From: a virus
Length of the DNA: 64,000 nucleotides
IMG/VR virus record: IMGVR_UViG_3300025789_000024
Span: 1 to 64,000 of that record
Strand: one strand, 5' to 3'
Shown in pieces: positions 1 to 64,000 of this stretch. The notes beneath the pieces are model-generated. The model did no database searches. It saw nothing but the letters and a program-made list of their open reading frames with translations, and had not been told where the DNA came from. Position numbers and translations under genes: made by a program. Each line of letters starts with the position of its first letter. Position 1 is the first letter of the stretch.

Positions 1-3000
1 ATAGTTGCCGCACCACCTGAACCAAGTGTATATATACTTGTACCAGTAGCATTTTTAATAACAACATTACCAGTAGAATTGTTATTAAATGTAAAACCTT
101 GACCAATTTGCATTGAAGCATCTGCTGGCATATTGATTGTGTAACCAGTTGTACCACTGATTAAGATATAACCAGGTGAAGTTGTAGTCAATGTTGTATT
201 GCCACCTGCACTTGTTGTAATACTTAATGTTGCTGGGATAAATGTTACACCGTTAACTGTACCAGTAAAGTTAGCGTTATTTGCTGAGATATTACCAGTT
301 AACTGACTGTTACCAGTAATATTCAATGTACCTGTTACGTTAGCACCAGTACCAGTAATAACTAATGAAGAATTACCTGCAACTGTTGTTGTAATATTAC
401 CATTTCCTGTAATAGTGATATTACTGTTACCGTTCTGTAGTAAGCCACTGTTAATTGTTGTGATATTACCTGTTGTAGCAACTAATGTAGTTGTACCCAA
501 ATTACCTGTGTTAGCATTACCACTTACGTTTGCTGTACCAGTGATGTTTGCACCAGTGCTTGTTACTGTCATTACGTTAGCAGTACCTGTAACACTCATA
601 TTGATGTTACCGTTGTTTAAAACAGTAATATTACTGTTGCCGTCTGCTAATGTGTTGACTGCTAAGTTTGCCGCAGTCAATGTACCATTAACAGTTAAGT
701 TACCGATGTTAGCATTGCCTGTGTTAGCATAGATATTACCTGCTGTGATACTTGCTGTTACTGCTAGACTGCTCAATGTGCCAACACTAGTGATATTTGG
801 TTGAGCGCCTGTTGTCAATACTGCATTTGTATAGTTAGCAGTTAATAAGTTACCTGCATTGATGTTACCGGCTGTGATGTTACCTGTACCAGTGATTACG
901 CCTGAACCAAATCCCAAATTACCAACGTTAGCGTTGCCTGTAGTAGTGATTGTGTTACTACCAGCCGCGATTGTACCAATAATATTGCCACCAGTGATGT
1001 TACCTGTACCTGTGATGACGCCTGAACCAAAGCCCAAATTACCTACGTTAGCATTACCGGTAGTTGTGATTGTGTTGCTACCTGCCGCAATCGTACCAAT
1101 TACGTTACCTGCTGTAATATTACCTGTACCAGTGATTACTCCACTACCAAATCCTAAATTACCGACATTAGCATTGCCTGTAGTAGTGATTGTGTTACTT
1201 CCGGCTGCGATAGTACCAATGATGTTACCACCAGTGATGTTACCTGTTGTAGTAATTGCATTGCTACCTGCCGCAATTGTACCAATGATGTTACCACCAG
1301 TGATATTACCAGTAGTAGTGATTGTGTTACTTCCGGCTGCGATAGTACCAATGATGTTGCCACCAGTGATATTACCTGTACCTGTGACTACTCCACTACC
1401 AAAACCTAGATTACCTACGTTAGCATTGCCTGTTGTAGTGATTGTGTTGCTACCTGCCGCAATAGTACCAATAATATTACCACCGGTAATGTTACCTGTA
1501 CCAGTAATAACACCTGAACCAAATCCTAAATTACCAACGTTAGCATTACCTGTAGTGGTAATTGCATTACTTCCGGCTGCGATAGTACCAATTACGTTAC
1601 CTGCTGTAACATTACCTGTACCTGTGATAACACCTGATCCAAAGCCTAAATTACCTACGTTAGCATTACCTGTGATGTTTGCTTTTGTTAAGTTAGCGAT
1701 ATTTGCGCTAAGATTACCTGCTGTAGACAAGTTGCCACCAGATACATTGCCTGTTGCGCTAATTAATCCACCTGAATAAATGTTGCCACCTGCACCAATA
1801 CCACCTGCAACTTTCAATGCACCTGTTGTGCTACTTGTTGAAACTGTAGTAGGTTCAATTTTAAATTGTTGTTGTGCGTTACTAAAACGCATTACTTCGT
1901 TGGTTGTTAAGAAACCACCAACTGCAAATACGATATCATTTGTTGTGCCTGTTCCACCTGTTGCAAGAACTAAGTTACCGCCTAATCCAGGAACACCTGA
2001 TGTGAATAAATAACCATCATTTGGTGCAGTGATTGTAAAGTTTGCATCATTATAAGTAGAACCAGTAAAGCCCATGTCTACCCAACCAGCAGCAGCATTA
2101 CCATTATCTCCGTAACCTACCCAGTCTACACTAGCGTTTGCGTTTTGATTAACTAATGAAGCTGCCGAATACTGATCAGCGTTTGCACTACCGATCAATA
2201 CTGAGTTGGGGAAACTTGCTTCTTGTGAAGTATTAGAACCAATAAACAATGCATTACCAACAAGCATGTTGTTGTTTGCAATGATGTTAGTGTTAGATGT
2301 GATATTGCCATTAGCAACAATAGTATTTGTGATGTTTGCATTGTTACCTGCAATATTACCGGTTACCGTTACGTTTTGTGCAAAATTACCATAGTTAGCA
2401 GTTAACAAGTTACCTAAATTTGCATTAGCAGAAGTTAAGTTACCTGCAATAGAAACTGCATTAGTTGTTTTGTTGAATGTAAAGCCCCCTGTTGAGTTAG
2501 CAAGACCGCTATCATTGAACACAACATCTGTGTTGCTACCTGGAATTACTAGATTACCTGTAATGTTACCTGTAATGTTACCGTGAATAGTTCCACCAAC
2601 ATATAAGTTACCACCGACACCAGCGCCGCCTGCTACTGTTAATGCACCAGTTGTTGTGCTTGTTGATACAGTAGAAGGTTTGATTTGGAATGTTTGTAAT
2701 GTGTTTTCAAAGCGCATTACTTCATTACCGGTGTCATATCCGTTACCAAATACGATATCATTGTTTGAACCAGTACCTGCTGTAGCAATAACTAAGTTGC
2801 CACCAAACCCCGGAACACCTGAACCTACTAAATAAGCATCACCTGGTTGAGTCAATCCAGTATTAGGAACATCGTATGTCGAACCAGTAATACCCATGTC
2901 AACATAACCTGCCAATGCATTACCATTATCTGCATACGCTGCAAAGTCAGCGCTTGCATTTGGATTTTGATTGATCAATGCAGCTTCTGCATAATTTGCA

Positions 3001-5093
3001 GCGTTGCCTGCCATTAATAGTAATGAGTTAGGGATGTCAACTGAAAGATTAGCAGTACTACCAACTTCGATGAAACCAGGGCCTAAAATATATCCACCAT
3101 TCAATAGCAGATTACTAGTAGTTCCTGCAATTTGAATAGTACCATTTGAATATATTTGATTAGCGTTTACATTGCCAGTAGTGTTTACTACGTTGGCATT
3201 TACGTAATTTGCTGTTGCAAGGTTGCCTAAATTAGCATTACCTGCATTAACATTAGCATGTACATTTACATAATTTGCTGTTGCAAGATTGCCTAAATTA
3301 GCATTATTAGATACAATGTTTCCAGTAACAGTTAGTACTTGTGTTGAATCATTATATGTAAAGTTTGCGCTGGCTGCTAAGTCAGCACCTGAACCTTTAT
3401 ATTGTACATATGTTGCACTACCTGCGGCTTGATTAAAGTCTACAGCAACGCCGTTAGCGTAATAATAGTTGTTTGTTTTAATACCACCTGTAGTAATATT
3501 ACCAACAACATTTAAATAACCAGAAGTAAAGATGCCCTCTGAGTTATCTGTTGTTTCAATACCAAAGATATTTGCTTTGCCTGATGAGTTGAATGCAATA
3601 GCAACTGCTTCGTTATCAACCAAATCCCATGTTGTTTCGTTTTCGATAGAAGCAATGTTACCGTTTTGTACGTAGAATGCATAGTTGCCTACACCTGAAC
3701 CCATTGCATTACCAAGAACACCGATGTTATAACCACCGTTGTGTGTATCTACTGAGTAACCTCTTACACCGACTGCGGCGCCAGTATCAGTAGTACTTGT
3801 AACTTGACCTTGACCTTGAACACCAGTTGCTTTAGTGCCGCCGTTTGATCTACCGATACCTAAGATACCAATACCAGTAACGGTAGCGTTAGAATTAAGA
3901 GCCGCAGCCTCACCAACTAAACCGATATTGTCAGGGAATGTTTCACCGGAATCATCTTGTGAAGCAATAGCAATTGCGTTTGGAAATTCTGTACTGTTTG
4001 CAGTAGCACCAATTTTTACGTTTACTAGTGTACCAACGCTTGTAATGTTAGGTTGAGCAGCATATGTTAACACACCAGTAAAATAGTTACCTTGTACTGT
4101 GTTACCTAAATTTGCATTGCCTGCTGAGAAATTACCAGTGAATAAACCATCACCTGTAACTTTGATTGAGTTATTATTGATTTGAACTACGTTTGCAGTT
4201 CCGTTTGCTGAGATAGTAACATTACCACCTGCAAAAGGAATAGCAACATTACTAGTACCATTTGCCAAAATATCTACTGCAATATTAGCCGCAGTTAATT
4301 GACCGGTTACAGTTAAGTTAGAAATAGTTGCATTACCTGTAATGTTTGCACCATTTGCAGTAATATTACTTACAAAATTACCATAATTAGCTGTTACTAA
4401 ATTACCTAAGTTAGCATTACCTGTTGACAAGTTGCCACTTACATTTGCAGTACCTGTGATATTAGCGCCGGTGCTTGTAACTGTTAATACATTGGCATTA
4501 CCACCTACACTTGTGTTAACATTACCATTATTAAGAACAATTACATTACTTGTACCATTTGATAATAAGTCAACTGCAATATTAGCCGCAGTTAATTGAC
4601 CTGTTACAGTTAAGTTAGAAATAGTTGCATTGCCATTGATGTTTGCATTACCGTTTAAGTAAACATAGTTGTTAGCTTTGTTAAATGTGAAATTTGCTGA
4701 AGAATTAGCATCACTAGAATCATTGAAAGTAATACCTGTATTGGGACCGGGAACAATCAAGTTACCACTAATATTACCTACAAAGTTACCATAAAAATTA
4801 CCAGCACTAATGTTACCTGTCACTACTAGGGCATTTGCTGGGCTTAATGAAGAGTTACCTACTGATAACACGCCATTTGCATAATCGTATGCAAATGTGG
4901 GATCGTTACCAAAAGTGCCGGCTTGGTCAAAATAAACCCCTGTGTTTGCTCCTTGGGCTGTAGGGAAAGTAGTAATATTGCCATTTGAATCCAATAACGA
5001 TAGATTATCTGTTGGACTTAAAAAGATAGTACCCTTACCACTTGGGGGTGTTGGTACTGTATTACCGGCTTCTTGTTTTAATATTAGTGACAT
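1..5093 (-). CDS. Large virion fibre protein, >1690 aa, 3' end outside window
   Basis: Absent from the ORF track because it has no stop in the window. ATG at 5093 (MSLILKQEAGNTVPTPPSGKGTIFL) follows an AAGGA SD and an ATAAATA promoter. G/N/T/V-rich with GNANLGNLVTANY and AQPNITSVGTL fibre motifs. Confidence 0.8.
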   Translation of the reverse strand, partial: MSLILKQEAGNTVPTPPSGKGTIFLSPTDNLSLLDSNGNITTFPTAQGANTGVYFDQAGTFGNDPTFAYDYANGVLSVGNSSLSPANALVVTGNISAGNFYGNFVGNISGNLIVPGPNTGITFNDSSDANSSANFTFNKANNYVYLNGNANINGNATISNLTVTGQLTAANIAVDLLSNGTSNVIVLNNGNVNTSVGGNANVLTVTSTGANITGTANVSGNLSTGNANLGNLVTANYGNFVSNITANGANITGNATISNLTVTGQLTAANIAVDILANGTSNVAIPFAGGNVTISANGTANVVQINNNSIKVTGDGLFTGNFSAGNANLGNTVQGNYFTGVLTYAAQPNITSVGTLVNVKIGATANSTEFPNAIAIASQDDSGETFPDNIGLVGEAAALNSNATVTGIGILGIGRSNGGTKATGVQGQGQVTSTTDTGAAVGVRGYSVDTHNGGYNIGVLGNAMGSGVGNYAFYVQNGNIASIENETTWDLVDNEAVAIAFNSSGKANIFGIETTDNSEGIFTSGYLNVVGNITTGGIKTNNYYYANGVAVDFNQAAGSATYVQYKGSGADLAASANFTYNDSTQVLTVTGNIVSNNANLGNLATANYVNVHANVNAGNANLGNLATANYVNANVVNTTGNVNANQIYSNGTIQIAGTTSNLLLNGGYILGPGFIEVGSTANLSVDIPNSLLLMAGNAANYAEAALINQNPNASADFAAYADNGNALAGYVDMGITGSTYDVPNTGLTQPGDAYLVGSGVPGFGGNLVIATAGTGSNNDIVFGNGYDTGNEVMRFENTLQTFQIKPSTVSTSTTTGALTVAGGAGVGGNLYVGGTIHGNITGNITGNLVIPGSNTDVVFNDSGLANSTGGFTFNKTTNAVSIAGNLTSANANLGNLLTANYGNFAQNVTVTGNIAGNNANITNTIVANGNITSNTNIIANNNMLVGNALFIGSNTSQEASFPNSVLIGSANADQYSAASLVNQNANASVDWVGYGDNGNAAAGWVDMGFTGSTYNDANFTITAPNDGYLFTSGVPGLGGNLVLATGGTGTTNDIVFAVGGFLTTNEVMRFSNAQQQFKIEPTTVSTSSTTGALKVAGGIGAGGNIYSGGLISATGNVSGGNLSTAGNLSANIANLTKANITGNANVGNLGFGSGVITGTGNVTAGNVIGTIAAGSNAITTTGNANVGNLGFGSGVITGTGNITGGNIIGTIAAGSNTITTTGNANVGNLGFGSGVVTGTGNITGGNIIGTIAAGSNTITTTGNITGGNIIGTIAAGSNAITTTGNITGGNIIGTIAAGSNTITTTGNANVGNLGFGSGVITGTGNITAGNVIGTIAAGSNTITTTGNANVGNLGFGSGVITGTGNITGGNIIGTIAAGSNTITTTGNANVGNLGFGSGVITGTGNITAGNINAGNLLTANYTNAVLTTGAQPNITSVGTLSSLAVTASITAGNIYANTGNANIGNLTVNGTLTAANLAVNTLADGNSNITVLNNGNINMSVTGTANVMTVTSTGANITGTANVSGNANTGNLGTTTLVATTGNITTINSGLLQNGNSNITITGNGNITTTVAGNSSLVITGTGANVTGTLNITGNSQLTGNISANNANFTGTVNGVTFIPATLSITTSAGGNTTLTTTSPGYILISGTTGYTINMPADASMQIGQGFTFNNNSTGNVVIKNATGTSIYTLGSGGAAT
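860..1680 (-). repeat. Coding tandem repeat of 40-aa (120 nt) and 22-aa (66 nt) units, TTTGNANVGNLGFGSGVITGTGNITGGNIIGTIAAGSNTI
   Basis: GTIAAGSN units recur at about 973, 1093, 1213, 1279, 1345, 1465 and 1585. Confidence 0.9.
1760..3060 (-). repeat. Tandemly duplicated ~170-aa domain in the fibre protein (DNGNA.AG.VDMG.TG...GGNLV.AT...NDIVF...NEVMRF...STSTTTGAL.VAGG)
   Basis: Homologous blocks at about 1760-2200 and 2600-3040. Confidence 0.8.
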
Positions 5094-5133
5094 TGCTAAA
5101 TTTCCTTAACTTATTCTTTATTTATCATTTCTG

Positions 5134-5772
5134 TTAACCCACCACCCAATTAATTCCGTTAGATAGTACCGGAACTGCATTGGTTCCGCCACTGCCAACG
5201 ACAGATAAAAATGTTGTTGTATTAGCATCTGTGATATATGCTCTGGCGCCTGCGCCAACGGCAGCTGCCGTTGGTAAACCTGAATAGGTTGTGGGTGTTG
5301 TTTTTACTACATGAGTAACCAGCATATTTTGAGTAGTAACAAATGTTAAATTTGCATTACCCGTAATATTACCCTGATTATTAAAAATGATTTGTGTGTT
5401 TGATGTGCCTTTAATTCCGTCAACTTCTACCAGTACACCTTCAATATCTAGCACACCATCAACTGTGATAGGTACACTAAATAAACCTTGATAGTTAGCC
5501 TGAATAGTTAAGTCTGTGCCTACAGGAACATAAGTAGGCATTGGCGCCGGAGATTGTGTACTGGCAGGGGAAACGAATGCAAGATTACCTGACCCGTCTG
5601 TTCTCAAGAAGTATCCGTTAGAACCGCCAGTAATAGTAACATTTGCTACATTACCTAAGTTGGATAGGCCTGTTATATCTATGTTTGTAGTAGATATATT
5701 GCCCGTCGGTGCGTCTAGGGTTATATCCCCAGCCGTAAGGCCGTTTTTTACGTTAAAATACTTCGTTGTCAC
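5134..5772 (-). CDS. Small virion fibre/adaptor protein (212 aa)
   Basis: GTG start; N-terminal FNVKNGL motif; GGSNGYFLRTDGSGNL motif; APMP...YQGLF domain shared with 11037..12506. Confidence 0.75.
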   Translation of the reverse strand: MTTKYFNVKNGLTAGDITLDAPTGNISTTNIDITGLSNLGNVANVTITGGSNGYFLRTDGSGNLAFVSPASTQSPAPMPTYVPVGTDLTIQANYQGLFSVPITVDGVLDIEGVLVEVDGIKGTSNTQIIFNNQGNITGNANLTFVTTQNMLVTHVVKTTPTTYSGLPTAAAVGAGARAYITDANTTTFLSVVGSGGTNAVPVLSNGINWVVG

Positions 5773-5825
5773 AGTTCCATTTTCCCTGCTAAACTTAATT
5801 AATTTTTAATTACTTAAATCATAAA

Positions 5826-8800
5826 TCAAGTTTTTATATAAGTTGCTACCACATTTACATTTGCTGTTGTTACTACAGAAGAATTTGCTGTAGCATACAA
5901 CGTGACATTACCAGTAACACCGCTGATGTTAGCAGTAATATCGACTATATCGGCTGTATCGTTAGTACAGATTGATCCATATATTGTTATATATGCACTT
6001 GAAGCACCGTCCTGAACTAATAATGTTTCAACTGATTGATATCCATTAGCACTTGAAGCACTAATTACATATTTTGCTGTTCTAAATGCTGATGGTGAGA
6101 ATTGATCAATCATTGTGGGTGTTGTTGATACAGACACATTACTACGATTAGAAATTGCGCCACCTGCAAACGCAACATAGTCAGTATTAACATTACCTGT
6201 TAGTGTGATGTTACCATCATTAGTTACTGAAACATTGCTTGAACTATTACCAACAAACAAGTTGCCTGTTAAGTTTGCATTACCATTAGCGATTGCTACG
6301 TTGCTTGAACTATTACCAACAAATACATTCGTACTAATGTTCGCAAAGTTAGAGATTAATAAATTACCAACGTTTGCATTACCTGATACAATATTACCTG
6401 TACCTGTAATTGTTCCTGTACCAAATCCTAAGTTACCAACATTAGCATTGCCTGTGACATTAGCAGTATTTGCTACTAAGTTACCAGTTACATTTGCATT
6501 ACCTGCATTTAATTGAACTGTAACATTAGCATTACCTGCCGTTAACAATGTTGTTACATTTGCGTTGGCAGCTGTTAAATTAGCAGTTACGTTTGCATTA
6601 CCTGCTGTCAAGGTACCAATTATATTTGCGTTATCACTAGTGATATTACCTGTTCCAGCGTTAGCAACTATTAATGAACCATTAACATTTGCACCAGCAG
6701 TAGTTACGTTTACTATGTTAGAAGCACCGTTAACGCTTATAACAACCGGACCGTTCGTTGAAGGAATACTTACATTTGAACTACCATTGCTGATACTTGA
6801 TTGACTGATTGTAGACCATGAGAGTGAACCTGAACCATCAGTTTGCAAGTATTGTCCGCTCTGACCGCCTAAGATATGTACGTTACTGATATTACCTAAA
6901 TCTACGTTACTACTAGTACTGAAGTCAACTGGGCCAATTGCTACTGCTAAGTTAGCTAATGTACCTAAACTAGTAATATTGCTTTGTGCATTTTGTGTTA
7001 CATAACCAGCTAAGTTTGCATTTGCAACATTACCTGTTACATTAGCACCAGTAATACCACTGATAGCCGCACCGTTACCAATCAAGTATGTTGAGCCACT
7101 ACCAATATTACCAGCAGTAATATTACCAGTAGAACTAGTGATATCACCAGTAACACTTAAACTTGTTAATGTACCGACACTTGTGATATTGCTTTGTGAG
7201 TTTTGTGTAACATAACCGGCTAAATTTGCATTTGCTACATTACCTGATACGTTAGCACCAGCGATGTTGCTGATACTAATACCATTACCGTATAACTGAG
7301 TAGTTGTTTGACCAATATAGTTTGCAAGAACATAACCAGTATCACTAGTAATATTACCAGTAACTTCTAAGTTTCCTAATGTACCTACACTTGTTAGACT
7401 CGAAGTAACAATACTTGATGCAAGTGTGTTACCTGTTAAGTTAGCCGCATTAGCAGTAATATATGTGTTACTTGCATTTGTTAATTGACCTTGGTCATTA
7501 ACTGTAAATGTTGCTACTACATCACCGCCACCATATGAACCTGCTGACACACTTGTGTTTGCAATACTAATAACTGTACCATTGATGCTAATACCTGTAC
7601 CAGCAGTATATTCACCAGCCGCTGAGAACTGAGTGAATGTAATTGGTGTTGTACCAAGAGTTACAGGAGGTTGTGTAGTACATACCCAACCAGTATTTGC
7701 ATTTGTAGTACCAGCAATAATGAATGTAAATGCACCTGGGATTTCACCACTTGGGCTTTGTGAGTCAAAGTCATTGGTACGTGTTAAAATGTATGGTGAA
7801 CCTGCACTACCTGTAGCAGTAACAGAATAGATACCGTTATATGGTTGATTTCCACCTGTTTCATTTTTAACTAGAATACGTTCACCAACACTTAGTGTTC
7901 CGCCATCAACTGTTAGTACACCATTTACATTACCTGTTAATGTTGCACCAACACCACTTGCACCGTTGTTATAAGTGTATGCTGGGAGTGCCGCGGCTGT
8001 TGCATATTCGCAAGATGCTTTAGGCAATAGACCTTGTGCAGTAACATCTACATAGTTCTTTGTTGCCGCATCTTGTGGATTGTACGGATCTTTAAGATTT
8101 GTAATGTATGTGTTAGCAACATCAACATTACCTGTACCATCTGGATGTAAATTAATATCACCGTTTGTTGTAGTTGTAACTGTGATTGGACCTGACACGC
8201 TTGAAACGGTGTTAGCAAGTACGTCTGAATTTGATTGAATATTACCTGATACTAGTAAACTTGTTAATGTACCAACACTTGTGATATTTGGTTGTGCATT
8301 TGATTGTACATTTAATGTACCACCTAATGTGTTAGCAACAATGTTACCTGCATTAGCATAGATATTACCAGCAGTAATGATAGTAATGTTAGCGTTTGCA
8401 GATGTCAAGAATGATGTAATATTAGCGTTGGCTGCTACTAGATTAGCAGTTACATTAGCATTACCAGTAACTAAATTATTCGTTACATTGGCATTACCGG
8501 TGTTCAATTGACTTGTAACATTAGCATTACCAGCATTTAATTGACTTGTAACATTAGCATTACCAGTTGTTAATAAAGTAGTTACGTTAGCATTACCGGC
8601 ATTTACATTGCTTGTTACATTAGCATTTCCACCAACAGTAAGATCCAATGTTACATTTGCGTTGCCTGTAGTCAATAATGTAGTTATGTTTGCATTACCT
8701 GCATTTATATTACTTGTTACATTAGCATTTCCACCAACAGCTAAGTCTGTAGTAACATTTGCATTACCAGTTGTTAATAATGTAGTTACATTTGCATTAC

Positions 8801-9398
8801 CTGCATTTACATTGCTTGTTACATTAGCATTTCCACCAATTATAATGTCTGTTGTTAGATTTGCATTATTTGCACTTACATTACCGGTTACGTTAGCATT
8901 ACCACCAACTATAATGTCTGTTGTTATGTTTGCGTTACCAGCAAACAAATTACCTTGTACATTTGCATCATTTGCAAAGTTTGCATAGTTAGCAGTTACT
9001 AAATTACCTAAGTTTGCTGTTCCGCTGGCCGGGGCTGTGAAATTACCTGTTGTGTCAAAAATCCATTGATAGTCTGAACCTGCGTTAGCATTAATGTAAA
9101 TATTACCACTAGCAACAGGGACACTTACATTACTGTTACCATTTTGAATTTCGGTAACACCGGGACTTGATGACCAAGTCAAGTTACCTGTACCGTCAGT
9201 ACTAAGTACAGCACCTGAACTGCCGCCACCGATATAGACATTACCAACGTTTCCTAAGTTAGCATACGTACTAACTTTTAGATTTGCTGTTTGTACTGAA
9301 CCTGAGTTAGCATATATTGTATTGCTGGCTGCATCAATGATTACGTTCCCGATTGTTGCGCCATTTTTAATTACGAAATTCTTTATTGATGTTGACAT
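5826..9398 (-). CDS. Virion fibre protein (1190 aa)
   Basis: FVIKNG N-terminus; GNANVT repeats; NPQDAATKNYVD and GERILVKNE..NGIY.V fibre domain; C-terminal FRTAKY beta-domain. Confidence 0.8.
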   Translation of the reverse strand: MSTSIKNFVIKNGATIGNVIIDAASNTIYANSGSVQTANLKVSTYANLGNVGNVYIGGGSSGAVLSTDGTGNLTWSSSPGVTEIQNGNSNVSVPVASGNIYINANAGSDYQWIFDTTGNFTAPASGTANLGNLVTANYANFANDANVQGNLFAGNANITTDIIVGGNANVTGNVSANNANLTTDIIIGGNANVTSNVNAGNANVTTLLTTGNANVTTDLAVGGNANVTSNINAGNANITTLLTTGNANVTLDLTVGGNANVTSNVNAGNANVTTLLTTGNANVTSQLNAGNANVTSQLNTGNANVTNNLVTGNANVTANLVAANANITSFLTSANANITIITAGNIYANAGNIVANTLGGTLNVQSNAQPNITSVGTLTSLLVSGNIQSNSDVLANTVSSVSGPITVTTTTNGDINLHPDGTGNVDVANTYITNLKDPYNPQDAATKNYVDVTAQGLLPKASCEYATAAALPAYTYNNGASGVGATLTGNVNGVLTVDGGTLSVGERILVKNETGGNQPYNGIYSVTATGSAGSPYILTRTNDFDSQSPSGEIPGAFTFIIAGTTNANTGWVCTTQPPVTLGTTPITFTQFSAAGEYTAGTGISINGTVISIANTSVSAGSYGGGDVVATFTVNDQGQLTNASNTYITANAANLTGNTLASSIVTSSLTSVGTLGNLEVTGNITSDTGYVLANYIGQTTTQLYGNGISISNIAGANVSGNVANANLAGYVTQNSQSNITSVGTLTSLSVTGDITSSTGNITAGNIGSGSTYLIGNGAAISGITGANVTGNVANANLAGYVTQNAQSNITSLGTLANLAVAIGPVDFSTSSNVDLGNISNVHILGGQSGQYLQTDGSGSLSWSTISQSSISNGSSNVSIPSTNGPVVISVNGASNIVNVTTAGANVNGSLIVANAGTGNITSDNANIIGTLTAGNANVTANLTAANANVTTLLTAGNANVTVQLNAGNANVTGNLVANTANVTGNANVGNLGFGTGTITGTGNIVSGNANVGNLLISNFANISTNVFVGNSSSNVAIANGNANLTGNLFVGNSSSNVSVTNDGNITLTGNVNTDYVAFAGGAISNRSNVSVSTTPTMIDQFSPSAFRTAKYVISASSANGYQSVETLLVQDGASSAYITIYGSICTNDTADIVDITANISGVTGNVTLYATANSSVVTTANVNVVATYIKT
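8390..8960 (-). repeat. Coding 12-13-aa GNANVT repeats
   Basis: GNANVTTLLTT, GNANVTSNVNA and GGNANVT units in the translation. Confidence 0.85.
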
Positions 9399-9420
9399 TT
9401 TTTATCCTAATTTATTAAAA

Positions 9421-11022
9421 TCAATCGGGTACATATGTCCCCAACAAGTTTAGACTAGTACCACTATTAAGTCCTGATGCTAACAATTGCACATTTCCAC
9501 CATTAATAGCAGAACTTAATACCACTAAATCTACCCCTGTAGTAGACAAACTACCATATACTGTTATAAGACTATTTATGCTATCATGAATCAAAAGTGC
9601 TTCAATCGACTGATAACCGGTGTTGTCTCCCACCTTAATTGTGTATTTTGCAGACCTATATTCAGCTAGAGGAAATTGGTCTACAATTGTATTTGTATTG
9701 ACATTTATACTGGTTCTTTGTGAGTATAAATTTGAAACTGCAATGTTTGTTGCAATAATTGTTTGTGTAGTACTAACATTTCCGTTAGAAACTAAGTTAC
9801 CCTGTATAGTAGTATTACTTGAACTTGATCCTAAAGTAACGTTAGAACTTAATCCAATATTAATATTAGCAACACCTGACACTAGTATACCTGCGCTATT
9901 ACTACCACTGTCTACAGAAATCGTGCTGTTTCCAATAGTCACGCATCCACTATTTGCTATCAAATAGTTTGAAGTTACTTGAGTGTTAGTTACTGAAGTA
10001 GTTCCAACTGTTACATTTCCATCAGATACTGTGGTACTACCTACACTTACATTGCTACTAGATACTACAGTATTTCCTACAGTTACATTGCTACTAGATA
10101 CTACAGTATTTCCAACAGATATATTACTACTTGAAACTACAGTATTTCCAATTTTTACATTACTACTTGAAACTACAGTATTTCCAATTGTTACATTGCT
10201 ACTTGAAACAACCGTGTTACCAACTGTAACATTACTACTAGATACCACTGTGTTACCAACAGATATATTGCTACTTGAAACTACTGTATTACCAATTGTA
10301 ACATTGCTACTAGATACTATGGTGTTACCAACAGTAACATTGCTATTTGATATTGAAGTAGTACCTACTGTAATATTACTACTTCCCAATGAGGTGTTAC
10401 CTACACTAACAGTGTTACTTGTAATTGTTGAATTACCAACAGTAACATTGCCGTCACCCACAGTAGTGTTACCAATTGTTACATTACTTGCGCCAACAAC
10501 AGTATTACCAACTGTTACATTACTGTTAGAAATAGTAGTACTACCTACACTTACTGAATTGCTTGAGATAGTTGATGTGCCTACTGTGACATTGCCATTG
10601 GATACAGTAGTAGTTCCGATAGTCACATTGTTATTGCCAACTACAGTATTTCCAACTGTGACATTGCTATTAGATATTGTAGTAGTGCCAACTGTAATAT
10701 TACTGTTACCTACTACTGTATTACCTACTGTAACATTGCTGTTAGAAATTGTTGTATTGCCAACTTTTACATTACTATTTGAGATAGTAGTATTACCAAC
10801 TGTAACATTACTATTTGAAACCGTGGTTGTCCCCACAGTAATAGTATTTGAAGTGATGGTTGAGTTACCGGCAGTTACATTACCAGTTTGAGTAACTACA
10901 TTGCTTACGTTAGAAAGTGTTTGCGCAACTTTAGTCCATGATCTAAGTACGGAGTTATACTTATACGTGTAGGTACCATCGTTGTATGTTTGTCCGTTTG
11001 TTGGGTTTACTGGGAATGCCAT
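9421..11022 (-). CDS. Virion fibre protein with 12-aa repeat shaft (533 aa)
   Basis: N-terminal FPVNPTNGQTY module, about 25 SSNVTVGNTVVS repeats, C-terminal YRSAKY domain. Confidence 0.8.
   Translation of the reverse strand: MAFPVNPTNGQTYNDGTYTYKYNSVLRSWTKVAQTLSNVSNVVTQTGNVTAGNSTITSNTITVGTTTVSNSNVTVGNTTISNSNVKVGNTTISNSNVTVGNTVVGNSNITVGTTTISNSNVTVGNTVVGNNNVTIGTTTVSNGNVTVGTSTISSNSVSVGSTTISNSNVTVGNTVVGASNVTIGNTTVGDGNVTVGNSTITSNTVSVGNTSLGSSNITVGTTSISNSNVTVGNTIVSSSNVTIGNTVVSSSNISVGNTVVSSSNVTVGNTVVSSSNVTIGNTVVSSSNVKIGNTVVSSSNISVGNTVVSSSNVTVGNTVVSSSNVSVGSTTVSDGNVTVGTTSVTNTQVTSNYLIANSGCVTIGNSTISVDSGSNSAGILVSGVANINIGLSSNVTLGSSSSNTTIQGNLVSNGNVSTTQTIIATNIAVSNLYSQRTSINVNTNTIVDQFPLAEYRSAKYTIKVGDNTGYQSIEALLIHDSINSLITVYGSLSTTGVDLVVLSSAINGGNVQLLASGLNSGTSLNLLGTYVPD
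9985..10890 (-). repeat. 36-nt/12-aa tandem repeat (SNVTVGNTVVSS)
   Basis: Directly visible periodicity in both DNA and protein. Confidence 0.95.
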
Positions 11023-11036
11023 GTCTTATTTACCCT

Positions 11037-12506
11037 TTAAAAGCTAGGTGGTAAGAAATCGTAGAAATAACTACTTGATCCGTCAGTTACCCACATGTAT
11101 AATCTTTGAAAATTATTAGGATTGTCTATATAGAAGAAAATGTCGCCGTAATTTAATGTTGCAAAATCAGGGGGAGTGGGACCATAATAGAACGTTGATG
11201 CCCAAACTGTGTTCGTACCGTTACTGGTTAGTACCTGGCCCTGTGTGCCTGTACTGCCTGTACTATCACTAATAAGTGAATTTGCTGATAAGTTTATGTT
11301 TCCTGTAACATTGGCGTTACCATTGACAATGAAATCATTGTTTGCTGTTAGATAGTTCGCTGTTACGTTACCGTTTGCATTTAAATTAACTGCTACATTT
11401 ACATAGTTGGCAGTTACTAAATTACCTAAATTTGCTGTGCCGTTTGCAGGTGCGGTTAAATTACCTGTGGTATCAAAATTCCATTGTTGACTGCCGTTAG
11501 TGTTGATATAGACATTACCACTAACATCAGGTAAACTTACGTTACTTGAGCCATGCTGAATTTCTGTTATGTTTGACGGGCTTGATGACCAAGTTAAATT
11601 TCCATAACCGTCTGTTGTTAGAATTTGACCATTACTACCACCACTGATATAAACATTGCTGATTGGGCCCAATGATACTTGATTAGCACTACCGAAGTTT
11701 ACATTACCTCTAGCCACTAAACCAGTACTAGAAATTGTTACAATATTAGCAGTTCCACTAGCACTAAAATTAATATTACCATTACCGGTAATAGCCATAT
11801 TAGTATTGCCATTTTGTACAGTAGTTACCTCTGCATTACCTGCTACTACTAGACTTGCTCCGGTGCCGCTTGTTAAAACAAGATTACTACCGCTATCGGT
11901 TTCAATAGTACTATTACCAATGTAGATAGTATTTCCAGATAGGTATAAATTACCCCAACGGTGAACATTTGAACCTAAATCAGAAATATTATTGGAAAAA
12001 GGAACTACATTTCCTGTAATTCTTATATTTGCAGGAAAATTTACATCAGCAGTTTCAGTATTGACTACAAAACCGTTTATACCTGTTGGTACGCCGTCGT
12101 TTTCGTATAAAATTTCCCCGTAAGTAGCATTTATAACTCCGCCACCACTTACGTCAATTAAGATACCGTCAACTTCAAGTTGACCGTCAATTTCAATTGG
12201 TTGTGCAAAAAGACCTTGATAATCAAAGGGTACAACAGTTGCTTGACCGTTGGGAATAAAGTACGGCATTGGTGCCGCACTATTTGAACTTACTGAAGAA
12301 AAACTTAAATTGCCATTTCCGTCAGTTTGTATATATTGACCTGCAGTTCCGCCGCCAATAAAAATATTACTGACATTACCTAAATTAGCATAGGTGTCTA
12401 CGGTTAAAACATTAGCAGTAACATTCGCATTAACGTCAACAACGTTAATAATCGAGTTAACACCAACGCTAAACCCGTAGCCGGAATTTAAGGGCTTTAG
12501 TGCCAT
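11037..12506 (-). CDS. Virion fibre/adaptor protein (489 aa)
   Basis: LKPLNSGYGFSVG N-terminus; DLGS...RWGNLYLSGNTIYIG motif; C-terminal GPTPP...GDIFF...LYMWVTDG module. Confidence 0.8.
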   Translation of the reverse strand: MALKPLNSGYGFSVGVNSIINVVDVNANVTANVLTVDTYANLGNVSNIFIGGGTAGQYIQTDGNGNLSFSSVSSNSAAPMPYFIPNGQATVVPFDYQGLFAQPIEIDGQLEVDGILIDVSGGGVINATYGEILYENDGVPTGINGFVVNTETADVNFPANIRITGNVVPFSNNISDLGSNVHRWGNLYLSGNTIYIGNSTIETDSGSNLVLTSGTGASLVVAGNAEVTTVQNGNTNMAITGNGNINFSASGTANIVTISSTGLVARGNVNFGSANQVSLGPISNVYISGGSNGQILTTDGYGNLTWSSSPSNITEIQHGSSNVSLPDVSGNVYINTNGSQQWNFDTTGNLTAPANGTANLGNLVTANYVNVAVNLNANGNVTANYLTANNDFIVNGNANVTGNINLSANSLISDSTGSTGTQGQVLTSNGTNTVWASTFYYGPTPPDFATLNYGDIFFYIDNPNNFQRLYMWVTDGSSSYFYDFLPPSF

Positions 12507-12508
12507 TA

Positions 12509-15500
12509 TTAAATCGTCCTAAATTGTGTGGTCCATACTGTTGAGTTTGTACTTGCAGGAGATACCTGTAATGCAATGTTGCTACCGACAATATTAACCG
12601 CTAATCCACCTGTAGTTGCTCCGATAAATGTTGTTCCATAAATTACGAAATCTGCATTTGCTGATCCGTCTGACACAGCCATAACTGTAGCCGCACTATA
12701 TTTGTTTAATGTGCCGTTTTCATCAACACCTTTAACAAAGAATTCTACACCTGTAATGCCTGCTACTGGTATTTGTGCAACTGTTTGATTAGCCGCAATA
12801 CTTGCTGTTGTTACTGTTGCCCAATATATTGCTGTGTTACCTAATACAATCGCATTAGCTACATTTGCATCATATGTGTTAACTACGTTACTAACTGTAA
12901 TGTTACCATCATTTGTGATTGCAACATTGCTTGAATTATTGCCAACAAAAATGTTACCTGTTAAGTTTGCATTACCGTTACTAATATTTACATTACTTGA
13001 ACTGTTGCCTACAAATAATGTGCTAGTAATGTTTGCATTTCCATTGATATTTGCATCGTAATTAGCAGTAATATAATTTGCAGTTAAATTACCTGTGATG
13101 TTTGCAGGGCCACCGTTGTTGATGTCTATGCTATTACCATAGAATGCATTAGCAGTAATATTGCCTGTTAACGCATTGACATTACCTGAAGCACTTACAT
13201 CTACAACATTTGCTGTGTTAGCAGTTATAACATTTACACCGCTGATGTTGCCGCCACTACCTGTACCAACTTGAACATTACCTGTGATATTTGCATTGCC
13301 ACCGACAATTAAATCAGTTCCAACATTTGCATAACCTGTTGAAATAAAGTTATTTACGTTAGCATATGTGTTAACTGTTAAACTGTTAGTAACTGTTGCT
13401 GTGTTAGAATTAACATTTCCAGCTAATAAATTACCAGTTAGTGTTAAACTTGTACCAGTTGCGTCACCAATATTTGGTGTTGTCAACTGTGCATTTGCCG
13501 CAACTGTGATGTTACCACCAACAATTGCAGTAGTTGTTCCGTCTACGTTAGCAGTAATTAATGTTCCAGTAACATTGATGCCGTTTGCACCTGTATAAGC
13601 ACCACCTTGACTGAATTGTACAAATGCAATGTTTGTAATACCGATATCAATTTCACCAGTTGTTGTTACGATCCAGCTTGAACCACCGTATACATCACCT
13701 TCAGTTACAAAGAAGTATGAACCTGCTGCCAAACCATTTGCACTTTGTGGGATATAACTATTACCATCAGCACTTCTTGTTAATACCCAAGGAGTTGAAC
13801 CATCACCAACTGTTGTTACATCGTAAACACCATTGTATGCTTGATTTGTTTGACCAGTTACAAGAACACGTAAGCCTGTAGTAGTTGTTACACTATCAAC
13901 AATTAATGCGGCAAGTGTACCTGCATTTGTCAATGTTGCACCTGTACCTGCTTGACCTAATGCAGGCTGTGACAATCCTGATCCAGCAGTTAATGTTTCT
14001 ACTGGGGCGGGACCATAATATTCATCCTTCAATGTGATTTGATTAGATGCGGGTACTGAAGCTACATAGTAGATATCAGGATCGCCACTAATACCATTGA
14101 ATGAATTAGTAAATGAAATTGTATTACCTACGCTTAATCCGTGCGCGCCACTAAACTGAACAACACTATTACCAATAATGTCAGTAACAGTTAGACTTGT
14201 ACCACCATTGTTATAACTTGCATTCAAATTACCTGATGACAACACATTTGCCGCTGGGTGAACATATAAACCTTGACTGATGTTATCAACATATTGCTTT
14301 GTAGCCGCATCTTGTGGATTAACTGGATCAGCAAGACTTGTAATGTATGTGCTGTGAACATCAACGTTACCTGCACCACCTGGTACTAAGTTAATATTAT
14401 ATGTGCCATTAGATACCAAATCACTTGCAATTTGTAAATATGTACCAGTACTTGTGATAGTGTTGCCAACAAATGTGCTTGTTGTTGTGATATTAGCGTT
14501 AGCATATAATGTACCAATTACATTAGCACCTGTTGCTGTTACTGTTAATACGTTAGCATTACCACCAACTGACAAGTTGATATTGCCGTTAACTACTGGA
14601 ATAGCAACATTACTTGTACCGTTTGCCAATTTACCTAATAAATTACCAACTGTTAAGTTACCTGTAATATTTGCATTTGTTTGTACATACAAATTACCCG
14701 CAATGTTAGCATCAGCATTTGCATAGAAGTAATTTGATAATATGTTACCTTGAACGTTTACATTACCGTTAGCATTTAAGTCATTACCTAAATTTGCATA
14801 GTTAGCAAACAAATAATCAACACCGCTGATGTTACCACCTGTGCCGCCTCCAGTAGTAATATTACCACCAACTTCAAGATTGCCTTGAATATTTGCATCA
14901 TTTGCAAAGTTTGCGTAGTTTGCAGTTACTAAGTTACCTAAATTAGCTGTGCCGATTGCAGGGAATGTTGTATTACCTGTAGTATCAAAGATCCATTGAT
15001 AGTCTGTACCTGCATTAGCATTAATGATTACATTACCATCAGCGACAGGAATACTTACATTACTGTTACCATTTGCAACTTGTGAACCTGATGCCCAACT
15101 TAAGTTACCTGTACCATCTGTAGTAAGAACTTGATTTAATGCGCCACCGTAAATGTGAACATTAGCAACATTACCTAATACCACATTTGGATTATTTGTG
15201 TTGAAGTCAATAGTTTGACCTGAACCAACACTAAATGTACCGTCTGATCCAAATTGATATTCCCAATATTGTGCATTAGTGTATAATAATATATCACCAT
15301 TGTCATTTAATATAACTTGACTGTAGTTTGCACCGCTTGTTTGAATACTGATATTGTTTGCCGCAGGTGTTGTGATTGTTGCATAACCACTGTTAGCGTT
15401 AGGTAAAATTAAATTACCATTATCTTCGAATATCCAGTTATATGCACCTTCTTGACTGTACAACTTAACATTACTATTAGTGCCATTGTCATTTAATTGG

Positions 15501-16711
15501 ATACCTGAATAGACACCAGAATTGGTATAGATGTTAATTGCTGTGTTTGGTTGGCCAGTTATGCTAGAACCATTTGGCAATGTTAATTGACCGTTTTGAT
15601 CAAATGTCCAGTTTTGTGATTCAGCATTTGTAGCAATTGTTACATTACCACCAGGGCCGTCAGTTAAGTAAATTTCACTATAACTTGAAACATTAGAAGT
15701 ATAAAAATCAAGATTTGTAAGTGAAGTAATTACGCCATAAACTGGTAGTGTAAGATATCCATTTGTATCAAATACCCATTGTTGATCACTGCCACTATTA
15801 GCATTAATGTAAACGTTACCGTCTTGAGATGGGATAGTTACATTACTATTACCATTTTTAATTTCGTTGATGTTTGGCGCTTCAGTCCATGATAAGTTAC
15901 CGGTACCGTCAGTTTGAAGAACATAGCCGTCACTGCCACCTAAAATGTGAACATTACCGATATTACCTAATTGTACATTTGCATTATTAGTACTAAAGTC
16001 AACAAGACCACCGTTACTTGTAAAACTATTAGCAAAGATAACGTTTGCGCCACTGATGTTACCTGCACTGCCTGTTGTAGAGAAATTATTTGCTGTTACA
16101 TTGCCAGTTACATTAGCATTGCCAGTGATTGTTACATCATTGGCAAAATTTGCATAATTAGCAGTTACTAAATTACCAAGATTTGCTGTACCGACTGCAG
16201 GGAATGTAGTGTTACCAGAATTATCAAGATTCCATTCATACTCACTACCTTCATAATCAGTATAGAAGTAGATGTTGTTTGTATCAATGTCAATATAACT
16301 ATTGCCAGAAGCGTCCGTTAGATTTAGACTACCGCTATTTGGTATGATGTAGCTACTGCCAGGTACTGTTAAATTACCTGTTATGTCAAATACCCATTGA
16401 GAATCGGTTGCTGCATTAGCATTGATATAAATATTACCACTAGCAACAGGAATGCTTACATTACTATTACCATTTTGAATTTCAGTAACACCGGGGCTTG
16501 ATGACCAGTTTAAGTTACCTAATCCGTCAGTACTAAGTACTGCACCTGAGTTACCTCCACCAATGTAGATATTACCCACATCGCCTAGATTTGCGTAATT
16601 ACTTACAACTAGATTGGCTGTGGTAACATCGGTATTTGGGTAGATTACTGTTGTAATCGTACTGTTACCTACGCTAAAACCGCCTACTGAATTTAATGGT
16701 TTAAGAGACAT
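12509..16711 (-). CDS. Virion fibre protein (1400 aa)
   Basis: LKPLNSVGGFSVG N-terminus; repeated W.FD..GNLT.P modules; DAATKQYVD domain; C-terminal GVEFFVKG beta-domain. Confidence 0.8.
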   Translation of the reverse strand: MSLKPLNSVGGFSVGNSTITTVIYPNTDVTTANLVVSNYANLGDVGNIYIGGGNSGAVLSTDGLGNLNWSSSPGVTEIQNGNSNVSIPVASGNIYINANAATDSQWVFDITGNLTVPGSSYIIPNSGSLNLTDASGNSYIDIDTNNIYFYTDYEGSEYEWNLDNSGNTTFPAVGTANLGNLVTANYANFANDVTITGNANVTGNVTANNFSTTGSAGNISGANVIFANSFTSNGGLVDFSTNNANVQLGNIGNVHILGGSDGYVLQTDGTGNLSWTEAPNINEIKNGNSNVTIPSQDGNVYINANSGSDQQWVFDTNGYLTLPVYGVITSLTNLDFYTSNVSSYSEIYLTDGPGGNVTIATNAESQNWTFDQNGQLTLPNGSSITGQPNTAINIYTNSGVYSGIQLNDNGTNSNVKLYSQEGAYNWIFEDNGNLILPNANSGYATITTPAANNISIQTSGANYSQVILNDNGDILLYTNAQYWEYQFGSDGTFSVGSGQTIDFNTNNPNVVLGNVANVHIYGGALNQVLTTDGTGNLSWASGSQVANGNSNVSIPVADGNVIINANAGTDYQWIFDTTGNTTFPAIGTANLGNLVTANYANFANDANIQGNLEVGGNITTGGGTGGNISGVDYLFANYANLGNDLNANGNVNVQGNILSNYFYANADANIAGNLYVQTNANITGNLTVGNLLGKLANGTSNVAIPVVNGNINLSVGGNANVLTVTATGANVIGTLYANANITTTSTFVGNTITSTGTYLQIASDLVSNGTYNINLVPGGAGNVDVHSTYITSLADPVNPQDAATKQYVDNISQGLYVHPAANVLSSGNLNASYNNGGTSLTVTDIIGNSVVQFSGAHGLSVGNTISFTNSFNGISGDPDIYYVASVPASNQITLKDEYYGPAPVETLTAGSGLSQPALGQAGTGATLTNAGTLAALIVDSVTTTTGLRVLVTGQTNQAYNGVYDVTTVGDGSTPWVLTRSADGNSYIPQSANGLAAGSYFFVTEGDVYGGSSWIVTTTGEIDIGITNIAFVQFSQGGAYTGANGINVTGTLITANVDGTTTAIVGGNITVAANAQLTTPNIGDATGTSLTLTGNLLAGNVNSNTATVTNSLTVNTYANVNNFISTGYANVGTDLIVGGNANITGNVQVGTGSGGNISGVNVITANTANVVDVSASGNVNALTGNITANAFYGNSIDINNGGPANITGNLTANYITANYDANINGNANITSTLFVGNSSSNVNISNGNANLTGNIFVGNNSSNVAITNDGNITVSNVVNTYDANVANAIVLGNTAIYWATVTTASIAANQTVAQIPVAGITGVEFFVKGVDENGTLNKYSAATVMAVSDGSANADFVIYGTTFIGATTGGLAVNIVGSNIALQVSPASTNSTVWTTQFRTI

Positions 16712-16777
16712 TTGCTGATTCCTTATTATCTTATATTTATCATTTTCTCAAAAATGGGCATACACTCATTCTTATTT

Positions 16778-19471
16778 TTATGTTGCATACTGCGTGATTT
16801 GCATCTTATACGTCACGGTATTCATTGTTTCCGGTGTTACGTATAACACGATGTACCCTGCATTGTACGATATAGAATAGTCCCCAACTGGGCCACCTAC
16901 ATATAATTGACTGTATTCATTATAGTTAACATTGCCACTATAATATACCGCTGTAGACTTTGTGATTTGTCTATAACCAGCTGTAGCATCAGTAGCAACA
17001 ATAGTAAATTCTAATCCTGAAATATTTGCGGCACTGATTGCTAACAATTGTTGCAATCCTGCACCTGATGTTGTGGCAGCAAACGTGTTTGCAGTCCAAA
17101 ACTGATTTAATCCTGTACCCAGTGTTAGTGAGTTTGCAACCATACTACCTACTAAGTTTACAACACCTGTTACATGATTGTATGTAAAATTAGTATTTCC
17201 ACTGAATGTGCCGTTTTGATTGAACTGAATTTGATTGTTTGCGCCACCTGGGCTACCTGTACTTGGAACCCATTGTAAATCACCTGATCCATCAGTAGAT
17301 AAGATATATCCTGCGCTACCACCACCAATACTTACATTTCCTGCATCACCCAATGCAAGTACACTACCATCCCAAGTTACAGTAGGTATACCACCAAAGT
17401 CACCTTCTAAATTAAACTGTAACTGAGTGTTGTTACCACCGGGTAATCCATTACCACCTGCAGGGGCCGCCCAAACTAAGTTCCCTGCTCCGTTTGTTTT
17501 TAATACATAACCATTGCTACCACCTGCAATGTTGATATTACCAACATTACCTAAATTAGTTTTACCAGTAACTGTTAAATTACCTGTTCTAGTGTTACCT
17601 GTAACATTAGCATTGTTAACAATCGTTATTGATCCTGAAACAGTTGCATTGGGTGCTGTTAATACACCAGTTGAACTATTAAATGTAAATCCAGTAGTAC
17701 CTGCAAAGTTGCCATTGTCATTGTATTGAACTTCTGTGTTAATACCGCCGGGGTTTCCACCACCGCCACCTTCAGCCCAAGATAATGCACCTGCACCATC
17801 TGTAGTCAATACATAACCACTAGTTCCGCCACCAATACTGATTTGAGATACATCACCCAGTGTTAATAAACTACCATCCCATGTAGTAGTTGGTATGCCT
17901 GCAAAACTTCCACTGTTATTAAACTGTAATTGTTGATTTGAACCGCCGGGCGTTCCTGATGCTTGTAACCAACTTAGATTACCTGTACCATCAGTAGATA
18001 ACACATAACCTGTTGTACCACCAGTAATTGTTAAGTTACTAATGCTTCCTAAATTAGCAGGTCCTTGTATGTTTAGATTAGTTAGTGTACCTAAACTAGT
18101 AATGTTAGGTTGAATATTAGTTGTTAATCTACCGCCTAAATTGACTGCATTAACATTGTCTGATGCATTTAATGTAATTACATTAGCAGTTGTTGCCTTT
18201 AATGTTCCTGTAACATTTGCGCTTGATGCAGTTACATTATATGTTGCAACTACATTTGGTACAGTCATTACACCTGAGGTGTTTGTAAATGTAAATCCGG
18301 CTGCGCCACCAAATGTACCTGCATTGTTGAATTGAATTTCTGTGTTACTACCACCGGGTGTTCCATTACCACCGCCGCCACCTGTTTGTGCAGTCCAACT
18401 TAGATTACCTGTACCGTCAGTTTGTAACACATAACCATTAACACCACCGCTGATTACAACATCAGATATACCTGCATTTAATGAGTTAACAGGACCATAA
18501 ACGTTACTACCTGCAACACTATTAGCAATAGCCGCAAACGCTACTTGTCCTGTGACGTTTCCACCGGCTACTCCATTTGCGATAGTTGCATACTCTACTG
18601 CACCGTGAACATTTGCACCAGCAACATAATTAGCAATAGCCGCATAATTAACTTGTCCGAATACATTACCACCTGCAACACTGTTTGCCACGTTGGCATA
18701 ATTAACTGCGCCGAACACATTGCTACCTGACACGCTGTTTGCAACACTTGCATATTGTACAGCACCTGTTACATTGGCACCGGCTACTGAGTTTGCTGTA
18801 GCCGCATAATTGACTTGTCCAAATACATTACTACCTGCTACTCCATTTGCAATAGTAGCATAAGCAACTGCTCCAGTAACATTACTACCTGCTACACTAT
18901 TAGCAATGGTTGCATACTCTACTGCACCTGTAATGTCACTGCCTGGAATACTTGCATTAAGTGTACCTGTAACTGATAGATTAGGTACTGTTACAACACC
19001 TGTTGCACTATTGAAAGTAAAACTAGGCAAGCCACCAAACTGACCAGCATTATTAAATTGAATGTATGTGTTGCTACCACCGGGGTTAGTGTTACCCCCA
19101 CCATTACCTGATCCAGGTGCCCATTGTAGATTACCTGTACCATCAGTTTGTAGATAATAGCCAAAAGCTCCGCCACCTAATTTAACATTAGCAACACTAC
19201 CCAATGACAAGTTTGCGCCATCCCATGTAGTGATTGGTATTCCACCAAATGATCCATTGTTATTAAATTGTAGTTGAGTAGTGCTACCGCCGGCTGCCCC
19301 TGCAAAAGGAGTACCGTTAGCCCAATAAAATTGATTTGCATATACATTAGAAGCAGTAACATTTCCTGATGTAAAAACATTAGTAACAATATTACCATTG
19401 CCATCAGTAATAGCGATAGGTGGTATACCAACTGAGTAACCTGCTAATGAATTAAAGAGTTCTGCTGCCAT
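16778..19471 (-). CDS. Virion fibre protein (897 aa)
   Basis: Multiple PGGSNTQ.QFN..G.FGG and GYVL.TDG.GNLSW modules, 18-aa repeats, C-terminal GLEFTIVA domain. Confidence 0.8.
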   Translation of the reverse strand: MAAELFNSLAGYSVGIPPIAITDGNGNIVTNVFTSGNVTASNVYANQFYWANGTPFAGAAGGSTTQLQFNNNGSFGGIPITTWDGANLSLGSVANVKLGGGAFGYYLQTDGTGNLQWAPGSGNGGGNTNPGGSNTYIQFNNAGQFGGLPSFTFNSATGVVTVPNLSVTGTLNASIPGSDITGAVEYATIANSVAGSNVTGAVAYATIANGVAGSNVFGQVNYAATANSVAGANVTGAVQYASVANSVSGSNVFGAVNYANVANSVAGGNVFGQVNYAAIANYVAGANVHGAVEYATIANGVAGGNVTGQVAFAAIANSVAGSNVYGPVNSLNAGISDVVISGGVNGYVLQTDGTGNLSWTAQTGGGGGNGTPGGSNTEIQFNNAGTFGGAAGFTFTNTSGVMTVPNVVATYNVTASSANVTGTLKATTANVITLNASDNVNAVNLGGRLTTNIQPNITSLGTLTNLNIQGPANLGSISNLTITGGTTGYVLSTDGTGNLSWLQASGTPGGSNQQLQFNNSGSFAGIPTTTWDGSLLTLGDVSQISIGGGTSGYVLTTDGAGALSWAEGGGGGNPGGINTEVQYNDNGNFAGTTGFTFNSSTGVLTAPNATVSGSITIVNNANVTGNTRTGNLTVTGKTNLGNVGNINIAGGSNGYVLKTNGAGNLVWAAPAGGNGLPGGNNTQLQFNLEGDFGGIPTVTWDGSVLALGDAGNVSIGGGSAGYILSTDGSGDLQWVPSTGSPGGANNQIQFNQNGTFSGNTNFTYNHVTGVVNLVGSMVANSLTLGTGLNQFWTANTFAATTSGAGLQQLLAISAANISGLEFTIVATDATAGYRQITKSTAVYYSGNVNYNEYSQLYVGGPVGDYSISYNAGYIVLYVTPETMNTVTYKMQITQYAT
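18497..18929 (-). repeat. Eight 18-aa (54 nt) repeats G[AQ]V.YA..ANSVAG.NV.
   Basis: Counted in the translation. Confidence 0.9.
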
Positions 19472-19496
19472 TGTAAAATCCGTTTAAGTAATCTAG

Positions 19497-19563
19497 TATT
19501 TATCTATTGCCCTTTTTATATACCGTGGTTTGAAGAACCTAGGAGTGCTTTATTTTATAAATA
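19497..19563. promoter_or_regulatory. Divergent T4-type late promoters (ATAAATA on - at 19497-19503; TATAAATA on + at 19556-19563)
   Basis: Match to the T4 gp55 promoter consensus TATAAATA. Further (A)TAAATA copies precede genes at 5119, 16734, 20635, 24525, 24835, 26656, 46820 and 47317. Confidence 0.75.
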
Positions 19564-19567
19564 CAAT

Positions 19568-19939
19568 ATGATTACTACTCAACCACCAAGACCTATATGC
19601 ATTAATTGCAAATTTTCATTAGCAAAGTCTAATGGAAAAAGTAAACATGGATTTCAAAAGTGGCATCGATATTGTGTTGAGTGTGCTAAATCGATATACA
19701 ATCCTAGATTTAAACACTTACAATATAAAAAGTTACATTGTGAGCAATGTAGCTTTGAAGCAGAAGACAAATGTCAATTAGATTTGATATTTGTAGATGG
19801 GAATAAAAAGAATAAAACTAAAAAGAATATGTTAACACTATGTGCAAACTGTAGTAGATTGTACAAAAAGCGCCAACGTACAGGTAAAAAATCAATTTTA
19901 AATAATGTTACTGTTGATGCTGATATTAGGATTGCTTGA
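19568..19939 (+). CDS. Zinc-finger/HNH-fold protein, probably catalytically degenerate
   Basis: Four CxxC pairs; QLDLIFVDGNKKN...NMLTLCANC matches the HNH scaffold (usually LDVDHIDG...NL..LC.NCH) but lacks the His residues. Confidence 0.65.
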   Translation: MITTQPPRPICINCKFSLAKSNGKSKHGFQKWHRYCVECAKSIYNPRFKHLQYKKLHCEQCSFEAEDKCQLDLIFVDGNKKNKTKKNMLTLCANCSRLYKKRQRTGKKSILNNVTVDADIRIA

Positions 19940-20630
19940 TTTTTAGTAATCTTAAAAATTCAAATATTTTTATATACATAAACCCAATATCAAATTCAAA
20001 CTTTTCACGACTAAGTTTACAACTTGCAGGATTTAAGTGATGATTATTGTGTAACTCTTCACCACCTACAACAATGCCCCAAGGAGTTATGTTATGACTA
20101 TGATCTTTAGTCTCACCGTTACGATATCCCCACCAATGGCCTATCCCATTGATAACTCCGGCTGCCCAAAAGGGTATCCAAATCATTTGCACACCCCATA
20201 TTAATAATCCTATTGTTCCAAACAATGTTAGATTGATCCAAAGCATTATTAGTATGCCTAAAAAATTATATCTAGTATAAATTTTTTCTATAAAATCATC
20301 AGGTGTGCCTACACCATACTGATTTACCATGTCTTTGTCTTTTACTGCACTACTATATAACAATGCGCCCCTAGAGAATACACGCCATATTCCATAGACA
20401 TGTGGGCTATGTGGATCACCTTCTTTGTCACTAAATCTATGATGCTTTCTATGAGTTGCTACCCACTGTTTAGTTACCATACCTGTTGTAAGCCATAACC
20501 AAAATCGCATAAAGTGACTTAATACAGGATGAAATTCTAGTGACTTGTGAGCCTGTCCTCTGTGCAAGAACAACGTCACACATACTATAGTGATGTGTGT
20601 AACTATTAAAGTGTATATGATATATGTCAT
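19926..20630 (-). CDS. Membrane fatty acid desaturase, delta-9/DesA-like (auxiliary metabolic gene)
   Basis: Three His boxes (HRGQAH, HRKHH, HNNHH), DPHSP motif, hydrophobic segments. Confidence 0.92.
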   Translation of the reverse strand: MTYIIYTLIVTHITIVCVTLFLHRGQAHKSLEFHPVLSHFMRFWLWLTTGMVTKQWVATHRKHHRFSDKEGDPHSPHVYGIWRVFSRGALLYSSAVKDKDMVNQYGVGTPDDFIEKIYTRYNFLGILIMLWINLTLFGTIGLLIWGVQMIWIPFWAAGVINGIGHWWGYRNGETKDHSHNITPWGIVVGGEELHNNHHLNPASCKLSREKFEFDIGFMYIKIFEFLRLLKIKQS

Positions 20631-20647
20631 GCTATATTTAACCCATA

Positions 20648-20673
20648 AGAAAAGGCTCCGTAGAGCCTTTTCT
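20648..20673 (-). terminator. Intrinsic terminator after the major capsid gene
   Basis: Perfect 11-bp inverted repeat AGAAAAGGCTC/GAGCCTTTTCT with a C(UACG)G tetraloop on the minus strand. Confidence 0.85.
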
Positions 20674-20696
20674 GTCTTTCATACCAACAATGTTGA

Positions 20697-21893
20697 TTAT
20701 TGGAATGTCAAGTTTTGAACTGCGATTTCACCAACATAGTCAGCAGCGTTACCAAATGATGACGCTGTGTTTGTCAATTCGATATAACCATAACGAGTCA
20801 TGAATGACACTACTGGTTCGAATGTAGTTGGATCAAGAACAACACCACTGCTCATCAATGGAATGTATGGGCAATAGAATGCTGCTGCATCAGTTTCGCT
20901 TGAACCTTTATAACCAACCAATACTGGTTGTGTATCAGGAGCATAGCTGTTAACGAAAACACGCATTGCACCGTTCAATGTACCAACAAACTTAGTATTT
21001 GTAGGTGCTTCGAATGTGCCTTCTGTTGTACGAGCAAAAGCTGAAGTAGTTGCAGATTGCAATACTGTCAATGAAGCCGGAGATACAACACACCAGTTAC
21101 CAGCGCCACGACGTGTACGTTGTGCGATCAAGTTAGCAACACGATTGATAAGAACAGCCAAAGCAGCGTGTTCGTCACCAACGTAAGTAGCTGTACCAGA
21201 TACAGTAGCTTGGTTGTATGTATATTCAGTTGAAGCCAATGTTGCCAATGACAACAAGATTTCTTGGTCGATTTCAGCAGTAATTTCTTGTGCTAGAGCG
21301 GCCATGATTTCTGCTTCAACGTCAATACCGTGTTGTGATTGTGCGTCTTGAGCAGCTTCAAATGTCCAACGTGCTTGTAACTTACGTGATTTAGCTTCAA
21401 CAGCTTGACGCAAGATTTGTACGCTGATTTGTTTACCGCCATTACCTTCCAATGTTGCTGTATCAGCACCAGTGTAGTAATTTGAAGAAGTAGCATTTGC
21501 TGGGCTACGTGAGTAAGCCTGTGCAATCAAGAATGGACTCAACGCTTCTTGACCAGCTTGAACGCTAGTTTGTGCTGCTGAGTTATCAGTCAATGACTGT
21601 GCATAACGTACACGTAGTGTGTGGATTTGACCAACTGGACCAGTCATTGGTTGAACACCAACTAGTTCGTTAGCAATAACAGTAGGCATAACACGACGGA
21701 TAACCGGTAGAATAACACGGTTAAGAGTAGCAATGTTACCTGCTGTAGTTGTACCAGCTGAAGATTCAGCCAATAGTTGCTTTTTAGTGTTTTCTAAAAT
21801 AACACTCATAGTTGAACGACGAGTTCCTTTTAAACCTTCTAACAGGGCGTCTTTGGTCTCGTCCCAACGGCTTTCTAATAATACTTTTGACAT
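20697..21893 (-). CDS. gp23: Major capsid protein, T4 gp23-like
   Basis: VGVQPMTGPVGQI, AKSRKLQARWT.E.AQD....HGIDVEAE, TRRGAGN, FYCPYIPL and FMTRYG motifs. Confidence 0.97.
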   Translation of the reverse strand: MSKVLLESRWDETKDALLEGLKGTRRSTMSVILENTKKQLLAESSAGTTTAGNIATLNRVILPVIRRVMPTVIANELVGVQPMTGPVGQIHTLRVRYAQSLTDNSAAQTSVQAGQEALSPFLIAQAYSRSPANATSSNYYTGADTATLEGNGGKQISVQILRQAVEAKSRKLQARWTFEAAQDAQSQHGIDVEAEIMAALAQEITAEIDQEILLSLATLASTEYTYNQATVSGTATYVGDEHAALAVLINRVANLIAQRTRRGAGNWCVVSPASLTVLQSATTSAFARTTEGTFEAPTNTKFVGTLNGAMRVFVNSYAPDTQPVLVGYKGSSETDAAAFYCPYIPLMSSGVVLDPTTFEPVVSFMTRYGYIELTNTASSFGNAADYVGEIAVQNLTFQ

Positions 21894-21922
21894 TTTTAAT
21901 TTCTCCTAAATTATGTCTTTAA

Positions 21923-23026
21923 TTAAAGCCCTGCCAGACGTTTAATGTCGATTACGTTATCACGGTCTTCGACTTCAACTTCTAATTTTTTCGTGGCAGA
22001 TTTATTACCGGTTACTTCACTAACGCTTTCAGTGAGAGCAGTTTTACTTGCTTTTTTCTCAATTCCAGTGTTAAGAACTGCTGGTAAGTACTTATCGAAT
22101 GCGTTCTTCAATTTTGGTGTCTGAACGCTTTCCAGTAAACTTCTCATTACTGAGGCTTTCTCTTCGTTTAGTGTAGATAGAAGTTCTCCCATCTCTTTTT
22201 CACGTTGAGTTGATTCCTTAATAATGCGAACTTCACGTTCCTTTTGCTCTACTAACTTACTTGCTTTCGCAATGACAGTAGCAGATTCCGCTAGTTTTTT
22301 ATCTTTCTCTGCAAGTTGAACCATTAACTTACGAGTTTCGGCTTTCTCATTTAAGTGAGTTACGCTGAATTCGCTTGCAAATGCTTCGAACAACTTACGT
22401 CCAAAGTTATTTTCTCTAGCAGATTTGATGTCTTCCTTAAGTTGTGATAGTTCACCCTTAAGATGTGTTGAAACTGCACCGCTAACTCTCTTAGCACTTT
22501 CAGCAACAAATTTTGCTTTCAATGCTTCTAATTGTTTACGGCCTTCAGCAACTAACTTAACCTTTGTTTCGACAACTTGTTGTCTGTCTACAGCAAACTC
22601 TTTGATTTCACGTGCTAATGCATGTGTAACAAATTTCTCAAGTTTCTTCTGATTTTCCAATTGAAGTTTACGATCATTGCGCAATTCTTTGATTTCTTCG
22701 GCTAGTTTAGTAACCATGAAGTCATTGAATTTTGTTGCGCTTTCTTGTAACTTAAGTTTTGCTCTTACGCGGTCTTCGCTAATTGTTTGTCTTTCTGCTT
22801 GAAATTCTTTGATTTCAGTTGAAAGACCTTCAGTAACCATCTTGTCTAGGGCTTCTACCATAACTAGTCGGTCATGTTCATAACGTTGCGCAAACTCTTC
22901 ACGGAGTTCTGCACGTACTTGATCTTTGGCTTCAGTCAACTTTGATTCCCATACCTTGTTTAACTCGGTACCGATTTCTTCGTTGATAAGTCCACTTTCT
23001 AGTAATGGTTTGATAGCATCAAACAT
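21923..23026 (-). CDS. gp22: Prohead core scaffold protein, gp22-like
   Basis: Charged coiled coil between the protease and MCP genes; GRKLFEAF motif; C-terminal IKRLAGL. Confidence 0.8.
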   Translation of the reverse strand: MFDAIKPLLESGLINEEIGTELNKVWESKLTEAKDQVRAELREEFAQRYEHDRLVMVEALDKMVTEGLSTEIKEFQAERQTISEDRVRAKLKLQESATKFNDFMVTKLAEEIKELRNDRKLQLENQKKLEKFVTHALAREIKEFAVDRQQVVETKVKLVAEGRKQLEALKAKFVAESAKRVSGAVSTHLKGELSQLKEDIKSARENNFGRKLFEAFASEFSVTHLNEKAETRKLMVQLAEKDKKLAESATVIAKASKLVEQKEREVRIIKESTQREKEMGELLSTLNEEKASVMRSLLESVQTPKLKNAFDKYLPAVLNTGIEKKASKTALTESVSEVTGNKSATKKLEVEVEDRDNVIDIKRLAGL

Positions 23027-23038
23027 GCTCTTATCCCC

Positions 23039-23674
23039 TTATTTAATTTTGAGTTCTGTAATCAAACGAGTTACTTCGTCTTTTAAGAACTTCTGCACTT
23101 TTTTGTCGCCTCTTGCGTCTTTTGCAATTTCCAACATTCTATGACCGTGCTTCATATTCATGACGCCTTCATAAATTGCTTTAGGATATGCATTAGGTGC
23201 GCTAGGTTGTGCAACAATGTCCACAGTGATTATTTCAAAATCACTCACTCTGCCATCCATATCGTTAACGTTGCCGCTACCTCTACTAGATACGCCGAGT
23301 TTCACACCACTTTCCAACATTGTAGTCACTAATTGACCCATTGGAGTTGGTAGAATCTTTAGTTTGCCAAAACCATTGGGACCGTCCATCCACATGCTTG
23401 TAATCATATGTGATACACGGTCTAAGTTGATTTTGAGGTCATCAGGGTGATCTACTTCGCCTAATACGCTATAGCCACCTGTAATTTGTTCGTTGAGGGT
23501 ATTGACTGCATTCTCGATTTCATTTACGGGGTAAACACGCTCATTTGCGTTTTTAACCCCGCCCTGAATGAAAATCCCCTTCATGTAAAGTGATTTTCCT
23601 TTACCTTCACCTTCACTTTCGACCACCATACCGGCTCTGTCGAAAGTGAGATGTTCTTTGAGATACAAAGCCAT
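23039..23674 (-). CDS. gp21: Prohead protease, gp21-like
   Basis: GIFIQ..VKNAN.RVYP, LGEVDHP, GVSSRGSG and DIVAQPSAPNA motifs. Confidence 0.95.
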   Translation of the reverse strand: MALYLKEHLTFDRAGMVVESEGEGKGKSLYMKGIFIQGGVKNANERVYPVNEIENAVNTLNEQITGGYSVLGEVDHPDDLKINLDRVSHMITSMWMDGPNGFGKLKILPTPMGQLVTTMLESGVKLGVSSRGSGNVNDMDGRVSDFEIITVDIVAQPSAPNAYPKAIYEGVMNMKHGHRMLEIAKDARGDKKVQKFLKDEVTRLITELKIK

Positions 23675-23688
23675 TTGTTCTCAGTTCC

Positions 23689-24489
23689 TTATTTCGCTAC
23701 TGGGCTTTTTGTACCAGTTGCGCCGTCTTTCTTAACGGGGGCTGGTGTCTTGCCTAAATTAGCGTTATTCTTTCCAGGTACATTCTTGAAGTTACCTGCT
23801 CCTGGAACATTACCTTCACCCTTTGTCAAGTAGTCACTTGGCTTTTTAGGGCTTGTTGGTACAGCTTCATCTTTACCAGCAAAGTTTACTGGCTTGCTGT
23901 CCATTCCTGCTTTACCTGAGTTGAAAGTAGTTGGGCTCTTTGTGTATTGACCGTTGTCACCATGAGTTACAGAAACTTTCTGAAGATTGACGTTTTCCAT
24001 CATTTCTTCTTCTCCGCCCATGTCTTCTTCGCCGCCCATGTCTTCTTCGTCACCGAAGTCTTCTTCTCCGCCCATGTCTTCTTCACCTTCATCGCCAGAC
24101 ATGATTTCTTCAAACTCAGCCATCAATTGGTCTAGTTTGTCTTCGATTCTGATAACAGCGTCTTCGATTTCTTCGTGTTCAGCTTCTTCACCTTCATCAT
24201 GATCTGCTTCCAAATCGTGAGTCAAGTCTTCGCCGTCTTCTTCTGCTGCGTCATCAAATTCAATATCTGATTCGTCTTCTTCAGTAACGCCTTCTTCTTC
24301 AGCATTGATTTCGTCTAGTAGATCGCCTACTTGACCGCCCATGCCTTCTTCCATGTTTTCTTCATCCATGAGTGATTCATAGATTTCACGTGATTTCTCT
24401 ACAACGATGTCGTGGAATAATTCGCGGGCTTGTTCTTCATTCTCATTAATAATGAGATTGATAAGTGTTTCAAATTTTTTGTTGTCCAT
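23689..24489 (-). CDS. Highly acidic prohead core/internal protein (gp67/gp68-like position)
   Basis: ATG at 24489 follows an AGGAG SD, preferred over the track start at 24534. D/E-rich with GGEEDM repeats; lies between portal and protease. Confidence 0.65.
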   Translation of the reverse strand: MDNKKFETLINLIINENEEQARELFHDIVVEKSREIYESLMDEENMEEGMGGQVGDLLDEINAEEEGVTEEDESDIEFDDAAEEDGEDLTHDLEADHDEGEEAEHEEIEDAVIRIEDKLDQLMAEFEEIMSGDEGEEDMGGEEDFGDEEDMGGEEDMGGEEEMMENVNLQKVSVTHGDNGQYTKSPTTFNSGKAGMDSKPVNFAGKDEAVPTSPKKPSDYLTKGEGNVPGAGNFKNVPGKNNANLGKTPAPVKKDGATGTKSPVAK

Positions 24490-24595
24490 TGTAAGTTCTC
24501 CTGATATGAATGGCTTTGTAGAATTATTTAGCACGTGGTTAGAAAAACCGTCAATTAAGACGTATTTTTTGCGTTTTTACTTAGAATATAGAATT

Positions 24596-24829
24596 TTATG
24601 CTGACGGAGCGCCAGCATCTTGCTCAGGCTTTGCGCCGTATTGCTCACGAACTTTCTTTAAGTGCACTTGTTTTTCATAATTTCTAACGTCTAACATACG
24701 TCTTAATTTACGAATTTGCTTTAAAGTAAGTTTGGTTTTACGAGATGTTCTCCAAGTAGGTTGACTGTTATCAGAATTTGTATCCTGATAACCTAAGATT
24801 GGAGGGTCAAACATCTCGAATAATTTCAT
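24596..24829 (-). CDS. Small basic head-module protein (77 aa)
   Basis: MKLFEMF...RKTKLTLKQIRKLR...VREQYG; late promoter 5 nt upstream. Confidence 0.7.
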   Translation of the reverse strand: MKLFEMFDPPILGYQDTNSDNSQPTWRTSRKTKLTLKQIRKLRRMLDVRNYEKQVHLKKVREQYGAKPEQDAGAPSA

Positions 24830-24844
24830 AAGTTTATTTATCTT

Positions 24845-26650
24845 TTATGCAAATCCACCGCCGCCCATTGGGCCTGCTGCACCAGCTTGCATTGCGCTTG
24901 GTGCGCTTGCCACGTCACCTCCTGCTACAGCACCTGCAACTTCAGGCCCTTGTTCAGCTTCCTGATCTGCATTTTCAATGTCTTCTGCCGTTTGGTCATC
25001 TGATTCAAAGTCACCAGAACTAATACCAACATTACGTAAGTCAGAACCTTGCGGTTTCTCAGTAACTTCTTGTTTGTTTTCTTCTTCCCAAAGTTTTTCG
25101 TTACGTTTGATTTCTTCTTCAGTTAATCCCAAAAAACGTTCCATTGCAAAACGTTTTGAAATATAAGGGAATGCTTCCATTGTGCCAAACACACTAACAC
25201 GTGCATTGTCTAGTTCACTTTGGCGATATGCAGCAAAGTTTTGTGGTGGATTAAATTTAATACTGAATAATCCAGTATCAATATTGAAGCCTCTCCAACG
25301 CAAGAATAGTTTGAATTCTTCATCTAGTTTCAAACAGATATAATTTTGCAAACGTTCGCAATATTGATTGAAACGGAATTCTTGAATCATTGCTGTACCA
25401 ACACGACCGTCACTTAATGGAGTAGTGTTATCATCGGGGCCTGTTGGTAAATAACTACTTGGAACACGCAAACCACGTGCTAGTCTGTTATTGAAGTACT
25501 TCAGGTCATCAATCTCACCCAAATTTTGACCACCGGGTAATACTTCAACGCTTGAACCACGCCCTTCTGCTGTTACAGGGAAGAAATAATCTTCGTTCAT
25601 TGACAATGGGTTGTATGTTGCATCAACAATACTTGAACCACCGTATAAACTTGGAATACGTCTTTGGTGAATTTCATTTTTAATTCTATCTACGAATGCC
25701 ATAGCCATATGACTTGGCATGTTACCAACGTCAATCTTAAACATTCTACGTTCAGGGGCACGTTGTACACGATAGATAAGAACTGCATCTTCTAATAGTT
25801 CTTTTTGTTTATAAACTTTAAAGATATTTTCTAAAATACTTTGACCAAAGGGCCAAAAGCGATCCAGACCCTCCGTCAAACTTAGATGCACTACATGTTT
25901 AGCATCTACGGCTGACTCGCTTTGTCCCAATGTAAATCTTGAACCACTTGTGTTATATGGCATAGCAGGAACTGTGTAAGGTGTGTTTGTTCCGCCACCT
26001 GAACCACCTAGCCCTGTTGCTGGGTTGGCAGCAAAGTCTGTGTTTGTTTTTTGTGCCACTGACAAGTTTTGTAAGTTAATGTTAATGTCTTTGATAACAT
26101 ATTGCTCAGGTTTCTTACCTTCACTTTCGTTAACAATAACTTTAATAACTTTAACCATATCAACCCAATATAACTTAAAGTTTTCTGGGTCACGAACAAA
26201 TACTTGATCACCATACTTAACAACATTGCGGAATACTTTAAACATACGAACATCAAATTCGTTTAGTTTACACCATTGTTGTAATTGCTTTGTGATTAGT
26301 TCTACTTCATGGGGAGTAGGATCGTCTTTAAATTCTACTTCAAAAGGGGTCTTGTTGTGTTCGTTTCTTTGTGTACTGAATTCTGCTAAGATATCTAAAC
26401 AAGCATTAATTTCAGCATCAACGTCCATCATTTCATATTGATTATAACGTTCGATACGATTTGGGTGACCAGTGTAGACTTCTGGAAGTCTAGACATATA
26501 ATTCTTATAGCCAAACTCTGTGCTGTTCCAACCACCTGTTTCTGAACCATTTTGTCCAGGTGACCCATTCCAGGCACCGGTGTTACTATTGCCGCCGGCG
26601 ATTGGGCTTGAGATACCACTCTTATTTAAGAATTTCTTTTTATATGCCAT
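24845..26650 (-). CDS. gp20: Portal protein, T4 gp20-like
   Basis: LLEDAVLIYRVQRAPERR.FKIDVGNMP, EDYFFP, LPGGQNLGEIDDLKYF and RVPSSYL motifs. Confidence 0.96.
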   Translation of the reverse strand: MAYKKKFLNKSGISSPIAGGNSNTGAWNGSPGQNGSETGGWNSTEFGYKNYMSRLPEVYTGHPNRIERYNQYEMMDVDAEINACLDILAEFSTQRNEHNKTPFEVEFKDDPTPHEVELITKQLQQWCKLNEFDVRMFKVFRNVVKYGDQVFVRDPENFKLYWVDMVKVIKVIVNESEGKKPEQYVIKDININLQNLSVAQKTNTDFAANPATGLGGSGGGTNTPYTVPAMPYNTSGSRFTLGQSESAVDAKHVVHLSLTEGLDRFWPFGQSILENIFKVYKQKELLEDAVLIYRVQRAPERRMFKIDVGNMPSHMAMAFVDRIKNEIHQRRIPSLYGGSSIVDATYNPLSMNEDYFFPVTAEGRGSSVEVLPGGQNLGEIDDLKYFNNRLARGLRVPSSYLPTGPDDNTTPLSDGRVGTAMIQEFRFNQYCERLQNYICLKLDEEFKLFLRWRGFNIDTGLFSIKFNPPQNFAAYRQSELDNARVSVFGTMEAFPYISKRFAMERFLGLTEEEIKRNEKLWEEENKQEVTEKPQGSDLRNVGISSGDFESDDQTAEDIENADQEAEQGPEVAGAVAGGDVASAPSAMQAGAAGPMGGGGFA

Positions 26651-26664
26651 GCTAGTATTTAGTA

Positions 26665-29600
26665 TTAAACCTTAGTATGTTTCAATATCTTTTCATTAGT
26701 TCTATGACTATTTTCTAAAACACTGATTACTTTATCCAATTTTGATCCCATCATATGTATCATTTCAGGAAGCGCATTACCAATACCAGGCTCTTTTGTT
26801 GCTGTAGCTACTGTTTCTGGTTTAGCAGGTTCTTTTGCTAATTGCATCAATATAGAATTAGGATCCAATGGAGCTACTAGTTCACTACCGTGCATTTCGA
26901 TTGGATAACCAGTAGTCGGGCCATCAAACATACCGCCTGATTTAGCTTTTAATAAATTTGCATTGTCGTATGCTCTTTTACCAACTTGTTTTGCATATGG
27001 GCTACCTAATAAATTATCAGCAGCTCCTGCTGTATCGCCGGATTCAATTTGTTTTGTAAAATTGGGCCATTTTTGATACCAAGCCGGTCCCATATTAAAT
27101 GTTAAGTCAGTTAGTGCTCCTTGACCGGAGGGTTTTAATTTACCAAAACCCGGTATTTTTTCTGCCGCCTGTCTATGTTTTTCATAGTCATCGTCAAACA
27201 AAGAATCTACTTCTTTATCAGAAAGTGTTCTATTCCATGCCGGTGGTAAACTTCTACCGTCACCAATTAAGTGACCTACGCCAACAGTCCATAAGCCTTT
27301 ACTGTCTTTATACGGGGTATTTCTAACACCTTCGTGTCTCTTAATCATTGATTTTACATCAGCATCACCACCTCCAGCACCACCGGGCGTTCCTGGTGCG
27401 CCTCCTGCACCTGCTGCACTGGCTCGACTACCTATTGCCATGTTTCCACCAAGAGTTGAACCTTTACCGGTCGCATCTCCACCGTCAACTGTAAATCTAG
27501 CTTTACTTACTGAGCCTGCATTAGTTGGACCTGAACCGGCTCCTGCACCTGCAGTGCCTCCGGCACTTGCATTTGTGCCACCTGAAGATTCTCCTGGATT
27601 TGTTCCTGTTCCGGTTGGGCTACTAGATGCGCCGCCTGTTCCGGTTGTTCCTGCGGGTCCTGCCGGCGGGGTGCCAGCAGTTGCTCCACCACCAGCCCCA
27701 CCTGTCTGTGCACCAGATGTCGCACTTCCACCTTGATTCGGGCTTGGCGCCGCTCCGCTGACTGTTGCTCCTGACAATAGCCCCATTGATTGTGCATACT
27801 TATGAAAAGCGTCAGCATTTTCTCCGGCTTTTTTACCAAAATCCATTTCACTGAATTTCTTAAATGCTGCTACTGGGCCGTCTCCGCCGAATAACTTAGT
27901 GACCCCTGCACCAATCATTGAACTAACTGCACTAAAGCCCCCAGGGCCACCTTTATAACTTGCCATTGCAGTTGCAAAGTCAGCAAAGGCTTTAGCATTC
28001 TTTGTTGTCTTATCCGGATCTACTGATAATTTTGCAAAATTTTCAAACTGATTGATAGGTGGTTTTGATTTAAAGAAATTAGTGACAGATTCTGAAATAG
28101 CATCTGATGCAGCCGCAGACGCCGAACCACCTTTATATTCTGACATAGCCTTACTAAATGCAACAAATGCATCTGCTTTATCTTTTACTGCTTTAGGATC
28201 AGCAATATTTAAATTAGAGAAAGTAGTAAATTGTGAGTAAGGTAATTCTGTGCTAAAGAACGTAGTAATAGAATTAGAAATTGCTGATGCTGCTCCTTCG
28301 TTGGCGCCGCCTTTGTAGTTTGACATAGCATCACTAAAAGCAACAAACGCACTTGCTTTGTCTTTTATTGATTTAGGATCACCTACGTCTAATTCTGAAA
28401 ACTGAGTAAATTTATCAAATGGTAAATCTTGAGTACCGAAAAATCCTGTAATACTATTAGTTATTGAACCAATCAATCCTTCACTTGGTCCACCGTTGTA
28501 TTTTGACATTGCATCACTAAATGCAACAAAAGCATCAGCATTATTTTTTACTTTTGCCCCATTAATATCATATGATTGAAATTGTAATAATTGATCAGCC
28601 GCTTCTGTTAGTGGATCTTTTTGACCAGTAAACAATCTAGCCAAACCTGTCATTGCATTTAATGCAGCACCTGCTCCTAATGCAATAACACCTGCACCTA
28701 ACCCTGCCATTCCCAAACCAACTTGTTTTAGATTATCTCCGTCAACATCATTAAATGATTTCAATCCTTTAGCAAAGTTAGGTAATGCTTCACCCAATAT
28801 CCAAGTTGCGCCGGCAACGCCTGCACCAATCAACGCAATTGCAGCACTAATTGCTCCGGCGCCTGCTATAACTTGAGGTGCAACTTTGCCAACTCCTGCT
28901 AATCCTTGACCAACACCTTCAATAAACCCACCAACACCTTTGCCTGCGCCGCTTTCAGCCGCTTTTTCAAGTACAGGTAATGAGCCGGCCGCTGCTTTTT
29001 CTACTCCAGTCGCTACTTTTATTGTGCTACTTGCGCCTTCGGCAACTCCTGCAACTTTTCCAATGTTATTAACTGCGCCGCCTGTACCACCGGCGATGCC
29101 TGCGGCGCCGCCTAAAGGTTTAGTAAGTTTACTTAATAATCCGCCGGCTGCACTTCCTACTGCTCCGGGAGTACGCAATGCAAATATTAATCCACCAATA
29201 GCAGCGGTAGCGGCACCAAGTGCGACTGTTAGCGCAGTCATGTGATTGCTTGCTGAAGTGATTAAGCCATCAGTTTTTATTCTTGCTTTAATTTCAATTT
29301 CTTGTAATTTAGCAGCCCTATCTGCTTTAGTGTCAGTACCTTCTTTTCCTGTTTTTTCTGTTGCTTTACCGGCTTCTTCAATACGCTTGTTGTATTCGTC
29401 CGGTGTCATACCGGCAGTATTCTGTGTAGCTTCTAGTGCTTCTTTACTAAAACCTAATGCGGCTGCGCCCTTTTCACCTGTAAACTGTAATGAATCTCCT
29501 GCATTTTTAACAGTATTATCGATGCCTTTATTGATTTGACCACCGATGTTGTTACCAATTTGACGACCGATTCTTTCAGAAGCCGCAGTATCTACTTTAC

Positions 29601-30819
29601 CTTCTTTATCGTATGTTACTTGTGTACCGATTGTTGCTTGCTTAACTTGGGCTGCATTGACACCTAATGTTGCTAGGCCTTTTGTCTTTTCATCATACGT
29701 GCCTGTTCTTGCCAAATGAGCAACTTGCATAGCAGTTTCCTTGCCATACAAATCGGACATTTGGTTGATCATAGCCTTTCTGGCTTTTTGATCGGCCATC
29801 ATTTGAGCGGCGCCTTGTTTGTCTCCGGCCGCTTCTAGTTCTTTAATCTTTATATTTTCTTGTCTAGTCTTTACTTCTTCTTCAAATTCTAATTGTGCAG
29901 CCTGTTGGTCTTTTTGCATTTGGTCTGCACTTTTACCAGTTAACGCACTTAATTTGACTAGATTTTCAGCATATTCAATTGATGATTCTTTTAATGCTTT
30001 TCTACTTACAACTTCAGATTGCAGTACTGCTAATGATGTCTGTTGTTGTGAGACATATGCAGCCTGCATATCTGTTAATTCTTCTTGTGAAATTCCTAAA
30101 CGTTTGAATTTTTCACGTGTTTCGCTACCAACATTAGCCATTTCTAAGAATGACTTAGTTCCTTCACCTACCGTGCTTCCTAAACTTAATAATCCTTTAC
30201 CGGCAGTTTGTAATGGCTTAACTAATTTTTCTAAATCACCTGATGCATATCCTGCATTTCTTCCTAATCCAGCAAGTTCATTTGTGGTAGTGCCAACAGC
30301 ACCGCCCATCTTACCTATATTTTCTCGGAAGTTGATTTGGTCATCCATCTGTTTGTTAACAGCTTGTTGAACCATAGTAAAGGCTTTGATTAGTGCACCG
30401 GCAGCTAATCCCAATAAACCAAAGTTTTTACCAACTGTTAACGCAGCATCGCCGGCTGACCCTAATGCATTATTATATTTTGAAAAACCCTTTTGTCCAC
30501 TTAGTAATGCATCACCAAACTGCCCCAGTGCCATAACTGCACTGCCGCCTGCTCTTTTAATATTGGCTGCTTCTTCTGCTAATTGATCTGCTGCTTGCTT
30601 TTCTGCGTCTGCTAGTGCTTGTGCTCCGGCGCCAGCATTCTTTTGTGCAGTTGAATTTTGATTAACTGCATCTGCATTTTGTTTTGATGCGCCGCCTGCA
30701 CCTTGCATACCTTTTGCAAAATCCCCCATAGCGGAGTTGGTTTTGCCAAGCATATCTGACATTGCAGATAGGTGCTCGTTGATTTGCCTTAAGATTTCTG
30801 GGTCAATTGAGTCAGACAT
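26665..30819 (-). CDS. Tape-measure-like protein with C-terminal GH24 lysozyme domain
   Basis: Long Ala/Gly-rich helical protein with hydrophobic segments and ~55-60-aa A.AF.AFS.AM..Y.GG repeats (about 27790-28560), a Gly-rich linker, then IKRHEG.R..PYKD..G.WTVGVGHLI. Confidence 0.8.
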   Translation of the reverse strand: MSDSIDPEILRQINEHLSAMSDMLGKTNSAMGDFAKGMQGAGGASKQNADAVNQNSTAQKNAGAGAQALADAEKQAADQLAEEAANIKRAGGSAVMALGQFGDALLSGQKGFSKYNNALGSAGDAALTVGKNFGLLGLAAGALIKAFTMVQQAVNKQMDDQINFRENIGKMGGAVGTTTNELAGLGRNAGYASGDLEKLVKPLQTAGKGLLSLGSTVGEGTKSFLEMANVGSETREKFKRLGISQEELTDMQAAYVSQQQTSLAVLQSEVVSRKALKESSIEYAENLVKLSALTGKSADQMQKDQQAAQLEFEEEVKTRQENIKIKELEAAGDKQGAAQMMADQKARKAMINQMSDLYGKETAMQVAHLARTGTYDEKTKGLATLGVNAAQVKQATIGTQVTYDKEGKVDTAASERIGRQIGNNIGGQINKGIDNTVKNAGDSLQFTGEKGAAALGFSKEALEATQNTAGMTPDEYNKRIEEAGKATEKTGKEGTDTKADRAAKLQEIEIKARIKTDGLITSASNHMTALTVALGAATAAIGGLIFALRTPGAVGSAAGGLLSKLTKPLGGAAGIAGGTGGAVNNIGKVAGVAEGASSTIKVATGVEKAAAGSLPVLEKAAESGAGKGVGGFIEGVGQGLAGVGKVAPQVIAGAGAISAAIALIGAGVAGATWILGEALPNFAKGLKSFNDVDGDNLKQVGLGMAGLGAGVIALGAGAALNAMTGLARLFTGQKDPLTEAADQLLQFQSYDINGAKVKNNADAFVAFSDAMSKYNGGPSEGLIGSITNSITGFFGTQDLPFDKFTQFSELDVGDPKSIKDKASAFVAFSDAMSNYKGGANEGAASAISNSITTFFSTELPYSQFTTFSNLNIADPKAVKDKADAFVAFSKAMSEYKGGSASAAASDAISESVTNFFKSKPPINQFENFAKLSVDPDKTTKNAKAFADFATAMASYKGGPGGFSAVSSMIGAGVTKLFGGDGPVAAFKKFSEMDFGKKAGENADAFHKYAQSMGLLSGATVSGAAPSPNQGGSATSGAQTGGAGGGATAGTPPAGPAGTTGTGGASSSPTGTGTNPGESSGGTNASAGGTAGAGAGSGPTNAGSVSKARFTVDGGDATGKGSTLGGNMAIGSRASAAGAGGAPGTPGGAGGGDADVKSMIKRHEGVRNTPYKDSKGLWTVGVGHLIGDGRSLPPAWNRTLSDKEVDSLFDDDYEKHRQAAEKIPGFGKLKPSGQGALTDLTFNMGPAWYQKWPNFTKQIESGDTAGAADNLLGSPYAKQVGKRAYDNANLLKAKSGGMFDGPTTGYPIEMHGSELVAPLDPNSILMQLAKEPAKPETVATATKEPGIGNALPEMIHMMGSKLDKVISVLENSHRTNEKILKHTKV

Positions 30820-30856
30820 TTTATTTCCAAGTTTTTATGTATCCAGGTTTTTACCC

Positions 30857-30887
30857 ACTAAATACACAAAGTATTTAGTATTAAATA
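30857..30887. promoter_or_regulatory. Face-to-face late promoter pair (inverted repeat ACTAAATAC-N5-GTATTTAGT) plus a second + TAAATA
   Basis: TAAATA on + at 30859 and 30882; TAAATA on - at 30872-30877. Confidence 0.6.
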
Positions 30888-30914
30888 AAACCCAATTATT
30901 AATGAGGATTCCCC

Positions 30915-39894: not shown

Positions 39895-40208
39895 TGGCTA
39901 ATCAAACACTTTATACTCAAGCAAGTCCATACTACAATACCAGCGTAGTAAACAATAAATTTTTAGATGTATTGAATTACAGACCTATTCCTATGTATCC
40001 AAGTGATGTTTACTTTATCATTACTGCAACATATGAATTTAGACCTGATCTATTGGCGTATGACTTATACAATGATTCAAAACTATGGTGGGTTTTTGCA
40101 GAGAGAAATCCAAATCGTTTGGGAGATGATCCTTATTTTAATTTCACACAAGGTTTAGGAATTTACGTGCCGACATTATCAACACTCAAATCTGTATTAG
40201 GAATCTAA
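39894..40208 (+). CDS. gp53: Baseplate wedge protein, gp53/LysM-like
   Basis: YEFRPDLLAYDLY....LWWVFA.RN motif. Confidence 0.8.
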   Translation: MANQTLYTQASPYYNTSVVNNKFLDVLNYRPIPMYPSDVYFIITATYEFRPDLLAYDLYNDSKLWWVFAERNPNRLGDDPYFNFTQGLGIYVPTLSTLKSVLGI

Positions 40209-40209
40209 C

Positions 40210-42921
40210 ATGGCTGACGTATTAAATGAAGATGACAGCATTAACTCAACTGCCAATACTCCTGCTGATGAAGACAGTGGGCAAGCATCATCTAACCCTA
40301 GCGATGGTACAGCACCTAGTAGTAATAACACCGCAGATGTAAATAATAATCCTACAAACAATAGTGCCAACAATTCTGCAGGACCTACTAATATAAATGG
40401 TTCTGCTGATGCAAAGCCGGGCAAAAGATTAAAAAATCCTTTAGGACAATTTGCAAGCTACACATATCAAATTAGCTTGTATATGATTACTCCTGATGCA
40501 TATGATGCATTCGTGTTAAGCGGTAGAAAAAATATTAATGCATTCAGAGACAGTAACGCAACTTTCATTAATGAAAACGGTGATCCTGAAGCTGCACAAG
40601 GTGGCGCATTTTTAATTGCACAAAGCGGTGGCATCAACAACACAACTGATGATAGAGCCCCTGGATTCAACTTTGATTATGGAATTGATAATTTAACATT
40701 TGCTACCAGTGTAGGTGCCGAAGAAAACGGAACATCAACCAATACTACTGACATTAAGTTTAATATTACAGAGCCATATGGGTTTTCATTTATTACTAAA
40801 TTAAAAGCTGCCAATCAATCACTTGCCGCGTATGCACAATCAAACGGCAATAACACACCCCAAAATCCATTAAGGAATTTCTACATATTGGGTGTAAGAT
40901 TTTACGGATACGATCAAAATGGTACTCTATTAACAGGAAACGAAAATTTTGCAGGAGGATTGTTAGATCCAAATGCACAAGGTACACAAGGTGGACTATT
41001 CACTAAGTACTGGGATATACAAATCAACAAAATGAATTTCAAAATTGATGGTAAAGCCGTAATTTACAGTGCTGAAGCATCAATACTAACTACACAAACT
41101 GCATGTACATTAAAAAGAGGCATGATTAATCACGATACTAGTATTACTGCAAATACAGTAGACGAAGCATTGGGTAAATTATTTAAAACATTAAATGACC
41201 AAGAGCAAGCACTGGTTCAAAACGGTAGTAAAGGTATCGCTAACACTTATAATTGGGCGTACAATGATGTTGCAGAAACTGATATCGGTGCCTCAAGCAT
41301 AGTTTCTCCTGCAGACTTAGACAAGTACAAATGGCCTGGTAGTGGTGCACAAACACCAACACAATCTAATCCTGCGACTGAAACTAAACAAGTACCAAAG
41401 AATGATAAAAGAACATTGTCATGGAATCAAGACACCCCGTTATTGCAGGCAATTGAAGACATTATTAAAATTAGTTCATATTTAGAAGATGCGCTTATTG
41501 CAGTATATAGTACTGCATTAGAAACAAACCCTCAAAAAGATGCACCACCTGAAGTAACCAATTCTGGCAAAAAACCCATCAGATGGTATAATTGTAGCCC
41601 ATCAATTGCTAATCCCAGATGGGATAATGTAGTGAATGACTGGGCGTTTGACATGACATTTATTATTTCTACATATGAAACACCTGTGATTAATGCAGCG
41701 TATGCACATGCAGGATCAGCATATTACGGTCCGCATAAAAGATATGAGTATTGGTATACAGGTCAAAACACTGAAATACTACACTATGAACAAAACATGG
41801 ATACAACATATAGTGTTATTGTTTTAGGTGCAGCAACTGATAGCCAAACCAATGCGGCAACTAATAGTTCAAGTAATACCGGCGGTAATAATCCAAGTGC
41901 AAGCGCACCCCAAGGTCCAGGAAATTCATTACATGGACCAAGCGAAGTGCCTATTATTGTTGACAGAAGAACCAGTCAACCTCGTTTAGGTAAATTGGGT
42001 GTGGGTATGGAAGCACAAAATAACTTTGTCACAGCAATGAATGATAAATCTGCATTAGCAACAGCTACAGTTCAGATTTTAGGGGACCCTGATTTTTTAA
42101 TGACTCCAACAAATGACAGTTTAAAAGGTGTGTACAGTAGATTTTATGGTACTGACGGGTATACTATAAACCCTAACGGAGGGCAAGTCTTTATTGAAAT
42201 TAATTTCAAAGAAGCAATAGATTACAATTGGACTGATACCAACATACAAGATAACACTGGGGTATCGCATACCGCGCAAGGTGGCATATTAGATATCAAC
42301 GATTCTATTTTATTTTGGAAGTACCCAGACGTTATACAAAAAGACATTGACAGCAGAGGTGGTGGCATAAGTTACAAACTTATCACAGTTGATAGTGTTT
42401 TTTCTAATGGTAAATTTACTCAAACTTTGCATTGCCAAGTAAATGACTTTGCCGATAGTGCTGCACTAACAGATGGTTCAGGTAGAGAAAATGAAAATAC
42501 TCCCACTACGCCAGCTCAAACAAACGGTGGTCCTAATCCCGGCGGAGGTAATACTTCTACAAGTAATACTGGTTTGGTATCAGATAACCCATCTAATCAA
42601 ACACAGCCTGCAATTCAAACACATAATCCAGTTACTGGAGTAGAACAACCAACAGCACCCGTATCAACTACAGGCAGCAACTCACCTAATCCAAACGTGA
42701 TAACAGATAGCCAATCATCTACTAGAACAGTAACAGTAACTAATGCAGACGGTACAACTACTACAACAACCACTGTAACTAACACTTCATCTAGTGTTAC
42801 TGGTGGAGGTGCAACACTTATAACAGCATCCGGTGCACAAATTATTTCGCCAACCAATAATGTAGTAGCAGATGATGATGGCGGTGTGATACCACCTAGA
42901 TTAGGTCCAGGAGGCCCATAA
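40210..42921 (+). CDS. Putative baseplate hub protein (gp27-like)
   Basis: Position between gp53 and gp5; NPL.QFASYTY, EPYGFSF, ILGDP and FSNGKFTQTL motifs. Confidence 0.55.
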   Translation: MADVLNEDDSINSTANTPADEDSGQASSNPSDGTAPSSNNTADVNNNPTNNSANNSAGPTNINGSADAKPGKRLKNPLGQFASYTYQISLYMITPDAYDAFVLSGRKNINAFRDSNATFINENGDPEAAQGGAFLIAQSGGINNTTDDRAPGFNFDYGIDNLTFATSVGAEENGTSTNTTDIKFNITEPYGFSFITKLKAANQSLAAYAQSNGNNTPQNPLRNFYILGVRFYGYDQNGTLLTGNENFAGGLLDPNAQGTQGGLFTKYWDIQINKMNFKIDGKAVIYSAEASILTTQTACTLKRGMINHDTSITANTVDEALGKLFKTLNDQEQALVQNGSKGIANTYNWAYNDVAETDIGASSIVSPADLDKYKWPGSGAQTPTQSNPATETKQVPKNDKRTLSWNQDTPLLQAIEDIIKISSYLEDALIAVYSTALETNPQKDAPPEVTNSGKKPIRWYNCSPSIANPRWDNVVNDWAFDMTFIISTYETPVINAAYAHAGSAYYGPHKRYEYWYTGQNTEILHYEQNMDTTYSVIVLGAATDSQTNAATNSSSNTGGNNPSASAPQGPGNSLHGPSEVPIIVDRRTSQPRLGKLGVGMEAQNNFVTAMNDKSALATATVQILGDPDFLMTPTNDSLKGVYSRFYGTDGYTINPNGGQVFIEINFKEAIDYNWTDTNIQDNTGVSHTAQGGILDINDSILFWKYPDVIQKDIDSRGGGISYKLITVDSVFSNGKFTQTLHCQVNDFADSAALTDGSGRENENTPTTPAQTNGGPNPGGGNTSTSNTGLVSDNPSNQTQPAIQTHNPVTGVEQPTAPVSTTGSNSPNPNVITDSQSSTRTVTVTNADGTTTTTTTVTNTSSSVTGGGATLITASGAQIISPTNNVVADDDGGVIPPRLGPGGP

Positions 42922-45900
42922 TGGCAGAAGACGTATTTAAACCCAGAGGCCCGACCAAAGCAAGCAGACCTGATGCGGGTGGCGGGAATACTCGCACAGT
43001 TCCAGTACTGGCTATAGTAAAAGATAACATTGATCCTACTAGATCAGGTAAACTCAGAGTTTATATTGGAGATAAAGGCGGCGCCAAATCAGATAATGCT
43101 GATTCTTGGGTAACAGTAAATTACATGAGCACCTTCTTTGGTCAAGTTATACCGCAGGCAGGTGATAGTGGTTACGGAGATTATAAAAATAATCCAAGTT
43201 CATACGGTGAATGGCATGCACCACCTGACATAGGTACAACTGTAGTTTGTATTTTTATTAACGGTGATCCTAACTATGGGTTCTACATAGGATGTGTGCC
43301 TGATGCAAGCGCATTACAAATGGTTCCTGCAATCGGAGCAACTGATAATGTTATTCCCAATGAAGGTGAAGCACAAAGTTACGGTGGCGCAACTAGACTA
43401 CCAGTAACAAATATCAACACAAACAATCAAAGTGTTTCAGATAGTCCTGATTTCATATCTGCACCAAAACCTATACATAGTTATGTTGCAAGTATCATGA
43501 ATCAACAGGGTATTATTCGTGATCCAATTCGAGGCCCAATATCAAGTAGTGCACAACGTGAACCTGCAAGTAGAGTAGGTTGGGGAGTAAGCACACCCGG
43601 TAGACCTATCTATTCAGGTGGTTACACCGATGAAAGCATAGCAAGTAATTTAACAGAACAGCAAGCACAACAATTAAAAGTAGTCGCACGAAGAGGTGGG
43701 CACTCAATTGTTATGGACGATGGAGATATTATTGGTCGTGACCAATTAATTAGAATTAGAACATCACTTGGACATCAAATATTAATGAGTGACGACGGTC
43801 AAACATTAATGATTCTACATTCAAATGGACAAAGTTATATTGAATTGGGTAAAGAAGGTACAATTGATATGTACTCAACTAACTCAGTCAATATTAGAAC
43901 TCAAGGAGATTTGAATTTACACGCAGACAACAATATTAATTTACATGCTGCTAAAGACATGAACTTTAAAGCAACTAACTTTAATGTTAATACCGATCAA
44001 GCAATTGCTCTTGGGGCAACAACTGACATTCAAATGTCAGCAATTAATAATGTTACTGCTTTAGCAGGCGCCGCACTTGCACTAAGTGCCGGCGGAGATG
44101 GATCATTAGCAGCCGGCGGAGATGCATATATTAATGGTAGCAAAGTAAATTTAAATTCAGGCTCAGCAAGCACACAACCGCAACAAGTTGCTGCAATTCC
44201 TATTCTTGCACAAACTGATACGTTGTATGACAAAACAACAGGGTTTTCTGCTGCACCGGGTAAACTATTGTCAATAACTTCACGTGCCCCGGCACATGCA
44301 CCATGGGCTAACGCAGGTCAAGGGGTAAATGTATCTTCTAACTTAGATTCTGATGCTAATTTACCATCACAACCTAACTCTGCTGTTGCGGCTGCAAACA
44401 ATGCAGGTGCAGAAACAAACCCAACCCCAGTTGCATTAGCAACTGCTGCCAGTGCACCTAGTGTTCCTGCAATTTCAGGGGCACTAGATTCTTCAACAAC
44501 CAATGCCCTATTAGGTGCACAAGCACAAGCCGCTGCCACAGGCCCATTAGCAGCCGCTACACAACAAGGTGCTGCTATCGTATCAACAGCGGCGGGTAAT
44601 GTAGCCGCAGTTGGTGCATTTGCACAAACACCCAATCAATTAGCGAATGCAGGTATATTGAAACCGGGTTCGGGTACTCTTATTAACGGTCTTATCCAAT
44701 CAGGGTCTAGTATTACGCAAGCAATGCCAAATGCACTGTTTACAGGGTCACCCGGTGCACAAAACTTAACGCAGTTAACGTCAAGTGTGTCCGCCCAGTC
44801 ACTTGGTGTTGTAAATAATTTACAACAAGCACAAACAGGCTTGGCATTAACAGGTGTGTTAACCGGAAAAGAAGCGCCTACTCAAGTTGCAGGTTTAGTA
44901 AATGCAGCATCAATTGCAGGGCTAGGCCCAACTGTAGGGGCAGTACAAAGTTTATCAGGAGGCGCATCTGGTTTAGTAACAAGCGCAGTAGGCTTTAGTG
45001 GAGGCAGTGTATCACAATCTGCATTAAGTGCAATCGGATCAGGAAGTGCAGCCGCCGGCGTAGCAAGCGCAACGGGCGGATTTGGTGGAATTTCAAGTGC
45101 CTTAGGAGCAATGGCAGCAGTGCCTTCGCTAACTGGATTATTAAATTTAAGTCAAGGTGTATCTGGCTCGGCATTCAATGCAATTAAAAATCAGTTTAAA
45201 CCTATGAGAGCGGGAATACCACAAAACTTAACACAAATTGCATCACAATCAGCAGTATCAAGCGCAGTGGTGTCTGGTCAAGGGCTTGGTGGTAGTTTAC
45301 TATCAGGCATTGCTGGTGGTGCAGTGGGAGGATTGGTAGGAACAGCATTAAGTGGATCAGTTAGCGGAGCCACTGCAGTGGGAATTAGTAGCACTGTCGG
45401 TGGTGCAGTTGGTAGTTTAGTAAGCAAAGCACTTAACTCTTTGACAGGACTATCGTCAGCCTCTTCAATAGCTAATGGATCATTAGGATCATCTACCAAT
45501 ATATCAGGGGCAATCAACAATAGTATACCTGGTGTTACTGGATTGTCAACATCAGTTACAAATGCATTAGGTTCTGTACCAAATCCATTAAATTCAACAT
45601 CTGCATCATTGGGTTCTATCGGCGGGGTAACTGGACTTATAAGCCAAACAACAGGAGTAAATCCTATAGGTACTAACAATATATTGGCTGCAGCAACTCA
45701 AAATGTTAATACTGTAACTGCATTAAATGGTGCAGGGACATCGTTGGCTTCCGGTGGTTTAGCACAACTTGCATCTTCTGCAACAATATTACAATCAGGA
45801 GCGGCTGGCAGCGCGGCTTCATCTTTGGCTAGTGGCATGAGTAATTTACCAGGTGGTGTAAATGTTGCCGGAGCAGTAGTTGATAACGCTACTAATGCAG

Positions 45901-46811
45901 TAAACTCATTGCCCGGCGCCGGCTCTCTAACAGGTTTAATTGGGTCAGCACAAAGTGCAGCCATGAACGGACTACCAATGCCAAGTTTACCAAGTGGGTT
46001 GGGGTCATTGTCAAGTTTAGCAAGTACCGGGCTAAGTGTAGGTGATGCGGCATCATTACAATCATCTATTTCATCATTAAGTTCAGGAACAGCAGGGGCA
46101 ATTCAGTTACCAACATTTGGTATTAATACAACTGATAGAACCGCAATAACTGATCAAATCGGCTCTGTTTTAGGTGATCCTAGCATTCCTCCCCCAAATC
46201 TAGTTGGATCTATATCTACTGCTTCCGTAAACGAAATCGATGCACTAAATCAAGCACAACAGCAAGCAACAGCACAGGCAGACGAAATTGACCAGTATCA
46301 ACAAAGAATAGCAGAGGCTTTACAAGCATATTATAATGCACAAGGTACATTACCTCAAGGTGATCCTGGTATTGATAAAGCATTGCAAGAGTTTTTAGCG
46401 GTGAAAAATGATCCTAATTATATAGCATTAGTAGCCCAACTAGAAGCTGACACTAGTGTTGATATTCCTTCGGTCGCAGGTGCCGCAGAAACAACTGCGT
46501 CTATTAATTCAAGCGCCAATGAAACTTCTATTAATGGATTGATTGCGTCTGGTGAAGGAGCATTTGGATCAAGTTTATCTAATTTAGGATCATTAAGTGG
46601 CATTGCAAGTTCAGTTTCTACCGGTAGTGAATCATTGACTTCATTGATTAATAACCCGTCTGCATTGACTAATCTGAGTTCTACCGCAGGAACTGCATTG
46701 GGATCGGTGGCAGGTCAAAGTGCAACTTCATTGCAAGCATTACAGGCTTCAGCATCATCAAATGTGCAAGCCATCAATAATTCTATTTCAGGTATCATAG
46801 GTCCTGCGTAA
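42921..46811 (+). CDS. gp5: Baseplate spike gp5/VgrG-like protein with long Ser/Gly/Ala-rich C-terminal extension
   Basis: VKDNIDP.RSG.LRV and PPDIGT.V.C.F.NGDPN OB-fold motifs, GHSIVMDD, GHQILMSD, short beta-helix; no lysozyme domain. Confidence 0.75.
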   Translation: MAEDVFKPRGPTKASRPDAGGGNTRTVPVLAIVKDNIDPTRSGKLRVYIGDKGGAKSDNADSWVTVNYMSTFFGQVIPQAGDSGYGDYKNNPSSYGEWHAPPDIGTTVVCIFINGDPNYGFYIGCVPDASALQMVPAIGATDNVIPNEGEAQSYGGATRLPVTNINTNNQSVSDSPDFISAPKPIHSYVASIMNQQGIIRDPIRGPISSSAQREPASRVGWGVSTPGRPIYSGGYTDESIASNLTEQQAQQLKVVARRGGHSIVMDDGDIIGRDQLIRIRTSLGHQILMSDDGQTLMILHSNGQSYIELGKEGTIDMYSTNSVNIRTQGDLNLHADNNINLHAAKDMNFKATNFNVNTDQAIALGATTDIQMSAINNVTALAGAALALSAGGDGSLAAGGDAYINGSKVNLNSGSASTQPQQVAAIPILAQTDTLYDKTTGFSAAPGKLLSITSRAPAHAPWANAGQGVNVSSNLDSDANLPSQPNSAVAAANNAGAETNPTPVALATAASAPSVPAISGALDSSTTNALLGAQAQAAATGPLAAATQQGAAIVSTAAGNVAAVGAFAQTPNQLANAGILKPGSGTLINGLIQSGSSITQAMPNALFTGSPGAQNLTQLTSSVSAQSLGVVNNLQQAQTGLALTGVLTGKEAPTQVAGLVNAASIAGLGPTVGAVQSLSGGASGLVTSAVGFSGGSVSQSALSAIGSGSAAAGVASATGGFGGISSALGAMAAVPSLTGLLNLSQGVSGSAFNAIKNQFKPMRAGIPQNLTQIASQSAVSSAVVSGQGLGGSLLSGIAGGAVGGLVGTALSGSVSGATAVGISSTVGGAVGSLVSKALNSLTGLSSASSIANGSLGSSTNISGAINNSIPGVTGLSTSVTNALGSVPNPLNSTSASLGSIGGVTGLISQTTGVNPIGTNNILAAATQNVNTVTALNGAGTSLASGGLAQLASSATILQSGAAGSAASSLASGMSNLPGGVNVAGAVVDNATNAVNSLPGAGSLTGLIGSAQSAAMNGLPMPSLPSGLGSLSSLASTGLSVGDAASLQSSISSLSSGTAGAIQLPTFGINTTDRTAITDQIGSVLGDPSIPPPNLVGSISTASVNEIDALNQAQQQATAQADEIDQYQQRIAEALQAYYNAQGTLPQGDPGIDKALQEFLAVKNDPNYIALVAQLEADTSVDIPSVAGAAETTASINSSANETSINGLIASGEGAFGSSLSNLGSLSGIASSVSTGSESLTSLINNPSALTNLSSTAGTALGSVAGQSATSLQALQASASSNVQAINNSISGIIGPA

Positions 46812-46830
46812 AAAATAGAATAAATACTGT

Positions 46831-47292
46831 ATGGCACAATATATTGGATTCAGTACAATCAATGCATGTCTACCCCAGACAACAAATAATGTTTCTGGGT
46901 TAGCTGCCCGCTCCCTAGACGGTGGCTTGGGATTACAACAACCGTTAAATCCTGGAAAAAAGTTTCGCTTACTTAACAGTCAATTAGTAGTGCAAGATTT
47001 AATAAATGCATTAAACATCAGACAGGGTGAAAAAGTAGGACAACCTAACTACGGTAGTGCTGTTTGGAATTTTCTATTTGACCCGAATACAGTTGATGTT
47101 CAAAATCAATTAAAAAACGAAATTAAACGTGTAGCATCACAAGACCCACGAATCATTTTAAATAATGTAAATGCTTTTCCTAAAGAAAATGGCATACTAG
47201 TTGAAATAGAAATGGCGGTCGCTCCCTTTAATAATGCGTCATTATTAAGTATATTTTTTAATCAATCAACTAATACTGCTGCCGTAGTTTAA
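46831..47292 (+). CDS. gp25: Baseplate wedge/sheath initiator gp25
   Basis: DL.N.LNIRQGEK...P.YGS....LFDP and DPRI motifs. Confidence 0.88.
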   Translation: MAQYIGFSTINACLPQTTNNVSGLAARSLDGGLGLQQPLNPGKKFRLLNSQLVVQDLINALNIRQGEKVGQPNYGSAVWNFLFDPNTVDVQNQLKNEIKRVASQDPRIILNNVNAFPKENGILVEIEMAVAPFNNASLLSIFFNQSTNTAAVV

Positions 47293-47341
47293 TCAAAAAC
47301 CAAGTTTTTGAGAATGATAAATATATTAAAAGAGAGACTCT

Positions 47342-50300
47342 ATGGCAACCAGTTCAAGACAAGCGGCATTATTCGGACTCAATGATTGGCAATCATTCTA
47401 CCAAACCTATTCCGCGGCTAACTTTCAGAGTTATGATTATGAAACATTACGTAAGAGTTTCATTGATTATCTACAACTTTACTACCCAGAAACTTTCAAT
47501 GACTACACAGAATCTAGTGAATTTATTGCATTACTAGACGTTATGGCGTTCATGGGCCAGGGTCTTGCCTTTAGAAATGACTTGAACAGTCGTGAAAACT
47601 TTATTGATACCGCAGAACGTAGAGATAGTGTTATCAAACTAGCAAATCTAGTTAGCTATGTTCCAAAACGCAACATCGCCGGTCAAGGGTTTATCAAAGT
47701 AACTAGTGTTAGCACTACACAAAATATCTCAGATATCAATGGCTTAAATTTAAGCAACTTGCAAGTTTTGTGGAATGATCCTGCTAACCCAAATTGGTTA
47801 GAACAATTCAACACTATTATCAATGCAGCACTAATCACATCACAACGTGTTGGTAAACCGGGCAACTCACAAGATATTTTAGGTGTTACTACCAGTGAAT
47901 ACAGTATTCAAATCCCAAGCACATCATTGCCGGTAGTGCCATTCAATGCAACAGTTGACAATCAAAATATGAACTTTGAATTGGTTAGTGCAAGTAGTGT
48001 TGGCAAAGATTATGTGTATGAAGTTCCACCTAGCCCATCAGGCAAGTTTAACATACTATATCGCAATGACAAATTGGGCTTTGGTAGTCCTAACACAGGA
48101 TTCTTTTTCTACTTTGTCCAGGGTAGTTTATTGAACTATGACTTTACATTGCAGCAACAAATTTCTAATCAAAATGTTCCAATTGGAAACATTCAAGGTA
48201 TTAACAATAGTGATACATGGTTATATAAATTAAATACTGACGGAACTAGAACACCTTGGGTTCAAGTTGACAACGTATATGCAAATGCTCAATTGCAAAC
48301 AGAATTTTCTAACAAAGATATTTTTTCGGTTACATCAGGATTCAATGATAGTGTAACTTATATCTTTGGTGATGGTGTGTTCTCTGCTATTCCTGTAGGA
48401 AACTTCAGAGCATATGTTCGTTCAGGTAACGCATTAACATATGTAATTCAACCTAGTGAAATGAATGGCATTAGTGTGTCATTTAGTTACATCGACCAAA
48501 CTGGTCGTGCACAAACAATTACATTTGGGTTGACATTGACGCAAACAGTAAGTACTGCCCAAGCGAGAGAAACATTAGCAAGCATTAAACAACGTGCGCC
48601 AACTCGCTACTATACACAAAATCGTATGGTTAACGGTCAAGATTACAATGATTTTCCATACTCACTATATAGTTCAATTATCAAGAGTAAGGCTATCAAT
48701 CGTAGTAGCATAGGTACATCAAAGAGTTTAGACTTGCTTGACCCTACAGGTAAATTCTCAAGCATCAATTGTTTTGGTGATGATGGTGCATTGTATCAAG
48801 ATAGTACACCTGGCTTCTATCAATTAGCATATAATAACACCAGTGATATCATTGGATTCTTTACTAGTGCATTGTCATCAGTATTGGCAGCAAATAGAGC
48901 AGTTCAATATTATATTCAAAATTACCCTAGATATGCAATTAACTCATCTACAGTTACTGGTTCTCCTGTTTACTGGAGTACAGCGCAAGTTAACGCAAGC
49001 AATGAATCTGGTTACTTTTATGAAATCAACGGTGCATTAGACATACCTCAACCAATTGGCATTTATGCAACAAGCAATCTGCAATATTTGACTATTGGGG
49101 CATTGATACAATTTACAGCACCATCTGGTTATTACTTTGATAGTAGTAATAGATTGCAAGCCGGCATACCCGGTAATGGTGATAGCACAACATTATGGTC
49201 AACTATTACTAATGTTGTTGGTGATGGTAGCAACAGCGGTACTGGTAATTTTAGTAACGGTACAGGACCTGTAACACTAAGTGGCTATGTTCCAGACGGA
49301 GTTATTTTAACTCAAGTAATCCCCACATTTAGTAATGCAGTTCCTACTACAGTAATTCAAGAATGTGTTACCTTGATGGAATTACAACAGAACTTTAGTC
49401 TAAGATTTGATAATTCAATTCCTATCAATCAACAACGTTGGTTTATTGAAGATATTAATTATCCAAATAGCTTTGTTCAATTCCAAAGCGTTGGTAATAA
49501 CATTTATTCTATCACATATCAAGCATTAACATATTATTTTGGTAGTGTAGCAAGCACACGCTTTGCATTCAATCCTAATCAAGTTGTATTTGATCCTTAT
49601 TCAGGTAAGATACTACAAGACTTTGTTAATATCTTACAAGTAAATTCCGCTCCAGGATCAAGTCAGCCATTGGGAGAAGATGTGGTAGTTAACATTCTTG
49701 GCCAAACTGTTCAAAGTGATGGTTATGTAGATGACTTCCAAGTTGAGGTTTCAACAACTAGTGTTAACAATAATCAATTGATATTAAGTCCTGACTTCTT
49801 TAATCAAGTCACTGGATATGTAAACGGTGGAACAAACATTGGTGTGTATGTGTTCTTCCAAATTGTTACTGACCCACTAAACTTACAACAAAACTATATT
49901 ATTCCTACAAGTAATGTATGTTATACGTACCCCACGCTTACACAAATTGAAGTAAACAAATATCAATATCCTGTTGGACAGTTATTTTTTGCATATAGTG
50001 AAACTAATGCACAAGGTACTACTGGTAATTTCTATGTATCTGTACAAGATCCAACTGTAATTACCCCGTCATATTCAATGGTACTACAAACAAATTACAC
50101 TTGGAAAGCAGGTCGTCAAGGTCTTGCATTCCAATATCGTCACAACAGTAATAACACAACTAGAATTGATCCGGTAACAACAAACATTATTGATTTATAT
50201 GTTGTAACTCAGTCATACTATACTGCTTACACGCAATGGGTTACTGACATTACCAATACAGTTCCTTATCCAAACATGCCTACTATCAATGAACTAACAC

Positions 50301-50743
50301 AAGAGTACGGTGAATTGGATAACTATAAAATGTTGAGTGATGCACTAATATTAAATAGTGTAGTGTTCAAACCTTTGTTTGGACCTAAAGCAAATAGTGC
50401 GTTGCAAGCAACAATCAAAGTTGTTGCGAACCCAACAACTAATGCAAGTGATAGTGAAATTAGAAGTGCTGTATTGACTGCAATGAATAATTATTTTAAC
50501 ATTAACAATTGGAATTTTGGAGACACGTTCTACTTTAGTGAATTGGCTTCATATTTGCACAACGAATGCGGAGACTTAATTAGTTCTGCGGTGTTAGTGC
50601 CAAATGATCCAAGTCAACCTTTTGGAACACTATACGAAATCAAATGTTTACCGTATGAAATTTTTGTTAATGCTGCGGTACCAAACTCGGTGGTAGTAAT
50701 ACCAGCAAACACCCCTGCGCAACTACAGGTAGGATATTTATAA
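47342..50743 (+). CDS. gp6: Baseplate wedge protein gp6-like
   Basis: DYETLR, FNDY.ESSE, ENFIDTAERRDSV, FGDGVF..IP, ETL.SIK.RAP..Y.TQNRMV..DY and FGDTFYFSEL motifs. Confidence 0.88.
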   Translation: MATSSRQAALFGLNDWQSFYQTYSAANFQSYDYETLRKSFIDYLQLYYPETFNDYTESSEFIALLDVMAFMGQGLAFRNDLNSRENFIDTAERRDSVIKLANLVSYVPKRNIAGQGFIKVTSVSTTQNISDINGLNLSNLQVLWNDPANPNWLEQFNTIINAALITSQRVGKPGNSQDILGVTTSEYSIQIPSTSLPVVPFNATVDNQNMNFELVSASSVGKDYVYEVPPSPSGKFNILYRNDKLGFGSPNTGFFFYFVQGSLLNYDFTLQQQISNQNVPIGNIQGINNSDTWLYKLNTDGTRTPWVQVDNVYANAQLQTEFSNKDIFSVTSGFNDSVTYIFGDGVFSAIPVGNFRAYVRSGNALTYVIQPSEMNGISVSFSYIDQTGRAQTITFGLTLTQTVSTAQARETLASIKQRAPTRYYTQNRMVNGQDYNDFPYSLYSSIIKSKAINRSSIGTSKSLDLLDPTGKFSSINCFGDDGALYQDSTPGFYQLAYNNTSDIIGFFTSALSSVLAANRAVQYYIQNYPRYAINSSTVTGSPVYWSTAQVNASNESGYFYEINGALDIPQPIGIYATSNLQYLTIGALIQFTAPSGYYFDSSNRLQAGIPGNGDSTTLWSTITNVVGDGSNSGTGNFSNGTGPVTLSGYVPDGVILTQVIPTFSNAVPTTVIQECVTLMELQQNFSLRFDNSIPINQQRWFIEDINYPNSFVQFQSVGNNIYSITYQALTYYFGSVASTRFAFNPNQVVFDPYSGKILQDFVNILQVNSAPGSSQPLGEDVVVNILGQTVQSDGYVDDFQVEVSTTSVNNNQLILSPDFFNQVTGYVNGGTNIGVYVFFQIVTDPLNLQQNYIIPTSNVCYTYPTLTQIEVNKYQYPVGQLFFAYSETNAQGTTGNFYVSVQDPTVITPSYSMVLQTNYTWKAGRQGLAFQYRHNSNNTTRIDPVTTNIIDLYVVTQSYYTAYTQWVTDITNTVPYPNMPTINELTQEYGELDNYKMLSDALILNSVVFKPLFGPKANSALQATIKVVANPTTNASDSEIRSAVLTAMNNYFNINNWNFGDTFYFSELASYLHNECGDLISSAVLVPNDPSQPFGTLYEIKCLPYEIFVNAAVPNSVVVIPANTPAQLQVGYL

Positions 50744-50744
50744 T

Positions 50745-53700
50745 ATGGCAAATACAAATAGAATTAGAACATTAAATTTCTTACCAGAAATTTTTCAGAC
50801 AACTAGCAACCAACAATTCTTATCTGCCACATTAGATCAACTAGTAAATCCTCCTAATCTGCAAAGAATTCAAGGCTATGTTGGTAGTAAGTTTGGTTAC
50901 GGGGTTAATCCAAACGACTACTACGTTACTGAACCTACAAAGACTAGAACTGATTATCAATTAGAGCCTGGTGTTGTCATCACAAAAACAAATGAATCAG
51001 TTGCTCAAGACTTCATCACATATCCTGGTATACTAGATGCATTGTCATTACAAAATGGCGTAACCAATAACAACAATCGTTTGTTTAATAGCGAGTTCTA
51101 TTCATGGGATAGTTTTACTAACTTAGACAAAGTAATTAACTTTAATCAATACTATTGGTTGCCATTTGGTCCGCCTTCAGTCACTGTTGCGGCACAAACA
51201 ATTTATTCTACCGAGCAATATGTTGTAACCTCATTAGACAATGGTTATAATATTCGTATAGCATCATCGGCAAGTGGTGAAATTAATCCAACACTAACAT
51301 TATTGCGCGGGGGCACATATACATTTCAAGTCAATCAAAGTACACAGTTTTGGATTCAAGGTCAACCTGGAGTAACTGGTTACAGCCCAACACAAACTAA
51401 TCTTTACACACGTAATGTTTATGGTGTAGAAAACAATGGTGCCGAACAAGGGTTTGTAACATTTACCGTGCCTGCTGCTGATGCACAAAATCAATATGTT
51501 TTCCCTAACAGCGGTGTAAGTCTAGATTTGGTTTGTACAACTCCTTTTGCAGACGTTAACGGTAAATTGTTATCAAGTCTTGGTTCGATTGATGGCGTGA
51601 CCTCATTGCAAGGGTTGCAAATCATGTTTTATAATACCGGTGTCACAAATGAAACTGGTTATGTACAAACATATTTTGACGAAAATTCATATGACACTAA
51701 TAACAATTCATTAGTTCAACCATTAACAGTTACCGTTAATCAAGTTGCTAGTAATGTGCTTACTCTTGCTTCTGGCTTAAATGCGCAGTTACAAGTAAAC
51801 AGCACAATTACTTTTGATAATCCTACATTTGGTGGTGTAACAGCAGGCACTGTATACTTTGTTAACAGCTTAGTTGGCACTACAGGATTTACTATTTCTG
51901 CTACATTGGGCGGCACAACTTTGTCATTGACCAATGGTACTGGATTAATGACTGCAAATATAAATCAAGGTTTGTTAGAAGAAGGATTCTACACACCGGT
52001 AGCAAATAATTTTTACACGATTGAGTATATTGGCGATCCTGCTAACCCAGTTATCAGATTAGTACCAAGTGGAGTTATCCCTACTAATCAAACTATTACG
52101 CCAAAGTTTGGCACACAGTATAACAACTTGCCTTTCTATCGTAACACCGTAGGTACTATTAGTGAAATACCTTATATTAGTGCACCATTAGACACATTGT
52201 ACTACCAAGATGGTACAAACTCTGATAGCGTAGGTGTTATTAAATTAATTGAAAGCAACCTATCAAATACACTAGATGTAGATACACAGATTTTAGGACA
52301 AAAGTCATTCACATCAACAAATGGTGTTGTGTTTACTAATGGATTAAAAGTATCTTTTAACGGTGACGTTATTCCAACAGGTTATTTGAATGGCGAATAT
52401 TATGTAGAGGGTGTTGGTACTGCAATTGAATTGGTATCGATAGACTCGTTAATTTGCCCTGAAAGTTTTACAGAAGCAATTTACAATCCATATGATTTTA
52501 CTAACTATGATGAAGGCAACTGGGATTTAACAGACTTTGTTCCTGTTCTTCCTGACTACATCACAATCGCTAGAAACAGTATTAGTAAAAATGCATGGTC
52601 ACGCAGTAATCGTTGGTTCCACATCGATGTAATTAATGCAACAGCATCTTACAACAATAACCCGGAAATCCCTTCAATATATGCAACTGCTAGTGCAAAA
52701 GCACAACGTCCTATTATTGAATTTTATCCAAACTTGCAATTGTTTAACTCAGGTACGATTGGTAAACAAGCGATTGACTTTTATGACACACGAACAACTG
52801 ATGCATTGACACAAGTTGTTGACCAACAAAATTACTACCCAGACATTGAAGTGTATAGTGCATATACTGCAACCATTGCGGGTGTAACAAATGCAACAAC
52901 TACTACGATTACAGTTCAAGCCAGTGATGTTACTGGCACATTACAACAATATCAATATATTACCGATTCTACTAACTTGTTACCACGTAACACGCAAATT
53001 TTAAGTATTACCGGTACAACTACACTAACACTTACTGTAGCATGGACAAACGCAACTTCATTTAATACAACCGCTGTAGCAAGTATTGTTGCAAGTGAAA
53101 CCACAGTAAACAATTATGCATTGTTTTCCGGGGCTAGAGTTATTTTCTCAGCGGATCCTGCAGTAAGTAATGTTGTTTTTGTTGCTAACTTGTCTACATT
53201 AACTACAGGTTCAACACCGGTTATTACATTGACTCCGGCAGAAGACAGTCCTTGTTTAACAAATGAACAAGTTGCAGTATTACGTGGATATTATAATCAC
53301 GGCACTACATATTATTATACTGGTGCAGGTTGGTTAGAAGCACAAGAAAAAACAAATGTAAACATGTCACCGTACTTTGATATCTTTGATAGCAATGGTA
53401 TTAGTTTAGGTGATACATCAGTATATCAGAGTACTACATTTAAGGGCACTACATTGTTCCAATATGGTATTGGAGCAGGCGCAATCGACTCAATATTGGG
53501 ATTCCCATTAGCATATAGTTCTATTGAAAATCAAGGTGATATTCAATTCGATGTTACATTTAACTCAGATACATTTAATTATGTGACTGGTGCTACTCCT
53601 ATAACTGAAAATGTTAATACTGGTTATGTGTATAATTACAACATCGACCAAACATATGTTCGTCAAATTGGTTGGCAAACAGCAGTAAGTCCTAGTGTAC

Positions 53701-56700
53701 AATATCAAGTATTTGATTTTTCTGTACCTGCATTAAGTGGTACAACAGCATTTAATTGTGACATTGCACCAATGAGTTCTAGTGAAACAAATTGGCCAAC
53801 CGTTCAAGTATATGTGAATAACACTTATATTAATTCTGCAAATTATACAGTAACAACCACTGCCACAACAACTACAATCACTATAAACTCTGCTTATATT
53901 CCTGTTACTGATTGTGTAGTTCAAATCTTAATATTAAGTGACCAAGTAAGCAGTACGGCTTATTATCAGACTCCTATTAATTTGAATAATAACCCATTGA
54001 ATACTGATATTACTGTTGCTAACGTCGGTGATATTCGTAATCAATATCAAAGTATTTTCTATAACAATCCATACACAACTGGTGATGTATTTGGTCCTAA
54101 TAATTACAGAGACTTAGGTGATGTAGTTCCATATGGCAATGCTATTATTCAAAATAGTGCTAGTTTAGTTATACCCGGCGCATTATTGCGTGTACCGAAT
54201 CATAATTTATTCAATGCATTGCTATATAATAGTAGAGAGTATGTCAACTATAAGCAATTAATTGTAAGTACAGTTTCAAACACTAGTTTTACTCAAACAT
54301 ATAATCCAGCGCAAATCTTAGATATTGCATTGGCACAAATTACACAGGCTAAAAGTTCAGACCAATCATTCTTTTGGTCAGATATGATTCCGTCTAATGC
54401 ACCATATAGAACTAATACATATACATTTAATAATGCATTAGACACATCAATTTATCCATTATCACAAGTTTATAATTTTGAAACTTCAAACTATAATGGT
54501 GTGTTAGTGTATCGCACTACCGCATTAAATGGTTATCAAACTGTAACAGAACAATTAGTTAAGGGCCAAGATTATGTTGTTAGTACAACTGCCCCTTCAC
54601 TAGAAGTTACTATTGCATTAAATGCAGGTGATACTATTACTATTAATGAGTATAATAAAACTTATGGTAGTTATGCTCCGAATACTCCAACTAAGTTGGG
54701 ACTATATCCTTCATTCATCCCTAGTGTTGTATTAGATAGTGATTATATCGTCCCTACATATTTCATCATGGGTCATGATGGTTCATATACTAAGTTATAC
54801 GGGGCATATACAGACGGAGTGTTGCAAGATTATCGTGACCAAGCATTATTGGAATTTGAAACACGTGTTTACAATAACTTGAAGTTAAGTAACACTATTC
54901 CAATTCAAGCATATGATTTGATTCCTGGTTATTTCAGACAGAGTTCACAACAATATTCTAATAGTGAATGGTTAGAAATGTATACTCCTAGTTTCCTTAA
55001 CTGGATTGGTCAAAATCGTTTGAATTATAAAACACAATATTATAATGCCAATGATGAGTTTACATACAACTATAAAAATAGTGCTAACAAATTAAATGGT
55101 ACTGTTATTGAACAAGGTTACTGGAGAGGTGTGTATCAATATTTCTATGATACAACAACGCCAAATGAAACACCTTGGGAAATGTTGTACTATCCAGATC
55201 AACCTAGCTGGTGGACGGAGCGTTATGGCCCTGCACCATACACAAGTGATAACTTAGTGTTGTGGGATGACATAGCAAATGGTGTTCGTTGGGACAACGG
55301 AGTTCCTGTAACAGTTCCTGAATTAGCACGTCCTAGTTTGCTAAACATATTACCTGTTGATAGTGCAGGTAATTTAGTGTCACCTTTTGTATCAATTGTT
55401 GGTAATTATAGTCCTGGTACATTCCAGAAAGATTGGGTTGTTGGTGATGACGGGCCAACAGAATTAAGTTATAGAAGAAGTAGCACATGGCCCTTTGACT
55501 TGATGAGACTTCAAGCATTGATGAAGCCTGCCGAGTTCTTTAACTTAGGTGTATGGGTAGACAATTACAAATACAATGCAGAGTTTAATCAATACTTAGT
55601 TAACAACAGAAGTCACTTAGTGCCTAACGAGATTCCTATATATGGTTCAGGAACACCTGTAACTAGTTACTTAAACTGGATTGTTGATTTTGAGAAACAA
55701 CAGGGCATTGATGCTACAACAAATCTAACAACATTGTTCAACAACTTAGATGTAAGATTAATTTATAGATTAGCCGGATTCAGCGATCAAAATCAACTAG
55801 CGTTCTATGTTGAAAAAGCAAGTCCAAACACAACAAGTTCTTCATTATTGATTCCAAATGAAAGTTATGGTATTTTGTTATACGATAATCAACCATTTGA
55901 TAGAATTCCATATAGTTCAGTAATCATTCAACAAAATGATGGTTACTATACAGTGTTTGGTAATGCACAACAGTTTGCATATTTCACAGTCTTGAATCCT
56001 GTGTACGATAATCAATACGAAATTGTTGACATCAATTCAATACAAGTTAAAATCGCAAAAAATTATAGTACTAAAGAAACTATTGTACCATATGGAACAG
56101 CTTTCTACAGCCAACAAGAATTAGCACAATTTTTGGTTAGCTATGGTAAATGGCTACAAAGTAAAGGCATGGTATTTGAAGACATTCAAAACGGTCTTGC
56201 AGTTACCTGGAACCAAATGGTTGCAGAGTTCTTGTATTGGGCACAAACAGGATGGGGTGCAGGCTCTGTTATTACATTGAACCCTGCTGCAACACTATTG
56301 ACTATCGATAAAGTTGATTGTGTTGTTCAACCATTAACTATCCAAGATCAAAACTTTGTATTGAATCAAAACTTATATCCAATTCAATTGAAGGATATGT
56401 GTATTGAACGTAACGATACACAGTTTACATTACATGCACTAAATCAAGGTGACACATTTAGTTATGCACAATTTGATTTAGGTAACTTTGAACATGGCAT
56501 TGTGTTTGATAACACTACCTTGTTTAATGATACAATCTATAATCTAGTAACCGGCTTACGTCAAAACAGAATTAATGTACGTGGTACAAAAACTGCTGAT
56601 TGGAATGGTACTGTAAATGCTTGGGGCTTTATCTTGAATCAAGATAACGTTCGTGAATGGAATAATACACTCAAGTATACCAAAGGTCAGATTGTTCTTT

Positions 56701-59700
56701 ACAAGAACAAGTATTGGGTTGCGCAACGTGTTATTGAACCAACTGCAACATTCAATCAACAAGATTGGAAAGAAACAAACTATAGTGCAGTTCAAACAGG
56801 ATTACTTCCTAACCCATCTACACGTTCATTTGAAAGCGCATTATACTACGACACTAATACTAGAAACCTATCACAAGATGCTAACTTATTAAGTTATAGT
56901 TTGATTGGTTACAGACCAAGAGACTATTTGGCAACAGCAGATTTAACAGACGTTACACAAATCAATGTTTATAAAAACATGATTAAGAGTAAAGGTACAA
57001 ATCTTGCTATCAATGCATTCAAGGGTGTAACACTACCTCAAGGTGGCATTGACTATACTGTTTATGAAAACTGGGCTATCAAACAAGGTGAGTTTGGTGG
57101 TGTAGCAAATAATAACTTTGTACAGTTCAAAGTGAACCAAGCAAATATGACTGGTGACCCATCAATCTTTAGTTTAACTAATGGTGTGTACACTCAAGGA
57201 TCAATGCAAGAAATTCCTATCTATAGTCTTTACAACTATGGACATAACATTACTGATCCAAATATCTTGTTAACAACGAATAGTGCAGAGCCTAACAGTA
57301 CAAACATCTATCCAGATGCAGGTTATGTAAACTTCAATGACGTTAAGATGTCAAGTTATTTCTACTCTGGTTTACCTAGAGCAACTAACATCGGTGGTCA
57401 AATTGTTCCTATTCAAAATTTCTATGTAAGAGATTATGTTTGGATGGCTAACTTCTTGAACACATGGAATGTTTACTCATTCAAACCAATTGGTCAAGTC
57501 GTACAAGTTAGAAACAACTTAAACAACACAGCAACAGTTGTTTTTGCAGCGCCCCATGGATTGAAAAAATTACAACCATTGGCAATTGTAAACTTTGCAA
57601 GTAATGTTGACGGCTATTACATTGTCACACAAGTTGTAGACTTGACTACAGTTATCATTAACTTGAATGTACAGGCTACAAATCAAAATACATTAACTGG
57701 TCAAGGTATTGGTTTAATCTTTGAAACACAACGTGCAGCCAAACCATCTGAAATTGGATTGTTAGACTTAACTGAAGCAGACTTTATTACAAATACAGTT
57801 TGGGTTGACGAAAATACAGACGGTAACTGGGCAGTATATCAAAAGACAATTAACTATGATTATCAACAGCAAGTAACTAAAGAAGGTGCAACTAACTTTG
57901 GTAGTGCAGTCGCATACTCACCACAAATGGGTTACTTAGTAAGTGATGCTAGTCAAGGTAATGTTTACAGATATGTATATGATGCTGTTGCCTCAACAGC
58001 AACAGGTTCACCTGTATACGACTTAAGTCAAACATTGTCAGGTGGTACAAGTTTTGGTACAACAATCATTCACAAAAACAACATTTTTGTTATTAGTGAA
58101 CCAACAAGTGGCACACCAAAAGTATACATTTATGCATTGAATAGTAGCACAGTCTCAACTGCAATACTAACATACCAAACAGCAATTAGTGCACCCGGTG
58201 GTGTAACTAACTGGGGTAGTTCATTAGCAATGTCAGGAGATAACAATTGGTTGTATATCTCTGACATTGCAAATAACAATGTGTATGTCTATCGTAGAGA
58301 ACAGATTCTATTGAATGCCGGTTACTTTGTAACTGGTCAAACATATACAATTGAAACTGTTGGTACAACAGACTTTACAGCAATTGGCGCAATTGCAAAT
58401 GCAGTTGGAATCACATTTGTTGCAACTGGCGCTGGTACTGGCACCGGCACTGCAATGCAAGTAACATATGCACAATCAACTGTTATCAGTGGCGCATCAA
58501 CTGCAGGATCAGTGTCAGGTGATAACTTTGGTAGTTCATTGGCAACTGATTATTATGGTCAAACATTGTTTGTCGGCGCCCCTGACGTAAATTACAGTTC
58601 AACAATTGAGAACTGGGGTAGTGTATATGCATATCAAAGAACAGTTCAAAATGTTGAAGCACAACAAACTAGTACAGTTGGACAAGTTCAATCATTTACA
58701 TTGGGTTGGACTCCAGCAGCAGGCGCAACAAGAACAGCAAGTGCAACTAATGGTAGCACAAACTACATTACATGTAATGCAGCCATGACTGGTTTTGCAG
58801 TAAATCAACCAGTTGTGTTTGGGGATATTTTGACTGCTACAGCGGCTGGTAGTTTTGTAATAGGCAAATCATATAAAATTACTACAGTCGGCACTACAGA
58901 CTTCACAGCGATTGGTGCAAGTTCTAACTCAGTGGGGGTTATTTTTACAGCAACTGGTGTAGGATCAGGAACCGGTACTGCAACTCAAACAACTAATCTT
59001 GCAAATAGCGGTATTAAACCAAATGTTGTTTACTATATTGCAAGTATCTCTGGCTCAACAATTTCTATTAAGACTTCACGATCATCAACAACACCTGTAC
59101 AACTAACTACTGCAAGTGGATTGTCATTTGGTGTGTATGTACAAGTTGACCCATTATATGTTACGGTCAATGGTACATTAGTACAAGACAACAACTATGG
59201 TGTAATTGGTAGTCAATTTGTTTACAGTGGTGCATTGCAAGCAGGTGACATTATTAACATCAGCGATAATCAATACACACTGGTACAAAACTTTAATTCG
59301 CAATTCAATGACAGAACCGGAACACATTACGGTTATGCAATGGACATGAACACGTTTGGTACAGAAACAATTATTGGTTCACCTTTTGAAATAAATGACA
59401 CCACTGGCGAAGAAGGTGCTGCATATAGATATACTAATGCAGGTGCTAAGTATGGTGTTGTAATTGGTACTAATGATTGTACATTGAATTCAGCAGGTGT
59501 GATATTTATTAATGGTTACTTAGTATTCTTAAGTGCAGGTAATGCAACAGGTATCGCTAACCAAATTAATGCAAGCAATGTTCCTAATGTGCAAGCAAGT
59601 GCGACAGCAAATAATACATTAATCATTCAATTGATTGATACTGCACTTGCACCAGTAAGTCAACAATTATTAATTTCAGTAGTTGACGAAACTGTGTTAA

Positions 59701-62700
59701 CACAATTGGGTATTGATGTATTTGTAAACACGCAAGTATTAGTATCTCCTTATGTTAACGGTCCTACTGAGTTTGGTACAGCAATTAAGTTCAACGAATC
59801 AGATAGCGTTGTAATTTCTGCCCCAGTTGGTACACGTTATGAGTTCACATCATTTGACTTTACAGACAATGGTACACCTGACTTAGATACTATTTTCGAT
59901 AACAATGCAACACGTTTTGTTGAAAGTTATCCAAACGCAGGTGCAGTATACATGTATGACTATCTTGGAAATTACAACGAAAACGTTGGTAATTCAGGAC
60001 AGTTTGTATTTGCACAATCAACAAACTCACAAAACACAAGTTATGGATTCAATCCATTATATGGTGCAAGTCTAGACTTTAACAACAATACAGTTATTGT
60101 TGGTTCACCTGACTTCTTGCCAGGAGTAGCAGACGGTCAAGTTGTTATCTATACAAATGCAACCGGTATGCAAGATTGGGGTATCTATAGACAAAGTGCA
60201 CCTGTTGTGGATATCAACAGTATCAGCAATACGCAATTGTTTAGTGCTACAACAAACAACACACTAGTTAACTTAGATTACATCGATCCATTACAAGGTA
60301 AGATTCTTGGTGCAGTTAGAGAAAATCTAGACTTTGTAACAAACACAGATCCTGCAAGATACAATAGCAATCTAGCAAGTCAAACAGGTTATGTTTGGGG
60401 TGCAAATGAAGTTGGTAAAACATGGTTCAACACTAACAACGTTCGTTTTGTTAACTATCACCAAAATGACGTGGTGTACAATAGCAAATACTGGGGCTCC
60501 GTATTCCCAGGAAGCGATGTTGCAGTTTACACATGGGTAGCAAGTAACGTGCCACCTAACAACTATCAAGGTCCTGGAACTCCATTAGATGTTACACTAT
60601 ATGCTATTAGTAGCACAATCAATGCAAGTAGTGTTGTTGTACCTATCTATTATTTCTGGGTACGCAATAGTAATTTGATTTTCAGCGAAACAGGTAAAAC
60701 ATTAAGTGATACTATTCTTGCTCAATATATTGCGAATCCACGTGGGTCAGGTATCAGTTTCATGGCACCTTTGCTACCTAATACATTTGCAATTTACAAT
60801 GGTTTGAGTTATTTTAACGGTACTGACACCGTGTTTAATATCGCATACAGCACAAATTCAGATTCTGGAAGTGATATCTATCACCAGCAGTTTGCTATTA
60901 TCAAAGAAAACTCTGCTAGTGACTTCTTGCCTGGCTTCCCACAATATGCTTATGTAAGTAGTACATTAAGTGATCCTAGTGGATTGTATCTACGTTTTGT
61001 AAACAGTTTGGCTGGTTGTGATGATGCAGGTGGTGTAGTTCCTGATCCATATTTACCATTACGAGTTCAATCAGGTGTTCAAGTAAGACCAAGACAAAGT
61101 TTCTTCCTTGACAGATTCTTAGCACTTAAAAACTATTTGACATTTGCTAATGAAGTGTTAGTACAATATCCAATCGTTGAACTAAGAGAAAATTTAGACT
61201 TCTTGTACACAGTAGGAGATATTAATCCTGGTACAGGCTTACCATACTACGACACAACTAACTATTGGACGTTTGTCAACTGGTGGGCTCCTGGATACAG
61301 CGACAATACACGTTCAGTATTGCAAGTCCCTTTGTATGCAGATTTGGCAGCATTGAATGTAAGTTCAGGCACAATTGTAACTGTTGAACAAAACGGTGTA
61401 GGCAAATTTGAAGTATACACAACTGATGGATTGGGTACTTGGACACGTATTGGTTTGCAACAAGGTACTATTCAATTTAGCAGCGCATTGTGGGATTACT
61501 CAAGTGCAGGTTTAGGTTTTGGTGGCAACTTCTTTGACACTAATGTATTTGATTTATACCCAAGTGAAGAAACACGTTACATTATTCGTGCACTAAATGA
61601 ACAAATTTATATCAATGATTTGTTAATTTATAGAAACAAGAGTTTGATATTGATGTTTGAATACATTCAAAGCGAAACAACATCATCACAAAATTTCTTG
61701 CCTTGGTTAAACAAAACATCATTGGTCGATGTGTCACATAAGATTCGTGAATTGTTACCACTTGAAGTATATCAAGGTGATAACGAAGTATTTTTAGAAG
61801 GATACTTGAATGAAGTAAAACCATATCACGTAACTATCAAACAGTTTAGTTTCAACTATACAGGAACTGATGTATTCCAAGGTGATATCACAGACTTTGA
61901 TGTTCCTTCACAATGGAACAACATATACCAAGAATTCATTAGTCCAGAATTAGTATATACATTGCCTAACAATGAATATGAATATCTGCCTACTGATCCT
62001 ATCTGGCAAACTGCACCTTACAGTCAATGGTATCAAAACTATGGTGTGTCATTGACAGGTCAAGATAACTACAACATTACAACTTTAGTATCATATCTAA
62101 CTCCAAGTTCTAGAAGTATTATTGTTGATAATGCAAATGGCTTCCCAATCAATGGTACTATTACTATTGACGGAGAACAAATTGGTTACTCTTATGTAGA
62201 CCGTGCTAAAAATCAACTAAGTGGATTGGTGCGTGGATACAACAGTACTACAATCACTAATCACATACCTGGCGCTAAGATTTACATCGATTTGCCTGCT
62301 GTGTTATTATTAAGCGGTGGTGCTGGATATACTAACCCACCTAGAGTAACTGCATACATTGATGAAACTCAATACCCTGCTCCAAGAACACCTGCTGTGT
62401 TAGAAGCAGTAATGAATTTGGATTCTGTATTGTCAATTAATGTTATCAATCCTGGTTCAGGTTACGCTGTGTTACCTACTATCGTGATTGACCCATCTGC
62501 AACTATTTACTTTGCAGATACACAAGTCAATTCAGTATTGCACACAATTACTGTATATGCCCCTGAATTGGTAACAGGTCTTGAAGTGCAATATTTTGAT
62601 GACACCGCAACAGGTAATGGAATTGGTGAGTTGTCAAATGGACAATGGTACTATATCAATGTATTAGAAGACAATCCTACTGCGGTTGTAGCATTATACA

Positions 62701-64000
62701 CTACGTATAGTAATGCTGTAAACGACAAGAACAGAGTTCCACTATTCACAAATGGTTCTGGTAATAGTTTCTCTATTAATCTTGGCGCAAGAGCATCAGC
62801 AATTTCTACTGCTTATCCAGTGCGTGAAAACGCTATCAGAATTAAATTTGATAGAACCACTTATACTTCTCAAGTATTAGATTGGGAAAGTGGTGCATAC
62901 TATGGTGCATTCTTTGCTGGTAGCTATCGTAATAACGAAGATTATTCAAGTTCAGATATATTGTTGCCTTTCAGTCAAGCAACTGCAACTCCTCCTGTAA
63001 GTTTTATGACAGCAGCTTCAGGCGGCGGTGTAGTATTTGAAATTAGCGAAGTTGACAATCAACAACAAGTTGAGTGGTCATCATTTGTTAGATATGTGGG
63101 TTCTACTGTTGCAGCTAATAACTCTATCAAATTGATTCCGCAAGATGGAAACAATGATCCTAACAACCCGCAACCAAATGCTTCTGGTACAACAGTTGGT
63201 TTCTATGTTGGTATGCCTGTACAGTTTGCAGGCCCTGGCATTGGTGGTTTAGTTGGCACAACTACAAGTGATCCTATAATTTATTACGTACACAGTATTA
63301 TTGATGAATTGTACTTTACCGTATCAACTACAGTCGGTGGTGATGTAGTAACATTAACAAATGCAACAGTTGGTGCAGCGGGCTTACAATGTTTAACTGC
63401 AAGCGTAGTGAATACTGCGGTGTTGACTGTTAATTACCCGGGTATATTAACTGTAACCAACACTAGTGCAGGTACTAACGTATTGACAGTTCCAACATCG
63501 GCAATTGGTACAGGTGGCACAAATGGATTCTATGTTGGTATTCCTTTAGTCTTCACTGGCGAAACATTTGGTGGCATTGTAGCAAATCAAGTTTACTATG
63601 TGTCAACTATTATTGATGAAGAGAACTTTACAGTTTCTTCAAATGATAAACCTTTGCAAGCTACCGTATACAGTGTTTCAAGTTCAAACAATCATGTAAC
63701 GGTGTCATCTACTACAGGTATGGATGTCAATGATCCAGTCATCTTTAACAATATGATAATCAGTGGCGTGAGTGGAATATTATTTGGTAATATACATTCA
63801 GGTGTAACTTATTATATTAGCCAAATTGTTGATGGCACTACAATTACAATTAGCCAATATGTTAATGGATTAGTATTCAATCCAGGAACAGTTGCTGCTA
63901 GTGGTACTACAAGTGCATTAGTAACTGATCAGGCATCAAGTAGCCAATTGTCTACTGCTACTGGTAATATGACAATGAACGTTAATTTGCCAATTAGTCC
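50745..64000 (+). CDS. Giant baseplate/structural protein (gp7-like position), >4418 aa, truncated by window end
   Basis: ATG at 50745 (MANTNRIRTLNFLPEIFQT). No terminated ORF is listed in this frame and it is still in frame at the window end. Contains FG-GAP-like FGSSLA...LFVGAP repeats and YLNEVKPYH. Confidence 0.8.
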   Translation, partial: MANTNRIRTLNFLPEIFQTTSNQQFLSATLDQLVNPPNLQRIQGYVGSKFGYGVNPNDYYVTEPTKTRTDYQLEPGVVITKTNESVAQDFITYPGILDALSLQNGVTNNNNRLFNSEFYSWDSFTNLDKVINFNQYYWLPFGPPSVTVAAQTIYSTEQYVVTSLDNGYNIRIASSASGEINPTLTLLRGGTYTFQVNQSTQFWIQGQPGVTGYSPTQTNLYTRNVYGVENNGAEQGFVTFTVPAADAQNQYVFPNSGVSLDLVCTTPFADVNGKLLSSLGSIDGVTSLQGLQIMFYNTGVTNETGYVQTYFDENSYDTNNNSLVQPLTVTVNQVASNVLTLASGLNAQLQVNSTITFDNPTFGGVTAGTVYFVNSLVGTTGFTISATLGGTTLSLTNGTGLMTANINQGLLEEGFYTPVANNFYTIEYIGDPANPVIRLVPSGVIPTNQTITPKFGTQYNNLPFYRNTVGTISEIPYISAPLDTLYYQDGTNSDSVGVIKLIESNLSNTLDVDTQILGQKSFTSTNGVVFTNGLKVSFNGDVIPTGYLNGEYYVEGVGTAIELVSIDSLICPESFTEAIYNPYDFTNYDEGNWDLTDFVPVLPDYITIARNSISKNAWSRSNRWFHIDVINATASYNNNPEIPSIYATASAKAQRPIIEFYPNLQLFNSGTIGKQAIDFYDTRTTDALTQVVDQQNYYPDIEVYSAYTATIAGVTNATTTTITVQASDVTGTLQQYQYITDSTNLLPRNTQILSITGTTTLTLTVAWTNATSFNTTAVASIVASETTVNNYALFSGARVIFSADPAVSNVVFVANLSTLTTGSTPVITLTPAEDSPCLTNEQVAVLRGYYNHGTTYYYTGAGWLEAQEKTNVNMSPYFDIFDSNGISLGDTSVYQSTTFKGTTLFQYGIGAGAIDSILGFPLAYSSIENQGDIQFDVTFNSDTFNYVTGATPITENVNTGYVYNYNIDQTYVRQIGWQTAVSPSVQYQVFDFSVPALSGTTAFNCDIAPMSSSETNWPTVQVYVNNTYINSANYTVTTTATTTTITINSAYIPVTDCVVQILILSDQVSSTAYYQTPINLNNNPLNTDITVANVGDIRNQYQSIFYNNPYTTGDVFGPNNYRDLGDVVPYGNAIIQNSASLVIPGALLRVPNHNLFNALLYNSREYVNYKQLIVSTVSNTSFTQTYNPAQILDIALAQITQAKSSDQSFFWSDMIPSNAPYRTNTYTFNNALDTSIYPLSQVYNFETSNYNGVLVYRTTALNGYQTVTEQLVKGQDYVVSTTAPSLEVTIALNAGDTITINEYNKTYGSYAPNTPTKLGLYPSFIPSVVLDSDYIVPTYFIMGHDGSYTKLYGAYTDGVLQDYRDQALLEFETRVYNNLKLSNTIPIQAYDLIPGYFRQSSQQYSNSEWLEMYTPSFLNWIGQNRLNYKTQYYNANDEFTYNYKNSANKLNGTVIEQGYWRGVYQYFYDTTTPNETPWEMLYYPDQPSWWTERYGPAPYTSDNLVLWDDIANGVRWDNGVPVTVPELARPSLLNILPVDSAGNLVSPFVSIVGNYSPGTFQKDWVVGDDGPTELSYRRSSTWPFDLMRLQALMKPAEFFNLGVWVDNYKYNAEFNQYLVNNRSHLVPNEIPIYGSGTPVTSYLNWIVDFEKQQGIDATTNLTTLFNNLDVRLIYRLAGFSDQNQLAFYVEKASPNTTSSSLLIPNESYGILLYDNQPFDRIPYSSVIIQQNDGYYTVFGNAQQFAYFTVLNPVYDNQYEIVDINSIQVKIAKNYSTKETIVPYGTAFYSQQELAQFLVSYGKWLQSKGMVFEDIQNGLAVTWNQMVAEFLYWAQTGWGAGSVITLNPAATLLTIDKVDCVVQPLTIQDQNFVLNQNLYPIQLKDMCIERNDTQFTLHALNQGDTFSYAQFDLGNFEHGIVFDNTTLFNDTIYNLVTGLRQNRINVRGTKTADWNGTVNAWGFILNQDNVREWNNTLKYTKGQIVLYKNKYWVAQRVIEPTATFNQQDWKETNYSAVQTGLLPNPSTRSFESALYYDTNTRNLSQDANLLSYSLIGYRPRDYLATADLTDVTQINVYKNMIKSKGTNLAINAFKGVTLPQGGIDYTVYENWAIKQGEFGGVANNNFVQFKVNQANMTGDPSIFSLTNGVYTQGSMQEIPIYSLYNYGHNITDPNILLTTNSAEPNSTNIYPDAGYVNFNDVKMSSYFYSGLPRATNIGGQIVPIQNFYVRDYVWMANFLNTWNVYSFKPIGQVVQVRNNLNNTATVVFAAPHGLKKLQPLAIVNFASNVDGYYIVTQVVDLTTVIINLNVQATNQNTLTGQGIGLIFETQRAAKPSEIGLLDLTEADFITNTVWVDENTDGNWAVYQKTINYDYQQQVTKEGATNFGSAVAYSPQMGYLVSDASQGNVYRYVYDAVASTATGSPVYDLSQTLSGGTSFGTTIIHKNNIFVISEPTSGTPKVYIYALNSSTVSTAILTYQTAISAPGGVTNWGSSLAMSGDNNWLYISDIANNNVYVYRREQILLNAGYFVTGQTYTIETVGTTDFTAIGAIANAVGITFVATGAGTGTGTAMQVTYAQSTVISGASTAGSVSGDNFGSSLATDYYGQTLFVGAPDVNYSSTIENWGSVYAYQRTVQNVEAQQTSTVGQVQSFTLGWTPAAGATRTASATNGSTNYITCNAAMTGFAVNQPVVFGDILTATAAGSFVIGKSYKITTVGTTDFTAIGASSNSVGVIFTATGVGSGTGTATQTTNLANSGIKPNVVYYIASISGSTISIKTSRSSTTPVQLTTASGLSFGVYVQVDPLYVTVNGTLVQDNNYGVIGSQFVYSGALQAGDIINISDNQYTLVQNFNSQFNDRTGTHYGYAMDMNTFGTETIIGSPFEINDTTGEEGAAYRYTNAGAKYGVVIGTNDCTLNSAGVIFINGYLVFLSAGNATGIANQINASNVPNVQASATANNTLIIQLIDTALAPVSQQLLISVVDETVLTQLGIDVFVNTQVLVSPYVNGPTEFGTAIKFNESDSVVISAPVGTRYEFTSFDFTDNGTPDLDTIFDNNATRFVESYPNAGAVYMYDYLGNYNENVGNSGQFVFAQSTNSQNTSYGFNPLYGASLDFNNNTVIVGSPDFLPGVADGQVVIYTNATGMQDWGIYRQSAPVVDINSISNTQLFSATTNNTLVNLDYIDPLQGKILGAVRENLDFVTNTDPARYNSNLASQTGYVWGANEVGKTWFNTNNVRFVNYHQNDVVYNSKYWGSVFPGSDVAVYTWVASNVPPNNYQGPGTPLDVTLYAISSTINASSVVVPIYYFWVRNSNLIFSETGKTLSDTILAQYIANPRGSGISFMAPLLPNTFAIYNGLSYFNGTDTVFNIAYSTNSDSGSDIYHQQFAIIKENSASDFLPGFPQYAYVSSTLSDPSGLYLRFVNSLAGCDDAGGVVPDPYLPLRVQSGVQVRPRQSFFLDRFLALKNYLTFANEVLVQYPIVELRENLDFLYTVGDINPGTGLPYYDTTNYWTFVNWWAPGYSDNTRSVLQVPLYADLAALNVSSGTIVTVEQNGVGKFEVYTTDGLGTWTRIGLQQGTIQFSSALWDYSSAGLGFGGNFFDTNVFDLYPSEETRYIIRALNEQIYINDLLIYRNKSLILMFEYIQSETTSSQNFLPWLNKTSLVDVSHKIRELLPLEVYQGDNEVFLEGYLNEVKPYHVTIKQFSFNYTGTDVFQGDITDFDVPSQWNNIYQEFISPELVYTLPNNEYEYLPTDPIWQTAPYSQWYQNYGVSLTGQDNYNITTLVSYLTPSSRSIIVDNANGFPINGTITIDGEQIGYSYVDRAKNQLSGLVRGYNSTTITNHIPGAKIYIDLPAVLLLSGGAGYTNPPRVTAYIDETQYPAPRTPAVLEAVMNLDSVLSINVINPGSGYAVLPTIVIDPSATIYFADTQVNSVLHTITVYAPELVTGLEVQYFDDTATGNGIGELSNGQWYYINVLEDNPTAVVALYTTYSNAVNDKNRVPLFTNGSGNSFSINLGARASAISTAYPVRENAIRIKFDRTTYTSQVLDWESGAYYGAFFAGSYRNNEDYSSSDILLPFSQATATPPVSFMTAASGGGVVFEISEVDNQQQVEWSSFVRYVGSTVAANNSIKLIPQDGNNDPNNPQPNASGTTVGFYVGMPVQFAGPGIGGLVGTTTSDPIIYYVHSIIDELYFTVSTTVGGDVVTLTNATVGAAGLQCLTASVVNTAVLTVNYPGILTVTNTSAGTNVLTVPTSAIGTGGTNGFYVGIPLVFTGETFGGIVANQVYYVSTIIDEENFTVSSNDKPLQATVYSVSSSNNHVTVSSTTGMDVNDPVIFNNMIISGVSGILFGNIHSGVTYYISQIVDGTTITISQYVNGLVFNPGTVAASGTTSALVTDQASSSQLSTATGNMTMNVNLPIS
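58315..58985 (+). repeat. Two copies of a ~45-aa module AG.FV.G..Y.I.TVGTTDFTAIGA..N.VG..F.ATG.G.GTGTA
   Basis: Copies at about 58315-58455 and 58843-58985. Confidence 0.85.

What the first reader, a model, noticed from the sequence alone, without database searches (positions are those of the whole stretch)
5134..19471. Consecutive fibre genes carry matching C-terminal and N-terminal docking modules: a possible gene-order-encoded head-to-tail fibre chain
Seen in sequence, in transcription order: the 897-aa and 1400-aa proteins both end in a ~100-aa G[LV]EF-type domain, and each is followed by a gene starting LKPLNSxxGFSVG. The 489-aa protein ends in a GPTPP..GDIFF module and is followed by a gene starting FPVNPTNGQTY. 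The 533-aa and 1190-aa proteins both end in an R[ST]AKY-type domain, and each is followed by a gene starting F[VN][IV]KNG. So five consecutive junctions pair a C-terminal domain type with a specific N-terminal peptide type, and subtype matching holds in both repeated pairs. Inference: each N-terminal peptide plugs into the C-terminal domain of the preceding gene product, building a long multi-protein fibre whose order mirrors gene order, analogous to PKS/NRPS docking domains or pilus donor-strand complementation. The APMP..YQGLF domain shared by the 489-aa and 212-aa proteins could be a branch point. Location directly after the capsid gene suggests head fibres.
Basis: partly seen in the sequence, partly recalled or inferred. 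Interest (0 to 1): 0.8.

Follow-up and report, generated by a model that had tools for sequence, protein, structure and literature searches.

The report
Plug-and-socket joints chaining phage fibres
In this uncultured giant T4-like phage, consecutive fibre proteins end in a copy of the domain that phage T4 uses as its tail-fibre socket and the next gene always starts with a matching plug peptide, so the proteins very probably click together end to end in gene order, an extended version of how T4 builds its long tail fibre.

Summary
Four of the seven co-directional fibre genes (897, 1400, 533 and 1190 aa) end in one family of ~105-aa beta-sandwich with two subtypes, A and B. Each is followed by a gene whose first ~15 residues are a plug peptide of the matching subtype, a or b.

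- **Fold:** the C-domain model (pLDDT 90.5) matches the C-terminal domain of T4 gp9 (Z 13.1, rmsd 1.8 A over 101 residues). The T4 long tail fibre attaches coaxially to that domain.
- **Census:** in about 50 related viral contigs, 119 of 119 junctions obey A->a and B->b. Small cap proteins with one body carry an a or a b plug according to the socket upstream.
- **Complex model:** three 1190-aa sockets plus three 212-aa plugs scores ipSAE 0.93, against 0.00 for the best control.

The docking idea is therefore supported in silico for the four socket junctions. The 489|533 junction is weaker. The 1697-aa gene has its own promoter-like motif and may be a separate fibre.

Nothing supports "head fibres". 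A gp9 homologue in a complete relative points to the baseplate instead. Binding has not been measured.

The scan has reached the same reading on at least seven other genomes. I class it as a new variant of a known kind.

The parts
16778..19471 (-). Fibre gene 1, 897 aa. It has an a'-type plug (MAAELFNSLAGYSVG, at about 19424-19471) and an A'-type socket domain (last ~110 aa, at about 16781-17110).
12509..16711 (-). Fibre gene 2, 1400 aa. It has an a-type plug (MSLKPLNSVGGFSVG, at about 16664-16711) and an A-type socket domain (at about 12512-12841).
11037..12506 (-). Fibre gene 3, 489 aa. It has an a-type plug (12459-12506), a head module with the APMP..QGLF..IDG domain (at about 12132-12278) and no socket. 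It ends in a P..PP..GDIFF..LYMW module (at about 11040-11189).
9421..11022 (-). Fibre gene 4, 533 aa. It has a p-type N-terminus (FPVNPTNGQTY..W, at about 10930-11022), an NVT/VGN repeat rod and a B1-type socket domain (at about 9424-9753).
5826..9398 (-). Fibre gene 5, 1190 aa. It has a b-type plug (IKNFVIKNG, at about 9351-9398) and a B2-type socket domain (5829-6158), which was modelled at pLDDT 90.5.
5134..5772 (-). Cap protein, 212 aa. It has a b-type plug (TTKYFNVKNG, 5725-5772) and a head module with the APMP..QGLF..ITVDG domain (at about 5419-5550). It has no socket. In the complex model its residues 2-10 sit on the socket of the 1190-aa protein.
3..5093 (-). Fibre gene 7, over 1697 aa, with its 3' end cut by the contig end. 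It has a q-type N-terminus (MSLILKQE..PTPPSGKG) and its own GATAAATA motif upstream. It may be a separate fibre or a branch.
19497..19504 (-). GATAAATA, resembling a T4 late promoter, 32 nt upstream of the 897-aa gene.
16734..16741 (-). GATAAATA, 29 nt upstream of the 1400-aa gene. The 1400, 489, 533, 1190 and 212-aa genes have no further copy, which suggests one transcription unit.
5119..5126 (-). GATAAATA, 32 nt upstream of the 1697-aa gene.

Best explanation
The cluster encodes segments of a long, trimeric, multi-protein virion fibre joined by plug-and-socket joints derived from the T4 gp9-gp34 joint.

How the joint works (inferred):
- Each segment that is to be extended ends in a gp9-C-terminal-domain-like beta-sandwich, the socket.
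- The next segment begins with a ~15-residue plug peptide. Its residues 2-10 lie between two protomers of the socket trimer, so that the two trimers sit coaxially.
- Two specificities exist: A/A' sockets take a plugs and B sockets take b plugs.
- Proteins with an a (or p) plug and a B socket switch the code.
- Socket-less proteins such as the 212-aa cap end the chain.

Proposed order in this window: (gp9-like connector, not on this contig) -> 897 -> 1400 -> 489, and 533 -> 1190 -> 212. The two halves may be joined through the P|p pair of 489 and 533. The 1697-aa fibre is either separate or attached to a cap domain.

What is shown: the modules, their fold, their strict adjacency and subtype matching across mosaic genomes, and a confident complex model.

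What is inferred: physical binding, coaxial geometry, attachment to the baseplate, and continuity across 489|533 and 212|1697.
For: 1. **Fold.** The AF2 model of the last 130 aa of the 1190-aa protein has pLDDT 90.5. Its best solved match is T4 gp9 residues 176-284 (Z 13.1, rmsd 1.8 A, 101 aligned), with Foldseek E 2.3e-4. [quoted passage not shown]
2. **Homology.** A complete 352-kb relative encodes a 272-aa gp9 homologue (PF07880, 34 bits against a cut-off of 25). Its C-domain matches the fibre-socket profile (hhalign probability 90.8%, E 1.2e-6). gp9/gp10-like proteins also appear among the profile hits.
3. **Grammar.**
   - 119 junctions in about 50 loci give A->a 66, B->b 53 and no mismatch.
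   - 19 junction clusters remain at 50% identity, 13 A->a and 6 B->b.
   - No socket gene lacks a plug gene downstream.
   - Plug motifs occur 111 times at N-termini and never internally in 240,125 residues.
   - Sockets lie at the extreme C-terminus.
5. **Age.** The A' and A sockets are only ~20% identical, yet both are followed by a plugs. The pairing is therefore old and maintained.
6. **Complex model.**
   - ipSAE is 0.93 (runs 0.92-0.94) against 0.00 for the best of 3 controls.
   - That mark was reached by 58 of 80 solved complexes and 2 of 110 mismatched pairs.
   - The runs agree in at least 89% of contacts, and the partner pLDDT is at least 91.
   - The interface is plug residues 2-10 with socket residues 63, 74-83, 90 and 94-97 of two protomers.
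7. **Subtype-specific interface.** That socket strand is conserved within a subtype and differs between subtypes: B x-I-T-I-Y-G-S, A D-Y-x-x-Y-G-T, A' N-Y-N-E-Y-S-S.
8. **A more distant phage.** In L058 a B-like socket is again followed by a b plug.
Against: - No experiment exists. The phage is known only from metagenomes.
- The loci are related, so the 119 junctions are not independent. Junction cassettes (3' end plus 5' end) could be inherited as units if recombination is confined to the repetitive rods.
- The same fold ends fibres that have no known downstream partner: Acinetobacter phage tailspikes (Z 8-10) and RaK2 gp529, where it was read as a trimerisation domain.
- In cyanophage S-SM2 a gene with this domain is followed by unrelated genes.
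- The complex score may owe something to memory of the T4 joint. My own alignments were used, and copies of chains differ from the tool's calibration set.
- No cognate versus non-cognate comparison could be run.
- The plug's resemblance to the T4 gp34 N-terminus is not significant (z < 3).
- No fused socket-plug protein was found.
Confidence: 0.68

Rival explanations
1. The fibres are independent. The C-terminal beta-sandwich is only a trimerisation or folding nucleus, or a distal tip. The N-terminal peptides anchor every fibre separately on the virion. The C-type/N-type adjacency is inherited, because mosaic exchange happens inside the repetitive rods and carries the 3' end of one gene and the 5' end of the next as a single cassette.
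For: - The gp9-like C-domain of RaK2 gp529 was interpreted as a trimerisation domain (PMC10253068).
- The same fold ends Acinetobacter phage tailspikes.
- In S-SM2 the domain is not followed by a plug gene.
- The rods are highly repetitive and vary in length between relatives (518-2642 aa for a..B proteins), which favours recombination within genes.
Against: - It does not explain why b plugs occur only in genomes and positions with a B socket just upstream.
- It does not explain why a socket is never left without a plug gene (119 of 119).
- It does not explain why homologous caps carry the plug that matches the upstream socket.
- It does not explain why the subtype-specific socket strand is the one the model places against the plug.
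- A' and A sockets have diverged to ~20% identity while keeping a plugs downstream.
Confidence: 0.17
2. The joints are real, but the appendage is a neck or head fibre anchored at the portal/neck or capsid. It would resemble the bead-chain neck fibre of Anabaena phage A-1(L).
For: - The cluster follows the portal-protease-scaffold-capsid block on the same strand.
- The A-1(L) neck fibre gp82-(gp81)14-gp80 is a head-to-tail chain of trimers joined by N-terminal beta-hairpins (PMC10966104).
- The anchor for the a' plug of the 897-aa protein was not identified on this contig.
Against: - The socket is homologous to the C-domain of a gp9 homologue. That homologue carries the T4_gp9_10_N domain, which in T4 binds baseplate gp7.
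- Related jumbo phages also place tail-fibre genes after the capsid gene.
- T4 also encodes its long-tail-fibre genes away from its baseplate genes.
Confidence: 0.1
3. The structure is branched rather than linear. The APMP..QGLF..IDG domain in the 489-aa and 212-aa proteins, and in many relatives, would be a lateral socket for the q-type fibre, so that several 1697-aa fibres hang off one backbone.
For: All 14 q-type genes in the loci follow a protein that carries this domain. The q gene has its own promoter-like motif.
Against: Ten other carriers of the domain are followed by other gene types. The domain is simply part of the common N-terminal head module. No structural or docking test was possible: the monomer model of the 212-aa protein failed at pLDDT 54.7.
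Confidence: 0.05

Closest known systems
T4 gp9 (socket protein, or baseplate-fibre connector) C-terminal domain with the N-terminus of gp34
   Same: The fibre C-domain has the same eight-stranded beta-sandwich fold (Z 13.1, rmsd 1.8 A). It is related by profile to the C-domain of a gp9 homologue. Like gp9, it is proposed to receive the N-terminus of a trimeric fibre coaxially (PMC3004832).
   Different: - Here the domain sits at the C-terminus of fibre proteins themselves, not on a baseplate protein, so it can be used repeatedly.
- It comes in at least two subtypes with matching plug subtypes.
- The plug has no significant similarity to the gp34 N-terminus.
T4 long tail fibre gp34-gp35-gp36-gp37
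   Same: It is a multi-protein trimeric fibre whose segments join N-terminus to C-terminus in the order of the genes.
   Different: - T4 uses a monomeric knee cap (gp35) and unrelated joints. No Pfam hit and no significant N-terminal similarity to gp34-37 was found here.
- This cluster has 6-7 segments and reuses one joint type.
Anabaena myophage A-1(L) neck fibre gp82-(gp81)14-gp80 (PMC10966104)
   Same: It is an experimentally shown head-to-tail chain of trimers, encoded in one operon and joined by N-terminal elements that bind the preceding trimer's C-domain, with a distinct terminal protein.
   Different: It is a homopolymeric bead chain of one small protein anchored at the neck. The chain here is an ordered hetero-chain of long rods with two specificities, probably anchored on the baseplate.
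Branched fibres of CBA120 and RaK2/phiK64-1 (gp10-like XD domains; RaK2 gp529 gp9-like C-domain)
   Same: These phages reuse T4 baseplate-connector folds to hang fibre proteins on one another. RaK2 belongs to the same capsid lineage of jumbo phages, and its gp529 ends in a gp9-like domain.
   Different: There, docking is through N-terminal XD/D1 domains and produces branches, and the gp9-like C-domain was read as a trimerisation domain. No plug peptide or gene-order rule was described.
PKS/NRPS docking domains; chaperone-usher donor-strand complementation
   Same: This is an analogy only: short terminal elements of matched classes set the order of subunits.
   Different: The folds and chemistry are unrelated, and there is no homology.

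Membership tests
T4 gp9 C-terminal (fibre-socket) domain | Eight-stranded antiparallel beta-sandwich fold of gp9 residues ~167-288 | tested here: met
   The model (pLDDT 90.5) aligns with 1qex_A residues 176-284 at Z 13.1, rmsd 1.8 A over 101 residues. The next unrelated folds score Z about 5.
T4 gp9 C-terminal (fibre-socket) domain | Sequence-profile relation to a bona fide gp9-family protein | tested here: met
   The 272-aa protein of the 352-kb relative carries PF07880 (34 bits, cut-off 25). Its residues 133-228 match the fibre C-domain profile with hhalign probability 90.8%, E 1.2e-6. A direct profile search against PDB sequences found nothing.
T4 gp9 C-terminal (fibre-socket) domain | Forms a trimer that receives the N-terminus of a trimeric fibre coaxially | tested here: inconclusive
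   This rests on a model only. The 3+3 complex scores ipSAE 0.93 against 0.00 for the best control. The mark was reached by 58 of 80 solved and 2 of 110 mismatched pairs. Runs agree in at least 89% of contacts and partner pLDDT is at least 91. No measurement exists.
T4 gp9 C-terminal (fibre-socket) domain | N-terminal gp9/gp10 domain that binds baseplate gp7 | tested here: not met
   The fibre proteins have no PF07880 hit and no GD..KIN.NF motif. They share only the C-domain, so they are not gp9 orthologues.
T4 long tail fibre proteins gp34/gp35/gp36/gp37 | Sequence similarity to gp34-37, in particular of the N-terminal joints | tested here: not met
   There are no Pfam hits. Comparing the first 60 residues of the T4 proteins with those of each fibre protein gives z of 2.8 or less. 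The motif-level likeness (F.[AV].[DN]GL.AG) is not significant.
A-1(L)-type bead-chain neck fibre | Repeated small globular trimer (gp81-like) that polymerises head to tail and is anchored on the neck | not tested
   No sequence or structure comparison with gp80-82 was run. The architecture here differs: long rods, each present once.
CBA120/RaK2 branched tailspike complexes | N-terminal gp10-like XD or D1/D2 docking domains | tested here: inconclusive
   There are no Pfam or PHROG hits of that kind. [quoted passage not shown]
Intramolecular-chaperone (peptidase S74) C-terminal domains | C-terminal self-cleaving chaperone ending in ..VVVGRF with an S/AKYADLAE site | tested here: not met
   This is absent from the six complete fibre proteins of the window. 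It is present in q-type proteins of relatives and in L058. The C-terminus of the window's q-type gene is missing.

The most novel reading that the evidence does not exclude
A widespread family of aquatic jumbo phages has turned the T4 baseplate socket into a reusable connector with at least two orthogonal plug/socket specificities, plus code-switching and capping proteins. Gene order would then literally program the self-assembly of a hetero-polymeric fibre about 250 nm or more long (over 4700 residues per strand). Mosaic exchange of rods between conserved joints would give the phage a modular kit for changing fibre length and receptor modules.
Probability: 0.45. Interest if true: 0.72.

Novelty: new variant of a known kind. 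Interest (0 to 1): 0.6.

Why it matters
If the joints bind as modelled, the finding has three consequences.

- It explains how giant phages build very long, multi-segment fibres from many genes.
- It gives a sequence rule (socket subtype followed by plug subtype) that predicts assembly order directly from metagenomic sequence. The socket profile finds 3684 cluster representatives at E <= 1e-3, so thousands of unannotated 'hypothetical' fibre genes could be read this way.
- It offers orthogonal, short, trimeric connectors that could be used to assemble designed fibres or to swap receptor-binding segments in laboratory phages.

It also reinterprets gp9-like C-terminal domains, which have been noted in cultured jumbo phages such as RaK2 only as trimerisation domains.

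Tried and rejected
- **Pfam and PHROGs on the seven fibre proteins:** no informative family. The only hits are phrog_30390 on residues 486-627 of the 1190-aa protein and weak unknown-function hits.
- **Megablast of the cluster against cultured phages:** no match.
- **The search for related loci with the four-sequence alignment:** Single C-domains worked.
- **Apparent exceptions to the rule** (L017/L018 A->q, L008 B->q, and four regex misfits): all dissolved. Small 116-128-aa plug-bearing ORFs lie in the gaps, and the misfits are b or a plugs with variant residues.
- **Similarity of the plugs to the T4 gp34, gp36 and gp37 N-termini:** I thought I saw motif matches, but none is significant (z of 2.8 or less). 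I rejected this as evidence.
- **Rosetta-stone search for socket-plug fusions:** the multi-socket proteins among the top 150 hits are gp9/gp10-like and similar proteins with directly repeated sockets and no plugs. This says nothing either way.
- **Socket profile against PDB sequences:** no hit. Only the fold comparison sees gp9.
- **AF2 monomer model of the 212-aa cap:** pLDDT 54.7, unusable, so no fold search was made.
- **Protein atlas search for the cap:** only unnamed viral clusters.
- **The look-up of encoding contigs:** Contexts of diverse database proteins, such as b-plug/A-socket proteins like P0084, were reached through viral contigs instead.
- **Cognate versus non-cognate complex predictions, and tests of a' with the gp9 C-domain, P with p, and cap with q:** not possible, because the cap is one complex job.
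- **N-x-S/T sequon excess in the fibres:** mostly explained by composition.
Full report
**Context.** The window is the first 64 kb of a 115,390-bp IMG/VR viral contig, estimated about 32% complete. Its major capsid protein belongs to the T4 gp23 family (PF07068, E 1.3e-97). That protein is 63-66% identical to those of jumbo phages such as Pseudomonas PA5oct, Vibrio 2.275.O and the Rak2-like group. On the minus strand the order is portal-like, protease, scaffold, capsid, a fatty-acid desaturase-like gene, then seven fibre genes with gaps of 2-66 nt. The last of them runs off the contig start. None of the fibre proteins has a Pfam family, and the DNA has no close match among cultured phages.

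Local alignment against shuffles gives the following.
- C-terminal 110 residues: 897~1400 z 8.5; 533~1190 z 22.4.
- First 30 residues: 1400~489 z 12.1; 1190~212 z 7.1.

Three refinements are needed.
- All four C-domains are one family. 1400 against 533 or 1190 gives z 4-6, and a four-way alignment runs end to end. The 'G[LV]EF' and 'R[ST]AKY' motifs are the same strand in two subtypes, which I call A (with A' in the 897-aa protein) and B (B1 in 533, B2 in 1190).
- The two N-terminal peptides are also homologous variants of one plug: a, as in LKPLNSVGGFSVG, and b, as in TKNFVVKNGITTG. Intermediates such as KPFNAKGGITTG occur.
- The first gene (897) itself starts with a plug of the a class, although no socket gene precedes it.

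A profile of the C-domain finds only these four copies in the 115-kb contig, all at the extreme C-terminus. If the seven genes were ordered at random, the two A->a and two B->b junctions would all hold in 12 of 5040 orders.

**What the C-domain is.**
- An AF2 model of the last 130 residues of the 1190-aa protein, built with 43 homologues, is confident (pLDDT 90.5, pTM 0.81). It is an eight-stranded beta-sandwich.
- Its best solved match is the C-terminal domain of T4 gp9 (1qex residues 176-284; Z 13.1, rmsd 1.8 A, 101 residues). Next come a Klebsiella phage baseplate chain (Z 10.8) and the C-terminal domains of Acinetobacter phage tailspikes (Z 8-10).
- In T4, gp9 is the 'socket protein'. [quoted passage not shown]
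- The relation is more than fold. The complete 352-kb relative (CheckV 100%) encodes a 272-aa protein with the T4_gp9_10_N domain (34 bits, cut-off 25). Its C-terminal part matches the fibre C-domain profile (hhalign probability 90.8%, E 1.2e-6).
- The profile search of 1.84 billion representatives found 3684 proteins at E <= 1e-3 and 477 at E <= 1e-10. In almost all of them the domain is at the very C-terminus. The exceptions include a few gp9/gp10-like proteins with 5-8 tandem copies.

**The adjacency rule in related genomes.** I fetched about 50 loci from viral contigs using the A and B domains and a b-plug/A-socket protein as queries.
- Of 119 junctions where a socket gene is followed by a complete gene start, 66 are A->a and 53 are B->b, with none mixed. 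The seven initial 'misfits' were regex failures or small genes below my ORF cut-off.
- After clustering junction sequences at 50% identity, 19 clusters remain (13 A->a, 6 B->b), still without a mismatch.
- These loci are relatives, so the counts are not independent events. The architectures are nevertheless strongly mosaic. a plugs head proteins that end in A, B1, B2, a 'T', 'E' or P end, or no domain at all. Lengths run from 119 to 2642 aa, and all of these proteins sit behind an A or A' socket. b plugs head proteins of 116-2188 aa, all behind a B socket.
- No socket gene is left without a plug gene downstream.
- Plug motifs occur 111 times at N-termini and never internally in 240,125 residues.
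- The A' and A sockets are only ~20% identical yet both are followed by a plugs. The pairing is therefore old and maintained, not a recent tandem duplication.

**The most telling case is the caps.**
- In L017, L018 and L040 an A socket is followed by a 119-128-aa protein.
- In L008 a B2 socket is followed by a 116-aa protein.
- These mini-proteins, and the first ~115 residues of the window's 212-aa and 489-aa proteins, share one body: an LG..N..I.GG..G....TDG.GNL.F module followed by an APMPyyIP...QGLF..PItIDG.L..dGiL..V domain.
- They carry an a or a b plug according to the socket upstream.
- In a more distant phage (L058) a B-like socket is again followed by a b plug.

**Complex model.** I submitted three copies of the 1190-aa socket (130 aa, with alignment) and three copies of residues 1-75 of the 212-aa protein (with alignment).
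- The model supports binding. ipSAE is 0.93 (runs 0.92-0.94) against 0.00 for the best of three controls.
- This mark was reached by 58 of 80 solved complexes and 2 of 110 mismatched pairs in the tool's calibration.
- The runs agree in at least 89% of contacts, and the partner's pLDDT is at least 91.
- The tool warns that my own alignments and the use of copies differ from its calibration, and that a pass can reflect likeness to a solved complex.
- The interface is plug residues 2-10 against socket residues 63, 74-83, 90 and 94-97 of two neighbouring protomers. This is the part of the plug that distinguishes a from b.
- The socket strand 76-82 is conserved within each subtype and differs between them: B x-I-T-I-Y-G-S, A D-Y-x-x-Y-G-T, A' N-Y-N-E-Y-S-S.

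**Mechanism I commit to.** Each socket-bearing segment is a trimeric rod whose C-terminal gp9-like trimer receives the three N-terminal plugs of the next segment coaxially. Two specificities order the segments, a..B or p..B proteins switch the code, and socket-less caps end the chain. By analogy with T4, the a' plug of the first segment would sit on the gp9 homologue of the baseplate. That gene is not on this contig and the pairing is untested. I put about 0.68 on real plug-socket joints at the four A/B junctions. I put roughly 0.35 on all seven proteins forming one continuous fibre in gene order.

**Weaker parts.**
- *The 489|533 junction.* It pairs two instances of one motif class, P..P..G[DQ]..[YWF]......[LY].[WY]. 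I saw it in three loci: here, L022 and L058. In L058 the upstream motif lies just before an intramolecular-chaperone cleavage site. It may be a joint, but I could not test it.
- *The 1697-aa q-type gene.* All 14 q-type genes in the loci follow a protein with the cap domain. Ten other carriers of that domain are followed by other genes. The q gene also has its own GATAAATA motif.
- *Transcription units.* That motif lies 29-32 nt upstream of the 897, 1400 and 1697-aa genes only. These are three of the four ATAAATA copies on this strand in 24 kb. This suggests three late transcription units: 897; 1400-489-533-1190-212; and 1697.
- *The 'branch point'.* This idea therefore remains open but unsupported.

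**Head or tail.** PA5oct and Vibrio phage 2.275.O also carry tail-fibre genes downstream of the capsid gene. T4 itself encodes genes 34-37 away from its baseplate genes. The homology of the socket to a gp9-family protein points to the baseplate. A neck fibre like that of Anabaena phage A-1(L) is not excluded. That fibre is an experimentally shown head-to-tail chain, gp82-(gp81)14-gp80, joined by N-terminal beta-hairpins (PMC10966104).

**Evidence against, and rivals.**
- The same fold ends fibres that have no known partner: Acinetobacter phage tailspikes and RaK2 gp529, which was read as a trimerisation domain.
- In cyanophage S-SM2 a gene with this domain is followed by unrelated genes. The fold alone therefore does not prove a socket function.
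- Inheritance of junction cassettes through recombination within the repetitive rods could produce much of the adjacency.
- The likeness of the plugs to the T4 gp34, gp36 and gp37 N-termini that I thought I saw is not significant.
- No socket-plug fusion protein was found.
- The monomer model of the cap failed.
- Binding, specificity and location on the virion are all unmeasured.

**Relation to what is known.** The joint works like the T4 gp9-gp34 attachment, and the collinear chain works like T4 gp34-37. The proteins are not members of those families apart from the shared socket domain. I found no paper that describes gp9-like sockets reused at fibre C-termini with matched plug peptides. After I had reached the gp9 reading, the scan's own notes showed that follow-up agents came to the same plug-and-socket reading on at least seven other genomes. 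Those are unchecked AI notes, not independent evidence, but they indicate that the pattern is widespread. One of them led me to the A-1(L) paper. I class the finding as a new variant of a known kind.

Noticed in passing
window 50745-63998 (+), continuing to 70493 on the contig: A single open reading frame of 6582 aa lies in the tail/baseplate block, after ORFs of 903, 1296, 153 and 1133 aa. It is one of the largest phage ORFs I have seen and was not examined.
   Followed up: no
window 19926-20630 (-): A fatty-acid desaturase family gene (PF00487, E 2.8e-15) sits between the capsid gene and the fibre cluster. It is conserved at that place in several relatives (L012, L013, L015, L018).
   Followed up: partly
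L007:1534-1872, L012:10100-10423, L013:10108-10431: This is another junction type in relatives. A fibre ending ..[IF]LAL(EN/GSD) is followed by a 107-112-aa beta-rich protein, and then by a gene starting ..L[LI]SGR..P....RY.[FW]L.L. The small protein may be a free-standing adaptor.
   Followed up: partly
L019-L022, L033, L041 and the 352-kb relative: A further conserved pair occurs. A C-terminus ..AL(T/N)(S/A)G(Q/D).VT..S.. is followed, with a gap of 2 nt or a 16-nt overlap, by a gene starting ..Q..DLLYK..FGV.KTDT.
   Followed up: partly
window 5119-5126, 16734-16741, 19497-19504 (-): GATAAATA lies 29-32 nt upstream of three fibre genes. It resembles the T4 late promoter TATAAATA. These are three of only four ATAAATA copies on this strand in the first 24 kb.
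   Followed up: partly
window 859-1779 (+) and 9983-10891 (+): Long ORFs of 306 and 302 aa lie antisense to the repetitive fibre genes. They are rich in L, P, V and T and are most likely mirror artefacts of the N/G/T/V repeats, not genes.
   Followed up: no
window 3-19471 (-), fibre proteins: The fibres contain 12-16% Asn (10% in the 212-aa cap) and 2.4-5.8 N-x-S/T sequons per 100 residues, a modest excess over shuffles. The same contig carries a large glycan-building cluster noted by other readers, so fibre glycosylation is conceivable but untested.
   Followed up: partly
window 19568-19939 (+): A 123-aa ORF on the opposite strand fills the ~450-nt gap between the desaturase and the first fibre gene. 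A gap of the same size (451-455 nt) is conserved in relatives.
   Followed up: no
P0102 (database protein) compared with contig 71314-72543 (+): The 409-aa tail-block protein of this contig (MAYTIVKSNGTVLTTIADG...) has a database homologue of 407 aa that ends in a B2-type socket. Sockets may therefore also sit on baseplate-proximal proteins in some relatives.
   Followed up: no
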